Shown here: positions 1-64,000 of the stretch, in pieces | How positions within the stretch are numbered: the stretch's first letter is position 1 | Layout: each line of letters begins with the position of its first letter | Source of the DNA: Pseudomonadota bacterium | GTDB taxonomy: Bacteria; Myxococcota; JACRCW01; JAFGSX01 | Reading direction: 5' to 3' | DNA: 64,000 nucleotides | NCBI GenBank assembly: GCA_043821645.1 | Contig: JBDRCO010000081.1 | Location: forward strand, 32,484 to 96,483 | Translations under genes and position numbers: made by a program | Notes under the pieces: generated by a model | The model's database searches: none | Told to the model about the DNA's origin: nothing | What the model saw: only the letters and a program-made list of their open reading frames with translations

Positions 1-1
1 G

Positions 2-562
2 GGTATCCTGCTCGGTCCCTTCACCGAGGCCTGCAGCGTGGCCGGTGGCCTGTGGACCTACCAGGCGACGGGCGGTCTGCCCCTGGTGCCGCCCTGGATC
101 TTCCCGCTGTGGGGCTGCTTCACGCCAGCGCTGTGGATCGTGGTGCGCAGCATCAGCCTGCGTCTGCCGCGACCCCAGGTCCCGGCCTTTCACCTGGTCT
201 GGCTGGGCCTGGCCCTGGCCATCGAGATCATCGCCTACATCGAGCTGGGCCACTCGACGCCCCTGGCCCTGGCGGCGACCGTGCCCCTGGCCGCGCTGCT
301 GCTCGGCTTCAGCCGTCGCCTCGAGGTGGTGATCATCCTGCTCTTCGGCAGCGTGCTCGGACCCCTGTGCGAGTCCCTGCCCATCGCCTTCGGCGCCTGG
401 ACCTACCCCAACCCCGAGCTGCTCGGCATGCCCGCCTGGCTGCCCCTGGGCTACGGCATCTTTGGCGTGATCGTGGCCCTGTCCGCCGAGGCTGCGCTGG
501 CGTTGTTGCCAGCACCTCAGACCCTGTCCGCGACGACCTCGTCGCAAGGTTCGCCGGCCTAG
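2..562 (+). CDS. Integral membrane protein, 5'-truncated (DUF2878/Insig-like duplicated motif)
   Basis: The frame is open from base 2 (GILLGPFTEACSVAGGLWTY...). It has two similar hydrophobic halves, GP.xE...GxWTY...PxWxxPLWG and GPLCE...GAWTY...PAWLPLGYG. Confidence 0.65.
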   Translation, partial: GILLGPFTEACSVAGGLWTYQATGGLPLVPPWIFPLWGCFTPALWIVVRSISLRLPRPQVPAFHLVWLGLALAIEIIAYIELGHSTPLALAATVPLAALLLGFSRRLEVVIILLFGSVLGPLCESLPIAFGAWTYPNPELLGMPAWLPLGYGIFGVIVALSAEAALALLPAPQTLSATTSSQGSPA

Positions 563-803
563 CCCGATTCCAGGTGGAATCGATCGAACGGTGTGGGGCG
601 CAGGGGCAAGACGTTTTTTCGCAGCTTGCGAGAACAAAACGACTTGCCCCGTCGCGGGGGCCCCACACCACGAACTCCATGGCAGGCGAAATCGGCCTAG
701 CCTTCTCCAGCATCGCCCTGTCCTCAAGAATCGCTATAATGCGGCCGCGCAGGGCATCCCACGGCGACGCCCGTCCCCACTGTCGTGGTTCCGAGGAGGG
801 TTC

Positions 804-1649
804 ATGCGAACCGGTAGCATCATCCTGTGTTGCCTCGTGCTGAACCTGAGCAGCAACCTGGCGCTGGCGCAAGCTGAGCCTGGTTCCACGGCACCCACTG
901 GCAGCGGTACGCCTGCGGCCCCTGTGCCACACGGTGGTTCACCTGCCGAAGCCTCTGCCAAGAAACGCCTGCTGCTCATCGATCTCGAGGCCCTGGCCGT
1001 CGACCCCGCCACCGCGCGCATCATCGACGGCCTGGTCACCGATGCCGTACACCGACACAACGACCACATCGAGCTGCTCACCACCGCCGATATGCGGCAG
1101 ATCGTCGCCCTCGAGTCCAGCAAGCAGAACATGGGGTGCTCGACCGAAACCTGCCTCGCCGAGCTCGCCGGGGCCATGGGGGCGCGCTACGTGGTGTTCG
1201 GCCAGGTCGGTCGGCTCGAGGAGCTGACCCTGGTGCAGCTCAACCTCTTTGATTCGCTCGATGCGCGCAGCGTGGGCCGCAAGGAGATCCGCACCCGCAG
1301 CCTGTCGTCGCTGCCCGACGCCCTGCAACCCGCTATTGACGAGCTGCTGGCTCCCCTGTTGCCCGCAGCGGTGCCGACGCCAGCGGTGGCGGCTGCCGAG
1401 AGTTCCTCGGTCTCGACCTTCACCTGGGTCGGGGGCGGCCTGACCGCCGCCGGCGCCCTGCTCGCCTTCGGGCTGGGTGGTGTGGCGCTGTGGATGGACG
1501 GTGAGCTGGCCAGGCCGGCCAGCGAGGTCGCCCCCGCGACCAAGGATGGCTACCTGCAAGGCGGCCCCTGGCTGCTCGCCGGCACGGGTGTTGGCGGCGC
1601 GCTGGCCGTGGCGGGTCTCGGTCTCGCGCTGTTCGGGCTGATGGAATAG
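804..1649 (+). CDS. Secreted/membrane hypothetical protein (signal peptide, 'CSTETCLAELAGAMGA' myxobacterial domain, C-terminal hydrophobic segments)
   Basis: GGAGGG precedes ATG 804. Signal peptide ends ALA-QA. Conserved-looking CxxxxCLAELxGAxGAxYVVxG motif. Confidence 0.75.
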   Translation: MRTGSIILCCLVLNLSSNLALAQAEPGSTAPTGSGTPAAPVPHGGSPAEASAKKRLLLIDLEALAVDPATARIIDGLVTDAVHRHNDHIELLTTADMRQIVALESSKQNMGCSTETCLAELAGAMGARYVVFGQVGRLEELTLVQLNLFDSLDARSVGRKEIRTRSLSSLPDALQPAIDELLAPLLPAAVPTPAVAAAESSSVSTFTWVGGGLTAAGALLAFGLGGVALWMDGELARPASEVAPATKDGYLQGGPWLLAGTGVGGALAVAGLGLALFGLME

Positions 1650-1658
1650 GGAGCCGCC

Positions 1659-4532
1659 ATGCGCCACTTTTGCCCTGTCATCGTCATCGCCCTCGGGCTG
1701 AGCCAGGGCGCCTGTCACCTGCTGGGCCAGGACATCCCCTGCCAGATCCACGCGGACTGCCCGGCCAGCCTGCCGCTGTGCGAGCAGGGTCTGTGCATCG
1801 CGGGTACGGTGCCCGCGGATGCCGGCCTGCAGGACGCTCCGGCCGTGGACAGCGCGATACCTCAGGACGCAGCGCACGACGCAGGCGCCGATGCCAGCGC
1901 GCCAGGTGATGCGACCTCGCTCGACCTGGCCACAATGCCCGACGTCGCCAGCCAGCCCGATGGCACGCCCCCGGTCGATGCGGCGGGGCTGGACCTGGTG
2001 CCGCTGCCGGATGGCGCAACCCCACCGGATAGCACGAGCGCCGGCGACACCAGCTCTGGCATGGACACCAGCCCGGGGATGGACACCAGCGGAGTGCTGG
2101 ATGCTGGCCCGGACTCGGGCGTGGATTCGGGCGTGGATTCGGGCAGCGTCGACGCCGGCACCGGCAGCATTCCCGTCGTCACCTGCAGCACCATGCCCGC
2201 AGGCAGTCCTGGCGCAGACACCTGCTTTGTCGTCAACGGCAGTGGCACAGACCTCATCGTTTACGGCGACGTGTTGCTTCCCGACAAGATCTTCGCCGGC
2301 GGAGGCGTGCTCATCAGCGCCGAGGGTTACATTCAGTGCGTGGGCTGCGACTGCCAGACACAGTCGCCGAACGCCAAAGGCATCGTGTGCCCGGGCGCCG
2401 CCGTGTCCCCTGGCCTCATCGACGGTCGCGTACACATCAGCTACTCCAATGGCAACCCGGTGAACCCTGTGGACGGCGGCTATGACGGCCCCATAGATCC
2501 TGACCTGCGCTACGAGCACCGCCACGACTGGCGCCAGGGAACGGGCGACGATCCCAAGCTCAACACCACAGCGCCAATGGCGACAGCCAATGGCAAGATC
2601 TGGGCCGAGGCGCGCTGGCTGCTCGCCGGCACCACCAGCGCGAATGGCTCGGGCAACGGCACCGGCCTGGTGCGCGGCCTCACCCATGAGAGCCCGCGAC
2701 CTCTTTCAGGTGGCGCTGCGACCCAGTTCGACACCTTTCCTCTCGGCGACGTTTCGGGAGAAATGCACGTTGGCAATTGCTCATACGGCAGCTTCCCGAC
2801 GCAGACTGCGGGGCGCACCTACACCCCGGTGGTGGCCGAAGGCATAGGCAAGGAGGCGAACAACGAGTTCCAGTGCCTGTGCTACGACATCACTGGCCAC
2901 GACAGCCTGGCGCCGCCCGCTGCTCTGATGAGCGCCATCGCCCTCGATGCCTATGATGTCGATCGCATGGCCACGCTTGGCCTGTCCCTGATCTGGACCC
3001 CGCGCTCCGACCTGTCGCTGTACGGTGACACCTCACCGGTGCCCTTGCTGCGAACCATGGGCGTGGAGATAGGCCTTGGCTCGCTGTGGCCCACCACGGG
3101 CTCGCGCCACCTGCTGCAGGAACTCAGGTGCGCACAGCAGGCCGGCCACGACCTGTTCGCGGACCAGCTCGACGCCCACGAGTTGTGGCGCATGGTGACC
3201 TACGGTGCGGCCGCAGCCCTCGACATCGACGACGCCATCGGTGTGCTGCGCCCGGGTCTTCGCGCCGACATCGCCGTGTTTGCACCCGCGGGCCGGCGCT
3301 ACTACCAGGCCGTGGTCGACGCCACCCAGGCCGAGGTGGCGCTGGTCCTGGTCGACGGCAAGATCAAGGCCGGGCGCTCCTCCGTGGTGGGGACCCTGGG
3401 CCAAAACTGCACCACCGTCAGCGCGTGCGCCCTGGAGTACACGATCTGCCTCGACGGTACCGGGGTGGACTGGAACACACTTGGCGACGACGCGACCACC
3501 TCCGGCTGGCCTCCGCTGTTCGATTGCCTGCAGCCCGTCTACGAGCGCCCCTGCCTGGCCGCGCGCATCCTGACCGTCGACGCCGTGTCGGGCTCCAACA
3601 CCCACAGCGGCGTCTGGGCTGCGGATGACCCGGATGGCGACGGGCTCAAGAGCCCGAACGACAACTGCCCGGACCTGTTCAACCCCATTCGCCCCATGGA
3701 CGACCATGTGCAGGCTGACATCGACGGTGACCTGGTGGGCGACGTCTGCGATCCCTGCCCGCTGATCTCAGGCTCGGTGTGCCAGAATCGAAACCGCGAC
3801 GACCGCGACAACGATGGCATTTTCAACTGGCAAGACAACTGCCCCTCGCAGGCCAACCCGAACCAGGCGGATGAGGACGGCGATTTCATCGGCGACGCGT
3901 GCGACCGCTGTCAGGCGCATTCGGATCTCGACGGCTCGCCCTGCCCGGTGACGCTGTACGAGGTGCACACCAACACCGCTCTGCTCGGACGGCTCGTCGC
4001 GGTATCGAACGTGGTGGTCACCACCGTGGGACCGCGGGGCTTCTTCGTGCAGATGGATCCCGCGGACCTGGCCCGGTACAGCGGTCCCGGCCACAGCGGC
4101 ATCTACGTGTACACGTCGTCAACCCCCAGCGTGGCCGAGCGGGACATCGTCGATATCACGGGCGCGGTGCCGACGCCGTACTACGACATGCTGGAGCTGG
4201 CCGGAAGCCCGACCTACACCGTCGTCGGGCAGGTGACCCTGGCGCTGGCGCCTGTCGTGCTCACCAGCACCGAACTGGCCACCGAGGCGAGCCTCGGCAT
4301 GGAGAGCCCGCTGATCGGAGTCGTGGTGCAGGTCGACAGTGCCACCGTCACCGCTGTCGACAGCGGCACCAACAACTTCACGGTCGGCAGCGTGCTGGTG
4401 GTGGCCGACGAGCTCTACCCATTCACCTTGCCGGCGGTGAGCGACACCTTGCCACTGGTGCGTGGCCCCCTGACCTGGTCCTTCAATGCGCTCACCCTGT
4501 GGCCGCGCAACGCTGCGGATCTGGGCGGCTGA
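1659..4532 (+). CDS. Lipoprotein with an amidohydrolase-fold domain (metal ligands degenerate), thrombospondin type-3 Ca-binding repeats and C-terminal OB-like domains
   Basis: Lipobox-like SQGAC and a D/A/G-rich linker. Amidohydrolase framework: PGLID, WTPRS, GAAAL, GxLxPGxxADI. Repeats DxDGDGxxxxxDNCP and DxDGDxxGDxCD. Confidence 0.8.
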   Translation: MRHFCPVIVIALGLSQGACHLLGQDIPCQIHADCPASLPLCEQGLCIAGTVPADAGLQDAPAVDSAIPQDAAHDAGADASAPGDATSLDLATMPDVASQPDGTPPVDAAGLDLVPLPDGATPPDSTSAGDTSSGMDTSPGMDTSGVLDAGPDSGVDSGVDSGSVDAGTGSIPVVTCSTMPAGSPGADTCFVVNGSGTDLIVYGDVLLPDKIFAGGGVLISAEGYIQCVGCDCQTQSPNAKGIVCPGAAVSPGLIDGRVHISYSNGNPVNPVDGGYDGPIDPDLRYEHRHDWRQGTGDDPKLNTTAPMATANGKIWAEARWLLAGTTSANGSGNGTGLVRGLTHESPRPLSGGAATQFDTFPLGDVSGEMHVGNCSYGSFPTQTAGRTYTPVVAEGIGKEANNEFQCLCYDITGHDSLAPPAALMSAIALDAYDVDRMATLGLSLIWTPRSDLSLYGDTSPVPLLRTMGVEIGLGSLWPTTGSRHLLQELRCAQQAGHDLFADQLDAHELWRMVTYGAAAALDIDDAIGVLRPGLRADIAVFAPAGRRYYQAVVDATQAEVALVLVDGKIKAGRSSVVGTLGQNCTTVSACALEYTICLDGTGVDWNTLGDDATTSGWPPLFDCLQPVYERPCLAARILTVDAVSGSNTHSGVWAADDPDGDGLKSPNDNCPDLFNPIRPMDDHVQADIDGDLVGDVCDPCPLISGSVCQNRNRDDRDNDGIFNWQDNCPSQANPNQADEDGDFIGDACDRCQAHSDLDGSPCPVTLYEVHTNTALLGRLVAVSNVVVTTVGPRGFFVQMDPADLARYSGPGHSGIYVYTSSTPSVAERDIVDITGAVPTPYYDMLELAGSPTYTVVGQVTLALAPVVLTSTELATEASLGMESPLIGVVVQVDSATVTAVDSGTNNFTVGSVLVVADELYPFTLPAVSDTLPLVRGPLTWSFNALTLWPRNAADLGG

Positions 4533-4596
4533 ACCCCGTCCTTCGACCGCGTGTCCCTTTGATGCTTCGAGCAGAGGCGGCCTCGATGCATCTGGT

Positions 4597-6255
4597 TCAG
4601 CGCCTGATGTGTTCGTTGACCTTGGTGTTCTTGCCCTCGTGGATCACGAACGAGCGCGTGAACACCGTCCTGTTGCCGCCGGGCTCGGTGAGCACGAGCT
4701 GGTGCTCGCCGGTGGGCAGCCGGACGTTCTCCAGAGGTGTCGGCCCCAGCGCCTTGCCGTCGACGTAGACCAAGAAGTACGGCGTGCTGCCGGGCAAGGT
4801 GAGCGTACCGTAGGTGGTGACCGGCGCGATCTCGGGCGGACGCACCTCGGCCGGCGGCCTGGGCTTGAGCGAGGGGTATCGCGGCGGCTTCTTGCCTGGC
4901 CGGGATCGGGGATCTGGCCGCGCCAGGACCGCACGGTCCGCTGCCGAGGCGTCGGGTGCGCCGTCCACCACCGCCGTCGCCACGCCGACATCCGGCGCGA
5001 CGGCCAGGGCCGCATCGCGCGCCACGGCGTTCGCCGCATCGGTCGGATCCGCCGTCACCCCCGGACGCAAGCCCCACACGCCCCCCACACCCAGCGCCAG
5101 CAGCAAGGCCGCCCCCACCAGCAAGCGTCCAGCGCCGGCGCCCCGCGACGACGCGATGGCGGTCGCGGTCGCGGTCGAATCCTCGTCTTCGCGCGCCAGG
5201 GGGCCGCGCGCGGGCCTGACATCGGCATCTGAGGCCAGGGTGGGTTGCTGCTCGTCGTAGGCGCCCGCGGCGAGCGTCGACTGGTCCGGCGCCCGGCCCG
5301 CAACAGTAGCGATCTGTTCGGGCGAGCGCCGCGGTCCCGGAAAGAGCAGCTGCAGGTGCGCGGCCAGGTCGACCGCCCCGGCGGGGTGGCCCAGGTGCGC
5401 GATGAGCTGCTCGAGGGCGCGCGCCAGCACATCGGCACTGGCAAAACGCTCCTCGCGATCCGGCGATAGCGCGCAGTTGATGATGCGCGCGGCTGCCTCG
5501 GGCAGCTCAGGGCGCAGGCTGCGCGGGTCGCGGGCCCGCTCGCCGGCGATGGCCTGTATGGTGGCGTAGACCCCGTCGCGCACAAAGGGATTGTGGTGCG
5601 TGCACAGCTCGAACAGCACCGTGCCCAGCGAGAAGATGTCACTGCGCGCATCCAGCGGCTCGCCCCTGGCCTGCTCGGGCGACATGTAGGCGGGCTTGCC
5701 GCGCAGGATGCCCTGCTGCGTGGCGGTGGCGCGATCGCGGCTCTTGGCGATGCCAAAGTCCAGCACCTTGACCGCGCCGTCGACGGTGATCATCAGGTTC
5801 TGCGGTGACACGTCGCGATGCACCACGTGCAGAGGCTGGCCCTGCTCGTCGCACAGGGTGTGCGCGTGGTGCAGACCGCGCGCGGCCTCGGTCAGGATGC
5901 GAGCAGCCAGCGACAGCGGCATGTGCTCGCCGCGGCGCATCTGCTCGACGACGAGGTGGGTCAGGCTATCGCCGACCAGGTACTCCATGACCAGGTAGTA
6001 CAGGCCCTGGTCCTCGCCAAAGTCGAACACCTGGCACACGTTGGGGTGGGTCAGGCGTGCCGCCAGCCGCGCCTCGCTGAAGAACAGCTCCTGCACCTCG
6101 GGCGAGTCGAGAAACTGCGGCAGCAGCACCTTGATCGCGGCCTGCTTCTCGAAGCCCCGGGCGCCCTCCTTGCGCCCGAGCACCACCGCGCCCATGCCGC
6201 CCTCGCTGAGGCGACCCACGATGCGGTAGCCACCCAGGGTGGGCGGGAGCTGCAT
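4597..6255 (-). CDS. Hanks-type Ser/Thr protein kinase with one TM helix and a C-terminal PEGA domain
   Basis: EGGMGAV, AIK, HRDVSPQN, DFG and YMSPEQ motifs. TM LLVGAALLLALGVGGVWGL. PEGA signature VYVDGKALGPTPL. Start taken at MQLPPTLGGY (6255). Confidence 0.92.
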   Translation of the reverse strand: MQLPPTLGGYRIVGRLSEGGMGAVVLGRKEGARGFEKQAAIKVLLPQFLDSPEVQELFFSEARLAARLTHPNVCQVFDFGEDQGLYYLVMEYLVGDSLTHLVVEQMRRGEHMPLSLAARILTEAARGLHHAHTLCDEQGQPLHVVHRDVSPQNLMITVDGAVKVLDFGIAKSRDRATATQQGILRGKPAYMSPEQARGEPLDARSDIFSLGTVLFELCTHHNPFVRDGVYATIQAIAGERARDPRSLRPELPEAAARIINCALSPDREERFASADVLARALEQLIAHLGHPAGAVDLAAHLQLLFPGPRRSPEQIATVAGRAPDQSTLAAGAYDEQQPTLASDADVRPARGPLAREDEDSTATATAIASSRGAGAGRLLVGAALLLALGVGGVWGLRPGVTADPTDAANAVARDAALAVAPDVGVATAVVDGAPDASAADRAVLARPDPRSRPGKKPPRYPSLKPRPPAEVRPPEIAPVTTYGTLTLPGSTPYFLVYVDGKALGPTPLENVRLPTGEHQLVLTEPGGNRTVFTRSFVIHEGKNTKVNEHIRR

Positions 6256-6263
6256 GCCGGGGC

Positions 6264-7676
<1,413 letters not shown>

Positions 7677-7701
7677 CGGGATGCCCTCACAGGCAAAGGC
7701 G

Positions 7702-7804
7702 TGCTACCTCCAGGTACCAGTCGACCGTCCCAGGTCCTGCAGGTGGAACCTCAAGGTACCACAGCCTCTTCACCCGCGCCCAAACTTGGAACCTGCAGGT
7801 ACCA
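7702..7804. promoter_or_regulatory. Three phased 18-bp palindromic sites (consensus TGGWACCT-N2-AGGTACCA), candidate bEBP upstream activating sequences
   Basis: TGCTACCTCCAGGTACCA (7702-7719), TGGAACCTCAAGGTACCA (7744-7761) and TGGAACCTGCAGGTACCA (7787-7804). Start-to-start spacing is 42 and 43 bp. Confidence 0.75.
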
Positions 7805-7874
7805 GTTTGCCGTGTGATCTCCGTCACGAGCTGTAATCGCTTTAGAATACAGGCATTTAGAGCCTGCTCTGGAC

Positions 7875-7890
7875 TGGCACGGCGCTTGGA
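7875..7890 (+). promoter_or_regulatory. Putative sigma54 -24/-12 promoter for the lipoprotein at 7937
   Basis: TGGCACG-GCGC-TTGGA against the consensus TGGCACG-N4-TTGC (GG instead of GC at -12). It is preceded by an AT-rich tract and lies 46 bp before the ATG. Confidence 0.65.
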
Positions 7891-7936
7891 TTAGCAAGCA
7901 GGAGAAACACGGATCACAGCCCCCGAGGAGGATGAC

Positions 7937-9043
7937 ATGAGGACCCAGCGAATCAGCACTCTCACCATCGCAGCTCTTGCCGCAGCGCTCGTGGCCTGTG
8001 GTCAGATCAACCCCACCGACGCAGTCGACCTGGCCCTGCACGAGGACTACGCCGCCCTCGACGAGGGTGCCGAGGCCGAGGACTTTGGCGATCAGGATCT
8101 CGCCGAGGCCGAGGACCTGACTGGCGCGACCGACGTGGCGGTGGTCGACGATACCGCCGACGCCGACGCCGACCTGGCCGACGCGATCAACGACGGTCCC
8201 CAGGTGCGCCGCCTGCACATCGCCGTGATGTGGGGCCACCTGCGCCCGCAGCCGCGCAACACCGAGGTCACCAACTGGAGCGGCGCGCTGGTCGCCGAGA
8301 ACGCGGCCCTGCGCGTGCTGCGCACCATCGCCTTCGAGGAGAACGACCGCCTGCTGCGCCGCCCCGACATCCGCAGCGTGCCCTTCACCTCGTTCACCGC
8401 GCCCCACGCCGATGGCCTGCTGCTCGAAGTCGTCATGCACCCGCGCCTGATCAACGCCCCGGGCAACCCGGTGAGCGTGACCCTGCGCAGCGCCGCCTTC
8501 ACCGACACCCTGGTGATCGCTCCCGACATGCGCCTGAGCAAGGTGGTGCGCGTCGACGACAGCGGCAACGCGATCGCCTACCACGTGTTCCGCCGCGACG
8601 CCGACGGCTGCCAGGAAGGCATGCTGGCCGGTCGCTACACCGCCCTGCGCCAGACCGACGACGGACGCCAGCTGGGCGAGCTCAAGGGCCGCTACATCAG
8701 CACCGACGGCAGCGTGGGCGGCAAGGTCAAGGGTCTGTGGGGCGAGCGCGCGAACGGAGCGCAGGTGCTGTTCGCCAAGGTCATAGCCCGCGACGGCGGC
8801 TTCAAGGGCACCCTGGCCGGCCGCTACGGCGAGGGTCACTTCAAGGGTCGCTACCTGGCCGGTGGCCGGGTGGTGGCGGGTGGTTTCCAGGGCCTGTACC
8901 GCGAGGCGCCCGAGGCCGAAGGCAGTGGCTTCTTCATGGGTCGCTGGAGCCTGAACTGCCGCGAGCTGAGCAGCGAAGGCACGGCGGAGCAGAGCGACGA
9001 GGACAACAGCACGGCCGACGCCGAGATCGCTGACGCGCAGTAG
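7937..9043 (+). CDS. Hypothetical lipoprotein (acidic termini, Gly-rich beta-strand repeats GxFxGxY)
   Basis: GGAGGA RBS, lipobox ALVAC and host-like codon usage. Confidence 0.85.
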   Translation: MRTQRISTLTIAALAAALVACGQINPTDAVDLALHEDYAALDEGAEAEDFGDQDLAEAEDLTGATDVAVVDDTADADADLADAINDGPQVRRLHIAVMWGHLRPQPRNTEVTNWSGALVAENAALRVLRTIAFEENDRLLRRPDIRSVPFTSFTAPHADGLLLEVVMHPRLINAPGNPVSVTLRSAAFTDTLVIAPDMRLSKVVRVDDSGNAIAYHVFRRDADGCQEGMLAGRYTALRQTDDGRQLGELKGRYISTDGSVGGKVKGLWGERANGAQVLFAKVIARDGGFKGTLAGRYGEGHFKGRYLAGGRVVAGGFQGLYREAPEAEGSGFFMGRWSLNCRELSSEGTAEQSDEDNSTADAEIADAQ

Positions 9044-9161
9044 CCTCTCAGCCCTGGCCCAGAACTCCCCGCCTCAGACTCGACGACCCACTCAACACCT
9101 TCGATACGCGACATCTCCCTGAGAATTCGCTCACCCGCGTGCATCAGCCCGCCCAGACAAA

Positions 9162-9248
9162 GCGCGGGACGTAGCGCGTCGCATACTCTTTCGGGCGAGC
9201 CTGCGCAGCCCGCACAAAGTGTGCGACCGCGATCACTGGGGCCCGCGC
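9162..9248. repeat. 87-bp hairpin-forming dispersed repeat, copy 1 (REP/MITE-like or structured RNA)
   Basis: 78/87 identical to 13875-13961, same orientation. Ends are GCGCGGG...CCCGCGC, with an internal stem GTCGCATAC/GTGTGCGAC and a GTAG tetranucleotide before the stem. Confidence 0.85.
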
Positions 9249-9309
9249 GAAGGTCGAGCTGGGCGGGCGGCGTAGCGAGGAGTTCACTTCGCATGCCCCG
9301 ACCGACCGC

Positions 9310-10158
9310 TCAGGCGTGATCCGGCGTTGCCTTGGGCTGCCACTGCGCACGAATCTGCCCCGCCGCGCTGGAGCCGAGCAGGGGCTCGCCGCCGTCGACG
9401 CGCAGGGTCGTGCCGGTGACAAAGCCCGCGGCCGGCGACAGCAAGAACAGCACCGCCGCCGCCACTTCGCGCGGCGTGCCCAGGCGCCCGGCCGGGATGT
9501 AGTCGACGCTGTTCAAGAAGGTCTGTTGAAACTCGGGCGCGTAGTTGTCGACGCCGCTGGACAGGATCACCCCCGGCGCCACCGCGTTGACCCGCACGCC
9601 CGCGCTGGCCCACTCGAAGGCCAGGGTCTTGGTCAGGTTGTCGACGCCGGCGCGCGAGGCCCCGGTGTGCGCCATCATGGGGAAGCCGTTCCACATCTGG
9701 GCGATGATGTTGACGATGCTGCCCGACTGCCGCGGCAGCATGCTGCGCGTCGCCACCGCCTGGCTCATGAAGAAGGTGCCGCTGAGGTTGGTCTCGATGA
9801 CCGCGTTCCAGCCCTTGACGCTCATGGCCGCGGCCGGCGCCGGAAACTGCCCTCCGGCGTTGTTGACGAGGAGATCGATGTGACCGAAGCGGGCCATGGC
9901 GGCGTCCACCGCGGCCTCGATGGATTCGGGCTCGCGGATGTTGCACACGTGGCTGGCCACCTCGCCACTGCCAGCGATCTCGAGCAGACTCCTCGTCCCG
10001 GCATCGAGATTGGCGTGCTTTCGACTGGCCAAAAACACGCTGGCGCCGAGCAGGCGCAGCTCGGCGGCGATGCTGAGGCCTATGCCCGTGGCGCCGGTGA
10101 CGAGGGCGGTCTGTCCGTCGAACAGACCGGGGCGAAAGATCGAAGGGTCTCTCAGCAT
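9310..10158 (-). CDS. SDR oxidoreductase, peroxisomal trans-2-enoyl-CoA reductase/citronellol dehydrogenase-like
   Basis: TGATGIG and NNAGGQF motifs. MAHTGASRAG has His in place of the catalytic Tyr, as is typical of PECR-like SDRs. NAVAPG. Start taken at MLRDPSIF. Confidence 0.88.
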   Translation of the reverse strand: MLRDPSIFRPGLFDGQTALVTGATGIGLSIAAELRLLGASVFLASRKHANLDAGTRSLLEIAGSGEVASHVCNIREPESIEAAVDAAMARFGHIDLLVNNAGGQFPAPAAAMSVKGWNAVIETNLSGTFFMSQAVATRSMLPRQSGSIVNIIAQMWNGFPMMAHTGASRAGVDNLTKTLAFEWASAGVRVNAVAPGVILSSGVDNYAPEFQQTFLNSVDYIPAGRLGTPREVAAAVLFLLSPAAGFVTGTTLRVDGGEPLLGSSAAGQIRAQWQPKATPDHA

Positions 10159-10278
10159 GGGGGCCTCGCGCCGCGAAAGGGGCGACCACGGCGAGGGTAG
10201 AGCAGATCGCGGCCGGACGAAACGGCGCAAGGTGTCGAGGGCGCGATGGCAACGCGGAGACGCTGGATGGCCAGAGCC

Positions 10279-13704
<3,426 letters not shown>

Positions 13705-13734
13705 GGCGGGGCGCTCCATCCGGGCCCATTTCTG

Positions 13735-13762
13735 ACAATAGCAGACAAATGTCTTATTTCAA
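13735..13762 (-). promoter_or_regulatory. Putative sigma70-type promoter of dnaE2 with a palindromic operator in the spacer
   Basis: Minus strand reads TTGAAA-N16-TATTGT with an extended TGn. The perfect inverted repeat AGACA-N2-TGTCT (13743-13754) lies between the hexamers. Confidence 0.6.
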
Positions 13763-13874
13763 GGATGGCGAGGTGGATCCGGAGTTGATCGGGGGTTCCC
13801 TTGCAGGTCGACCTGCGCCGTGGAGTACCCAACACTCCGTGTTTCCAATCGAGAAGCCGTTCGGCCTGACCAAG

Positions 13875-13961
13875 GCGCGGGACGTAGCGCGTCGCATCTT
13901 TTTTCGGGCAAGCCTGCGCAGCCCGAATAAAAGGTGCGACCGCAATCACTGGGGCCCGCGC
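13875..13961. repeat. 87-bp hairpin-forming dispersed repeat, copy 2
   Basis: Direct repeat of 9162-9248, with stem GTCGCATCTTTT/AAAAGGTGCGAC. Confidence 0.85.
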
Positions 13962-14111
13962 CGACAAGTCGCCAGGCCTAACGGCGTCACGTGTGTATTG
14001 GCTGGAACTCCCCCAAAAAAAATTCGACAGTCGCCCTGCCTTGCTGCCTCCACGGACAGCGGGCCGCAGCGCAACCATCACCGCGGCCTGCCTCAACCCG
14101 AGGATCTCGCC

Positions 14112-15140
14112 ATGAACATCACCCGACCTGTGCTGCTCGCCGCCCTTTGCCTGACCCTGGCCCTGCCCGCGCACGCGGCCGACGACTGGGCCACCAGCTT
14201 CGCCGACAGTTCGCGCCTGGCGCTCAAGGGCCAGCGCGCCCTGGTGCTGGGGGGCGATAGCAGCGCCGAATGTCAGCAGGCGACCACGGCCCTGGCCCAG
14301 GCCCTGCGGCAGGGCGGCGGCGCGGCCCTGGTGCTCGACGACAAGACCGTGGGCAGCCAGGCCGGCAAGCCCGACCCCGAGATCCTGAGCGCCACCCGCG
14401 GCTCGCCGGTGGACCGCTGGGTCATCGTGCGCGTGTTCGACGGCCAGCCGCCCACCGCCATCGTCACGCTCTACGACGGCGAGGGCAAGGCCGCCAACGC
14501 CCTGAGCGTGCGCCGCGGCGAGGTTCTGGCCGGCACCGCGACCACAGCCCTGTCCAGCGCCGGCGCCACCGGCACCGCCATCGACAGCGTGCTGCAGGTC
14601 GGCGGCGCCATGCAGGAGAAGGTGGACCAGTACTACGAGCGCTTCTTGCACATGGGCAAGGACATCTACGTCACCCAGTACAGCGCCGGCACCTACGACG
14701 TGGTGTTTCAGGGCAAGTACTCCAAGCGCCTGACCAACAAGGAGCTGTACGAGCTGTTCGCCGATGCCGAAGTCGACAAGAAGGTCGACGACGCGCGGGT
14801 GGGCAACCTGATCAGCTCCGCGGCCTTCACCGGCGTCGGCACCGTGGTCGCCGTGGCGGGCGCGGGTCTGGGCTGGGCAGCCTTTGCCAACCCCATGAAC
14901 CTGAGCCTGTTCAATGACAGCATGGTGTCGGTGCTGGCGGGAACCACGGCCATCACCGTGGCCGTGCTCGGCGCCATCGCAGCGGTGGGCGGCGGCATGG
15001 GCCTGCTGATGGCTCCCTTTGGCGACGATCCGGCGGTGTTCACCCCCGACGAGCTGCGCGCCCAGGTCGAGAAGCACAACATCAGGCTGAAGAAGACCCT
15101 CGGCCTCGAGGGCGTGGACCAGCTGCCGCTGGGAATCTGA
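14112..15140 (+). CDS. Hypothetical exported protein with two C-terminal hydrophobic segments
   Basis: GAGGA precedes ATG 14112. Signal peptide ends AHA-AD. Host-like codon bias. Confidence 0.8.
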   Translation: MNITRPVLLAALCLTLALPAHAADDWATSFADSSRLALKGQRALVLGGDSSAECQQATTALAQALRQGGGAALVLDDKTVGSQAGKPDPEILSATRGSPVDRWVIVRVFDGQPPTAIVTLYDGEGKAANALSVRRGEVLAGTATTALSSAGATGTAIDSVLQVGGAMQEKVDQYYERFLHMGKDIYVTQYSAGTYDVVFQGKYSKRLTNKELYELFADAEVDKKVDDARVGNLISSAAFTGVGTVVAVAGAGLGWAAFANPMNLSLFNDSMVSVLAGTTAITVAVLGAIAAVGGGMGLLMAPFGDDPAVFTPDELRAQVEKHNIRLKKTLGLEGVDQLPLGI

Positions 15141-15197
15141 GCCAGCCCTCGTGCGCACATCGCGACGGGGGTGTTTCGACGGACGACGGAGAAGACG

Positions 15198-16028
15198 ATG
15201 CTGCGCACCCTGCTCCCGAGCCTGCTGCTGGCCTCCCTGGCCCACGCCCTGCCGGTGCCCGGCGCGCTCAAGGAGATGGAGACCCACCAGCGCACGCTGT
15301 ACCAGCAGACAGCCCCGGCAGTGGTGTTCATCGCCGCCGGCGGCGCCACCGGTTCGGGCTTCTTGATCAGCAGCGACGGCTTCATCCTCACCAATGCCCA
15401 CGTGGTGGGAAAAAACGCGCGCGTCGACGTGGTGATGTTCGACGGCAGCAAGAAGGTCGGCACCGTGGTGGAGCGCGCCCGCGGCGACATCGACCTGGCG
15501 CTGGTGCGCATCGAGGGCAGCAACCTGCCCCACCTGAGGCTGATGGGCGGAGCGGTGCCACGGCCTGGCGACTTCGTGGCTGCGCTGGGCCACGGCGAGG
15601 GCGCGGTGTGGAGCTTCAACCTGGGCAGCGTGTCCAACAGCTACCACCTCAAGAATGGCGAGCGCCTGATCCAGACCCAGATCCCGCTCAACCCGGGCAA
15701 CTCGGGCGGCCCCGTGCTCAACCTCGAGGGCCGCGTGGTGGGGGTGGTGACCGCGGGCGTGACCGGCGCCAACAGCATCAACTTCGCGGTGCCCATTGGC
15801 CTGGCGCCACGATCCTTCGAGCACTTCGACGCCCTGTGCGACTGCGTCGAGGTGCGCGCTCCGGCCCAGGTGCCGGTGCTGCTCGATGGCAGCATGATCG
15901 GACATGGGCCCCGGCTGTGGCTGCTGCCTGACGGCGAAGCCCACGAGGTCATGGCCGTGGTGCAGGGCGTGATGAAGAAGAAGCAGTACAAGGGCAGTGG
16001 CGCTGCCGTCCTCGATCTGAACCGCTGA
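15198..16028 (+). CDS. Trypsin-like (HtrA/DegP-family S1C) serine protease without PDZ domain
   Basis: GSGF, LTNAHVV (His), DLAL (Asp), LNPGNSGGP (Ser) and a signal peptide. Confidence 0.9.
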   Translation: MLRTLLPSLLLASLAHALPVPGALKEMETHQRTLYQQTAPAVVFIAAGGATGSGFLISSDGFILTNAHVVGKNARVDVVMFDGSKKVGTVVERARGDIDLALVRIEGSNLPHLRLMGGAVPRPGDFVAALGHGEGAVWSFNLGSVSNSYHLKNGERLIQTQIPLNPGNSGGPVLNLEGRVVGVVTAGVTGANSINFAVPIGLAPRSFEHFDALCDCVEVRAPAQVPVLLDGSMIGHGPRLWLLPDGEAHEVMAVVQGVMKKKQYKGSGAAVLDLNR

Positions 16029-16122
16029 CCCGCCCCACCCCGGCCTCCTCGCTGCGTGCTATCCTGCGCGCATCGGCACGCGCTGCCTCGCCACGGCTGG
16101 CGCGCCTCGCGACGGAGGCACC

Positions 16123-17286
16123 ATGCCTGCTCGACCTCTCCCGATGTGCGCGCTGGCGCTGCTCCTCGCCCCGGCGATGACAGCCTGCGGTGGCTGCGAT
16201 CCCTGCGTTCCCCCCGAGGACACGGCACTGGACTATGCCGAGCAGGACGCCTGGGTGTGCCAGGGGCCGGGCTCGCCCACCTGCCGCGACGGTCTCGAAG
16301 CCACCGCCGTGCTCGCCGATGGCTCGTTTCGGGCCGTTCCCTTTGTGCCCGCCGACGATCCACCGATCGATTGCTTCTACGTGTATCCGACGGTGGACCT
16401 GGCACTGGGGCGCGGCGTGCACGACGACTTTCGCAATACCGCCTCGCAGCGGCGCACCGTGCAAGCCCAGGCGGCGCGGCTGGGAACCGAGTGCGCGGTG
16501 TACGCGCCGCTGTATCGCCAGGCGACCCTGGGCACCTACCTGACCGGCGCCAAGGAACCTGAGGTGTGCTGGGACCTGGCCTTCTCCGACGTCACGCGCG
16601 CCTTCGAACACTACCTCGAGCACCTCAACCTGGGCCGCGGCGTGGTGCTGGTGGGACATTCGCAAGGTGGGCAGAACACCTCGCGCCTTCTCAGGGAGTT
16701 CTTCGACGGCGGCAAGGTCCTGGCGGACAGGCTGGTCGCGGCCATGCCCCTGGGCTGGGCCGTGGCGACGGCGGCGGGCGAGCGGGCGGGCGGTAGTTTC
16801 GAGAAGCTGCCGCTGTGCCACAGTGACGACGAGCTGGGCTGCGTGGTGGCCTATCGTTCCTACGCCAAGGGCAACGAGCTGCCGCTCCTGCGCGACAACG
16901 CTGCCCCCGGCGAGCAGGTGGCCTGCACCAACCCGGTTCATCTCGGCAGCGACACTACCGAGCGCCTGCGCGGTGCCTACCTGGCGACGGATCTGACCTT
17001 TGTCCAGAAACCGCAGGGCCTGCCCGCCAACGCCGCCGACACCCTGCTGTATCAGGATCTGTTCACCGCGCGCTGCGTGACCGCCGAGGGGCAGGACCTG
17101 CTCGAGGTCGCTTTCGCGCCCAGGGCCGGCGACCTGCGCGTGAACCCCGTGAACTTTGACGCGCCCCTGCTGTCAGGCGTCACCGGCACCCACATGCTCG
17201 ACGTGCAGTTGCTGCTGGGCGACCTCATCGAGCTGGTGCGCATCAAGGGTGAAGCCTACCTCGTCGAGCACCCGCGCCTGCCCTGA
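16123..17286 (+). CDS. DUF3089-like alpha/beta hydrolase lipoprotein
   Basis: Lipobox-like MTAC, DCFYVYPTV, YAPLYRQ, nucleophile GHSQG, CTNP and C-terminal H-x-x-D. Confidence 0.85.
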   Translation: MPARPLPMCALALLLAPAMTACGGCDPCVPPEDTALDYAEQDAWVCQGPGSPTCRDGLEATAVLADGSFRAVPFVPADDPPIDCFYVYPTVDLALGRGVHDDFRNTASQRRTVQAQAARLGTECAVYAPLYRQATLGTYLTGAKEPEVCWDLAFSDVTRAFEHYLEHLNLGRGVVLVGHSQGGQNTSRLLREFFDGGKVLADRLVAAMPLGWAVATAAGERAGGSFEKLPLCHSDDELGCVVAYRSYAKGNELPLLRDNAAPGEQVACTNPVHLGSDTTERLRGAYLATDLTFVQKPQGLPANAADTLLYQDLFTARCVTAEGQDLLEVAFAPRAGDLRVNPVNFDAPLLSGVTGTHMLDVQLLLGDLIELVRIKGEAYLVEHPRLP

Positions 17287-17372
17287 CCCGCTTCGAAAAC
17301 CTGACCCTCTTCGCCGCACGACGTACAATGAAGCGGGAACATCGCTGGCTGCTCCCGGTGGGGTGATTTTTT

Positions 17373-19475
<2,103 letters not shown>

Positions 19476-19627
19476 ATCCGGGAACCCGCGACCCCTGGAC
19501 GGTGTCCATCCTTCACCACAGCTGTGCGCTGCAGGCCGTTCCACGGTGGCGCGGTGCGTTGTGGCGTAGGTGCGAGGGCCTGGTGACGATTCGATCGGCG
19601 CAGCCCGCGATCATACCGGCGGACGGC

Positions 19628-21270
19628 ATGGTGCCGGGACGTCTCTGCGCCGCCCCGCCTCGCGCAGACCGCGGAGGTCCTGCGCTGCGCTGTGTGCACT
19701 GTGGTGCGAAGCTGCTCGGTGCGGACCAGGCCTGCCCGGTGTGCCGCGATCCCTCACCACGCCGGTTCCAGGCCGGCCCCAGCCACGTCGAGATCCTCGA
19801 GCTGCGCGCGCCGCGCCGCGTGCTGCGCTGGCTGCAGGGGCGATACCTGCCCACGGCCGACGCCGCCACGTCCAGGGTGCTGGCGCGCCAGCTTGCGGCG
19901 GTGTGCCTGGGCCCGGTGCGGGTGCTGTCCTTCGTCGACAGGCGGCAGGCCGAGCAGCTGCAGCGCGACCTGCGGCGTGCCGGCGCGCAGGCCAGGGTCA
20001 TCGACGAGCCGGTGTGGCCCTGGGGGGTGATCGCGGTCTTTCTGCTGGCCTTGCTGGGCGTCACGCTGGTGCTGGATCGCGCGGGCGCCTACGTGCTTGC
20101 CTACACGCTGTACTTCGTGAGCGAGCCGCTGCTGTCAGTGCTGCGCGCGCGCCAGAGCCTGCTGTCTCCATCGCGCTGGCCCCGCTCGGCCTGGCCCGGC
20201 CTGCAGCTGCGCTGCGCCCTGCTCAGCCTGATCCTGCTGTGTATCGCCGACAGTCTGGTGGCACGCGGCATCGATCGCCTGGCCTTCGACGGAGCCTTTC
20301 ACGCGCTCACCGCCGGCCTCGCCGGGGTCGCTCTGCTCGCCACCGCCTTCGGTGTGGGTCGCATCCGTGCTCTGCGCAGCCCCGAACCCGCGCTTGTCGA
20401 GCAACTGCAGGCAGCCTGGCTGTGGGGACGGCAGTGGCAGCGCGGGCAGCCCCTGCACCAGGCCAGGCGTCTGGCACCCACACGACCGCTGGTGCGCGTG
20501 CTGGCCATCGCCCTGGCGGTGTGCCTGATCCCCGTCGAGACCGCGCTGCTGCTGCGAGGCAGCGCACAGCTTCGCGACCTCGGCGCTCACGTCGAGCGCC
20601 CCGCGGCGCACGATCCGGGCACCGTGGTGTCGGCAGTCTCCCTCGAGGACGCCCCCGCAGCACCCGCCCTGGTCTCGCGCACCCTGGCCGGCCCCTTTTT
20701 CGCCGCCCTTCCGCTGCTGGTGCTGGCCGGGCTTGGCCTGGTCGCGATCGCTCGCTCGCGCCGGCTGGGCCACCAGGGCTCGCTCCTGGGTTCGGACAGA
20801 CCCCGAAGCACGCGCGCGGCGCCCCGGGCCCCTCCCTGGAGCGTGGTGCTGGAGCACGTCGACGACCAGGATCTCATCCAGGCCTGGCTGCTGTCCGAGC
20901 ATGCCCCGCGCCTGCGCGTCTCCCGCGCGTCTCTTCCGGCGCGCCTTCGGCAATGGCCGGTCACTCTCGTCTGCGGCATCTCGCAGGCGCACGCGCTCGC
21001 GCTCGCCGGCGACGCGCGCAGTCACGGCGCCTCGGCCCGGGCCTTGTATGGCTGGCATTCGACCGCGCAGCGGCGCCTGCGCGATGCCAGTCCCGTCGAG
21101 CTTGGCCTCGCGGCTGGTCTGCACACGGCCGCGGCACTTGGCCTCGGTGGCCTGCTCCTCGCCGCCGGCACCCGCCTGCAGCACCTGCTGCTGATCCCGC
21201 CGCTGCTGGTCCTGATCGGCCTGGTCGCGGTCCGCCAGCTGCCGAGACGAAGCCTGCTCAGGCCGGGTCC

Positions 21271-21274
<4 letters not shown>
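19628..21274 (+). CDS. Hypothetical multi-pass membrane protein with an N-terminal Zn-ribbon and two L7/L12-CTD-like motifs
   Basis: CVHC...CPVC, several hydrophobic helices, and motifs FVDRRQAEQLQRDLRRAGAQA and GISQAHALALAGDARSHGASA. Start uncertain (ORF is open from 19502). Confidence 0.6.
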
Positions 21275-23106
<1,832 letters not shown>

Positions 23107-23146
23107 CGGATCCCTTGGGCGCACGAGCTGGGGCCTCTCGCAGACC

Positions 23147-23695
23147 TCAGCCCCAGCGTACGTTCCACATCCACGAGCGCGGATCGTCGAACTTCTCCTG
23201 CACCTCGATGCTACGGGCGGAGGTCAGCTCGAGGGTGCCCACGATGTAGCCCGTCGTGTTGTGGCGAATGATCTCGGGCAGTGTCGGATAGCCCTCGACG
23301 ATGAGTTGACCCCGATTGCTGTCGCCCTCGCGCAGCGCCCGGGCCTGGCCGCGGTTGTGGTAGGTGCTCCACAGGCGCGCGGTCTGCTGGATCACCATGG
23401 GCACGCTGACCACGCGCAGCAGGATGCGGTAGATGCCCGAGAGCTGGTCCCGGGCCTGTCGCCGCCCGAACTCCTGCTGCGGATCGGCCACCTGGGACAG
23501 CAGGAGCGGTACCGCACGCTCGAACAGGCGCGCGGTGAGCCCGACGTCGATCCAGCTCATGGAGATGGTCTCGAGGTAGAGGGCGCGCAGCTCGGCATCC
23601 AGCCCCTCGAGCAGGGATTTCTCGAGGACCTCGCCCTGGATGCGCACCTGCTCGCGCAGGTACACGATGGTGCTTCCCTTGTATCCGTCCGACAT
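23147..23695 (-). CDS. Myxobacterial hypothetical protein (DUF2378/V4R-like small ligand-binding fold)
   Basis: N-terminal KGS, SW, FGR, LWSTYH..G, GYIVGTLELT and C-terminal VRW pattern. It sits between two co-oriented genes. Confidence 0.7.
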   Translation of the reverse strand: MSDGYKGSTIVYLREQVRIQGEVLEKSLLEGLDAELRALYLETISMSWIDVGLTARLFERAVPLLLSQVADPQQEFGRRQARDQLSGIYRILLRVVSVPMVIQQTARLWSTYHNRGQARALREGDSNRGQLIVEGYPTLPEIIRHNTTGYIVGTLELTSARSIEVQEKFDDPRSWMWNVRWG

Positions 23696-23722
23696 GGCGT
23701 TCGAGGCTGGCCGGGGGGGGCG

Positions 23723-25366
23723 CTACATGCGCGCGGCCAGAACCTCGTCGCCTCCCTCGTCGACGCCGATGGCGCCGGACAGCAGCGCCTGGGCGATCTC
23801 GACGGCCTTGCGGGCACGTTCGCGGATCTCGCCGTCGTTCTTGGTCTTGCTGTACAGCTCCCCGATCTGCTCCTCCTTGGAGGCCAGCTCGGAGGTCAGC
23901 GTGTCGATGCGATCGGCGCGCTCACCCGCGACCTTCTCGACGGCCTCGAGCCGGCTGCGCGCGGTATCGCGCTCCTTCTCGATGGCGGAGATCCGGGTAT
24001 CGCGATCGTTCTCGAGCTCCATCACCTGCTGATCGCGCTCGGCGGCCAGGGCCGCCAGTTGCCCCTCGAGCTGGCCGATCTTGCCCTGAAGCTCGCCCTC
24101 CAGCGTGTTGCGCTCGTCGGTCAGCGTGGCCACCTTGGAGTTCAGGGAGGTGATGGTGGCATCGCGGTCCGACAGCTTGGAGCTGACGTCGTCGAAGGTG
24201 CGCTGCATCTCGGCCAGCTTGTCCTCGGCCTCGAAGGCGGCCTTCTCCTTGGTGAAGGCTTCCTCCTTGAGCCGGAACAGCTCCTTTTCCTTCTCATGCA
24301 TCTGCTGCTTGAGGTTGAGCAGCTCGCGCGCACTGCTCGAGGTCGAGGTCTGCACGTTCGACAGGTCGCTGGCTTTCTTGCGCGCCTCGTCCTCGGCGGC
24401 CTTGAGGCGGGTCTCCAGCTCGGCCACCCGAGCTTGGAAGTCGCCGTTCTCGCGCCGCAGCTCGCGCACCTGCTTCTCGAGCTCGGTGTTGGCGGCCGCG
24501 GACTGGGCTGCAGCGGCGGCGGTGGCCGCGCTGGCAACGGCACTCGGTGCGGGCTTGGTCTTGCTGGCGATCGGTGCAGGCGCGACCGCCTCGACAGGCT
24601 CGTTCAGCTCCTCGAGGGCCAAGGGCTCCTCGAGGGCCTCCATCTCGGGCTCCTCCTCGAGCAGGCTCTCGAGATCCACGTCCCCGAGCTTGGCGGCGTC
24701 ATCGCTGCCACCCTCGTCAGGCTCCTCGGTGAGCGCATCGAAGGTGTCGTCGAAACTCTCCAGGGCATCGCTGCCGGCCTCTTCCAGGTTCAGCGGCTCT
24801 TCCTCGAGGCCCAGCTCGTCGTCCAGGCTCAGATCGTCATCCTCGGTCTCCAGCGAGGCCAGCTCGTCATCGCCGACCACCTCGCCCGCCAGGTTGCTCA
24901 GATCGAAGCCGTCGTCGGCCAGCACGTCCGACACCACCTCGGCCTCCAGCTCCTCGCCGGTGAGGTCGATGACTTCCTCGGCCGAGGCGTCCATCGGCAC
25001 CAGGGCCTTCATCTGCTCGAACAGAGCCTCGGCGTCGAAGGGCTTGATCAGGTAGCCGTCGGCCCGGGTCTTGAGCTTCTTGTGCTGCTCGAAGGTCTCG
25101 GGTGTGGCCTCGCTCGAGGTGATGATCAGGGGGATGTCCTTGAGGGCATCGTCCTTCTTGAGCTTGTTGCAGATGCTGTAGCCGCTCATCTTGGGCAGCT
25201 CGACACACAGCACGATGACGGCGGGGCTGTGCCCGCCCCTCGCTGCGTCCAGCCCCTCCTTGCCGTCTCCGACCACGGTGACGTCGAGGCCCCGGCCCCG
25301 GAGCGCACCAGCGATGTTGTCGGCAAAGGGTTGCTCGGCGTCGATCATCAGCACGGACTGCGACAT
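23723..25366 (-). CDS. frzS: FrzS-like pseudo-receiver + acidic linker + long coiled-coil protein
   Basis: The receiver lacks the phosphoacceptor Asp (IVLCVEL). GYSICNKLKKDDALKDIP and HKKLKTRADGYLIKP resemble the FrzS receiver. The coiled coil ends IRERARKAVEIA. Confidence 0.72.
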   Translation of the reverse strand: MSQSVLMIDAEQPFADNIAGALRGRGLDVTVVGDGKEGLDAARGGHSPAVIVLCVELPKMSGYSICNKLKKDDALKDIPLIITSSEATPETFEQHKKLKTRADGYLIKPFDAEALFEQMKALVPMDASAEEVIDLTGEELEAEVVSDVLADDGFDLSNLAGEVVGDDELASLETEDDDLSLDDELGLEEEPLNLEEAGSDALESFDDTFDALTEEPDEGGSDDAAKLGDVDLESLLEEEPEMEALEEPLALEELNEPVEAVAPAPIASKTKPAPSAVASAATAAAAAQSAAANTELEKQVRELRRENGDFQARVAELETRLKAAEDEARKKASDLSNVQTSTSSSARELLNLKQQMHEKEKELFRLKEEAFTKEKAAFEAEDKLAEMQRTFDDVSSKLSDRDATITSLNSKVATLTDERNTLEGELQGKIGQLEGQLAALAAERDQQVMELENDRDTRISAIEKERDTARSRLEAVEKVAGERADRIDTLTSELASKEEQIGELYSKTKNDGEIRERARKAVEIAQALLSGAIGVDEGGDEVLAARM

Positions 25367-25590
25367 GGTGCGAGCTCTCCACGCGTCACGCGATGAACTG
25401 TACAAGCCGTCCAGGTGTGGGACCCACCTTCTTGCGCAGTGCGGCAAGCCCCGATCCAGGCCTGATGACGGCAGCCCGGCACATGCTAGCTGCCTTGTGA
25501 TGGCGAGTCAAAATCAGATGATGGCCAATCGGGATGAATCACACCGGGGTCTCCGCGCGCAGGATTTTGGCCTCGGCGGACCCTGGCGGC

Positions 25591-28447
25591 CTAGCGCGGC
25601 CGTGTCCCGCGGGGTCTCCTGCGATAGCCCAGCACCCCGAGCGCCAGCGCCAGGACCACGAGCGCGTCGGTCGAGCCCGCGCCCTGGGCGCAGGCGCAAC
25701 CCTGGCTGAGCACGATCGTGTTCTTGGGCGCGCTGACCCCGGCCTGGACCTCGACCTGGAAGCGCCGGGTCACCTCGAGCGGTGGGCTGCCATCGTCGGT
25801 GAGGGTCAGGGTGATCTCGTAGCTGCCTGGCTGGTCAAAGGTGTAGGCCGCGCTGGCAGTATCGAAGGTCTCCGAGGTCACGATGTCCAGGGCGATGTCC
25901 CAGAAGTAGGTCAGGTTGTCGCCGTCGGGGTCGCCGCAGCCGGTGGCGTCCAGCGCCACGCGCAAGGGAGCCGGGCCGCTTTGCGGGCCCACCAGCGCAG
26001 CCGAGGCATCCGGCGGATTGTTGTCGGTGACCGAGATGGTGAAGCTTCGGCTCTGCGGCCCCAGGGCCGGGGTGCCGTCGTCCTCCACCGTGAGCACGGC
26101 CTGGTACTGCCCATTGCCAGTGTAGACGTGGTCGAGCTGAAGCTGGCTCGAGGGCGCGCTGCTGTCGCCGAAGTCCCAGCTCAGGGTCAGGTTGTCGCTG
26201 TCCGGGTCGTACACTCCACTGGCATCGAAGCGGACCGTCAAGGGCGAGGGGCCGTACAGGGGGGAGACCGAGGCGGAGTCCAGCACCGGGGCCTGGTTGG
26301 TGTCCGTGGTCGCGGTGATGCGAGCCGTGCTGGTGCCACTGAGCGGGGGCGTGCCGTCATCGGTCACGGTCAGGGTCACGGTAAAACCACCGGCCGAGGA
26401 GTAGGTGTGGCTGGTGGTGGCGCCGCTGCCGTCGGCGCTGCTGTCGCCGAAGCTCCAGCTGTAGCTCAGGTTGTCACCGTCCGGGTCGGTGGACGAGCTG
26501 GCGTCGAGGCTCACCTGCAGGGGAGTCAGACCCGAGGTCGGGGTGGCGGTGAAGCTCGCGGTGGGCGCATGGTTCTGGCTGCCGGGATCGGTGACCGTGA
26601 TCTGCTGCGTCGCCGTGTCGTCGAGACCGCCCTGATCCACCACCCGCACCTGGATGTTGTGGTTCCCTGCGGCCAGGGCCGTGAAGCTGCGGATGCCGTC
26701 GGCCTCTTCGGCCTCGGCGGCACCGTCCAGGCTGTAGAAGTAGGTCGCGATATCGCCGGCGCCGTTGGGATCGGTGGAGCCCGTGGCATCGCAGCTCACG
26801 TCGAGAGGCGCGTCGCCCGAGGTGGGCGTGCAGGTCAGGTCCGCCACCGGCGCGTGCGGCGTCACGGGGATCGCGCAGGATACCTCGGCGGAGTAGATGC
26901 TGGCGTTCTGTGCGGCATCGACGGCGATGACCGCGACGTAGTAGGTCGCGCCCTCGTTCAGGCTGCTCAGGTTGAGGTAGATGCTCGAGGTGGACTGGGT
27001 GTGGTCGTAGTCGAAGCCCGCTTCACCCGGCCGGGTGGCCGAGCCGGGCCTGGCCGTGGTGCCCCAGTACACGCGATACTGGGTGACGGTCTCGTTGCCG
27101 CCGCCCACGTCCTGGGTCACCTGGCTCCAGTCGACGCGCGCAGCGCCACCGCTGCCTGGTGTACAGCTCACGCCAGTCGGCGCCCGGGGCGCCACGCTGT
27201 CGCTCGGCCCCTCGTAGAAGCTCACGGCGCCGACGTCGGCTGCCAGCGGCGCATAGCCGCGACGACTCCAGGCCACCAGGTCGAGCAGGTGGGCCGCGTA
27301 GAACGCCAGCCCGTTGCCGCCCTCATCGGGCTGGTCCCAGCGTGCGCGCGGCAGCAACTCGGCCTCGACCGCGGCGTCGTTGCCGTCGAGGATGGCCAGG
27401 GTGGTCGCGCAGGCCTCCTCGACCAGAGGATCGCCGTTGCTCAGCCCCCGCGGTGACGGCGGCGTGGTAGCTGGTGCGGTCCGCGGCGCTGCCGAACAGC
27501 AGCAGGGCTGCCTTGGCCACCAGCTGCTCGCTGGCCGAGCCGCTGCTGATGCGTCCTTCAAGAAAGCTGCGGGCCGTGGCGTCCTCACCCAGGTAGCCCA
27601 GCATCATCAGCGTGAAAAAGCGAAACGTGGTGTGGCTGTCGTCGACACCGCAGGCCAGACGCGTGCGAAATTCGGCGATCTGGGCCGGGCTCATCGAGCC
27701 CTTGCGCGCGGCCAGAAATTCGGCGCCCCACAGGTGCTGGTAGTCGTACTTGTTGTCGCCGCGCGTGCAGCTCGCCGGGCAGGTGGTGGTGGTCGTGTCA
27801 GGGCAGCGGGTGGTGATGGTGTCGCCCCCCGTGGCCCAGGAGCCACGACCCGCACAGTACCACTGCAGCAGATCGTTGAGGCCCGTGCTCGAGGTGCCGT
27901 AGTCCGCCTCCTGCGCCTGCCCCAGGTGGCGCGCCTGAAAGTGCGCTGCGCCCAGGCTGGGCGCCCTTTGCGGCGGAGCCAGGCCACCGCCCGCCAGCTT
28001 GACCATGACCGCCTGTCCGCTCTGGTAGGGATAGAGCCGGTCCTGGCTGCCCTCGCCAAAGCTCACGAAGAACTCGATGTCGGTGGCGGCCAGGGTACCG
28101 CTGCCACCCGAGCGCTCGACGGTCAGGGTGTGGCGCAGGCGCTCGCCGGGCATCAGGTAGTTGGCGACCTTGGGGGCCGAGCGCGAGATGTTGATGGTGA
28201 AGCCTGTGGCCTGGGCGCTGAGGTTGAAGTTGATCAGCGGATAGCCCATGTTGTTCTCGGCGCGCACCACCAAGGTGGTGGTGCCTGACGCCGGCACCTG
28301 CACCGAGTCGGCCTCGGGTCTGACCACGATGTTGTACGACGAGCCCCACAGATCATCGCACCAGTGCGCGGCGGCGCGCGGCGACCAGCACAGCGCACAC
28401 AGCACGGCGAGTGCGGGCACTGCCTGGCGGAACAACAGGCGAACCAT
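25591..28447 (-). pseudogene. ~950-aa secreted MYXO-CTERM surface protein (His1, Ig-like, helical region, FN3, 4x PKD) split by a +1 frameshift at a G5 run (27445-27449); may be a sequencing error
   Basis: ORFs 27323-28447 and 25591-27588 join as ...YHAAVTA-GLSNGDPLVEE... if one G is removed. Signal peptide, FN3 (YRVYWG...TYYVAVIAVD), four PKD repeats and tail GCACAQ...LALGVLGYRRR. Confidence 0.85.
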
Positions 28448-28520
28448 CTCGACCTCCCGTCGCGAACAAGTGTCGACAGTTTACCCTGTTCCAGGGGGCT
28501 TGCGAAGGCAGGGCGGGCTG

Positions 28521-29591
28521 ATGCGCAGAGCCGCCGGGATCGCGATGCAGGTCTTTGCGTGTGTGGCCTTTCACGCCGCGTGCGCGGATCCCGGCGCCAT
28601 CGACGCCCTGCCCCCAGCCCTCGAGGCTGCGCGGCAGGGCGATCTGTCCACCCTCGACGCCCTGCGCACGCGGGGCGACGGCGTGCGCGCGCGCGATGGC
28701 GTCGAACGCTCGGCCCTGCACTGGGCTGCGTGGAGCGGTCAGACAGAGGTCCTGCGCTGGCTGCTGGCGCAGGGACTCGACGTCGAGGCGCGGGCGCGCC
28801 TGGACCAGCGCCCCCTGCACCTGGCCGCCCTGGCTGGTCAGCTCGAGGCCGCGCGGGCCCTGCTCGACGCCGGGGCCGAGGTCGACGCTCGCAACCTGTA
28901 CCAGATGACGCCGCTGCACCTGACCGCCAGCGTCGAGGTGGCGCGCCTGCTGCTGGATCGCGGCGCGGACCTGCACGCCCTCGACCAGCGGCGCATGACC
29001 CCGCTGCACTACACGGTGAAGAAGGACCTGGCCAAGCTGCTCATCGATCGCGGCGCCAGCGTCATCGCCGTGGACGAGGCCGATACCACGCCAGAGCAGA
29101 TGACGGGCGTGGCGAGCTGCCAGCCGGGAGCGCTGCGCGTGTTTCCTCGACGTGACCGGGTGCGCCTGCGGGGCGACCAGGCCACGCTGCAGATCGTGGT
29201 GCTGAGCGTGGTGGCCGGCCCGCTTCGCGCGCTGCGTTTGGAGGCGCGTGCCGACGGCGTCGATGTCGACGTGCGTCCAGCGCAGATCGCTACCTTCGCG
29301 CCCACCCAGAGCACGCTGTTCGAGCTGCGCGTGCAGCGCCGCCCGGAGCTGCTGGTGGGTGAGATCCCGCTGCACCTGCGCTGGCTGGCCGAAGGCCGCG
29401 AGGTCGCCTCCTGCCTGCTCGAAGTGGACAGCCGGCCTGGCCCCACCCCCGAGGACCAGGGCCTGATCCGCGCCGGCACGCTTCCCATCCGCCAGCGCCC
29501 GGCCTGGCTGGCCTACGCCGTGCTCGGCCTGGCACCCCTGCTGCTGCTCGGCCTGTGGTGGGTCTTTGTGCGACGACGACGCCACAGCTGA
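28521..29591 (+). CDS. Exported ankyrin-repeat protein with an Ig-like domain and a C-terminal TM anchor
   Basis: SALHWAA, PLHLAA, TPLHL and TPLHY ankyrin repeats. C-terminal LLLLGLWWVFVRRRR. Confidence 0.85.
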   Translation: MRRAAGIAMQVFACVAFHAACADPGAIDALPPALEAARQGDLSTLDALRTRGDGVRARDGVERSALHWAAWSGQTEVLRWLLAQGLDVEARARLDQRPLHLAALAGQLEAARALLDAGAEVDARNLYQMTPLHLTASVEVARLLLDRGADLHALDQRRMTPLHYTVKKDLAKLLIDRGASVIAVDEADTTPEQMTGVASCQPGALRVFPRRDRVRLRGDQATLQIVVLSVVAGPLRALRLEARADGVDVDVRPAQIATFAPTQSTLFELRVQRRPELLVGEIPLHLRWLAEGREVASCLLEVDSRPGPTPEDQGLIRAGTLPIRQRPAWLAYAVLGLAPLLLLGLWWVFVRRRRHS

Positions 29592-29637
29592 ACGGCCAGC
29601 GATCGCGTTTATAGGCCGGACTCCGGTGCCAGGCCTT

Positions 29638-31071
29638 TTAGCCGAGACCCGCGCGCCGGACCCTGCCGCGCCTGGTGAGCCACAGGGCCAGGCCCGCCAC
29701 GAAGCCCAGGCTCAGCGGCAGGGAGAGCCAGAAGTGGGTGTTGGCCAGGCCTGGTGCGCCCTTGAGATCGACCAAACTGTCGACCGGAAGACCATAAAAC
29801 ACGCCACTGTAGGATCCGACAAAGGCGACATCGTGGGTGCCAAGGCGCCCGAGCACGGGGGCGGAACCGGCGCTGTCGTCGAGGCTCAGCACATCCCACA
29901 GCGGCCGGCCGGTGTAGGCCAGAAAGCGCAGCACACCGTCGCGGGCGGTGACGCCGTGCAGGTGGTGATCCCAGGCAGCGGTCACCAGCAAGCCCCCCGA
30001 GGCGTCGTCGAGAAAGGCCGCGCTTTCGAACAGGCCGGCGCGGGCACCGTAGCGCCACACGCGGCGGCCGTCTCGAGCATCCACCGCGTGCAAGGTGCGA
30101 TCGAGGGCACCGATGACGACGAGGGGACGGCCCTCCACCAGCGCCACCAGGGGTGCGCCCGCCACCCGCTCGGCAATCTTGTACTGCCAGCGCTCGGCCC
30201 CGTCGTCGAGTCGCACCCTTCGCAGCAGGCCGTAGGCCGAGGCGTAGAACAGCGCTGGCTCGCCCTCGATCAGCGCAAAAGCCGCACTGCCGCGAATGGC
30301 ATCGAGCTCGGTGTGCTGCCAGCGAATCTGGCCGCTCACCGCGTCGAGCAGCGAGAATTTTCCGTCGACACCGCCCACCGCCACCCGGCGCCCGTTGTTC
30401 GACGGGATGCACTGGGGCGCGCTCATGGCGCCGTCTCCCAGGGGTGTGCGCCAGCGCAGCGCGCCGCTGCGCGCGTCCAGGGCGAGCAGCCCGCTCTCCT
30501 GCTGACCCTGACCCAGGGAGCGGTCCCAGACCCAGTAGCTGACGACGAGAGTCGCCTCGCCGTCGGGCCCAGGACTGACACAGGGTGAGCCCAGGCGTGC
30601 GCCGCCAAAGGTGGGGCGCCAGGCCTCGACCGAGTGAATCCACTGGCGCTGGCCCAGGTTCGCGTCGAGGCCGTAGATCAGTCCATCGCTGCTGGCGACG
30701 TAGAGCCAGGTGCGCGCGCCGTCGCGCCACAGCACCGGCGTCGCGGTCACCCCACCGCCGGTGGTGAAGCGCCACTGCTCGACCCCGCTACGAGCGTCGA
30801 GCAGGTACAGGTTGTGATCGTAGCTACCCACGGCGAGCACGGCGCGACCGTCGACCACACCCAGGGCCGGCGATGACCACACGGTCATGCCTGGCTGGTA
30901 GCCCCACACCCGGCCGCTGGCCTCGAAGGTCCAGGCCAGGGGTACACCGGCGGCCGCCACCTCGAGCACGGCCGCCCCTGGGTTGTCGACGCCACCGCGG
31001 CTGCTGAGCCAGTCACCCCGCGCGGGCTCCGTGCGCGCGATCGGGCTGGTGAACAGCAGCCACATCAGCAT
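29638..31071 (-). CDS. PQQ-type (BamB-like) beta-propeller protein with a C-terminal TM anchor
   Basis: Repeated LDAxxGxxxW blades and SSP/GSYD motifs. C-terminal LSLGFVAGLALWLTRR. Start uncertain (31071-31110). Confidence 0.85.
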   Translation of the reverse strand: MLMWLLFTSPIARTEPARGDWLSSRGGVDNPGAAVLEVAAAGVPLAWTFEASGRVWGYQPGMTVWSSPALGVVDGRAVLAVGSYDHNLYLLDARSGVEQWRFTTGGGVTATPVLWRDGARTWLYVASSDGLIYGLDANLGQRQWIHSVEAWRPTFGGARLGSPCVSPGPDGEATLVVSYWVWDRSLGQGQQESGLLALDARSGALRWRTPLGDGAMSAPQCIPSNNGRRVAVGGVDGKFSLLDAVSGQIRWQHTELDAIRGSAAFALIEGEPALFYASAYGLLRRVRLDDGAERWQYKIAERVAGAPLVALVEGRPLVVIGALDRTLHAVDARDGRRVWRYGARAGLFESAAFLDDASGGLLVTAAWDHHLHGVTARDGVLRFLAYTGRPLWDVLSLDDSAGSAPVLGRLGTHDVAFVGSYSGVFYGLPVDSLVDLKGAPGLANTHFWLSLPLSLGFVAGLALWLTRRGRVRRAGLG

Positions 31072-32068
31072 CGGCGCGCGTGCGCCACACATCCTGCACC
31101 TCGAGCGCACTGCGCGGGCAATGGTCCACGCAGGCGTAACACATCTGGCAGAGTTCCGTCGTCACCACGCCTTTTTCGATGGCGGCCACGTCGCACACGC
31201 GGTCGCAGGTGGCGCAGCCGTCGCAGGCTGCGACCTGGTGCACCACGCGCAGGCGCGAGAAGCGATGCAGCACACCGCTGAGGTAACCCCAGGGACAGAG
31301 ATAGCGACAGAAGGAGCGGCTGACGAAGAGCGAGGCCACGGCGATGACCACCGTGCTGACCATGGACGCGGGGTCGCCGCGGGCGGTGAAGGCAAAGTGC
31401 ACCGGCGAGGTGATGCTCAGGTGCGAGGCCGCGGTGACGAAGATGGCGAGCAGGCTGAGCAGGCGCAGGGCGCGGGTGGGTCTGTCCTCGATGACCCCGA
31501 GCAGCACCAGCAAGCACAGCAGCAGCAGGCTGCCCGCCCAGTGCAGCGAGCTGTCCTCGACGAAGAGCTGTTGCCGCGCGCTCATCCACACCAGGCCGCC
31601 GAAGAACAGCGCGGTGACCAGGGCCAGGCCCGCGAGCTGGCCGCGGGTGGCCGGGCGACGGCCGTGCAGCAGGCGCGTGCGCAGCCCGGCCAGCAGCTCC
31701 TGGATGGTGCCGGTGGGGCAGATCCAGCCGCAGAACACCGGCCCCGCGAACACGGTGGTGGCGAGCACCACCACGGGCAGGGCCATCCAGTAAAACGACT
31801 CGGTGTAGGCGCTGCCGAGCAAGGTCAGCCCGTACAGGCCGTTGCGGATCATCCCGAACACGCCCAGGCAGGAGTAGACCACGTAGAAGAAGAACAAGAC
31901 GGAGACGCCCTGCACCACGTGCCGCACCAGCTGCCGCCGGCGGCGAATGCCCGCAATGGCCAGCACCGCCACGAACAGGAACAGGATGGAGGCCATCTCG
32001 ACGTTGGTCTCGTCGAGCGAGATGAAGGGAGTGTCGAACAGCTTGGTGATGGGGAGGCGCTCTGGCAC
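31013..32068 (-). CDS. NapH/MauN/NosR-type membrane 4Fe-4S ferredoxin-like protein
   Basis: FCGWICPTG and FCRYLCPWG motifs, about seven TM helices, CDGCATCDRVC and CQMCYACVDHCP. Confidence 0.88.
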   Translation of the reverse strand: MPERLPITKLFDTPFISLDETNVEMASILFLFVAVLAIAGIRRRRQLVRHVVQGVSVLFFFYVVYSCLGVFGMIRNGLYGLTLLGSAYTESFYWMALPVVVLATTVFAGPVFCGWICPTGTIQELLAGLRTRLLHGRRPATRGQLAGLALVTALFFGGLVWMSARQQLFVEDSSLHWAGSLLLLCLLVLLGVIEDRPTRALRLLSLLAIFVTAASHLSITSPVHFAFTARGDPASMVSTVVIAVASLFVSRSFCRYLCPWGYLSGVLHRFSRLRVVHQVAACDGCATCDRVCDVAAIEKGVVTTELCQMCYACVDHCPRSALEVQDVWRTRADADVAAVHQPDRAHGARAG

Positions 32069-32203
32069 CCGGGGAGTCTAGCGCACTTGTGGGCGCGGGA
32101 GGTCTGTTGTGAGCCCGCGCACACGGCGCGTGCAGGTCGCGCAGATCGTCCGTCGCGGCGGCTCGTTGACAGCTGCAGGAACGCGACAACCCTGGAGGAG
32201 AAC

Positions 32204-33331
32204 ATGAACGCCACCCTGCCCCGCGCCCTTGGCCTCGCTGCCCTGGCCGCGCTGCTCACCACCCCCGCCCTCGCCGACCGCACCGCCAGCCGACCCCAGG
32301 TCGAGGTGGTGTTCGTGCTCGATACCACCGGTTCCATGGGTGGCCTGATCGAGGCCGCCAAGCAAAAGATCTGGTCCGTGGTCAACGAGATCGCCGAGGG
32401 CAAGCCCAGCCCCGACATCAAGCTCGGCCTCATCGGCTACCGCGACAAGGGCGACGCCTACGTCACCACCCGCACCGACCTGAGCGGCGACCTCGACGCG
32501 GTGTACGAAAAGCTCATGGCCCTGGGCGCCGACGGCGGTGGCGACGGCCCCGAGCACGTCAACCAGGCCCTGGCCGAGGCCGTGCACAAGATGAGCTGGT
32601 CGCCCAGCCGCAAGACCCTCAAGGTCATCTACCTGGTCGGCGACGCACCCCCGCACATGGACTACCAAGACGACCAGAAGTACCCGGCGATCGCCCTGCA
32701 GGCGGTGCGCAAGGACCTCATCATCAACACCATACAGTGCGGGAGCTGGGACGAGACGCGGGTCTCCTTCACCGACATCGCGCACCGCAGCGAGGGCACC
32801 TTCATGGCCATCGCCCAGGACGGTGGCGCCGTGGCCGTGGCGACCCCCTACGATGGACGGCTGGCCGAGCTGGCGGGCAAGATGGACAGCACCTACCTGA
32901 CCTACGGCCGCGCCGAGGAGCAGGCTGCGCGCAAGGCCAAGCTCGTGCGCTCGGCCGAGGCCACGGTGGCAGCGGCGCCGGCTGCGGCGGCAGACCGCGC
33001 GACCTTCAAGGGCAGCGCGGGCGGCGGCTTCTTCGGCGGACGTGACCTCATCGCCGACGCCGAGACGGGAACCGTCAGCCTGGACAAGCTGGGTGACGAC
33101 GAGCTGCCCATGGAGCTGCGCGGCAAGGACAAGGCCACCCAGGCCACGCTGATCGCGCAGAAAAAGACCGAGCGCGCGCAGATCCAAAAAGAGATCGCCG
33201 CGCTGAGCAAGCAACGCGACGAGCACATCAAGAACGAGATGGCCAAGAAGGGCGGCGCCAAGGACGGCTTCGACGCCAAGGTGGTCGAGAGCCTTCGCGC
33301 CAAAGCCGCGACCAAGGGCATCACCTACTGA
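32204..33331 (+). CDS. Secreted von Willebrand factor A (VWA) domain protein
   Basis: GGAGGAG RBS, signal peptide, MIDAS DTTGSM, YRDKGD, GGGDGPE and GDAPPH. Confidence 0.9.
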   Translation: MNATLPRALGLAALAALLTTPALADRTASRPQVEVVFVLDTTGSMGGLIEAAKQKIWSVVNEIAEGKPSPDIKLGLIGYRDKGDAYVTTRTDLSGDLDAVYEKLMALGADGGGDGPEHVNQALAEAVHKMSWSPSRKTLKVIYLVGDAPPHMDYQDDQKYPAIALQAVRKDLIINTIQCGSWDETRVSFTDIAHRSEGTFMAIAQDGGAVAVATPYDGRLAELAGKMDSTYLTYGRAEEQAARKAKLVRSAEATVAAAPAAAADRATFKGSAGGGFFGGRDLIADAETGTVSLDKLGDDELPMELRGKDKATQATLIAQKKTERAQIQKEIAALSKQRDEHIKNEMAKKGGAKDGFDAKVVESLRAKAATKGITY

Positions 33332-33530
33332 AACAGCCCGTCCTCCTGTCGAGCACCTTCCGCCACTCGTTCATTCTCCGCCACCCCGAACGCTCGCCTC
33401 CCGCGGACGACTTTCTCCTCGTCACGTGGAAAATTCCACTCGACAGGACCGTGCGCGGCAAGCCCCTGCCGGGGGCCCGGCACCAGCCACGCGTGGTCGT
33501 CGAAATTGTCCTTGGTCGGCTCGGCTGGTC

Positions 33531-33546
33531 CGGCACGCTCGGTGCA
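33531..33546 (+). promoter_or_regulatory. Possible sigma54 -24/-12 element upstream of the glycan locus
   Basis: CGGCACG-CTCG-GTGCA has the correct GG-N10-GC spacing, but it lies ~175 bp from the next ATG and such matches are common in GC-rich DNA. Confidence 0.3.
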
Positions 33547-33721
33547 CGTACTCGTTTTGCGCCCTTGCGAGATAACTGTTTGTTTTTGTTGCACACTGGA
33601 AGTGGGATCGCGGACCGCTGCATTGTCGGATGACGAAAAAGATGTTCTGCTCGGGCTGCAAGCGGCAGCCATGAAACCTCGTTAGAATGTACAGGCACAG
33701 GAGCTTGGAGATTCCAGATCG

Positions 33722-34807
33722 ATGAAAGGCCAGCACGCGCTCTACCTCGCCGCGGACCTCGTGTTCCGCTCGCGGATACGACGGGTTATGCCCGCCCTGG
33801 CCATTTTTTTGACCGACCGCTGCAACGGCAAGTGCGTGGCCTGTCCCATTCACCAGACCGGGGGCACCCACCAGCTGTCGCTCGACCAGATCGTTCAGAT
33901 CCGCAAGGAAGCGTCTCGGCTTGGGACGATGATGGTCCTGCTCTCGGGTGGCGAGCCGCTGATGCACCCCGACATCCTCTCCATCATTAACGAGCTGGAG
34001 AACAAAGGAAGGATGCGGGTCAACCTGTCGACGAACGGCAGCTTGGTCAATGCCGAGATGGCCAGGCAGCTGGGCGCCGTCAACCTGACCTCCATCTGCG
34101 TCTCCGTCGAAAGCCCGTCCCGGGAGGTTCACGACGCTCTGCGCGGCATGGGGAGCCACGAGGAGGCCCTGCAGGCGGTGCGCTTGCTCCGCGAGCACGC
34201 TCCCGGCCTGAAAGTCAGCCTGGGAACGACGATCACCGCTCGAAGCCTGGGCACCCTGTCCAAGATGCCAGCCCTGGCGAGAGACCTCGGGGCACACGCC
34301 GTCCGGGTGCAGCTGGTGCGGGATGGCTTTGAACAGGAGGGGCTCGAACCCGAGATTTTCAACAAGCTGAAGATAGCTCCAGGCTCAGCCATGACGCTGC
34401 GCAGCGAGCTCGGCCAGCTGCTTGTGCAGGCAGATACCCACCACATCCGTACAGATTCCAAAGAGTATATGGATGATTTGTGCCGAGCGATCGAGGGCCA
34501 CCGACACATGACCTGCGTGGCGGGGGATTTGATCTGCAGCGTGACCGCCCGGGGGACGATCCGGCCCTGTCCCGCCTCCGATGTCGAGTTGCCTCTGCAA
34601 CACGGGCTGCAGGCGGCCTGGAACTCGAGCCGCTTTGTTGGGTTTCGGGGTTCGCGCGAACACCACACCTGTGCGCAGTCCTGCACCGACTCGACCTACC
34701 ACAACCTGAGCGCGGCACTGGAGCGCCTGCGACAGCTGCGCCTTCCATCCTTGATGAAGGACGTCTCCTATTACTCCCTGCAGCGCGGACCCTGGAGACG
34801 GTCTTGA
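33722..34807 (+). CDS. Radical SAM/SPASM-twitch domain protein
   Basis: CNGKCVAC, SGGEP and STNG. C-terminal CVAG...G.IRPC...C...C. Confidence 0.88.
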   Translation: MKGQHALYLAADLVFRSRIRRVMPALAIFLTDRCNGKCVACPIHQTGGTHQLSLDQIVQIRKEASRLGTMMVLLSGGEPLMHPDILSIINELENKGRMRVNLSTNGSLVNAEMARQLGAVNLTSICVSVESPSREVHDALRGMGSHEEALQAVRLLREHAPGLKVSLGTTITARSLGTLSKMPALARDLGAHAVRVQLVRDGFEQEGLEPEIFNKLKIAPGSAMTLRSELGQLLVQADTHHIRTDSKEYMDDLCRAIEGHRHMTCVAGDLICSVTARGTIRPCPASDVELPLQHGLQAAWNSSRFVGFRGSREHHTCAQSCTDSTYHNLSAALERLRQLRLPSLMKDVSYYSLQRGPWRRS

Positions 34808-35985
34808 TTCCTCGACGACGGGCGAGGACCTATCCAGGCCAGGTCCGTGCGCTGCTCAGCGGCCTCCTCTTCGGCAGCGGTGACGGCGTGGAGGGCTTTC
34901 AGGAAGCCCTGGCGCGCTATCTCGGCGTGCGTTTCGTCCTCCTGACCGCTTCGGGGCGACAGGCCCTGGATCTGTTGCTGGCGGAGTCGGGACTTGCCGC
35001 AGGGGCTCGCATCGTCTTTCCGGCACTGTCGTTGCGCGATTTGCTGGTTCGGGTTCAGTCGGCAGGCTACCGACCCGTCGTCGTCGATGTCGAGGAGAGG
35101 TCGCTCAACATCGCCCCCCAGGCCCTGGATGCCGTGGAGCACTGGGACGCCGTGGTGGCCACCCACCTGTTCGGCAATCCGTGCCGGCTGCCTGGGGTGC
35201 AGGCTGCCGCCAAGAAGCGCGGCGCCGTGCTGTTCGAGGACTGTGCGCACGCCCTGGGTGCTCGCTACGACGGTGCGCCGGTCGGCACTTTCGGCCTGGG
35301 CAGCATCTTCAGCTTTGAGGCCATCAAGAGCGTCAATACCTTTGGCGGCGGTTGCGTGGCCACCAACGATGCAGCGCTGGCCGCTCGGATCGAACACCGT
35401 TTGGCGTCCCTGCCGCTGGACCGGGCGGCGGTGGCGAAGAAGTGTGCCGTGAGCCTGGCCATGGACCTCTTGCTGCGAAGCCCGCTGTATCGCCCGCTCA
35501 CCATCCTGATGGGCTCTGAACTCGCCAAGCAGGCCCTGACCCGAGTCTACCTGTCCATGCGCGACGCCACGGTTCCAAGGCCGACGGCGTACCATCCGGC
35601 GCAGGCCACGGTCGGCGTGCAGCTGCTCAAGAGTCTGGACGCGATGAACCAGCGCTGCCGGCAACTGGCCGAGGCCTATCGTACCCAGCTCGGCGGCCGG
35701 CTCGCGGTGCAGCAGGAAGAGGACCTCGGGCAGAGCAACCGTTACATCATTTCTGCTCTCTGCGACGGTGACGCGCGGGACCTTCAGCGGGAACTGGCGC
35801 GTCGCGGCATCGACGTGGGGATAGGCGAGGAGCTGGTGGATGATTGCAGCGGCTTTGCGGGAGGTCCGCCCTGCCCGGTCGCTCAGGCAGCCGTGTCGCG
35901 GCTGGTGCAGTTGCCTGGCTACCACCAGATGACAGATCGCGATCTGCATCGCGTTGTGCGGGCCGTGGCTGGAGCGCTGGCCTGA
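34804..35985 (+). CDS. DegT/DnrJ/EryC1/StrS PLP-dependent sugar aminotransferase
   Basis: TTG start overlaps the previous stop (TTGA). SGRQAL, THLFGNP, EDCAHALG and FSFEAIK (PLP Lys). Confidence 0.88.
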   Translation: MIPRRRARTYPGQVRALLSGLLFGSGDGVEGFQEALARYLGVRFVLLTASGRQALDLLLAESGLAAGARIVFPALSLRDLLVRVQSAGYRPVVVDVEERSLNIAPQALDAVEHWDAVVATHLFGNPCRLPGVQAAAKKRGAVLFEDCAHALGARYDGAPVGTFGLGSIFSFEAIKSVNTFGGGCVATNDAALAARIEHRLASLPLDRAAVAKKCAVSLAMDLLLRSPLYRPLTILMGSELAKQALTRVYLSMRDATVPRPTAYHPAQATVGVQLLKSLDAMNQRCRQLAEAYRTQLGGRLAVQQEEDLGQSNRYIISALCDGDARDLQRELARRGIDVGIGEELVDDCSGFAGGPPCPVAQAAVSRLVQLPGYHQMTDRDLHRVVRAVAGALA

Positions 35986-36986
35986 TGTCCACCCACGCGC
36001 GCTCCTTTTCGATCATCATTCCGGCATACAACGCCTCAAGAACCCTAGGCAAGCTGCTCGAATCCATACAGCGCGAGTTCCCGGCGGACACCGAAGTCAT
36101 CGTCGTGGATGACCGCTCCACCGACGATACGGTGCAGGTCGTGCAGCGCTATCCTGGGGTGCAGCTGCTCGCCCTGGAGCACAATCGCGGCCCCGGCCAT
36201 GCGCGCAACCGCGGCGTGGCGGCATCGACAGGGGAGATCCTGATCTTCCTGGACGCGGATGTGGTGCTGTGCGCTGACTTTCGTGGCGCCTTGGTGGAGC
36301 AATGGGAGGGGACCCAGGATCCCAAGGCCCTGGTCGGCATGCTCGCCCTGCGGCCTGCCGACGAACATCGCTTCGCCCGCTACAAGGCCGCTCACATGTA
36401 TGGATACACCCTCTCCTTCATCCAGCAGACCGGCGGCACAGGTGCGAACTTCACCACCCAGTGTGGCATCATCGAGCGCGCACTCTTCGACCAGGTCGGC
36501 GGCTTCAGGGAAACGGCCGGGATCACGTGGATAGAGGATGATGAGTTTGGCTACCGACTCGGCGAGCACGCCACGATCAAACTCTGCCCGCAACTGGTGG
36601 TCGGGCACCATTTCGATCGCTTCGGGCCCTGCGTGAAAAAGATGTTCAAGCAGGCGCGGCTGTGGACCCACAACTTCCTGTTCGAGCGGCAGCGCTTTGA
36701 CAACATCGGCAAGACGCCTTCCGAGGCGCTTGGCATGCTGAGCGCGTCGGCCGCGGTGGCAGGAGCACTGTGCAGCGTGCTTTTTCTGGGGCATCCGCTG
36801 CCGGTCGCGGCGACACTGCTGGCCGTTTCGATCTTTGTTTTTTCGTCTCGGGGTTTGTTGTGGACCAGCCTGCGGGAGTACGGACCAGCCGCCTCTCTGT
36901 ATGCCCTGTGCGTGCATGGGTGTATTGGACTGGCGGTGACCTGCGGTGCGGCGTTCGGGTTGCTCCCTTTAGAGAAGTCGAGCTGA
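35985..36986 (+). CDS. Glycosyltransferase family 2 with C-terminal TM helices
   Basis: TGATG coupling. IIIPAYN, VVDDRSTD, ARNRG, FLDAD and IEDDEF. Confidence 0.9.
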   Translation: MSTHARSFSIIIPAYNASRTLGKLLESIQREFPADTEVIVVDDRSTDDTVQVVQRYPGVQLLALEHNRGPGHARNRGVAASTGEILIFLDADVVLCADFRGALVEQWEGTQDPKALVGMLALRPADEHRFARYKAAHMYGYTLSFIQQTGGTGANFTTQCGIIERALFDQVGGFRETAGITWIEDDEFGYRLGEHATIKLCPQLVVGHHFDRFGPCVKKMFKQARLWTHNFLFERQRFDNIGKTPSEALGMLSASAAVAGALCSVLFLGHPLPVAATLLAVSIFVFSSRGLLWTSLREYGPAASLYALCVHGCIGLAVTCGAAFGLLPLEKSS

Positions 36987-36989
36987 GTC

Positions 36990-38423
36990 TTGCGGGTTTT
37001 ACTCACCATACCGCCATGGGATCTTTCGAACACCAACTCAAGCATGAGCCTGAGCGTCGCCGGCACCACCATGCCGGGCGGCCTCGCCTACATGGCAGCC
37101 TCGTTGCGCCGCGCCGGGCACGATCCCGAGATCCTCGACGGCTACCTTGCGTCCGAGAACGAGATGATCGCCCGCTTGCGCAGCCGCAAGCACGAGATGC
37201 TGGCGATCTCCTGCGTCTGTGCCACGGCCGGCGCTGCGGCGCAGCTGGCCCAGCGGGCCCGACGCGAGCTGGGTGAGGGCCTGTTCATCGTCGCCGGTGG
37301 TCAGGGACCCTCGGGAATGGAGAAGAAGTTTTTCGAGCTGGCCCCCGCAGTGGACGCGGTCGTGGTTGGCGAAGGCGAAGAAGCCATCTGCGAGATTGCC
37401 AATCGCCTGGATCGTCCACAGACGATCGCCCAGGTGCCGGGCGTGCTCCACCAGCGGAATGGTGAAGTGATCGTCGGCCCGCCGCCGCGCCTGATCGCCG
37501 ATCTGGACTCCTTGCCGTTTCCGGCGCTGGATTTGCTGAATATTGCGGACTACGTCCCCTCTGCCTCCCACTATCGACGCCTCCCCGTGGCCACGGTGAC
37601 CAGCAGCCGCGGCTGCCCCAATTCCTGCATGTTTTGCTTCAAGATCTCGGGCAACACGATCCGCATGCGCTCGCCCGAGAACGTGGTGGCCGAAATACTG
37701 TTGGCGCACGAGCGCCATGGAGCACGGGAGATCATTTTCTGGGACGAGAACTTCACCCATGACCGGGGACGCGTCCTGGACATCTGCGAGCGCCTGCGGG
37801 CGGCCGGCAATCCGGTGGTCTGGTGGTGCGCGGGCCGGGTGGACGGCGTGGATCTGGAGCTGTTGCAAGCGATGCAGTCCGCCGGCTGCTGGCAGATCCT
37901 GTTTGGGGTGGAGTCGGGGAGCAACCGGATCCTGAACCTGATTGGAAAAAGCACCAACACCGACTTGATTCGCGGTGCCTTCGCCCTGGCCCGACGGGCC
38001 GGGATCAAGACCTATGCGACCTTCATCCTGGGCCACCCCACCGAGACCGTCGACGAGGCCATGCAATCGATAGATTTCGCCCTTGAGCTGGACCCCAACA
38101 TCGCGGAGTTCTTCCCGGCGACACCCTTTTATGGCACGGAGCTGGCGCGAAGAGCCGCCGCGTTCGGTGAGGTCAACGGCGGTCCCGAGAACCTGGGCAT
38201 GCACCTCGCGCCCTTTGTGCCTGCGACCATGACCCGGTCACAGCTCATGGAGCTGCGGCGTCGTGCCCATCGGACTTTTTACATGCGCCCTGCCTACGTC
38301 TTGAAGTATCTGCGCGGGATCCGGACCTGGGTGGAAGTCGCAGACATGTTCAAGGGCGCGGCCACACTACTGCGAGATCAGCTGCCCTCACGGGGCGAAC
38401 GTCCAAAACGCCCGGGGGATTGA
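36990..38423 (+). CDS. Cobalamin-binding (class B) radical SAM protein
   Basis: GLAYMAA, AGG, GEGEE, SSRGCPNSCMFC, FWDENF, GVESGS and FILGHP. Confidence 0.92.
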   Translation: MRVLLTIPPWDLSNTNSSMSLSVAGTTMPGGLAYMAASLRRAGHDPEILDGYLASENEMIARLRSRKHEMLAISCVCATAGAAAQLAQRARRELGEGLFIVAGGQGPSGMEKKFFELAPAVDAVVVGEGEEAICEIANRLDRPQTIAQVPGVLHQRNGEVIVGPPPRLIADLDSLPFPALDLLNIADYVPSASHYRRLPVATVTSSRGCPNSCMFCFKISGNTIRMRSPENVVAEILLAHERHGAREIIFWDENFTHDRGRVLDICERLRAAGNPVVWWCAGRVDGVDLELLQAMQSAGCWQILFGVESGSNRILNLIGKSTNTDLIRGAFALARRAGIKTYATFILGHPTETVDEAMQSIDFALELDPNIAEFFPATPFYGTELARRAAAFGEVNGGPENLGMHLAPFVPATMTRSQLMELRRRAHRTFYMRPAYVLKYLRGIRTWVEVADMFKGAATLLRDQLPSRGERPKRPGD

Positions 38424-39515
38424 ATGGCAGCATCGGTGGTCGCCGTGCTCCGTACCACCCCCAACACGGTGGTCGAGGACTACGCGCGGCTTCTCGACCT
38501 GGCCGGGTGCGGCGCCGCGCTGGATGAACAGCGGGGGGCCTTCGTCAAGGTCTGCCATTCTCACAACGACTTCTTCCCCTCTGCTGGTACCCCACCCTGG
38601 CAGCTGGATGGGGTGCTCGGCTGGCTGGGTCAACGCGGTCTTCGCCGCGACCAGATCGTCGTCGGGGAGAACCGGACCGTGAGCACCGAGCTGTCCAGGG
38701 TAAAAAAAAGTCACCGCTGGGCTCAGGTGGTGGCGCGCCACGGCGTGCGCTTCTTGGATCTGGATACCGCGGTGTGGGATGACCTCGAGGGGGCTTCGGA
38801 CGGCCTGGTCGCGGACTGGACTCCTTTCGGGGGGCCCGCGATGCCTCGCGAGGCCCGAGGCAAGACCCTCGTGCACCTGGCCCCCATGAAGGTCCACGGG
38901 CACAGCGTCGCCACCGGCAGCATGAAGAGCGCCTTCAACCTGTTGCTGCGGTACCGGACCTGTCACCGGGCGCATCGCCAGATACACGAGACCCTGGCTG
39001 ACATGCTCTATCTCCAGCACAGGGTGCTCGGGCAGGAGCTGATAGGTGTCATCGATGGCGTCTTTGGTGGCAACGGCAAGGGGCCGGTGACGCTCACTCC
39101 GGTGGAGAAGAACGTCATCCTGGCCAGCCGAGATCTGGTGGCCCTGGACGCCGTCGCCGTGTCGATGATGGGTTTCGAGCCACGCGCCGTTCCCTTTGTC
39201 TGGATGGCCCACCAGCGCGGCCTGGGCTGCGCGGACCTGTCTCGGATCTCGGTCGTGGGTGAGGATATTCGGGGAGTGTCCTTTGGTTTCAAATCCGAAC
39301 GGAACCTCGTCATCTACGTCGATCAGCTACTGCGCAGGAGGCTCGGCCCCGGGGCCCGACGGGTGATGCTGGACTCCCCCCTGGACCGGCTGGCGATCAC
39401 GGCGTCGCTGGTGTACCACAACGTCTACTGGGGTCGTCTGCTTGCTCCCCGCCGGATGAAGGGCTTTCATGAGAGTGGCTGGGCCCGATGCTGGGAAGGA
39501 TACGCTGCCCAGTAG
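38424..39515 (+). CDS. DUF362 domain protein (LarA-related)
   Basis: TTPNTVVEDY, FPSAGTPPWQL, MKVHG...TGSMK, GKGP and DLVALDAV. Confidence 0.8.
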   Translation: MAASVVAVLRTTPNTVVEDYARLLDLAGCGAALDEQRGAFVKVCHSHNDFFPSAGTPPWQLDGVLGWLGQRGLRRDQIVVGENRTVSTELSRVKKSHRWAQVVARHGVRFLDLDTAVWDDLEGASDGLVADWTPFGGPAMPREARGKTLVHLAPMKVHGHSVATGSMKSAFNLLLRYRTCHRAHRQIHETLADMLYLQHRVLGQELIGVIDGVFGGNGKGPVTLTPVEKNVILASRDLVALDAVAVSMMGFEPRAVPFVWMAHQRGLGCADLSRISVVGEDIRGVSFGFKSERNLVIYVDQLLRRRLGPGARRVMLDSPLDRLAITASLVYHNVYWGRLLAPRRMKGFHESGWARCWEGYAAQ

Positions 39516-39531
39516 CCCGGGAGTTCGCGCC

Positions 39532-40959
39532 ATGACAAAGAGCCGCGTCGTCACTGAAAAAGTGAACCTCATCTTTGTCGTCGCCATCCTTTTTGGCCTG
39601 ATCATTCGGGTTGTTCCGGACGGGCGTAGCCTGTGGTTCGATGAGCTGTATTCGGTCGTCACGGCCTACAAATACGGTTCGTTTCACGACTTGTGGTGGG
39701 GCCGTCTGGTCCGAGAAATCCACCCCCCGCTGTACCAGATCATTCTTTATTACTGGGTGATCCTGTTCGGTGATTCTGAATACGTGGTTCGTCTCCCCAG
39801 CGTGCTTGCGGGTGTTTCCCTCGTCCTCTTTGTCTACTTTTACGGCAGGAAACTGCTCGACAAGAGCCAGGCACTGTTGCTCACGGCACTGCTGGCCGTG
39901 TCCTGGGGCGGAATTTTCTATGCGCATGAAGCCCGCAGTTACTCCTTGCTGCTGATGCTGAGTGCGGTGCTGATGCTGAAGTCGTTGCAGTGGATGACTT
40001 TCAGATCGAGCATCCCTGTCCGTCAAATGCTCGAGATGTTCATCCTCGGACTCCTGCTGTGCCACACGCACTACTTTGGAGCCCTGCTGTGGTTTTCAAA
40101 CCTAATCGCCTTGATGGCCTTCTTGAATCTATCGCGACTCAAAGTGATCGCACTGGCATTCGTCTCCATGCTGGCATTTGTGCCCTGGATGATTCTCAAC
40201 TCAGGCTACATTGAGATCGAAGGGGGGAGCTGGATAGGTCAGCTGGGTCGCGACGAAATGTTGCTCTGGTTTGTCGACCTCGTGACGGCAAATATTTATG
40301 TTTTCTGGATGCTGGCCGCATTGATTTTGTACAGATTGTTTTTTCAATTCAAACCATTGCTGGCGGCAGCAAGCAACGGGTCTTTTCATTACTCCGTTTC
40401 AGTTCTCTTTCTTGCGGGGCTCTTTGCGGTGCTCATCAACCGTCTCTACATGCCAATTATTACTGCGAGAAACATGATTATCGTGCTTCCCTTTCTGTAC
40501 ATGATCATATCCACCTGGTTCACAGATGCCGTCGAGGATGAAGGGCACTCCAGGGGCTGGCTTTTTCGTATCCCACCAGCGTATGTGAGCGCCTGTCTTG
40601 TCCTGGTCATGCTGGGGAGCTCTCTTTTCAAATTCGTTTCGTATGAAAAAGAAGACTGGCGGGGATCCGCTGCTTCCGTCGCGCGCATCCGCAATCTTGA
40701 AAGAGTATATTTCATCGGAGAGTTCGAAAAATACTGGCACTACCTTCGAAGAGCAGATTTCAACAAGGACAAGATGACCCAGGCACTCGAAGCGAATTAT
40801 TCTGCGCCGGAGGTCGGCTCTGTTTCCGTTTTGTGGCATTGCTCTGACCCCGTCGGCTACGAGCGGCTCAAGCAGACCCTGACGGAAATGCGTCTTGAAA
40901 CAGTTGATGAGATTTATTTTAACCGGGAGAAGTCCTGCGCCTACACAGTCTTCAAATGA
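39532..40959 (+). CDS. GT-C (ArnT/PMT-like, GT39/83) membrane glycosyltransferase
   Basis: SLWFDE, HPPLY, RLPSV, EARSY and HTHYFG motifs, many TM helices, markedly lower GC than the flanks. Confidence 0.85.
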   Translation: MTKSRVVTEKVNLIFVVAILFGLIIRVVPDGRSLWFDELYSVVTAYKYGSFHDLWWGRLVREIHPPLYQIILYYWVILFGDSEYVVRLPSVLAGVSLVLFVYFYGRKLLDKSQALLLTALLAVSWGGIFYAHEARSYSLLLMLSAVLMLKSLQWMTFRSSIPVRQMLEMFILGLLLCHTHYFGALLWFSNLIALMAFLNLSRLKVIALAFVSMLAFVPWMILNSGYIEIEGGSWIGQLGRDEMLLWFVDLVTANIYVFWMLAALILYRLFFQFKPLLAAASNGSFHYSVSVLFLAGLFAVLINRLYMPIITARNMIIVLPFLYMIISTWFTDAVEDEGHSRGWLFRIPPAYVSACLVLVMLGSSLFKFVSYEKEDWRGSAASVARIRNLERVYFIGEFEKYWHYLRRADFNKDKMTQALEANYSAPEVGSVSVLWHCSDPVGYERLKQTLTEMRLETVDEIYFNREKSCAYTVFK

Positions 40960-41206
40960 GGACACATCCTGAAACAGGGGACACGCACGTCGGGGATTCC
41001 ATGGATTGGCACGAAGGCAGTAGTGTGGTCCGATGCATCACAAGAGTGAGCGTTGTGGCTCACCGCGACCCGGGATGATGATCAAGTATGCACCGATTTA
41101 CCGTGCGCGCACCTTCCGGCCAGCGATTCCGATGACGAAGCATGGGTAGGGCCCCGTCGCCACTCTGGACGTGGCTGTGGTGCCCGGCTCGACGGAGTGA
41201 CCCGTT

Positions 41207-43198
41207 CTGACGAAGCCCGACCACGCACCCCGTCAAGGCCGGGACGCCTCTTGGTGGCACAGGAGGCCGGAGATCCTCGTTCATGTGCTGCTGACGGCGG
41301 CAGTCCTCGGCGTCTTTGGCCAGGTTGTCGGCTTCTACCTCGTCCACTTCGACGACGACGCCTACATCGCCGCAAACGCGAAGGTGCTCCAGGGCCTCAG
41401 CTTCGAGACCGTGCGCTGGGCGTTCACGTCCCTGTACCAGGAGCACTGGCATCCCCTCACCTGGCTCAGCCACCTGCTCGACTACTCGCTGTACGGACCC
41501 GATCCTCGCTGGCACCACCTCACCAGTCTGCTGCTGCACCTCGCCAACACGCTGCTTGTGTTCGTGGCGCTGCGTCGCATGACGGGTGACCTGTGGCGAA
41601 GTGCCTTCGTGGCCGCGCTGTTTGCCCTGCACCCCGCTCACGTGGAGACGGTGGCGTGGATCTCGGACCGCAAGGACCTGCTCGCCGGCACGATGTGCTT
41701 CGGTGTGCTCGCCCTTTACCCGGGCTTTGTCAGCAAGCGCGGATGGGCGCGTTTTCTGGCGCTCGTGCTCCTGTACGTCCTGGCGCTGATGTCCAAGATG
41801 AGTTCGCTCCTTATCCCCGTCGGGCTGCTGCTGCTCGACTTCTGGCCACTGGCGCGTCACCGCCAGGCCGCGGGTGATCTCACGCGCGCCGCGCCGCTGG
41901 TTCTCAGCAGGCAGATGGTGCTGGAGAAGCTGGCCCTGGTGGCGATCCTGATCCCCGCTCTCTTCTTTGCCTTGCTGGCCAATGTGATGGGAGACGCCCG
42001 TGCCCTTGACCGGGCGCTGACGACCAACTGGGACTACATCTCCACCGCGTTCGTGTCCTGCTGGTTTTACATCGGCAAGCTGTTCTGGCCTGTTCATCTG
42101 GCCACACCCTACCCCGCACCTGTCGTACCGCCCCTCTGGCTGGGCCTGCTCGCTGGCGGTGCATTGCTGGTGGTGACCGTCGGGATCGCGCGCAGAGCAC
42201 GCACACACACCTACCTGCTGGTGGGCTGGGTCTGGTACCTGGTGATGCTGGTGCCGTCCCTGGGTCTGGTGATGCTCGGAACGCACATCCGCGCTGACCG
42301 CTACACCTATCTTCCCTACCTCGGCCTCTTTGTCCTGATCACCTGGGGGGCCGGCGATCTGCTGGGGAACTGGCGCCACCGGCAAAGGGCTCTTCGTGGT
42401 GCAGCGGTGATCATCTTGGCGGCGTGCGCCCTGCTATCGTGGAGGCAGGTAGGTTTCTGGAGGGACAGCCAGACCCTGTTTGAGCACGCCATCGCCGTCA
42501 CCGACGGTAACACCATCGCCTGCAACAACCTCGGCGCGACCCGCCATGAGATGGGTGATCTGAAGGGGGCGCTGCACTACTTCCGGCTCTCGCTGGAGGC
42601 TGACCCGGATGAATATGTCGCTCTGAACAACATGGGGGTCATCCTCATGCAGATGGGCCAGCTGGATAGCGCCGAGGTCTCTCTCAGGCGCGCGATCGCG
42701 GTTGGCCGGTACCCGACGGATGCTCACAACAACCTGGGCGAGGTCCTGATGGCACGGGGGCACCACGAGGATGCCATCGCCCAGTTTCAAAGCGCACTCC
42801 TGTATAAACCCGAGCGCGCGGACGCACGGTTCAACCTGGGCAGTGCGCTGGCGCAGCTCGGCAGGTTCGACGAGGCGGAGACGGAGCTGAACATCGCCCT
42901 CACGCACGCCCCGGACTCGGTCGAGGTCCACAACAACCTGGGAAGCGTGCTACTATCCAAGGGCGCGATCGGGCCCGCCATCCAACAGTACACCGAGGCA
43001 CTGAAGTTGAAGCCTGATCACGTCGAGTCCCTGCTGAACATGGGCATCGCGCTGGAACGCCTGGGTCAGCTCGAACAGGCGGAAGAGGTCCTCCGGCGGG
43101 TGCTCCTCCTCTACCCGGGCCACCCGGCAGCACGGCGACAACTCGACGCCCTTCGCCGCCTGCAGAGATCCGGTGGCACGACAATGGTTCCGGAGTAG
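41207..43198 (+). CDS. TMTC-like GT-C (protein O-mannosyltransferase-like) membrane protein with C-terminal TPR repeats
   Basis: FDDDAYI, WHPLTWLSH, LHPAHVETVAWISDRKD, ADRYTYLP and about six TPRs (AxNNLG). Start is either GTG 41285 or an in-frame CTG at 41207. Confidence 0.9.
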   Translation: MTKPDHAPRQGRDASWWHRRPEILVHVLLTAAVLGVFGQVVGFYLVHFDDDAYIAANAKVLQGLSFETVRWAFTSLYQEHWHPLTWLSHLLDYSLYGPDPRWHHLTSLLLHLANTLLVFVALRRMTGDLWRSAFVAALFALHPAHVETVAWISDRKDLLAGTMCFGVLALYPGFVSKRGWARFLALVLLYVLALMSKMSSLLIPVGLLLLDFWPLARHRQAAGDLTRAAPLVLSRQMVLEKLALVAILIPALFFALLANVMGDARALDRALTTNWDYISTAFVSCWFYIGKLFWPVHLATPYPAPVVPPLWLGLLAGGALLVVTVGIARRARTHTYLLVGWVWYLVMLVPSLGLVMLGTHIRADRYTYLPYLGLFVLITWGAGDLLGNWRHRQRALRGAAVIILAACALLSWRQVGFWRDSQTLFEHAIAVTDGNTIACNNLGATRHEMGDLKGALHYFRLSLEADPDEYVALNNMGVILMQMGQLDSAEVSLRRAIAVGRYPTDAHNNLGEVLMARGHHEDAIAQFQSALLYKPERADARFNLGSALAQLGRFDEAETELNIALTHAPDSVEVHNNLGSVLLSKGAIGPAIQQYTEALKLKPDHVESLLNMGIALERLGQLEQAEEVLRRVLLLYPGHPAARRQLDALRRLQRSGGTTMVPE

Positions 43199-43203
43199 AC
43201 AGC

Positions 43204-44166
43204 GTGTCGTCTAGCGCCAGAGCTGGTCCCGGACCGTCAAGCACGCAGGTGGAGTCTCCTGAATCGGCCGCGCTTCCCTTCGCCTCGATCATCATCCCCA
43301 CGCGCGACCGGCCGCAGGCCCTGAAGGCCTGCCTGAGAGCCCTGACGGCGCAGGACTTTCCGGGCGAGCGCTTCGAAGTCATCGTCGTCAATGACGGCGG
43401 ACGCGAGGCGTTGCCCACCGTGCTCGCCGAGTTCGAGGGTCAACTTGGCTTGACGCTTCTGTCGCAGGAAGGCACCGGGCCAGCCAGCGCTCGCAACAAG
43501 GGTGCCGGGGTGGCGCGGGGCGACCTGCTGGTCTTCACGGATGATGATTGTGTGCCCGCACCCACGTGGTTGAGGGCCCTGGTGAGTCGCTCCACGCTCA
43601 ACCCGGGGCACGCCCTCGGCGGTCAGACGATCAATGCTCTCCACGACAACGTGTACGCCTCGGCAAGCCAGCTCATCGTCGATGCGGTCTACGCCTACTA
43701 CAACAGCAGCCCGGAGAATGCTGGTTTCTTCACGACCAACAACCTCGCTGTGCCCCGCGACGTGTTCCGCGCCATTGGTGGCTTCGACGAAACATTCCAG
43801 ACCGCCGAGGACAGAGAATTTTGCGATCGCTGGCGATTTCAGGGCTTCTCGCTGAGGTACGCTCCAGAGGCAAAGATCCATCACCGGAACGACATGGGCA
43901 TGGCGGGCTATCTCCGGCAGCACTTTCGCTACGGCCGTGGGGCCTTTTGCTTTCAGGTGGCCCGCGCCGCCAGGCGCCGGCGGCGCCTCGAGCTTTCACC
44001 CGCGGAGTTCTACATGCACCTGCTCCGCTTTCCTTTTCTGGAGCAGCGAGGTCGCCGCGCCGCCCTGATGGAGCTTTTGCTGCTTCTGTCCCAGATGATC
44101 AGTGCTGCAGGTTTCGCGGCCGAGATGGTCACCACGCTCGCGACCCGCATCGGCGACCATGACTGA
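43204..44166 (+). CDS. Glycosyltransferase family 2
   Basis: IIIPTRDR, VVNDGG, ARNKG, FTDDDC, GGFDE..AED and YGRG. Start uncertain. Confidence 0.9.
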   Translation: MSSSARAGPGPSSTQVESPESAALPFASIIIPTRDRPQALKACLRALTAQDFPGERFEVIVVNDGGREALPTVLAEFEGQLGLTLLSQEGTGPASARNKGAGVARGDLLVFTDDDCVPAPTWLRALVSRSTLNPGHALGGQTINALHDNVYASASQLIVDAVYAYYNSSPENAGFFTTNNLAVPRDVFRAIGGFDETFQTAEDREFCDRWRFQGFSLRYAPEAKIHHRNDMGMAGYLRQHFRYGRGAFCFQVARAARRRRRLELSPAEFYMHLLRFPFLEQRGRRAALMELLLLLSQMISAAGFAAEMVTTLATRIGDHD

Positions 44167-44217
44167 GCGGAGCGCGACTCTGGAGCTCCCGTCCTCGGCG
44201 CCGCCGGGGGTTCGCGC

Positions 44218-46410
44218 ATGATCGATCCTCGCGATCCAGACTCCGGCAACCCGCCAGTCTCGCCGCAACGTCCTCGCTACCCCTACGCCCCGGAAACCCT
44301 GGACGCTGTCCCCGTCGTCTCTGTCGTGACGACGATGGGCGGCACAGCCGCACAGCTCACCCAGACGGCCGCCTCTGTCTTCGGCCAATCCCTGCAAGCC
44401 TTCGAATGGATCGTCGTTGGCGACGACGCGACAGCCCGCGAGCGCCTTTTCGCCGAGCAAGGTCGCGACCCCCGGCTGCGGGTCGTCGAGCGGGGACCCC
44501 TCCTCGGTGCTGGCCGTGCTCTCGACGAGGGGATCCACGCCGCGCATGCGCCTTTCGTGGTCCCGCTCGACTGCGGTGACCAGCTCGAGCCAACCGCCCT
44601 CGAGAAGTGGAGCTGGCACCTCGCCTCCTTTCCCGAGCACGCCTGGGTGAGCAGCTTCAGCGTCGTCCCCGGCAACACGGGCGAGTGCCGCACCCAACCC
44701 CTCGACAGCGGGACGCAGGCCTCGCGTCGACTGGCCCCGCCACCTGCCGTCGTCATGTTGAGGAGGGAGCTGGTCGAGAAGCTCGGCGGCTTCGGCGACA
44801 GCCTCTGTGCGACGCAGGTCACATCGGATTTCTGGCGGCGCTGCACAGACCTCGGACTTCGCGGCGAGACCCTGCCGGAGTTTCTGCACTGGCACCTGTG
44901 CGAGCACGAGACCACACACCGGCGCGCCAGCCTCCGAAGTCTGGCGCTCGCGACACCGATGCTCCGGCAGGAGCCCTTTGCTCGGCTCCCGGAGGAGCTG
45001 CCCTTCGCGAACCGGCTGCGCACGCAGCGGCGCCGCCTGCTCATGGTGGTGCCCTGGTTGACCCTGGGCGGTGCCGATCGCTTCAACCTCGACCTCGTGA
45101 GGTGGCTGGACGCGCACGATGTCGAGGTCAGCCTGTGCGGAACCAAACCGGGTCCCTCGAGCTGGCTGCCGCAGTTCGCACGCACGACGCCGGACATCTT
45201 CTTGCTGCCCTCCTTTCTCCGCCTCCCGGACTACCCGCGCTTTCTTTGCTATCTCATCGAGTCCAGGGCCATCGATGTCGTCCTGCTGTCGCACAGCGAG
45301 CTGGGCTACCGGCTGCTCCCCTACCTTCGCTCGCGCTGCCCGCAGGTGACCTACCTCGACTACAACCATGTGGTGGAGCGCGGATGGCAGGGCGGCGGCC
45401 ACCCGCGCAGCGGTGTTGGCTACCAGGACCTGCTCGATCTCAGCGTCGTCAGCAGCGAGGACCTGCGCCAGTGGATGGTGCAGCAGGGGGCGGACCAGCG
45501 GCGGGTCGCGGTGTGCTACACCGGCGTGGACCCCGAGCTGTGGGATCCCCGGACCCAGGATCCCCTGGAGACCCGGCGCGAGCTGGGCATTGACCCGGAG
45601 ACGCCGCTGCTGCTGTTCGCCGGTCGGCTGTGCACGCAGAAGCAACCCCACCTGCTGGCCGAGGTGCTGCGAGCGCTGAAGCAGCGACGGGAGAAATTCT
45701 GCTGCGTGATCGCCGGTGACGGCGACCTGCGGATGTTCCTGACCGCCTACCTGCGCCTGCATCGTCTGCGCGACCACGTCCGCATGCTGGGCGACGTGAC
45801 CAGCCAGGACATGCGAGCGCTGATGGCCGCCGCGGATATCCTGTTCTTGCCGTCTGCGTGGGAGGGGATCGCCGTTTCGGTGTACGAGGCCATGGCCAGC
45901 GAGACCGTACCGGTGACCGCTGACGTCGGCGGGCAGCGAGAGCTGGTGACGCCTGAATGCGGAGTCCTGGTCTCGCCGCATGCCGACCAGCTGTCGAGCT
46001 ATGTGCAGGCCCTGACCGATCTGATGCGGTCGCCCGAGAAGCGGCGCGCGATGGCGAGTGCCGGCCGCCGCCGGATCTGTGACCAGTTTCCGCTCACGCG
46101 ATCGATGGATCGGATGCTGGAACTGCTGGATACCGCGCAGCGCGAGGCAAGGCTGTCACCACGACCCGCGATCAGCGCCCGCCTCGGCAGCGAGACGGCC
46201 GTGCAGGCCATCGAGCTGGCCCGCGTGGAGCAAGAACTGGGGCCCTTGTTCACCTTCTGGGGTGCCGTTCGCTGGCCTCGCACGCTGCTCGGGGGTCTGG
46301 CTGCGCCCATGCGACCGGTGCGGTCCATGTACTGGGCGGCCTCCTCGCTGCTCCGCTCGACCCCGCTGCGCGACCTTGCCGAGCGGCTGCTGGGCAGCGG
46401 CCACATCTAA
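44218..46410 (+). CDS. GT2(degenerate)-GT4 bifunctional-type glycosyltransferase
   Basis: GT4 motifs GGADRF, FAGRL..QK and PSAWEG...YEAMA. The N-terminal GT2-like domain has altered acidic motifs. Confidence 0.88.
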   Translation: MIDPRDPDSGNPPVSPQRPRYPYAPETLDAVPVVSVVTTMGGTAAQLTQTAASVFGQSLQAFEWIVVGDDATARERLFAEQGRDPRLRVVERGPLLGAGRALDEGIHAAHAPFVVPLDCGDQLEPTALEKWSWHLASFPEHAWVSSFSVVPGNTGECRTQPLDSGTQASRRLAPPPAVVMLRRELVEKLGGFGDSLCATQVTSDFWRRCTDLGLRGETLPEFLHWHLCEHETTHRRASLRSLALATPMLRQEPFARLPEELPFANRLRTQRRRLLMVVPWLTLGGADRFNLDLVRWLDAHDVEVSLCGTKPGPSSWLPQFARTTPDIFLLPSFLRLPDYPRFLCYLIESRAIDVVLLSHSELGYRLLPYLRSRCPQVTYLDYNHVVERGWQGGGHPRSGVGYQDLLDLSVVSSEDLRQWMVQQGADQRRVAVCYTGVDPELWDPRTQDPLETRRELGIDPETPLLLFAGRLCTQKQPHLLAEVLRALKQRREKFCCVIAGDGDLRMFLTAYLRLHRLRDHVRMLGDVTSQDMRALMAAADILFLPSAWEGIAVSVYEAMASETVPVTADVGGQRELVTPECGVLVSPHADQLSSYVQALTDLMRSPEKRRAMASAGRRRICDQFPLTRSMDRMLELLDTAQREARLSPRPAISARLGSETAVQAIELARVEQELGPLFTFWGAVRWPRTLLGGLAAPMRPVRSMYWAASSLLRSTPLRDLAERLLGSGHI

Positions 46411-46656
46411 AGGCGGACGATGCTCGACTGTGCCTGTCATCGCCTGTGCCAGGAGGCGCCTGCCCACCGCCGGGACCCGGGAGGACGCCTGCCCTTGCCA
46501 CGGCTTGGCCCCAGGCCGCCGCTGCGGCCCTGCTTTACGCATGATAGAAGTTCGCCGGGCGCCGGATGTGAACGCATGGCCGCAACCGGGCGCCCATGAC
46601 CAGCGCGGAGGACTGCACCTCCCGCCACTGTCGCTCCTGCAGGAGCTGAGGTCGTC

Positions 46657-49600
46657 GTGCGCACGGGTTCGAGCTCACCATCCCGCCACGCCCTGACCCC
46701 TGACGGGAAACTGGCGGGGTACCGCGCGCGGATGCTGCCCTGGCTGCTGACTGGCTCTGCCCGCACGACACCACGCGACACGCTGTTCGCGACGGCGCAT
46801 CGTGTGCTCCTGGCGTCGGGACTCGGTGCCCTCGAGGAGATCCCGGCGTCGATACGGCGGGTGTGGGGCCAGGAGATCCTCGGGGCCCAGCGGCGGGAGA
46901 CGGGGAGCTTCGCGAGCCGCCGGGCCAGGCTGACCGTGCCCGGGGACCGCTTTCCGCCTGTCGATGTGACGACGTGCGCCGATACCTGGCTGGCCCTGCA
47001 GGCCTTGGACGCGCTGGGGATCACCGCGAAGCATCCGCTGCGTTTTTTGGACAGGCTGAAGACGGACGAAGACTGGGCAGCTCAGCTGGCGTCGCTGGCG
47101 TGGAGTGATCCGCTCGAAACCAGCGCGCAGGTGTGTGCTCTGCTCTCCTTTCTGATCTACCGCACGGAGGTCGAGGGCCACGCCGACACGCCGGCGGTCT
47201 ATCACCGCACCCTCGACAGGTTGGAGGCGCAGCGCGAACACCGCAGCGGGCTGTGGCGAGCCAGCGAGGGAGGCTCCCTGCAAGCGGCCATCGTTGCCAC
47301 CAGCCGCATCGCCGCGTGCTTCGAGTATGTCCACCGTCCCCTGACCCGCGTCTCCGGGATCCTCGATGCCGCCCTGAGCCTGGAGCTGGCCTCGGATTCG
47401 CGGGGGGCGGCAGCCCGGACCGACGCCCTGGTGCACCACGCCCTCAGCCGTCTGCTGGCCGGGGCTCTGGGCCGCCATCGCTACCGCTGCGATGAGATCC
47501 ACGACGCTCTCGTCGAACTTGGCCACCACATCTCCACGACGGCGATGCCCCGGGGCGGCGAGCGCTGGGTGAGGAGCCGCGACGTTGGTGCGTCTCTGCA
47601 GACCACCTGCCTGCGCGCGTGGTCCCTGGCCTTCATCGAACAGGCGACCAAGGCCGGGGACCCTGGCGTTCGACAGGGGTTCTTTTCACGTCGGCCCGGG
47701 ATCGGTTTCCACCGCCCGGCGGGGAGCCTGTCGGAAGCCGAACAGGCCGTGTTGCCGCGCTGGGTTCCATCGCTGCACACGCTGGGTTTCGCAAAGCCCG
47801 ACACCGCACCAGGGCAGGCTGCCATTAGCGTCGTCGTGCCCTGCTTCAACCTTGGCCACTACCTGCCCGAGGCGCTGGGCTCCCTCGCCCGACAGACCAC
47901 GCAGGACTTCGAGGTGATCGTCATCGACGACGGCTCGACCGACGCCTTCACGCGCTTTCTGCTGCGGCACTGGGACGGCGAGAGCCGGCGCGTTCGTGTG
48001 ATGACCCAGTCCAACCAGGGCGTGGCCGCGGCGCGCAACCATGCCATCCGGCACGCGGTGGGCCGCTACATCTGTTGCCTGGACCCCGACGACACGCTGC
48101 GGCCCGATTTTCTGCGGCAGGCGCTGGCCGTCCTCGACAGCGAGGCCGACGTCGGCTTTGTCTCTGGTCACTTCCAGGTCTTCGACGAGCGCGAGGAGCT
48201 GTTCGAGTATGCCTCGTGTGAGCCGCCCGATCTGCTGGTGCACAACACCGTCGTCGAGCCGGCGGTATTCCGCCGCAGCGCCTGGGAAAAGGCCGGCGGC
48301 TACTTCGGTGGCTTCAGCTCGCCGGGCATCGAGGACTGGGATCTGTGGATTCATCTGGTCGAGCAGGGCTACCGCGGACACATCCTGCCTCAGATCGTGT
48401 GGGACTACCGCGATCGCATCGACCAGATGTCGGTCACGATGTACAGGCCAGATGTCTGGAGCCGGCTGATCGGCGAGCTGGCAGGGCGGCACGCCAGGCT
48501 GTTTCAGCAGTACCTGCCCGAGGTGGTCAGCGGCAACGCGCGCCTTCGCGCCCAGGCCCTGGCCTGGGCCAGGGACCGCGAGCGCGCCCGCGACTGGTGG
48601 CAAACTCAAGCCGGCAACTGGCGACGAGAAGCCACACGGCGGACAGCAGCGGCGCAGGTCCTGCACGACATCGTGAAGACTCCGCGCGCCCTGACGCCAG
48701 CAGCGCCAGCGCCGGGAGAGCCCGCCCTGGCGCCCGAGGCCACAGCCGAGCTGCGGCGTCCGGACGCGGTCAGGTCCCCGGGGATGGGTTCCGGCGCGCC
48801 CGACCACGCCAGTCCACCCGGCTCATCGACACGTCCCGGATTTGCCTACCGGCCCGCAGGTGATGCGACACCGGGTGTGACCATCGTGACGCCCTTCTTC
48901 GACACGGGCCCCATCTTTCACGAGACGGCACGTTCGGTCCTGGGGCAGTCCTTTCAGCACTGGCAGTGGCTCATCGTCAATGACGGCTCGATGGACGCCG
49001 AGGCCCTGGCGACGCTCGCCAGCTACCGCCGGTCGGATCCCCGCATCGTCGTCATCGACCTGGCCACAAACCGCGGACCCGGGGCGGCCCGCAACGTCGG
49101 CTTCGCGCGGGCGCGCACCGAGTGGGTCGTCCAGCTCGACAGCGACAACCTGCTCGAGCCGACCGCGGTCGAGAAGTGGCTGTGGTTCCTCGTCACCCAC
49201 CCCCAGCACGCCTTCGTCAAGGGCTTCAGCGTCGGCTTCGGTGCCCAAAACTACTTGTGGCGACGAGGTTTTCACGACCGCGAGGCCTTTCTCGAGCGCA
49301 ACCTGGTCGATGCTACCTGCCTGATCCGGAGCTCGGTCCATCGCGAGGTGGGCGGCTACGACGAGGCCATCCGCCACGGCCTCGAGGATTGGGACTTCTG
49401 GCTGCGCTGCGCCGACGCTGGCCACTGGGGAGACACGCTGCCGGAGTTCCTCGACTGGTACCGGCGCCGTCCGGACCACAGCAGGCGCTGGCCTACCTGG
49501 GATGAGGGAGCGCGGCAGCGGCGCTTCCACCAGCAGCTCCGGGCGCGCTACACCTCGCTGTGGCGTGGCCATTTTCCGCGACCACCGACCCGAGCTTCTC

Positions 49601-51039
49601 TCCCCGTCGCGACCATCGACGACCGACTACCGCACGAAAACCTGCTGCAGAAGAACCACAGACGGTTGCTGCTGCTGCTGCCCTGGATGAACCTTGGCGG
49701 CTCGGACAAGTTCAACCTCGACCTGGTCCAGCAGCTCGCAGGCAGGGACTGGGAGATCACGATCGCGACCACGCGGCAGGGAGATAACCAGTGGGCCCCG
49801 GAGTTCGCCCGGACGACGCCGGACATCTTCATCCTCGACCATTTCCTGGACCCGGCGGACTATCCGCGCTTCTTGCGCTACCTCATCGGCTCGAGGCAGG
49901 TGGACGCGGTGCTGATCGCGCACAGCGAGCTGGGCTACCAGTTGCTGCCTTACCTGCGCGCGCACTGTCCCGAGCTGCCCGTGCTGGACTTCTGCCACAT
50001 CGTCGAGCCGGGGTGGAAGAACGGCGGCTATCCACACCTGGCCCTGCGCTACCAGGAACTCCTCGACCTCAACGTCGTTGCCTCGCATCACGTGCGCGAG
50101 TGGATGGTCGAGCGGGGCGGCGAGGCCGGGCGCATCGAGGTCTGCCACCTGGGCGTCGACACCGAGGCGTGGCATCCCGACCCGGCGATCCGAGCGCGCG
50201 TGCGAGCCGAGCTCGGTCTCGACGAGAACGCGGCCGTCCTTCTGTTTGCCGCACGGATCGTCGAGCAGAAGCAGCCCGCGGTCCTGGCGAGGACCCTGGA
50301 GCTGCTCCGCGCGCAGGGGACCCGGTTCACTGCCCTGGTGGCCGGCGATGGCCCCATGGAGCCCTGGCTCAAAACCGCGTTGCAGGCGCGCCACCTGCTC
50401 GACGACGTGCGCCTGCTCGGTGCCCTGCCCAGCACGCGGATCCAAGAGCTGATGACTGCAGCGGATGTCTTCTTCTTGCCCTCGCAGTGGGAGGGCATCG
50501 CCCTCGGCCTGTACGAGGCCATGGCGTCTGGACTGCCGGTGGTCGGTGCCGACGTGGGGGGACAGCGGGAACTGGTCCTCCCCGAGACCGGCATCCTGCT
50601 GCCGCGCGGCAGCGAGGACGAAGAGGCGCACCGCTACGCCGATGCGCTCGGGCAACTGCTGCGCGATCGCCCGCGCCGCGCGGCCATGTCCCGGGCAGCG
50701 CGCGCCCGGGTCGTGGAGGGGTTCTCGATGCCGCAGCTGACCGCGCGCATGATCGAACTGATCGAGCGCGCCGGTGCTCTGCACACCCGTCAGCCGCGAC
50801 AGGCCCCGAGCGTGCCACTCGGCCGCGCCGCGGCCACCGAGGTGATCGAGGCCGCGCGCCTGGCGGCGTTTGCGGACGATCTGTGGTCCGAGCGCGAGGC
50901 CGCCAGCCCGGGCGCTGCGGTCCTCGCCGCCATCCAGCGCTCCGTCCGCTCAGAAACCTGGCACTGGCTGGACCGTGGACGACACCGGCTGCGTCCGCTG
51001 ACCTATCGGATGCGGCGACTCCTGCAGCGCGGGCAGTGA
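46657..51039 (+). CDS. Multidomain glycosyltransferase: N-terminal alpha-helical (prenyltransferase/squalene-cyclase-like) domain + GT2 + GT2 + GT4
   Basis: Two GT2 sets (IDDGSTD/LDPDD/EDWDLW and VNDGS/LDSDN/EDWDFW). GT4 PSQWEG..YEAMASG. N-terminal QxxETGSF and QxxxSGLW QW-like motifs. Confidence 0.85.
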   Translation: MRTGSSSPSRHALTPDGKLAGYRARMLPWLLTGSARTTPRDTLFATAHRVLLASGLGALEEIPASIRRVWGQEILGAQRRETGSFASRRARLTVPGDRFPPVDVTTCADTWLALQALDALGITAKHPLRFLDRLKTDEDWAAQLASLAWSDPLETSAQVCALLSFLIYRTEVEGHADTPAVYHRTLDRLEAQREHRSGLWRASEGGSLQAAIVATSRIAACFEYVHRPLTRVSGILDAALSLELASDSRGAAARTDALVHHALSRLLAGALGRHRYRCDEIHDALVELGHHISTTAMPRGGERWVRSRDVGASLQTTCLRAWSLAFIEQATKAGDPGVRQGFFSRRPGIGFHRPAGSLSEAEQAVLPRWVPSLHTLGFAKPDTAPGQAAISVVVPCFNLGHYLPEALGSLARQTTQDFEVIVIDDGSTDAFTRFLLRHWDGESRRVRVMTQSNQGVAAARNHAIRHAVGRYICCLDPDDTLRPDFLRQALAVLDSEADVGFVSGHFQVFDEREELFEYASCEPPDLLVHNTVVEPAVFRRSAWEKAGGYFGGFSSPGIEDWDLWIHLVEQGYRGHILPQIVWDYRDRIDQMSVTMYRPDVWSRLIGELAGRHARLFQQYLPEVVSGNARLRAQALAWARDRERARDWWQTQAGNWRREATRRTAAAQVLHDIVKTPRALTPAAPAPGEPALAPEATAELRRPDAVRSPGMGSGAPDHASPPGSSTRPGFAYRPAGDATPGVTIVTPFFDTGPIFHETARSVLGQSFQHWQWLIVNDGSMDAEALATLASYRRSDPRIVVIDLATNRGPGAARNVGFARARTEWVVQLDSDNLLEPTAVEKWLWFLVTHPQHAFVKGFSVGFGAQNYLWRRGFHDREAFLERNLVDATCLIRSSVHREVGGYDEAIRHGLEDWDFWLRCADAGHWGDTLPEFLDWYRRRPDHSRRWPTWDEGARQRRFHQQLRARYTSLWRGHFPRPPTRASLPVATIDDRLPHENLLQKNHRRLLLLLPWMNLGGSDKFNLDLVQQLAGRDWEITIATTRQGDNQWAPEFARTTPDIFILDHFLDPADYPRFLRYLIGSRQVDAVLIAHSELGYQLLPYLRAHCPELPVLDFCHIVEPGWKNGGYPHLALRYQELLDLNVVASHHVREWMVERGGEAGRIEVCHLGVDTEAWHPDPAIRARVRAELGLDENAAVLLFAARIVEQKQPAVLARTLELLRAQGTRFTALVAGDGPMEPWLKTALQARHLLDDVRLLGALPSTRIQELMTAADVFFLPSQWEGIALGLYEAMASGLPVVGADVGGQRELVLPETGILLPRGSEDEEAHRYADALGQLLRDRPRRAAMSRAARARVVEGFSMPQLTARMIELIERAGALHTRQPRQAPSVPLGRAAATEVIEAARLAAFADDLWSEREAASPGAAVLAAIQRSVRSETWHWLDRGRHRLRPLTYRMRRLLQRGQ

Positions 51040-51277
51040 CGCCTCAGGGACCGTGTTCTGTTCGAGGTCGAAACCGACCCCACCGTCTTTCTCGTTGCGG
51101 ACTTCGTCCGGGGCAGGGATCGTTGGCAGCGGGTCCTGGGCGAATGTGCGCTGCCCTCGACCGGCCGCGACGGGCGTCGAGTTCGTGCCTGCGCGCGCAT
51201 GGCGGTCCGGTGCCTGAGCCAGGAGGCCCGGCACCAGGGTCTGCTGACCGAGGACCACAGGAGAGCACGGATCCCGC

Positions 51278-52066
51278 ATGAGTCACCCGACCGCCACGCC
51301 AGGCAGACCGCTCGTTCACCTCGGCGATCTGCTGCGCGAGCTGGTGAACCGGGACCTGAAGGCGCGCTACAAGCGCTCGGTGCTGGGCATCGCCTGGTCC
51401 TTGCTGGTCCCCCTGGCCCAGCTCCTGGTGCTGTACTTCGTCTTTCACTATGCGCTCCCGCTCAGCGTGCCCCATTACACGAGTTTCCTCATCACCGGCA
51501 TCCTGCCGTGGAGCTGGTTTCACGCCTCGCTGTCATCGGCCACCGTGTCCGTCGTCGAGAACCGTGAGCTGACCTCGCAGCCCGGCTTTCCGGTGACCCT
51601 GCTGCCCGTGGCCAGTGTGACCTCGCAGGGCCTGCACTTCCTGCTCGGTATCCCCATCGTGGTCGTGCTGCTGGGAATAGACGGCTACGGCTTCTCGCCT
51701 GCCCTGCTGAGCCTGCCGCTGATCGTCGCGCTCCAGTTCGTGTTCACGGTCGGGCTCGCCTACTTCGCCGCCGCCCTGCACGTGCTGTTCGAGGACACCC
51801 GCTATCTGCTCGGGATCGCGCTGATGTTGCTCTTTTACGTGACACCCATCTTCTACGATCCGGCCATCGTGCCCGAGCAGTACCGGTCGCTGCTGATGCT
51901 GAACCCCATGGCCGTGCTGCTCGTGATCTACCGCAGCGTCTTGCTCGAGGGTGAGCTGCCGGCGGCCTGGGCCTGGTTCTCCATGACGGCGGTGTCGGTG
52001 GTCATCTTCGGCGCGGGCTACCTCACCTTCTGGCGGACCCGGTTCCGCTTCGCGGAGGATCTGTAG
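51278..52066 (+). CDS. wzm: ABC-2 polysaccharide export permease
   Basis: RDLKARYKRSVLGIAWSLL, TPIFY and LNPM motifs, six TM helices. Confidence 0.93.
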   Translation: MSHPTATPGRPLVHLGDLLRELVNRDLKARYKRSVLGIAWSLLVPLAQLLVLYFVFHYALPLSVPHYTSFLITGILPWSWFHASLSSATVSVVENRELTSQPGFPVTLLPVASVTSQGLHFLLGIPIVVVLLGIDGYGFSPALLSLPLIVALQFVFTVGLAYFAAALHVLFEDTRYLLGIALMLLFYVTPIFYDPAIVPEQYRSLLMLNPMAVLLVIYRSVLLEGELPAAWAWFSMTAVSVVIFGAGYLTFWRTRFRFAEDL

Positions 52067-53320
52067 GTGGAGCCCGTCATCCAGGCGCGCGATCTGGGCA
52101 AGCGCTATCGCCGCTACCACCCCGATCGCCCCCGCACCTTGCACGACGCCGTGCTCGGCGGCTTCCGGCGCCTGCGCGGGGTCGAGACCTTCTGGGCCCT
52201 GCGCCACCTCGATCTCGCCATTCAGCCGGGAAGGACGGTCGGCGTGCTGGGGCGCAACGGCGCGGGCAAGTCGACCCTGCTGCGGCTGGTCGGCGGGATA
52301 GGCCGGCCCGACGAGGGAGCCGTCACCACCCGCGGACGCATCGGCGCCATCCTGACCCTGGGGGCCGGCTTTCACGGCAACCTCACGGGTCGCGAGAATG
52401 TCTACCTCAGCGGCACCATCCAGGGCATGACCCGGCGCGAGGTCGACCAGCGCTTCGACGCGATCGTGGATTTCGCCGAGCTGGCAGAGTTCATCGATGC
52501 TCCCCTGCGCGTGTACAGCAGCGGCATGCGCATGCGCCTGGCCTTTGCCGTCGCCGTCCACGTCGAGCCCGATGTGCTGCTCATCGATGAAGTGCTCGCC
52601 GTGGGGGACCTGGCCTTTCAGCGCAAGTGTCTGAAGCGCATCGCCGACTTTCAGGCCCGGGGCTGCGCCATCCTGCTCGCCTCGCACCAGCAAGAAGTCA
52701 TTCGCGAGCTCTGCGACGAGGCCATATGGCTGGAGTCCGGCCAGCCCTTCGCCACGGGCGCGGCGGGCACCGTGCTCGATCGCTACCTGGAGACGGCCTA
52801 CCCCCTGTCGAGCGCAGTTCCGGTCACGCGTCGCCGAAGCGCGGGATCGCAACAGGCGAGAAGCCTCGCACGCACGGCCCACCGTCATGGCACGCGCGAG
52901 GTCGAGATCGTGGACGTGCAGATCCTGGACAGCCACGGAGAGCCCATCACGGCGATCCACGCGGGATCACCGATCACCGTGGAGTTGGGCTACCAGGTTC
53001 GCGGACCCATCCGCTCGGCCGCCTTTCAGGTGTACATTGTTCGCGCCGACGGGCTGGCCTGCCTGGACCTGGGCAAGGATAGCGCCCAGCTCGGCCTGCC
53101 ATCGCTGCCAGACGAGGGTCGCCTGCGGGTCCACATCGGCCGATTGGATCTCAACCACGGCATGCATTACGTCAACGTGTCTTGCTACTCCTTCGACTGG
53201 CGAGAGAACTATGACTGCCACGAGTGGACCTATCCCATCGAGATCCTCGACACGGGCGTCGAAGATGGCGTGCTCTTCGCACCGCACGCCTGGGTCGTCG
53301 ATCCCAGAGGAGACCGCTGA
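52067..53320 (+). CDS. wzt: ABC polysaccharide export ATPase with a C-terminal Wzt_C domain
   Basis: GRNGAGKST, YSSGMRMRLAF and DEVLAVGD, plus a ~170-aa C-terminal Ig-like extension. Confidence 0.93.
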   Translation: MEPVIQARDLGKRYRRYHPDRPRTLHDAVLGGFRRLRGVETFWALRHLDLAIQPGRTVGVLGRNGAGKSTLLRLVGGIGRPDEGAVTTRGRIGAILTLGAGFHGNLTGRENVYLSGTIQGMTRREVDQRFDAIVDFAELAEFIDAPLRVYSSGMRMRLAFAVAVHVEPDVLLIDEVLAVGDLAFQRKCLKRIADFQARGCAILLASHQQEVIRELCDEAIWLESGQPFATGAAGTVLDRYLETAYPLSSAVPVTRRRSAGSQQARSLARTAHRHGTREVEIVDVQILDSHGEPITAIHAGSPITVELGYQVRGPIRSAAFQVYIVRADGLACLDLGKDSAQLGLPSLPDEGRLRVHIGRLDLNHGMHYVNVSCYSFDWRENYDCHEWTYPIEILDTGVEDGVLFAPHAWVVDPRGDR

Positions 53321-53540
53321 TGCCCTCGGCCCGAGGTGCCCTTGACCCTCGGATGACATCCAGCCACCTTGCCTGCACCTGCCCTTCGACAGGGCCTCCT
53401 ATGGGATCTTGCGTCCGGGCGCTCTGGCCTCAGTGAGCGTGACCGTCCCTCGCCTGATCGAACGCTTCGCCCCTTCGTCCGTGATCGACGTGGGGCCCGG
53501 AGCGGGTCGCCGCTGAGTCGCGTGGTCACGCCCGTTGCGC

Positions 53541-54638
53541 TCAGCGGGACGTGCGACCGTGCCCACTCGCTGCGGCACGGACCATCCCGCCCAGCGATCC
53601 CGGGTATATCTCCGGGGCGGCGAAGATGGGATCACGGAGCACGGCCAGCAGCTCGGCATGGCGCGGATGTCCTGGCAGGTGCACCGCCCGGCGACGGAAC
53701 TCCTCGGCATCGAAGGTGCCCCAATTCGACAGCTGTCCGAAGTTGATCTCGTCGACGCCGTGGCGCTGGCCGAGGCGCACGAAGTCGGCCATTTCCTCGA
53801 AGTTGTTCTGCTGCACCACCATGCTGAAGATCAGGGTGCTCAGGCTGCCTCGCCGCCGCAGGCTGGAGATATAGTCGAGGTTCTTGAGCAAGGTATCGAA
53901 GCGCCCGCCACGCCGGTTCTCGGCGTAGGTCGTCGCGCTGGCCGCGTCGATGGAGATCTCGGCGCTGTGGATGCGAGCGCGAACCGGGGCAGGAATCTTG
54001 TGCCACATGCGGCGCGTCCACAGCAGGCCATTGGTGTGCAGGTGAATGTTCTGCAACTGCGGCATGGCGGACAGGTCCATCTCTCGCAGCCACCGCCTGT
54101 AAAAAGGGCTGCCGAAGGCGTCGCCAGCGCCCGAGATGTAAAGAAGTCGGGCGCCGCCCAGCACCTCGCGTTGCAGGACCTGCTGGATGCGCCTGTGGGT
54201 GGCGGTATGCTCGACCTCGAGGATGCGCCGGGTGCGACAGGTGGGGCAGCTGAGGTTGCACGAGATGTCGAAGGTGCAATTGATCTGCTGGGGGCCCCAG
54301 TCCAGGGTGTGCAGTCCTTGCTCGATGGCGCGGCGCAGATCGGGCTCCTGCACCTCGTCCTGCGACCGGACCGGACCCGAAGCGGTCTGCAGATTGGGGC
54401 AGAGCTCGCGATGGCAGAACTCAAAGCTGCCGTCGAGAACCGAGCGCCTGATGTCCCGCGCAGCCTCGCCGTTCCAGATGGCCTCGATCGGTTGCGCCAG
54501 GATGTTGCCCACGGGTCTGTCCAGCCAACCGGGGCAGCACAGAAAGACATCGCCCTTGGGCTGGTACCAGCCGGTGACCTCAAACCACCGAAACGGCCTG
54601 TCGCAGAACAGCCTGCCCTTGCCAGCGGGGTGCGGCAT
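53541..54638 (-). CDS. Radical SAM protein with an N-terminal SPASM/twitch-like Cys domain
   Basis: N-terminal CDRPF...CCP...GN...IWNG...C...CP, then SCNLSCPTC, GAGDAF, HTNG and SIDAA. Start approximate. Confidence 0.85.
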   Translation of the reverse strand: MPHPAGKGRLFCDRPFRWFEVTGWYQPKGDVFLCCPGWLDRPVGNILAQPIEAIWNGEAARDIRRSVLDGSFEFCHRELCPNLQTASGPVRSQDEVQEPDLRRAIEQGLHTLDWGPQQINCTFDISCNLSCPTCRTRRILEVEHTATHRRIQQVLQREVLGGARLLYISGAGDAFGSPFYRRWLREMDLSAMPQLQNIHLHTNGLLWTRRMWHKIPAPVRARIHSAEISIDAASATTYAENRRGGRFDTLLKNLDYISSLRRRGSLSTLIFSMVVQQNNFEEMADFVRLGQRHGVDEINFGQLSNWGTFDAEEFRRRAVHLPGHPRHAELLAVLRDPIFAAPEIYPGSLGGMVRAAASGHGRTSR

Positions 54639-54961
54639 TCAGCGTCCTTGGAGCGCGACGAGGGTCGTGCTCACGTCGTGGGCCACCCGCCGGATCCCGC
54701 CCGACTCCTGCCTCAGGTCGCACGAGCCCCTGGCGTAGAGATCGATCACCTGCCGTCCACATCGCCGTCCGAGGCACAAGGTCATGTCCTGATGTTACGG
54801 TCGTCCCTGGTGCCGAGCAACGCAGGTCTCGTGACGAGACCGTCATCGCACGCCCAGCTCCATGTGCGGTGTCGCGGGGGCACACTCTTTGTTGGCGCCG
54901 CGTCCCGCGCAAGCACGTCCCCCCTTGACCCCGACCCGTCCCCCGCGCGAGCGTGGTGTCC

Positions 54962-56026
54962 ATGGCCACTGCCCCGCCGCCCCGTCGTCACATGCTGAGC
55001 CTGGGCCAGCGCGTGTTGGCCCAGCTGCACTACCTGCGGCGCCCCGTGCTGCGCTTCTTTCCGGTGCTGCTGGTGTTCTGCGCCGTGCTGCTGCTCGGGG
55101 GCCTCGCCTTTCACCTGCTGTATCGCAGGGAAACGCTGGACTATCCCACGGCCCTGTACGTGACCTACTCGCTTGTTTTCATGGAACATCTCCTGCCGTG
55201 GCCGAAGCACCTGCTGCTGCAGATCCTTTACTTCGCGCTGCCGCCCCTGGGGCTGGTGGTGCTGCTCGACGGACTGGTGCAATTCGGCGGTCGCGTGCTC
55301 AGGCGCGACGCCACCAGCCGGGAATGGAACCACGCCATGATCGAGACCCTGCGCGACCACGTGATCCTGTGCGGCCTGGGCAAGGCCGGCATCCGCACCC
55401 TCGAGGTGCTGGTGCGCCTCGGCGAAAAGGTCTGCGTGCTCGAAAAAGACCCGCACAGCCCCAACCTGGCCTGGGCGCGGCAGCACGGCGTGCCCGTCAT
55501 CATCGGCTCGGGTCGCGAGGCCGGCATCTTCGAGCAGCTCAACACCGAGCACGCCAAATCCATCATCCTGGCCACCGACGACGATCTGGCCAACCTGGAG
55601 ATGGCCCTGGACGCGCGCAAGGTCAACGCCACCATCCACGTGGTGCTGCGCCTGTTCGATCAGGAGCTGGCGCAAAAGATTCGCGACTCCTTCGACATCC
55701 CGGTGGCCTTCAGCACCACGGCGCTGGCGGCGCCGCTGTTCGCCACCGCCTCGTCGGATTCGACCATCGTCAACGCCTTCGAGGTGGGCGGGACACTGCT
55801 GGTGGTGGCGCGGGTGCAGGTGGCGGCGGGCTCAACGCTGGTCGGCAGCAGCGTGGGCGAGCTGACCCGACCGCACAATCTGTGGGCGCTGTCGCTGGAA
55901 CGCGGTGACGACGACAAGTTCTGCCCCGACGAGACCACCGTGCTGGCCGCCGGCGACGTGCTCACGGTGCAGACAGAGCCGGCGGTGCTGCGCGAGCTGC
56001 ACAAGCGCAACAGGGTGGCGAGCTAG
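54962..56026 (+). CDS. TrkA-N/RCK-domain potassium channel-like protein
   Basis: TM-pore-TM N-terminus, DHVILCGLGKAG, TDDDLANLE and a C-terminal TrkA-C. Start is 54962 or 54992. Confidence 0.85.
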   Translation: MATAPPPRRHMLSLGQRVLAQLHYLRRPVLRFFPVLLVFCAVLLLGGLAFHLLYRRETLDYPTALYVTYSLVFMEHLLPWPKHLLLQILYFALPPLGLVVLLDGLVQFGGRVLRRDATSREWNHAMIETLRDHVILCGLGKAGIRTLEVLVRLGEKVCVLEKDPHSPNLAWARQHGVPVIIGSGREAGIFEQLNTEHAKSIILATDDDLANLEMALDARKVNATIHVVLRLFDQELAQKIRDSFDIPVAFSTTALAAPLFATASSDSTIVNAFEVGGTLLVVARVQVAAGSTLVGSSVGELTRPHNLWALSLERGDDDKFCPDETTVLAAGDVLTVQTEPAVLRELHKRNRVAS

Positions 56027-56216
56027 GCGAATCCTGTGTGGAATCTGGCTGTGCGCGGACGCGGCGCCGGGTCACAGAATTGCCCGCTTGGGGCCCGTCA
56101 TGGCTTGCCGCACATCCCCGAGCGCTCTACTGTACATATTCGCACGTTTGGCCTGATTGCCTGCGGTCTGGTCCCGCGTTTTTTTCACGAATCCATAGTG
56201 CTGTGAGACAGCGAGG

Positions 56217-58373
56217 ATGACGATGAGCCATCGATCGCGTGCCGGTTGCGAAGCCCTGTCCTGGATGCGTGCTGGCCGCCCTGGCCTGCTCGCGCTCGCA
56301 CTCTGCGCCCTGTGCGCCTGCCCGCCCGAGGGCGGCGACGACGCGGGAGCCGTGGCAGATGCCGGCGGTCGAGACGCTGCCACGACCGATGCTTCTGGAA
56401 GCGACGCGATGCCGCTCGACGTCACCGGCGCGGACCTGCAGCTCACCGACGCCACCGCGGCAGACCTGGCCAGCGGCGACAGCGCGTCCAGGGACGCGAC
56501 GGCTGCCGACGCCCTGGTCGGCGATACCAGCAGCGCCGCTGATGGCGCTGGTGACGCCGCCGGCGCAGATTCCGCGATCGCCGACGCTGGCACCAGCGAC
56601 GGCGCGGTGGTGGTCACGGGTCCCTGCGCGACCTCCGCGGTGCTGGAGCTGCAGGACGACGGCGACGGCAACTTCAGCCTCAGCGGCAGCCTGTCGACCA
56701 GCGATGGCCTGCGCGGCAGCTGCGCCAGCGACTACCTCGCCAGCGAGACCGTGGTTCGCTTCGTGGCGCCGACGGCGGGTCGCTATCGCTTCAGCACTGC
56801 CGCCAGCGCGGCGTCCCTGGACAGCGTGCTGTCCCTGCGCAGCGTCTGCGGCGAGCCCTTGAGCGAGCTCGGCTGCGACGACAACAGCGGACCGGGTCTG
56901 CGCAGCCAGCTCTTCGCAGACCTGGCGGCGAGCGAGACCGTGTACGTGATCGTCGATCAGTATCGTGGCCTCGTGGCCAGCGCCTTCACCCTGGAGGTTG
57001 ACCCCATCGCAGGCAGCGCGCCCGTGCTGGCCAGCGTCGACGCCTATCTCGACGCCACCCGTCCGTCGCTGGGGCTCGTGATCGGCGGTCAGGAGGCGGA
57101 CCAGGATCTGCTGCTGGCCGAGCTCGAGCTGCGCGATGCCGCAGGCAGCGCCTTGCCCCTGGGGGGCTTTGTGCCCCTGGTCGTGTCCAGCAGCGCCCTG
57201 TCCTCGGAGCTAAGCTACACCAGCGGCGACTTCGCATGGCGCGTCGCCCTGCCTGGAGTCTCGATGTCAGCCTCGGCGACCAGCGTGCACGTCGTCGTGC
57301 AGGACAGCCAGGGCCGGCGCAGCAATGGTTTGCTCGCCAGCCTGGTGGCCAGGCCCAGCGTGGCCGTGGATCAGGCCTGCGACGCGCGCGCGATCTTTGA
57401 CCTGTGCGCTGCCAACCTGTCCTGCCAGCTGGTGGGCAACGATCACCTGTGCCGCCCGGCCACCGCGCCGAGCCTGAGCAGCGCGCTGGTGTTCTTCAAC
57501 CTCGACGTCAACGCCCTGGGCGTGCACGTCGCCGGCAGCGACGCCGAGCTCGATGTACGCCAGGCCGAGGTGCTGCTGCTCGACGCCCTGGGCGCGCGCA
57601 TCGTCGGCGAGGATCTCAACGGCCTGCCCACCACCCTCGGTCCGTTGCGGCTGAACCTGGCGGTGAGCACGGGCAGCGGCAGCTTCGATGCCTTTGGCAG
57701 CGCCCGGGTCGGCGACCGCTACGCCTGGCAGGACGCCACCCAGGCCGAGGTGACAGCCATCGACGCGGCCGGCCTGCGCAGCACGCCCTCGACCGTGGCC
57801 GTGAACGCGCCGGTGACCGCGCCCAGCGGCAGCTGGTGCGACGCCAACATGGGCTACAGCCTGTGTCCCGCGGGCGAGCTGTGCGGCTACGAGCCGCCGG
57901 CCGCGCCCACCTGCGTTGCCGAAGCCAGCGCCTGCCCGAGTGGCTGGGCGGTGGTGGCACTCGACCTGCAGCCCCCCGGTGGACAGCAGCTTTACCAGGT
58001 CGCAGGCGACAGCAGCGCCGCGGTCCCCCTGGCTGGCCGCGGCAGCTGCGGCGGTGGTGGGCCGCAGCAGGTGTTCAGCTTCACCTCGCCCCTGGCCGCG
58101 CGCTGGCGCTTTGCCCTGGGCGGTCCCGACGCCAGTGCCGACACCCTGCTGTTCGCGCGCCGCGCGTGCACGGCACCGCAGCCCGAGTACGAGCTGAGCT
58201 GCAACGACGACGTGGATCTGATGAGTCGCGACTACTCCAGCGCCTTCGAGCTGGACCTGGCGTCTGGTCAAACCATCTATCTGTTCGTCGACGGCCACGT
58301 CGGCCAGAGCCCCTCGTCGTCGTCGACCGGCTACGCCGGTCCCTACACCCAGACCGCGACGCGGAGGCCATGA
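56217..58373 (+). CDS. Cys-rich lipoprotein with two PPC/peptidase-C-terminal-like beta-sandwich domains
   Basis: Lipobox-like LCAC and a DA-rich linker. Two copies of GSC...FxxPxAxxxxF...DxxL..R..C...ELxCxD. Confidence 0.8.
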   Translation: MTMSHRSRAGCEALSWMRAGRPGLLALALCALCACPPEGGDDAGAVADAGGRDAATTDASGSDAMPLDVTGADLQLTDATAADLASGDSASRDATAADALVGDTSSAADGAGDAAGADSAIADAGTSDGAVVVTGPCATSAVLELQDDGDGNFSLSGSLSTSDGLRGSCASDYLASETVVRFVAPTAGRYRFSTAASAASLDSVLSLRSVCGEPLSELGCDDNSGPGLRSQLFADLAASETVYVIVDQYRGLVASAFTLEVDPIAGSAPVLASVDAYLDATRPSLGLVIGGQEADQDLLLAELELRDAAGSALPLGGFVPLVVSSSALSSELSYTSGDFAWRVALPGVSMSASATSVHVVVQDSQGRRSNGLLASLVARPSVAVDQACDARAIFDLCAANLSCQLVGNDHLCRPATAPSLSSALVFFNLDVNALGVHVAGSDAELDVRQAEVLLLDALGARIVGEDLNGLPTTLGPLRLNLAVSTGSGSFDAFGSARVGDRYAWQDATQAEVTAIDAAGLRSTPSTVAVNAPVTAPSGSWCDANMGYSLCPAGELCGYEPPAAPTCVAEASACPSGWAVVALDLQPPGGQQLYQVAGDSSAAVPLAGRGSCGGGGPQQVFSFTSPLAARWRFALGGPDASADTLLFARRACTAPQPEYELSCNDDVDLMSRDYSSAFELDLASGQTIYLFVDGHVGQSPSSSSTGYAGPYTQTATRRP

Positions 58374-61300
58374 TGCGGCAGCGAACACCTCCCCTTCGCT
58401 GGCCTGGCCTCGCCCTGGCCTGCGGTGGCCTGTTGGCCGCGATCTTTTTCCCCACGGCGGCCAGGGCCGGTCTCGCCCAGGTGGGAGTGCTGCAGGACCC
58501 CGGGCTCGAGAGTCCCGTGGGTGCTGTGCTGAGCCCGGACGGGCGGCAGCTCTATGTCAGGTCCGGCAGCAACATCGTGATCCTGGGCCGCGATCCGGCC
58601 TCTGGTGAGCTGAGCCTTGAGCCCTTCACGGGCGCGCCAGGTCAGGTTTCGACCGCGGCACCGGTGAACGTAGCAGGGCTGGCGCTCAGTCCGGATGGCC
58701 TGCACGCCTACACGATGCTCGGCACCCAGACCAGCGTGTATGGACGCGACCCTGCGACGGGTGCACTGACCCTGCTCAGCCGGCATGACTATCCAGGGGC
58801 TGGTAGCTTGGCATCGGGGTGCTTCACCCTGCAGTTCAGCAACGATGGCCTCTTTGGCTACTGCCACACGTCGTACACCATCAACGTCTATGTCCGCGAC
58901 CCGACGACGGGGCTGCTCACGTACAGCAGCCAGGCGAGGGAAGGCGTGGACGGCGGACTCGGCACCGCGGGTCAGGTGCTGCTCAGCCCGGACCAGGCCT
59001 TTGTCTATGCCAGCGACGCGGCGGGCAGGAAGCTCTCGGTGTTTGCCCGGGACGTCGGCAGCGGCGCTCTCACCCAGCTGGAGACGCTGACGCTGCCGGT
59101 GGCGCCTAACTTGAGCCCCAAAAGCATCGTCCTCAGCGGCGACGGCAAACATCTGTATGCATCGGCCAACGGCTATACCAACACCCTCGATACCAACGTG
59201 GTGAGCTACTCCGTCGATGCGATCAGCGGCACGCTGAGCCACCTCGCCACCTATACGGCCGCCGACTTCGGAGCGCTGCCCTACGTCGTCAACCTGCTGC
59301 CATCCTCCGACGGCAGCTCGCTGTACGTGGCCCACTACGGTGGTTTGATGCAGCTGCATCGCGACGCGGCCAGCGGCGCCCTGACCGCCGTCGAGACCCT
59401 GAGCGACACGAACCTGCAGGCCACTGCCTCCACGGTTGTGCTGGTCGCGCCACCGGAGACCGACCAGCTGTATTTCCTTTCTAGGAACCACGACATGGTC
59501 GTGGCTCTGCAGCGCGCGGCCGGTAGCGGGCTGCTGGCGGTGACCGACACCGAGGTCGGCGGGACCGACCTGCCCTTCGCCGAGCTGTGGCAGCACGCCT
59601 TCTTCCTGGCCGGTGACCGCCTGGTGACCTTGAGCAGCGACCACGGAACGGACTGGCTCTGTGTGCTGGATCGCGAGGTCGACAGTTTTGCCCTGCTCAA
59701 CCCGCTGTGCATCGATCCCCAGGCCGCCTCCTCGACCCTCGCCACCAGCAGCTCGTCTCGCATCGCCACCAGCCCCGACGGACGCACGGTCGCGGTCAGT
59801 GAATACATGAACGGCGAAGTCGCCACCTTTCGCCTGGACCCCGCAGCCCCAGCGCTGAATTTTGTGCAGGCCACCCTGGTCGGTCCCGGGCGCGTGAACG
59901 CGCTGGCGTTCTCCGACGACGGCAGGCAGCTCTACGTCGGGGCCACGAACGAAATGAGAGCCTTCACCGTCGATCCCGCCACCGGGCAATTCACCGCGCT
60001 GGCCAGCTACGTCGATGGTGTGGCCGGCTTCAGCGGCATCGCCAATGCGTCCACTCTTGCCCTGGCGCACAACGGGCTCGAGCTGCTGGTGCGAGGTCCC
60101 GGCGGTTGGGTGCGCTTGCAGCGAAACCCGGCCGACGGCACCGTGCAGCCCCTGAGCCCCCTGACCGTCGACCGCGCGGGCAACGCCCTCAGCTTCCCGC
60201 TGAGTTACGCTCTGACCAAGGACCTGGGCGGCCAGCACCTGGCGCTGTACAGCGTCAACGACGACGCGATCGTGACGCTACGCTGGGGCAACGGCGGCTG
60301 GCTACACCAGGATACGCTGAGCCTGGCGCTGCCCGTCCGCGACCCGCGCGCTGCGGCCCTGAGCGACGATGGGACCTTGCTGATGTTTGTGGCGGACAGC
60401 ACCACGGCCGGGGTGCCGTCACTCCTGCAGAGCAAGCGCCGCATGAGCGCCGACGGCCCGGTGACGAGCGGCGGCAGTCTGGTCAACGGCCTCAGCGAGG
60501 TCGACATCGCGCTTGCACCGACCACGCGCTACGGCTACTCCCGGGCGAGCAACGGCCTGGTCATCTACCACGACGTGCCACCCCCGCCGCCCCCTGTCGC
60601 TGTGGACGACGCGGTGATCGTGTTCCAGGGCCACGACCTCAGCCTGAACGTGCTGGCCAACGACAGCTTCGACCCGGCAGCTCTGTCCCTCGTCGATTAC
60701 TCCGGAATCTACGGCGCCATGCCGCCAGGTACGAGCCTCAATGTGGTCGAAGACCTGGCCCAGGGCGTGCTGCGCTTCGAGCTGCAGCACCCCGTGGGCT
60801 ACGGCGGCGACTACCGTTTCGACTACAGGCTGTACAACGCCGACGGCGCGTCGAGCCTGGCCACGGTGACCATCTACGTCTGGTCCAGCCCGCCGGTCGA
60901 CAACAGCCTCGACGTCGTCACCACGGTGACGGATGAACCGGGTGGTGGACCCGCCGGGGATCCGGACCAGGTCGGCCGCCCGGGCAGCTCGGCCGACGGC
61001 GCCGACACGGCCTGCGCCCTGCCCAGCGTCGAGGTCTGCCAGGAGGCCGACTACCTGCTGTCGAGCTGCGGCCAGGACGCGCTGTACCAGGTGATGTGCC
61101 GCGACCTGCTGGCGGCCGAGGCGCAAGCGCTCACCGCAGACCTCGCCGTCGAGACCGTGGTCAGCGCTGACGGCAACGGCACCGTCGAGGCGCGGGTGGT
61201 GCCCTACAGCAACAACGACCACCGGGTGACGGGCATGGAGGGTCTGTACAACGGTCGGGTGCTCAAGAACCGCATCGCCGCGGGCAGCGACCGCACCACC

Positions 61301-64000
61301 AGCCGCAACCTGCTGGATGCACGGCACCGCGACTGGCAGGACAACTGCGCGATCTACAGCTGCGACGAGTACGTGTACGAGAAGTACTTCGACTACGAGA
61401 ACTTCGAGCTGGCCATGGCGGCCCTGGGCGACGATCCGCGGGCGGTCTTCGAGCTGGCCTACGACGGCAGCCTCGACGTGGCGCCCATCGCCAACCAGAC
61501 CCTGCGACAGCTCGACGGCACCCCGTCAACGCAGATCCAGTTCTCGGTACTCGAGCAGGCCCGAAACGCCTACTTCACCTTTGACCCGCAGCCGCGGGTG
61601 CTCGACGCCGCGGCGCTGTATGAGACCCTGACCCGACCGCTGCCCGACGGCAGTGACGACGGTCTGCAGTTCCCCTTTGGCCTGCCCATCTTCAACTGGA
61701 ACGTCCAGGTCGACAGCGCCGGGCAGCCCTTGCTGGATCGTCTCGCCGGGGCGCCGGGCTACATCCATGGCTGGGCCTTCCACGAGAACGCCTCCACCGC
61801 GCTGGCCAGCGGCGGCTACAGCGACGACCTGCTGCTGACGCTGGACGACGCCCAGGATCAGTTCCGCACGCGGATGGCCCTGCGCCAGCGTGTGCTCGAC
61901 GAGGTCTACGGCTCCCTGCTGGTCATCGCCTACAACTACAACGAGCTGGTGCAGAGCGACGCCCTCGACGAGCACAGGCGCCGCATCGCCGGCATGAGTG
62001 GTGGGCCCGCCCAGGGCCCGGGCTTTGATCTGCTGGCGAGCCAGGACACGGTGACGGAGGTGCGCGCGCAGCGTGTGCGACTGATGCAGGCGCTCGAGGA
62101 CCTCGCCCAGGTCGAGGCGTCCCTCCGGGATGACCTGCTGTCTGCCGAGGCGCAGGGATGCCTGGAGACCAGCGGCTTCACGCCCTGCGACTGGTCGCCG
62201 CGCATGCTGGTCGAGGAGCTGAGCGACCACTTCACGTCGGAGCGCGAGGCCGACTTTCAGACCTGCCTGCTGCGCACCGGCGACGACTTCAACCGCGCCG
62301 CCGACTCCGGCTGGCTGCTCGAGCAGGAGGAACAGTTGCACTTCTGCGCGGACGGCACGCGCTGCACGGTGCGCGCCAGCCACATCCGCTCGGTGACCAC
62401 GCTGGAGGAATACTTCGCCGCCCTGCAGGCCTGGGTCGAGGCCCTGGCCCTGCCGCGCGATCCCGAGACCGGCCTGCCCATGGTGGCCCAGTCGGGCAGC
62501 GACAGCGGCGGTGAGAGCGCCGGCATGTTCGGCATCGAGTACGACTTCGACTTCGGCTGGCGCGCCACCGACTTCGTCGACGACCTGTGCAGCACCCGCA
62601 TCTCTGCGGTGGGCAACCTGGACGTACACACCAAGGCCTTCGGCACCTCGACCCGCAGCCTGGGCGTGCCGCTGTTCGGCGCCGACCTGAGCCTGTCGTC
62701 GTACCAGAGCGGGCCGCTGGCCGCGCGCATCGACGCGGCGCTGGCCCTGGAGGTGCTGGGCATCGACCTGGCCGTGCCGACGTTGCAGGGCGAGGCCAGC
62801 ATCAACATCATCGACGGCCCGGTCGAGACCATCGAGCCCGTGCCGGCCCAGAGCGTCACCATTCTCGTGGCCGGCATCCCGCTGGTGATCCGCGGTGGGG
62901 TCAACGGCTCGGTGGGCGCCAACATCGATCTGCAGGCCGACGCCGACGCCTGCAGCAGCACGGACCAGGGCCTGCGGCTCGGCATCGTCGGCCGCTTCGA
63001 GCCCTTCGCCCGCGCCGACGCCTACGCCTCGGTGGCGCTGGACGTGGTGCTGGCCGAGGCCGGCATCCGCACCGACCTCAACCTGGTCACGCTCAGCCTG
63101 CCCTTCACCACCGACCTGCTGGTGGAGCTTGGCAGCGACGAGGCGCGGCTGGTGGTGGGCTCGGATCTCGACGCCACGCTGGGGCTGCTCGACGGCCGGG
63201 TCTCGGCCTACGTCGAGATCCTGGGCGAGGACTATGTGCGGCGCATCTTCGGCTGGAGCGGCCCGAGCTGGACCGCCAACCTGATGCACTTCGGCTACAC
63301 CTATCCCCTGGACCCCCTGGCCGCGGCGCTGCGCACCAGCGTCGCGCTGCCCGCGGATCCGCCGCTGCAGGTCAACCCGCGCATGTGCACGGACACCTGC
63401 TACGATGGCGTGCAGAACGCGGGCGAAACCGGGGTCGACTGCGGCGGCACCTGCCGGCGCGATTGCCCCATCTGCGAGCAGGGCAATGAGCTGCTGGTCA
63501 ACGGCGACTTCGAGCAGGGCGGCGGCGCGGCAGGTGCCGCCAACCTGCTGCCGCAAGGCTGGCAGGCTGTCGGGGCGCCAGCGCCGGATCTGTTCTCGAC
63601 CACCGGTGACGTCGGGCTGCTGCCTTCGGGCGCGGATTTCTATCGCGCCTCGGCCTACAGCGGCGCGCGCTTCGTCGGCGCCTCGGGCGACGGCAACGAG
63701 AGCTTTGCCCAGCAGCTCGCCACGCCGCTTGCCAGCGACCAGAGCTACGGGATGGTCGGCGCCATCCGCCAGCCCACGGCCAGCGGCCGCAACGCGCCCG
63801 GCGGCTTTGCCCTGTGGCTGTCGACGAGCAAAAGCCTGAGCGGCGCGCAATGGCTGGGTACGGTCGACGCGACCATCAACCCGAGCGACGCCCACCCCTG
63901 GGAGCGCCGCACGCTGTTCTTCACCGCGCCCACCGGCGCCGAGACCATGCCCTGGCTGCTGATCGCACCCATAGGCGCCTACGTCGGCATCGACGGGCTG
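58370..64000 (+). CDS. Very large secreted protein (>1,877 aa, 3'-truncated): lactonase-type beta-propellers, Ig/cadherin-like domain, helical Cys domain, beta-rich domain, Cys repeat, CBM-like domain
   Basis: ATGA overlap with the previous stop. MMRQRTPPLRWPGLALACGGLLAAIFFPTAARA signal peptide, repeated LSPDGxxxY blades, VLANDSFD, TCYDGVQNAGETGVDCGG and ELLVNGDFEQ. The same frame is still open at 64000 (..YVGIDGL), so it is absent from the ORF track. Confidence 0.88.
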   Translation, partial: MMRQRTPPLRWPGLALACGGLLAAIFFPTAARAGLAQVGVLQDPGLESPVGAVLSPDGRQLYVRSGSNIVILGRDPASGELSLEPFTGAPGQVSTAAPVNVAGLALSPDGLHAYTMLGTQTSVYGRDPATGALTLLSRHDYPGAGSLASGCFTLQFSNDGLFGYCHTSYTINVYVRDPTTGLLTYSSQAREGVDGGLGTAGQVLLSPDQAFVYASDAAGRKLSVFARDVGSGALTQLETLTLPVAPNLSPKSIVLSGDGKHLYASANGYTNTLDTNVVSYSVDAISGTLSHLATYTAADFGALPYVVNLLPSSDGSSLYVAHYGGLMQLHRDAASGALTAVETLSDTNLQATASTVVLVAPPETDQLYFLSRNHDMVVALQRAAGSGLLAVTDTEVGGTDLPFAELWQHAFFLAGDRLVTLSSDHGTDWLCVLDREVDSFALLNPLCIDPQAASSTLATSSSSRIATSPDGRTVAVSEYMNGEVATFRLDPAAPALNFVQATLVGPGRVNALAFSDDGRQLYVGATNEMRAFTVDPATGQFTALASYVDGVAGFSGIANASTLALAHNGLELLVRGPGGWVRLQRNPADGTVQPLSPLTVDRAGNALSFPLSYALTKDLGGQHLALYSVNDDAIVTLRWGNGGWLHQDTLSLALPVRDPRAAALSDDGTLLMFVADSTTAGVPSLLQSKRRMSADGPVTSGGSLVNGLSEVDIALAPTTRYGYSRASNGLVIYHDVPPPPPPVAVDDAVIVFQGHDLSLNVLANDSFDPAALSLVDYSGIYGAMPPGTSLNVVEDLAQGVLRFELQHPVGYGGDYRFDYRLYNADGASSLATVTIYVWSSPPVDNSLDVVTTVTDEPGGGPAGDPDQVGRPGSSADGADTACALPSVEVCQEADYLLSSCGQDALYQVMCRDLLAAEAQALTADLAVETVVSADGNGTVEARVVPYSNNDHRVTGMEGLYNGRVLKNRIAAGSDRTTSRNLLDARHRDWQDNCAIYSCDEYVYEKYFDYENFELAMAALGDDPRAVFELAYDGSLDVAPIANQTLRQLDGTPSTQIQFSVLEQARNAYFTFDPQPRVLDAAALYETLTRPLPDGSDDGLQFPFGLPIFNWNVQVDSAGQPLLDRLAGAPGYIHGWAFHENASTALASGGYSDDLLLTLDDAQDQFRTRMALRQRVLDEVYGSLLVIAYNYNELVQSDALDEHRRRIAGMSGGPAQGPGFDLLASQDTVTEVRAQRVRLMQALEDLAQVEASLRDDLLSAEAQGCLETSGFTPCDWSPRMLVEELSDHFTSEREADFQTCLLRTGDDFNRAADSGWLLEQEEQLHFCADGTRCTVRASHIRSVTTLEEYFAALQAWVEALALPRDPETGLPMVAQSGSDSGGESAGMFGIEYDFDFGWRATDFVDDLCSTRISAVGNLDVHTKAFGTSTRSLGVPLFGADLSLSSYQSGPLAARIDAALALEVLGIDLAVPTLQGEASINIIDGPVETIEPVPAQSVTILVAGIPLVIRGGVNGSVGANIDLQADADACSSTDQGLRLGIVGRFEPFARADAYASVALDVVLAEAGIRTDLNLVTLSLPFTTDLLVELGSDEARLVVGSDLDATLGLLDGRVSAYVEILGEDYVRRIFGWSGPSWTANLMHFGYTYPLDPLAAALRTSVALPADPPLQVNPRMCTDTCYDGVQNAGETGVDCGGTCRRDCPICEQGNELLVNGDFEQGGGAAGAANLLPQGWQAVGAPAPDLFSTTGDVGLLPSGADFYRASAYSGARFVGASGDGNESFAQQLATPLASDQSYGMVGAIRQPTASGRNAPGGFALWLSTSKSLSGAQWLGTVDATINPSDAHPWERRTLFFTAPTGAETMPWLLIAPIGAYVGIDGL

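Follow-up and report, generated by a model that had tools for sequence, protein, structure and literature searches.

Four adjacent genes in the window, the whole stretch of 64,000 nucleotides analysed here, can tentatively be read as one instance, in this genome, of a conserved envelope module. The module would be centred on the HxC family, exported proteins whose predicted mature N-terminus is His-x-Cys, and it takes in a membrane Fe-S protein, a beta-propeller and an ankyrin-repeat protein.

Gene block in the window

The four genes were found where the preliminary description had placed them:

25591..28447, minus strand: gene of the HxC (His-Trp-Cys) surface protein, 951 codons long when the surplus base at 27445-27449 is left out
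27445..27449, minus strand: homopolymer of five G with one base too many, giving an apparent frameshift (homologue and Logan contigs)
28521..29591, plus strand: gene of an exported protein with ankyrin repeats and a C-terminal TM anchor (Ank 84 bits, four stretches)
29638..31110, minus strand: gene of a BamB/PQQ_2-type beta-propeller with a C-terminal TM anchor (PF13360, 89.2 bits)
31013..32068, minus strand: gene of a NapH/MauN/CcoG-superfamily membrane Fe-S protein (Fer4_5 in two stretches, and Fer4)

The ankyrin gene is divergent from the HxC gene across a 73-base gap and convergent with the propeller gene. The 3' end of the NapH-like gene overlaps the 5' start of the propeller gene, whose start is probably 31071 or 31065 and not 31110. 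Among the neighbours scanned (17.3 to 39.5 kb) no nap, nos, mau or cco genes were observed, as the preliminary description had it.

The HxC gene is read in two frames on the minus strand (28447..27323 and 27588..25591), and the frameshift site falls within the HEAT/ARM-like helical domain. With four G in the homopolymer, the reading ..TAGLSNGDPLVEE.. agrees with homologue P0006. Logan contigs of public run X1, which may be the source sample, cover the whole 1001-base stretch with one base fewer at 27445 and are otherwise identical; run X2, which belongs to another study, gives a 175-base contig that is also without this base. Therefore, the frameshift stems from an error of assembly or in the homopolymer, or else from a rare variant. 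The repaired protein (28447-25591) that had been assumed at the outset is sound, since a single extra homopolymer base accounts for the break and the contigs of both runs are without it.

Domain organization of the HxC protein

The intact protein is made up, in order, of a signal peptide, the mature His-Trp-Cys, an Ig-like sandwich, a HEAT-like helical domain, an fn3 domain, four PKD domains and a MYXO-CTERM signal:

28367..28447, minus strand: signal peptide of 27 residues, predicted cleavage after Ala-Ala-Ala (sequence, -3/-1 rule)
28358..28366, minus strand: codons of the predicted mature N-terminus His28-Trp29-Cys30 (invariance among homologues)
27998..28357, minus strand: Ig-like beta-sandwich, about residues 31-150 (model m7bf71e89dda0, pLDDT 84.5)
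27229..27955, minus strand: HEAT/ARM-like helical repeat domain with conserved Cys198, 215, 223 and 266 (model, profile)
26908..27183, minus strand: fibronectin type III domain (PF00041, 26.1 bits against a cut-off of 25)
25699..26856, minus strand: four PKD domains forming a stalk, approximate coordinates (PF18911 PKD_4, 167.7 bits, four stretches)
25594..25701, minus strand: MYXO-CTERM sorting signal with GCACA signature, TM helix and Arg-rich tail (TIGR03901, TIGR03382)

Signal cleavage is predicted between Ala and His, at the junction of MVRLLFRQAVPALAVLCALCWSPRAAA and HWC with Ala at -3 and -1, as judged from the -3/-1 rule only. Two AlphaFold models bear out the Ig-like sandwich that had been proposed directly after HWC, and its fold matches are generic (best Z 6.5). 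In the mature model pLDDT is low (53) over the first 10 residues, which suggests that the N-terminus is a flexible arm. The helical domain was modelled with pLDDT above 90 over residues 170-420 in homologue P0039 and matches HEAT/ARM proteins with Z of 8-9.6; in addition, profile A4 matches alphaRep HEAT repeats (E 7.7e-8). No Pfam or NCBIfam family matches the first ~470 residues, and outside the HEAT repeats no sequence similarity to Pfam, NCBIfam or PDB entries was observed. The proposed stalk and tail hold as well, with fn3, PKD_4 and TIGR03901 all above cut-off; the sorting signal scores 21.2 bits against 20 for TIGR03901 and 19.1 against 15.85 for TIGR03382. The function of the MYXO-CTERM tag is described in PMC11980579.

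Conservation of the HxC motif

Exported HxC proteins are a new, unnamed family. It is a small one, as the N-terminal module gave 222 matches among 1.84 billion representatives; 88 homologues have 582-2000 aa. The predicted cleavage signature, small-x-small followed by His-x-Cys, is present in 88 of 89 close homologues, so the conservation of His1 stands. Across the family it was found by regex in 165 of 179 proteins with an N-terminal region on record and, after inspection, in 167 of 173 N-terminally complete members, which include ~27%-identity relatives and one Planctomycetota MAG. The residue at -1 is A, G, S, T or C in all 165 proteins carrying HxC.

The HWC columns are invariant in 28/28 aligned homologues. 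His and Cys are invariant in 45/45 sequences that include the 27%-identity f4 branch, an alignment with only 5 invariant columns in all, and in 17/17 members of a distant branch. Position 2 of the motif varies (W 132, L 17, F 7, Y 5, I 3, M 1) and a Trp at +7 is lost in the distant branch. A second Cys at +5 (HWCxC) is present in 12 of the 89 close homologues. Where the motif is lost, which is rare, His and Cys tend to go together; three of the six exceptions, for example, are without both (QWS, AWT and AWS). One exception, P0069, retains the four other conserved Cys, which fits two disulfides together with a free Cys3. Other conserved residues are N65, D47, Y38 and Y139. Further His and Cys residues had been pointed out at the outset; Cys198, 215, 223 and 266 are indeed conserved, but H28 is the sole invariant His. 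About half of the family is without the stalk and has a low-complexity linker only, and f4 members and some distant members have neither stalk nor sorting signal.

Partner proteins

The NapH-like protein resembles NapH, MauN, NosR and CcoG in being polytopic with two CX3CP motifs and two 4-Cys ferredoxin motifs. All 12 Cys (C113/C117, C254/C258, C282-292 and C307-317) are kept in 26 orthologues. Its assignment to NapH was found to hold at the level of the Fer4_5 superfamily (PF12801, 64.4 bits, two stretches) but not of the curated NapH/MauN families, where it falls below the cut-offs (TIGR02163 64.2 against 213.05; PRK09477 64 against 234). It is also below cut-off for NosR (40 against 1000), and a CcoG/FixG cupric reductase was rejected (TIGR02745, 15.2 bits against 316.7). 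Unlike CcoG and NosR, it carries neither a FixG_C domain nor the NosR FMN-binding domain, and unlike NapH, it has no NapG in the 17.3 to 39.5 kb neighbourhood and no NapG part within itself. The preliminary description had allowed the surface protein its own electron supply; this finds no support, as no NapG-like periplasmic partner was identified among the neighbours scanned. If E. coli NapH and CcoG are a guide, the Fe-S domain would face the cytoplasm. CcoG, a member of the Fer4_5 superfamily, is reportedly named a cupric reductase (Cu2+) and is said to be a precedent for a Fer4_5 protein that reduces a metal ion and does not feed a respiratory enzyme.

The propeller ends in a TM helix and an Arg-rich tail and has no lipobox. 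The label 'PQQ-type' is right for the fold (PQQ_2, about 89 bits) but not for an enzyme family: no His or Cys is conserved among 28 orthologues and the scores are far below the cut-offs, so it is a fold label only. A PQQ-dependent dehydrogenase was rejected on these grounds (TIGR03075, 42 against 480), and PF01011 gave 28.9 bits with no single stretch passing. BamB was rejected as well (TIGR03300, 87.7 bits against 285.2), as the propeller has a TM anchor where BamB is a lipoprotein of the BAM complex. The ankyrin-protein family keeps its signal peptide and a TM+RRR tail.

Gene linkage in Myxococcota and beyond

The NapH-like and propeller genes lie upstream of the HxC gene on the same strand at 22 of the 39 HxC loci with enough flank, and all three partners are present at 21 of them. 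The 17 loci without this upstream pair are mostly second paralogues within a genome. A divergent ankyrin neighbour was observed at 32 of 48 loci having at least 1400 nt upstream. The block persists despite differing flanks in the window and at three other loci (L007, L035 and L046). Twelve of 401 sampled genomes of the phylum have an HxC protein and all 12 also carry a NapH-like orthologue; the remaining 10 NapH-like carriers in this sample are all from one family (f4). The co-occurrence of these genes across Myxococcota is upheld by the counts at 22/39 and 32/48 loci and in 12/12 genomes. Synteny extends to downstream housekeeping genes (Mla, PlsX, FabG/F) in 8-15 loci, and since many loci come from related MAGs sharing these genes, the synteny is partly inheritance.

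The conserved cluster of other genomes also holds a WtpABC-type importer and a DUF6599 protein, neither of which the preliminary description mentions. As an example, three f4 loci were examined, and two of them show a closely spaced operon with a divergent HxC gene in first place, in the order HxC, small DUF6599-like lipoprotein, WtpA, WtpB, WtpC, NapH-like and propeller. In the source genome the importer and the DUF6599 gene are on another contig, and therefore co-transcription is not required. The binding protein of locus L010 passes the WtpA cut-off (TIGR03730, 246.2 bits against 242.75) and is below that of NF003196 (273 against 355). The WtpA copy of the source genome matches the A. fulgidus Mo/W-binding protein 2ONK_E (E 4e-48), and a second, stronger SBP_bac_11 protein is found elsewhere in that genome. 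The WtpB-like permease also matches sulfate/thiosulfate permeases (CysT, E 1e-39). WtpA-type binding proteins handle oxyanions through oxygen ligands, a chemistry that does not obviously fit a hand-over from His and Cys.

The distant branch, with about 25-30% identity and from other phyla, has an operon in the order activase ATPase, HxC, DsbD_2, DUF6599, NapH-like and double-cubane-like reductase. All nine metagenome loci with at least 4 kb downstream have HxC, DsbD_2, NapH-like and HGD-D genes in the same order, and DUF6599 was detected at seven of the nine. The HGD-D protein is closest to double-cubane reductase NF040772, below its cut-off (274.8 bits against 350), and the ATPase meets TIGR00241. 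TM1 of the DsbD_2 protein carries CxxxC and TM4 carries SPCPP, and HEAT_2 is present in this branch. No DsbD_2 gene was seen alongside the Myxococcota clusters examined. The DUF6599 gene adjoins the NapH-like gene in the f4 operon, in group-A clusters and at those seven distant loci, and the NapH-like linkage recurs in three different gene orders. The recurring core is the HxC protein, the DUF6599 protein and the NapH-like Fe-S protein.

Comparison with known systems

Like the His-brace and mono-His-brace copper proteins (LPMO, CopC, PmoB and YcnI), HxC proteins are exported with a predicted first-position His and an Ig-like or cupredoxin-like sandwich; YcnI and CopC also work with a membrane transporter. 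Unlike them, HxC proteins have an invariant Cys at +3 and a large HEAT-like domain behind. A canonical copper histidine brace was rejected for want of a conserved second His: apart from H28, no His is invariant or nearly so in the 28-, 89- and 45-sequence alignments, and the invariant partner of H28 is the Cys. The Ig fold matches YcnI (7me6_A) with Z 5.1 and rmsd 3.4 over 97 residues, at rank 45 among generic Ig-like folds, and PmoB with Z 5.2, neither of them better than dozens of unrelated Ig domains. No Pfam match links HxC with YcnI/DUF1775. The Ni-hook of NiSOD is His-Cys-x-x-Pro-Cys, with Cys at +2 and +6, on a helical bundle; it was rejected as a model, as the motif here is His-x-Cys with a hydrophobic position 2 on a modelled beta-sandwich fold.

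PMC12537917 treats a conserved His left at the N-terminus by signal cleavage as the mark of a metalloprotein, and describes beta-sandwich 'anglerases' that supply metal to a fused permease. HxC proteins are like Ang-1 and Ang-2, which were found by signal strapping and are proposed there to fish metal ions for the permease with an N-terminal His. The anglerases are fused there to HupE/UreJ-2 permeases, whereas HxC is a separate protein with a HEAT domain and the Cys at +3, linked to NapH-like and DUF6599 proteins and to an ABC importer or DsbD_2. The main text of PMC12537917 has no mention of Myxococc, NapH or DUF6599.

The overall layout recalls two systems. In the Mer logic (MerP-MerT-MerA), periplasmic Cys-based capture is followed by a membrane conduit and cytoplasmic reduction. 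The proposed SAO system has ABC import and reduction by a double-cubane protein (Haft preprint 10.1101/2022.07.06.499078), and the distant HxC operon likewise encodes a reductase of double-cubane-like type together with the ATPase that belongs to it. Resemblance to Mer or Sao proteins did not go beyond what ABC ATPases share in general (SaoA, 155 bits against 360), and no selenocysteine was seen.

Alternative interpretations

It is unlikely, but worth weighing, that Cys3, instead of binding metal, sits on a swinging N-terminal arm as a redox-active thiol or covalent carrier. On this view sulfur, selenium or an organic adduct would be borne by the HxC protein, with His1 tuning the thiol, or the protein would be the terminal periplasmic acceptor of reducing equivalents from the DsbD_2 or NapH-like protein. 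SoxY, with a Cys arm on its Ig-like fold, and DsbD/ScsB, whose N-domain is Ig-like, would be analogues. In the fold comparison the N-terminal domain of ScsB ranks in the top three (Z 6.4, rmsd 3.0, 91 residues), but unrelated Ig domains score equally well. A CcdA/DsbD-type protein with conserved TM cysteines is encoded directly after the distant-branch HxC gene, yet none lies next to the Myxococcota clusters. The second Cys at +5 of the 12 homologues also speaks for a thiol carrier, but most members have a single N-terminal Cys that is unable to cycle as a disulfide alone. The permease resemblance to CysT and the low-confidence arm of the model, which suggests flexibility, are further points in its favour. 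Against it, an invariant His at the mature N-terminus is expected for free-amine chelation (PMC12537917) and would be needless for a thiol carrier.

We consider it very improbable that His1 and Cys3 anchor a prosthetic group, with Cys3 in a thioether and His1 as axial ligand, in the manner of single-Cys haem attachment or of bilin attachment by HEAT-repeat lyases. The HxC protein would in that case work outside the cytoplasm as a redox enzyme or electron carrier fed via the NapH-like protein, the 'surface metalloenzyme' of the preliminary description. The constant linkage with a membrane Fe-S protein agrees with this, as does the DsbD_2/CcdA family description, in which cysteines are kept reduced for cytochrome c maturation; the motif, however, is H-x-C and neither CxxCH nor xxxCH, and the clusters scanned contained neither a haem lyase gene nor one for cytochrome c maturation. 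The HEAT-like domain resembles PBS-lyase-type repeats (CpcE/F, Z 7.2), with HEAT_2 in the distant branch, but its matches are generic, with Z values under 10, whereas chance matches of helical repeats often score 13. Furthermore, a long distance would separate a MYXO-CTERM protein at the outer surface from an electron donor in the inner membrane. Since position 2 is variable and the +7 Trp is not kept, the Trp-derived quinone cofactors CTQ and TTQ are excluded. Little credence is likewise given to an ordinary PKD/fn3 MYXO-CTERM adhesin or binding protein, with a structural HxC motif and neighbours kept by shared ancestry. The fn3 and four-PKD stalk with its anchor is typical of myxobacterial surface proteins (PMC11980579), the downstream housekeeping genes are likewise syntenic, and about half of the family has only a linker. 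This reading is already weakened by the NapH-like linkage in three gene orders and in the divergent branch of other phyla, and by the window block, which is intact though both flanks differ. His and Cys are moreover invariant where almost nothing else is, and f4 and some distant members are without stalk and sorting signal.

Proposed function

The preliminary interpretation survives in its His1 conservation and four-gene co-occurrence, but a canonical copper brace and a separate electron supply are not supported. The reading that we favour, though only tentatively, is a pathway to capture, import and reduce a thiophilic metal or metalloid, in which the substrate, its binding as a metal and the way that it flows are all inferred. 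The site for the thiophilic species would be formed by His1, through its free amino group and imidazole, and by the Cys3 thiolate; in this organism the fn3/PKD stalk and MYXO-CTERM lipid anchor would hold that site off the cell. The inward route would be the WtpABC-type binding-protein-dependent importer with the DUF6599 protein in Myxococcota and the Cys-bearing DsbD_2 membrane protein in the distant sister family. The NapH/CcoG-like Fe-S membrane protein may do the redox work on the captured species at the membrane, a step that the double-cubane-like reductase and its ATPase would join in the sister family. The TM-anchored propeller and the ankyrin protein may be non-catalytic scaffolds or holding factors. 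The linkage in distantly related bacteria suggests an undescribed system that captures and reduces a metal or a similar compound.

Gene layout and reading frames

The large gene whose exported product carries the His-x-Cys (HxC) motif lies in a region of about 70% G+C, where the real frames were picked out by third-position G+C. It is located in the following block of four genes (25591-32068).

28447..25591, minus strand, large (HxC) gene, read in two frames
28521-29591, plus strand, ankyrin-repeat gene
31110 (start at 31071 likelier) to 29638, minus strand, PQQ_2/BamB-type propeller gene
32068..31013, minus strand, NapH-like gene, 3' end overlapping the start of the propeller gene

The ankyrin and large genes point away from each other with 73 bases between them, and the ankyrin and propeller genes converge; a long minus-strand ORF across it was discarded as an antisense artefact. 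A signal peptide or transmembrane segments were found in all four products, which bears out the preliminary description of four adjacent genes, all exported or membrane-anchored. Both the propeller and the ankyrin protein have a transmembrane helix with an Arg-rich tail as their C-terminal end.

The two frames of the large gene join at a run of five G on the minus strand (27445-27449), and a reading with four G agrees with the homologues, of which the close full-length ones have 929-954 residues. A Logan contig from the public sequencing run X1, which may be the source sample, spans the full 1001-base test stretch with one base fewer at 27445 and is otherwise identical. The same base is missing at 27445 in a 175-base contig from X2, a run of a different study. 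On these readings the frameshift appears not to be biological, or at least not fixed, and the gene was treated as intact with 951 codons. Read-through by a four-letter codon (GGGG, GCGG or ACCG) was rejected, as it would shift 1-5 further places in the gene; for this reason a homologue and the window's own N-domain were modelled. RNA runs containing the stretch were searched for and none was found.

Several neighbouring features were observed around the block.

17367-19475, plus strand, Ser/Thr protein kinase fused to a phosphonate-type periplasmic binding domain (Pkinase and Phosphonate-bd)
21271-23124, minus strand, sigma-54 activator with a PAS domain and, unusually, a low-molecular-weight phosphatase / ArsC-like domain (LMWPc) at its N-terminus; upstream of it lie a 182-aa ORF and a response regulator containing a long coiled coil (25447-23723)
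32201-33331, plus strand, exported VWA-domain protein, divergent from the NapH-like gene
33722-39515, plus strand, gene run at lower G+C (0.62-0.67 against about 0.70 around it): radical SAM/SPASM, DegT-type aminotransferase, GT2 glycosyltransferase, B12-binding radical SAM and DUF362 without a Tat leader
57401-64000, plus strand, open frame with coding-type G+C, at least 2200 codons long and running past the window end

Among 52 homologous loci, the response regulator, the 182-aa ORF and the LMWPc sigma-54 activator were found at 0, 0 and 3 non-adjacent loci respectively and were rejected as members of the module. The VWA gene was beside the module in 0 of 52 loci, and a 782-aa ORF at 30983-33331 is spurious, being the VWA frame continued upstream as antisense of the NapH-like gene. 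The run at 33722-39515 looks like a sugar or glycan modification island and was possibly acquired; its DUF362 gene (38424-39515) was considered as a Tat-exported client and dismissed because a twin-arginine leader is absent.

Conservation of the His-x-Cys N-terminus

The N-module, the first ~470 residues of the large protein, has no Pfam or NCBIfam match. We found 88 homologues of it among proteins of 582-2000 residues, and the named ones are without exception from Myxococcota MAGs or metagenomes. The motif A-x-A|H-W-C is invariant in 28 aligned sequences and is present in 88 of 89 close homologues, the single exception being QWS. The proposal that a histidine stands at the predicted cleavage site and is conserved there thus holds. 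A profile search of 1.84 billion representatives returned only 222 proteins at E <= 0.001. Among them is a distant branch at 25-30% identity, with one member from a Planctomycetota MAG, explicit HEAT_2 repeats and the start A-x-A|H-[LFIM]-C-N-N-I-Y-R-T-P-D-R, in which the His and Cys are again invariant (17/17).

The family set comprises 230 unique proteins, and 179 of them have the N-terminal region recorded with at least 10 residues upstream. A regular expression recognised HxC in 165 of these 179. The 14 non-matches consist of two with HxC on inspection, six regex hits on fragments and six true exceptions (QWS, AWT, AWS, GFC, HWS and HWG), three of which have lost His and Cys together. The residue at -1 was A, G, S, T or C in 165/165, and position 2 was mostly W (132), followed by L (17), F (7), Y (5), I (3) and M (1). 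A Trp-derived quinone cofactor (CTQ/TTQ), suggested by W29, C30, W34 and the likeness to MauN, was not retained because position 2 and the +7 Trp vary in the wider family.

A second histidine, as a histidine brace would have, was not borne out, since no other His is conserved in alignments of 28, 89 and 45 sequences. The 45-sequence alignment, which includes a branch at 27% identity, has only five invariant columns: the His, the Cys, N64, P99 and A316 (numbering of the homologue at locus L007). Besides Cys30, four Cys of the helical domain are invariant, and all four are retained in the QWS exception; from this pattern we infer two disulfides and a free Cys30.

Anatomy and fold of the HxC protein

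The preliminary description of an FN3 and 4xPKD stalk with a MYXO-CTERM tail was upheld by Pfam fn3 (26.1 bits, cut-off 25), four PKD stretches and TIGR03901 (21.2 bits, cut-off 20). According to PMC11980579, the MYXO-CTERM tag leads to lipidation, myxosortase cleavage and display on the cell surface. The mature N-module has ~440 residues, of which the N-terminal domain takes up 133. In the AlphaFold model of the short-form homologue P0039, an Ig-like sandwich is followed by a helical repeat domain, with pLDDT >90 over residues 30-420. The helical domain matched HEAT/ARM proteins in a generic manner only (VIA-align best Z 9.6; YibA 8.2; CpcE/F 7.2) and alphaRep HEAT repeats at the sequence level (E 7.7e-8).

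The window's own mature N-domain (residues 28-160) was also modelled as a sandwich (pLDDT 84.5), with low confidence in the first ten residues. Exhaustive VIA-align gave tied, generic matches for this domain (best Z 6.5; ScsB N-domain 6.4; PmoB 5.2; YcnI 5.1), so the fold is no argument for or against a relationship to His-brace proteins. A Foldseek search of the whole N-module against the PDB found nothing at E <= 0.001, the best match being ERAP1 domains III-IV (E 1.8e-3, TM about 0.2). Weak Foldseek rows suggested a thioester or alpha-2-macroglobulin-like protein, a reading we rejected, as the helical domain is of the HEAT-like kind rather than an alpha/alpha toroid and as no CxEQ, which we take to be the motif expected of such a protein, was seen.

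Partner proteins and linkage in Myxococcota

Both CX3CP and both ferredoxin motifs of the NapH-like protein are kept in 26 orthologues. Its scores fall far under the NapH, NosR and CcoG cut-offs, and it forms a separate branch of the NapH/NosR/CcoG superfamily. The propeller keeps its repeat tryptophans but has no conserved His or Cys, and it failed the BamB and PQQ-dehydrogenase cut-offs; it was provisionally taken as a scaffold. Little is conserved in the ankyrin protein beyond the repeat consensus. For L007, a complex of this protein (residues 21-328) and the HxC N-module (27-445), both entered as alignments and run without controls, scored 0.00 against a mark of 0.32, which counts neither for nor against an interaction.

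One genome per species was scanned, and the window proteins were compared with the loci by local tblastn. All 52 HxC loci are in Myxococcota-type MAGs, and the window's genome has one HxC copy.

Partner genes at HxC loci in Myxococcota
Divergent ankyrin gene: 32/48 loci (at least 1400 nt upstream available)
NapH-like and propeller upstream, same strand: 22/39 loci (at least 4600 nt upstream available)
All three partners: 21/39 loci (at least 4600 nt upstream available)
NapH-like or propeller anywhere in locus: 24/39 loci (at least 4600 nt upstream available)
NapH-like and propeller: 21/28 loci (at least 38% identity to the window protein)
NapH-like and propeller: 1/11 (more distant HxC paralogues)

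In most cases a more distant paralogue is the second HxC copy of its genome, and it is the first copy there that has the module. One such group (L039-L052, ~35% identity) consists of second copies in the same MAGs without NapH-like and propeller genes, often with a ~210-290-aa gene of unknown kind directly downstream (cluster c11, no Pfam match) and a Ser/Thr kinase upstream.

Further upstream, WtpA-like, WtpB-like and WtpC-like genes were observed together in 17 of the 34 loci with at least 7600 nt. The WtpA-like binding protein reaches 246.2 bits with TIGR03730 (cut-off 242.75), the WtpB-like permease has an N-extension of ~170 residues and the WtpC-like protein is the ATPase. In several loci a protein of 1000-1600 residues with a DUF6599 region precedes these genes. 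The window's genome has a DUF6599 protein and WtpABC on another contig, and a second, better-scoring SBP_bac_11 protein elsewhere. On its contig C118 (locus L055), the WtpC-like gene is immediately followed by a gene for a 2106-aa Rhs/Tc-type protein (344-6664, minus strand; SpvB, TcdB_mid/N, FG-GAP and RHS repeats), which occupies the position held by the NapH-like gene in other genomes, and this insertion may mark the break of the ancestral cluster. Two more adjacent DUF6599 matches, one with an in-frame TGA, are located on contig C60 of the same genome (15021-15893, minus strand) and may represent a further DUF6599 module.

When 401 genomes were sampled evenly from the phylum, the HxC protein (E <= 1e-10) was found in 12 of them, from seven families. 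A NapH-like orthologue (E <= 1e-30) was found in 22, including 12/12 of the HxC genomes, so that the expected co-occurrence across Myxococcota was recovered; the counts are given without a P value because kin are not independent. A single family, f4, accounts for the ten remaining NapH-like carriers. Two of three f4 loci (L057 and L058) have a divergent HxC protein (27% identity, no stalk, no sorting tail) with the predicted termini AAA|HFC and ALA|HWC. It is the first gene of a tightly packed operon, followed by a small DUF6599-like lipoprotein, WtpA, WtpB, WtpC, NapH-like protein and propeller. Queried against the ESM Atlas, the f4 HxC protein gave no match at >= 0.9, and structure rows had TM <= 0.31. 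At the third f4 locus, L056, an HxC gene was not detected within the stretch fetched; the order is large DUF6599 protein, WtpABC, NapH-like gene, propeller, a second NapH-like gene and an HGD-D gene. The last two (11598-13891, plus strand; 28% identity for the second NapH-like gene) follow the propeller. This arrangement connects the type of cluster seen in Myxococcota with that of the distant operon.

Sister operon of the distant branch

A distant-branch query retrieved 39 metagenome loci. The order HxC, DsbD_2, NapH-like and HGD-D on one strand was observed in 9/9 loci with at least 4 kb downstream, two of which are the same sequence from two samples, and in seven of the nine a DUF6599 protein was also recognised between DsbD_2 and NapH-like. 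Just upstream of HxC is a BcrAD/BadFG-type ATPase in 13 loci and a PQQ_2 propeller instead in four. At 235.6 bits, this ATPase passes the cut-off of the acyl-CoA dehydratase activase model (125.4). For the HGD-D protein the nearest model is that of the double-cubane reductase, NF040772, whose cut-off of 350 it does not reach (274.8 bits). The DsbD_2 proteins retain both CxxxC in TM1 and SPCPP in TM4.

The presence of DUF6599 beside NapH-like genes in HxC loci was confirmed, and DUF6599 was found in 0/14 control genomes. In the ESM Atlas the large DUF6599 protein matched its own cluster only, and no literature on DUF6599 was found in a search with limited coverage of subscription journals. The recurring core of the superfamily is the HxC protein, the DUF6599 protein and the NapH-like Fe-S protein. 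Myxococcota add WtpABC, propeller and ankyrin to this core; the lineage-specific additions elsewhere are DsbD_2 and the double-cubane-like reductase with its ATPase.

Proposed function

Anatomy, conservation and linkage are matters of observation. A pathway that captures, imports and reduces a soft metal or metalloid is an interpretation of them that we consider credible, if still tentative. A cut at Ala|His would free the amine of His1, and a soft metal or metalloid may then be bound by the amine and imidazole of His1 together with the thiolate of Cys3. Binding at this site is suggested by the fact that three of the six exceptions have lost both His and Cys, and by the N-terminal-His rule and examples in PMC12537917. 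The ligand would be handed to an importer, WtpABC or DsbD_2, and the NapH-like protein might reduce it or a derivative of it. The Fe-S clusters are presumably on the same side of the membrane as those of E. coli NapH. The reduction step has precedents in CcoG, reportedly a cupric reductase, and in the SAO system, for which a logic of capture, import and double-cubane reduction is proposed in a preprint (10.1101/2022.07.06.499078). Against the capture, import and reduction reading, WtpA-type proteins bind oxyanions, and the surface-anchored HxC form is distant from the inner membrane.

The HxC protein could also act as a carrier arm or a thiol-redox client, which seems unlikely to us. A cofactor covalently attached to the HxC protein is improbable. 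We think it just as improbable that the protein is an ordinary adhesin with inherited synteny: the downstream genes in the WtpABC-bearing loci are housekeeping genes (Crp, Alr, MlaEFD, YceD, PlsX, FabG and FabF), so part of the synteny is simply inherited, but the four-gene block in the window is intact between unrelated flanks. The remaining weight is left to an explanation outside those named.

In its fullest form, the capture, import and reduction reading makes HxC a new class of extracytoplasmic metalloprotein, a 'His-Cys hook' of His1 amine/imidazole and Cys3 thiolate, at the capture end of an unrecognised trans-envelope pathway in Myxococcota, Planctomycetota and unassigned lineages. A thiophilic metal or metalloid species would be brought in by this pathway and then reduced at very low potential by way of the NapH-like Fe-S protein, which some lineages would supplement with an ATP-driven double-cubane reductase. 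We put this forward as a speculative and somewhat doubtful proposal.

Implications

The HxC system is made up of parts whose kinds are known, and the idea that a metal site with an N-terminal His feeds a transporter has already been published (PMC12537917). The HxC cluster was not described in what was found of the literature on double-cubane proteins, NapH, polyferredoxin, CcdA, PQQ, WtpA, tungstate and ankyrin. No family model, solved relative or paper on the HxC family or gene set was found; the supplements of PMC12537917 could list the family.

A family without a Pfam or NCBIfam model would gain a two-residue testable active site and a defined set of partners. N-terminal-His metal sites form a short list of the His brace, the mono-His brace, the Ni-hook and the anglerases, which would gain a His/Cys version if His1 and Cys3 bind metal. 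We know of no physiological role in such clusters for the orphan NapH-like branch, DUF6599 or the double-cubane-type reductases; the proposed pathway would link all three to one extracytoplasmic task and, if true, would give the DUF6599 proteins and the orphan branch of the NapH superfamily their first function. Since the carriers are uncultured Myxococcota of soil, fen and groundwater, acquisition of trace metals or metalloids in these habitats is the likely ecological setting of the HxC system.
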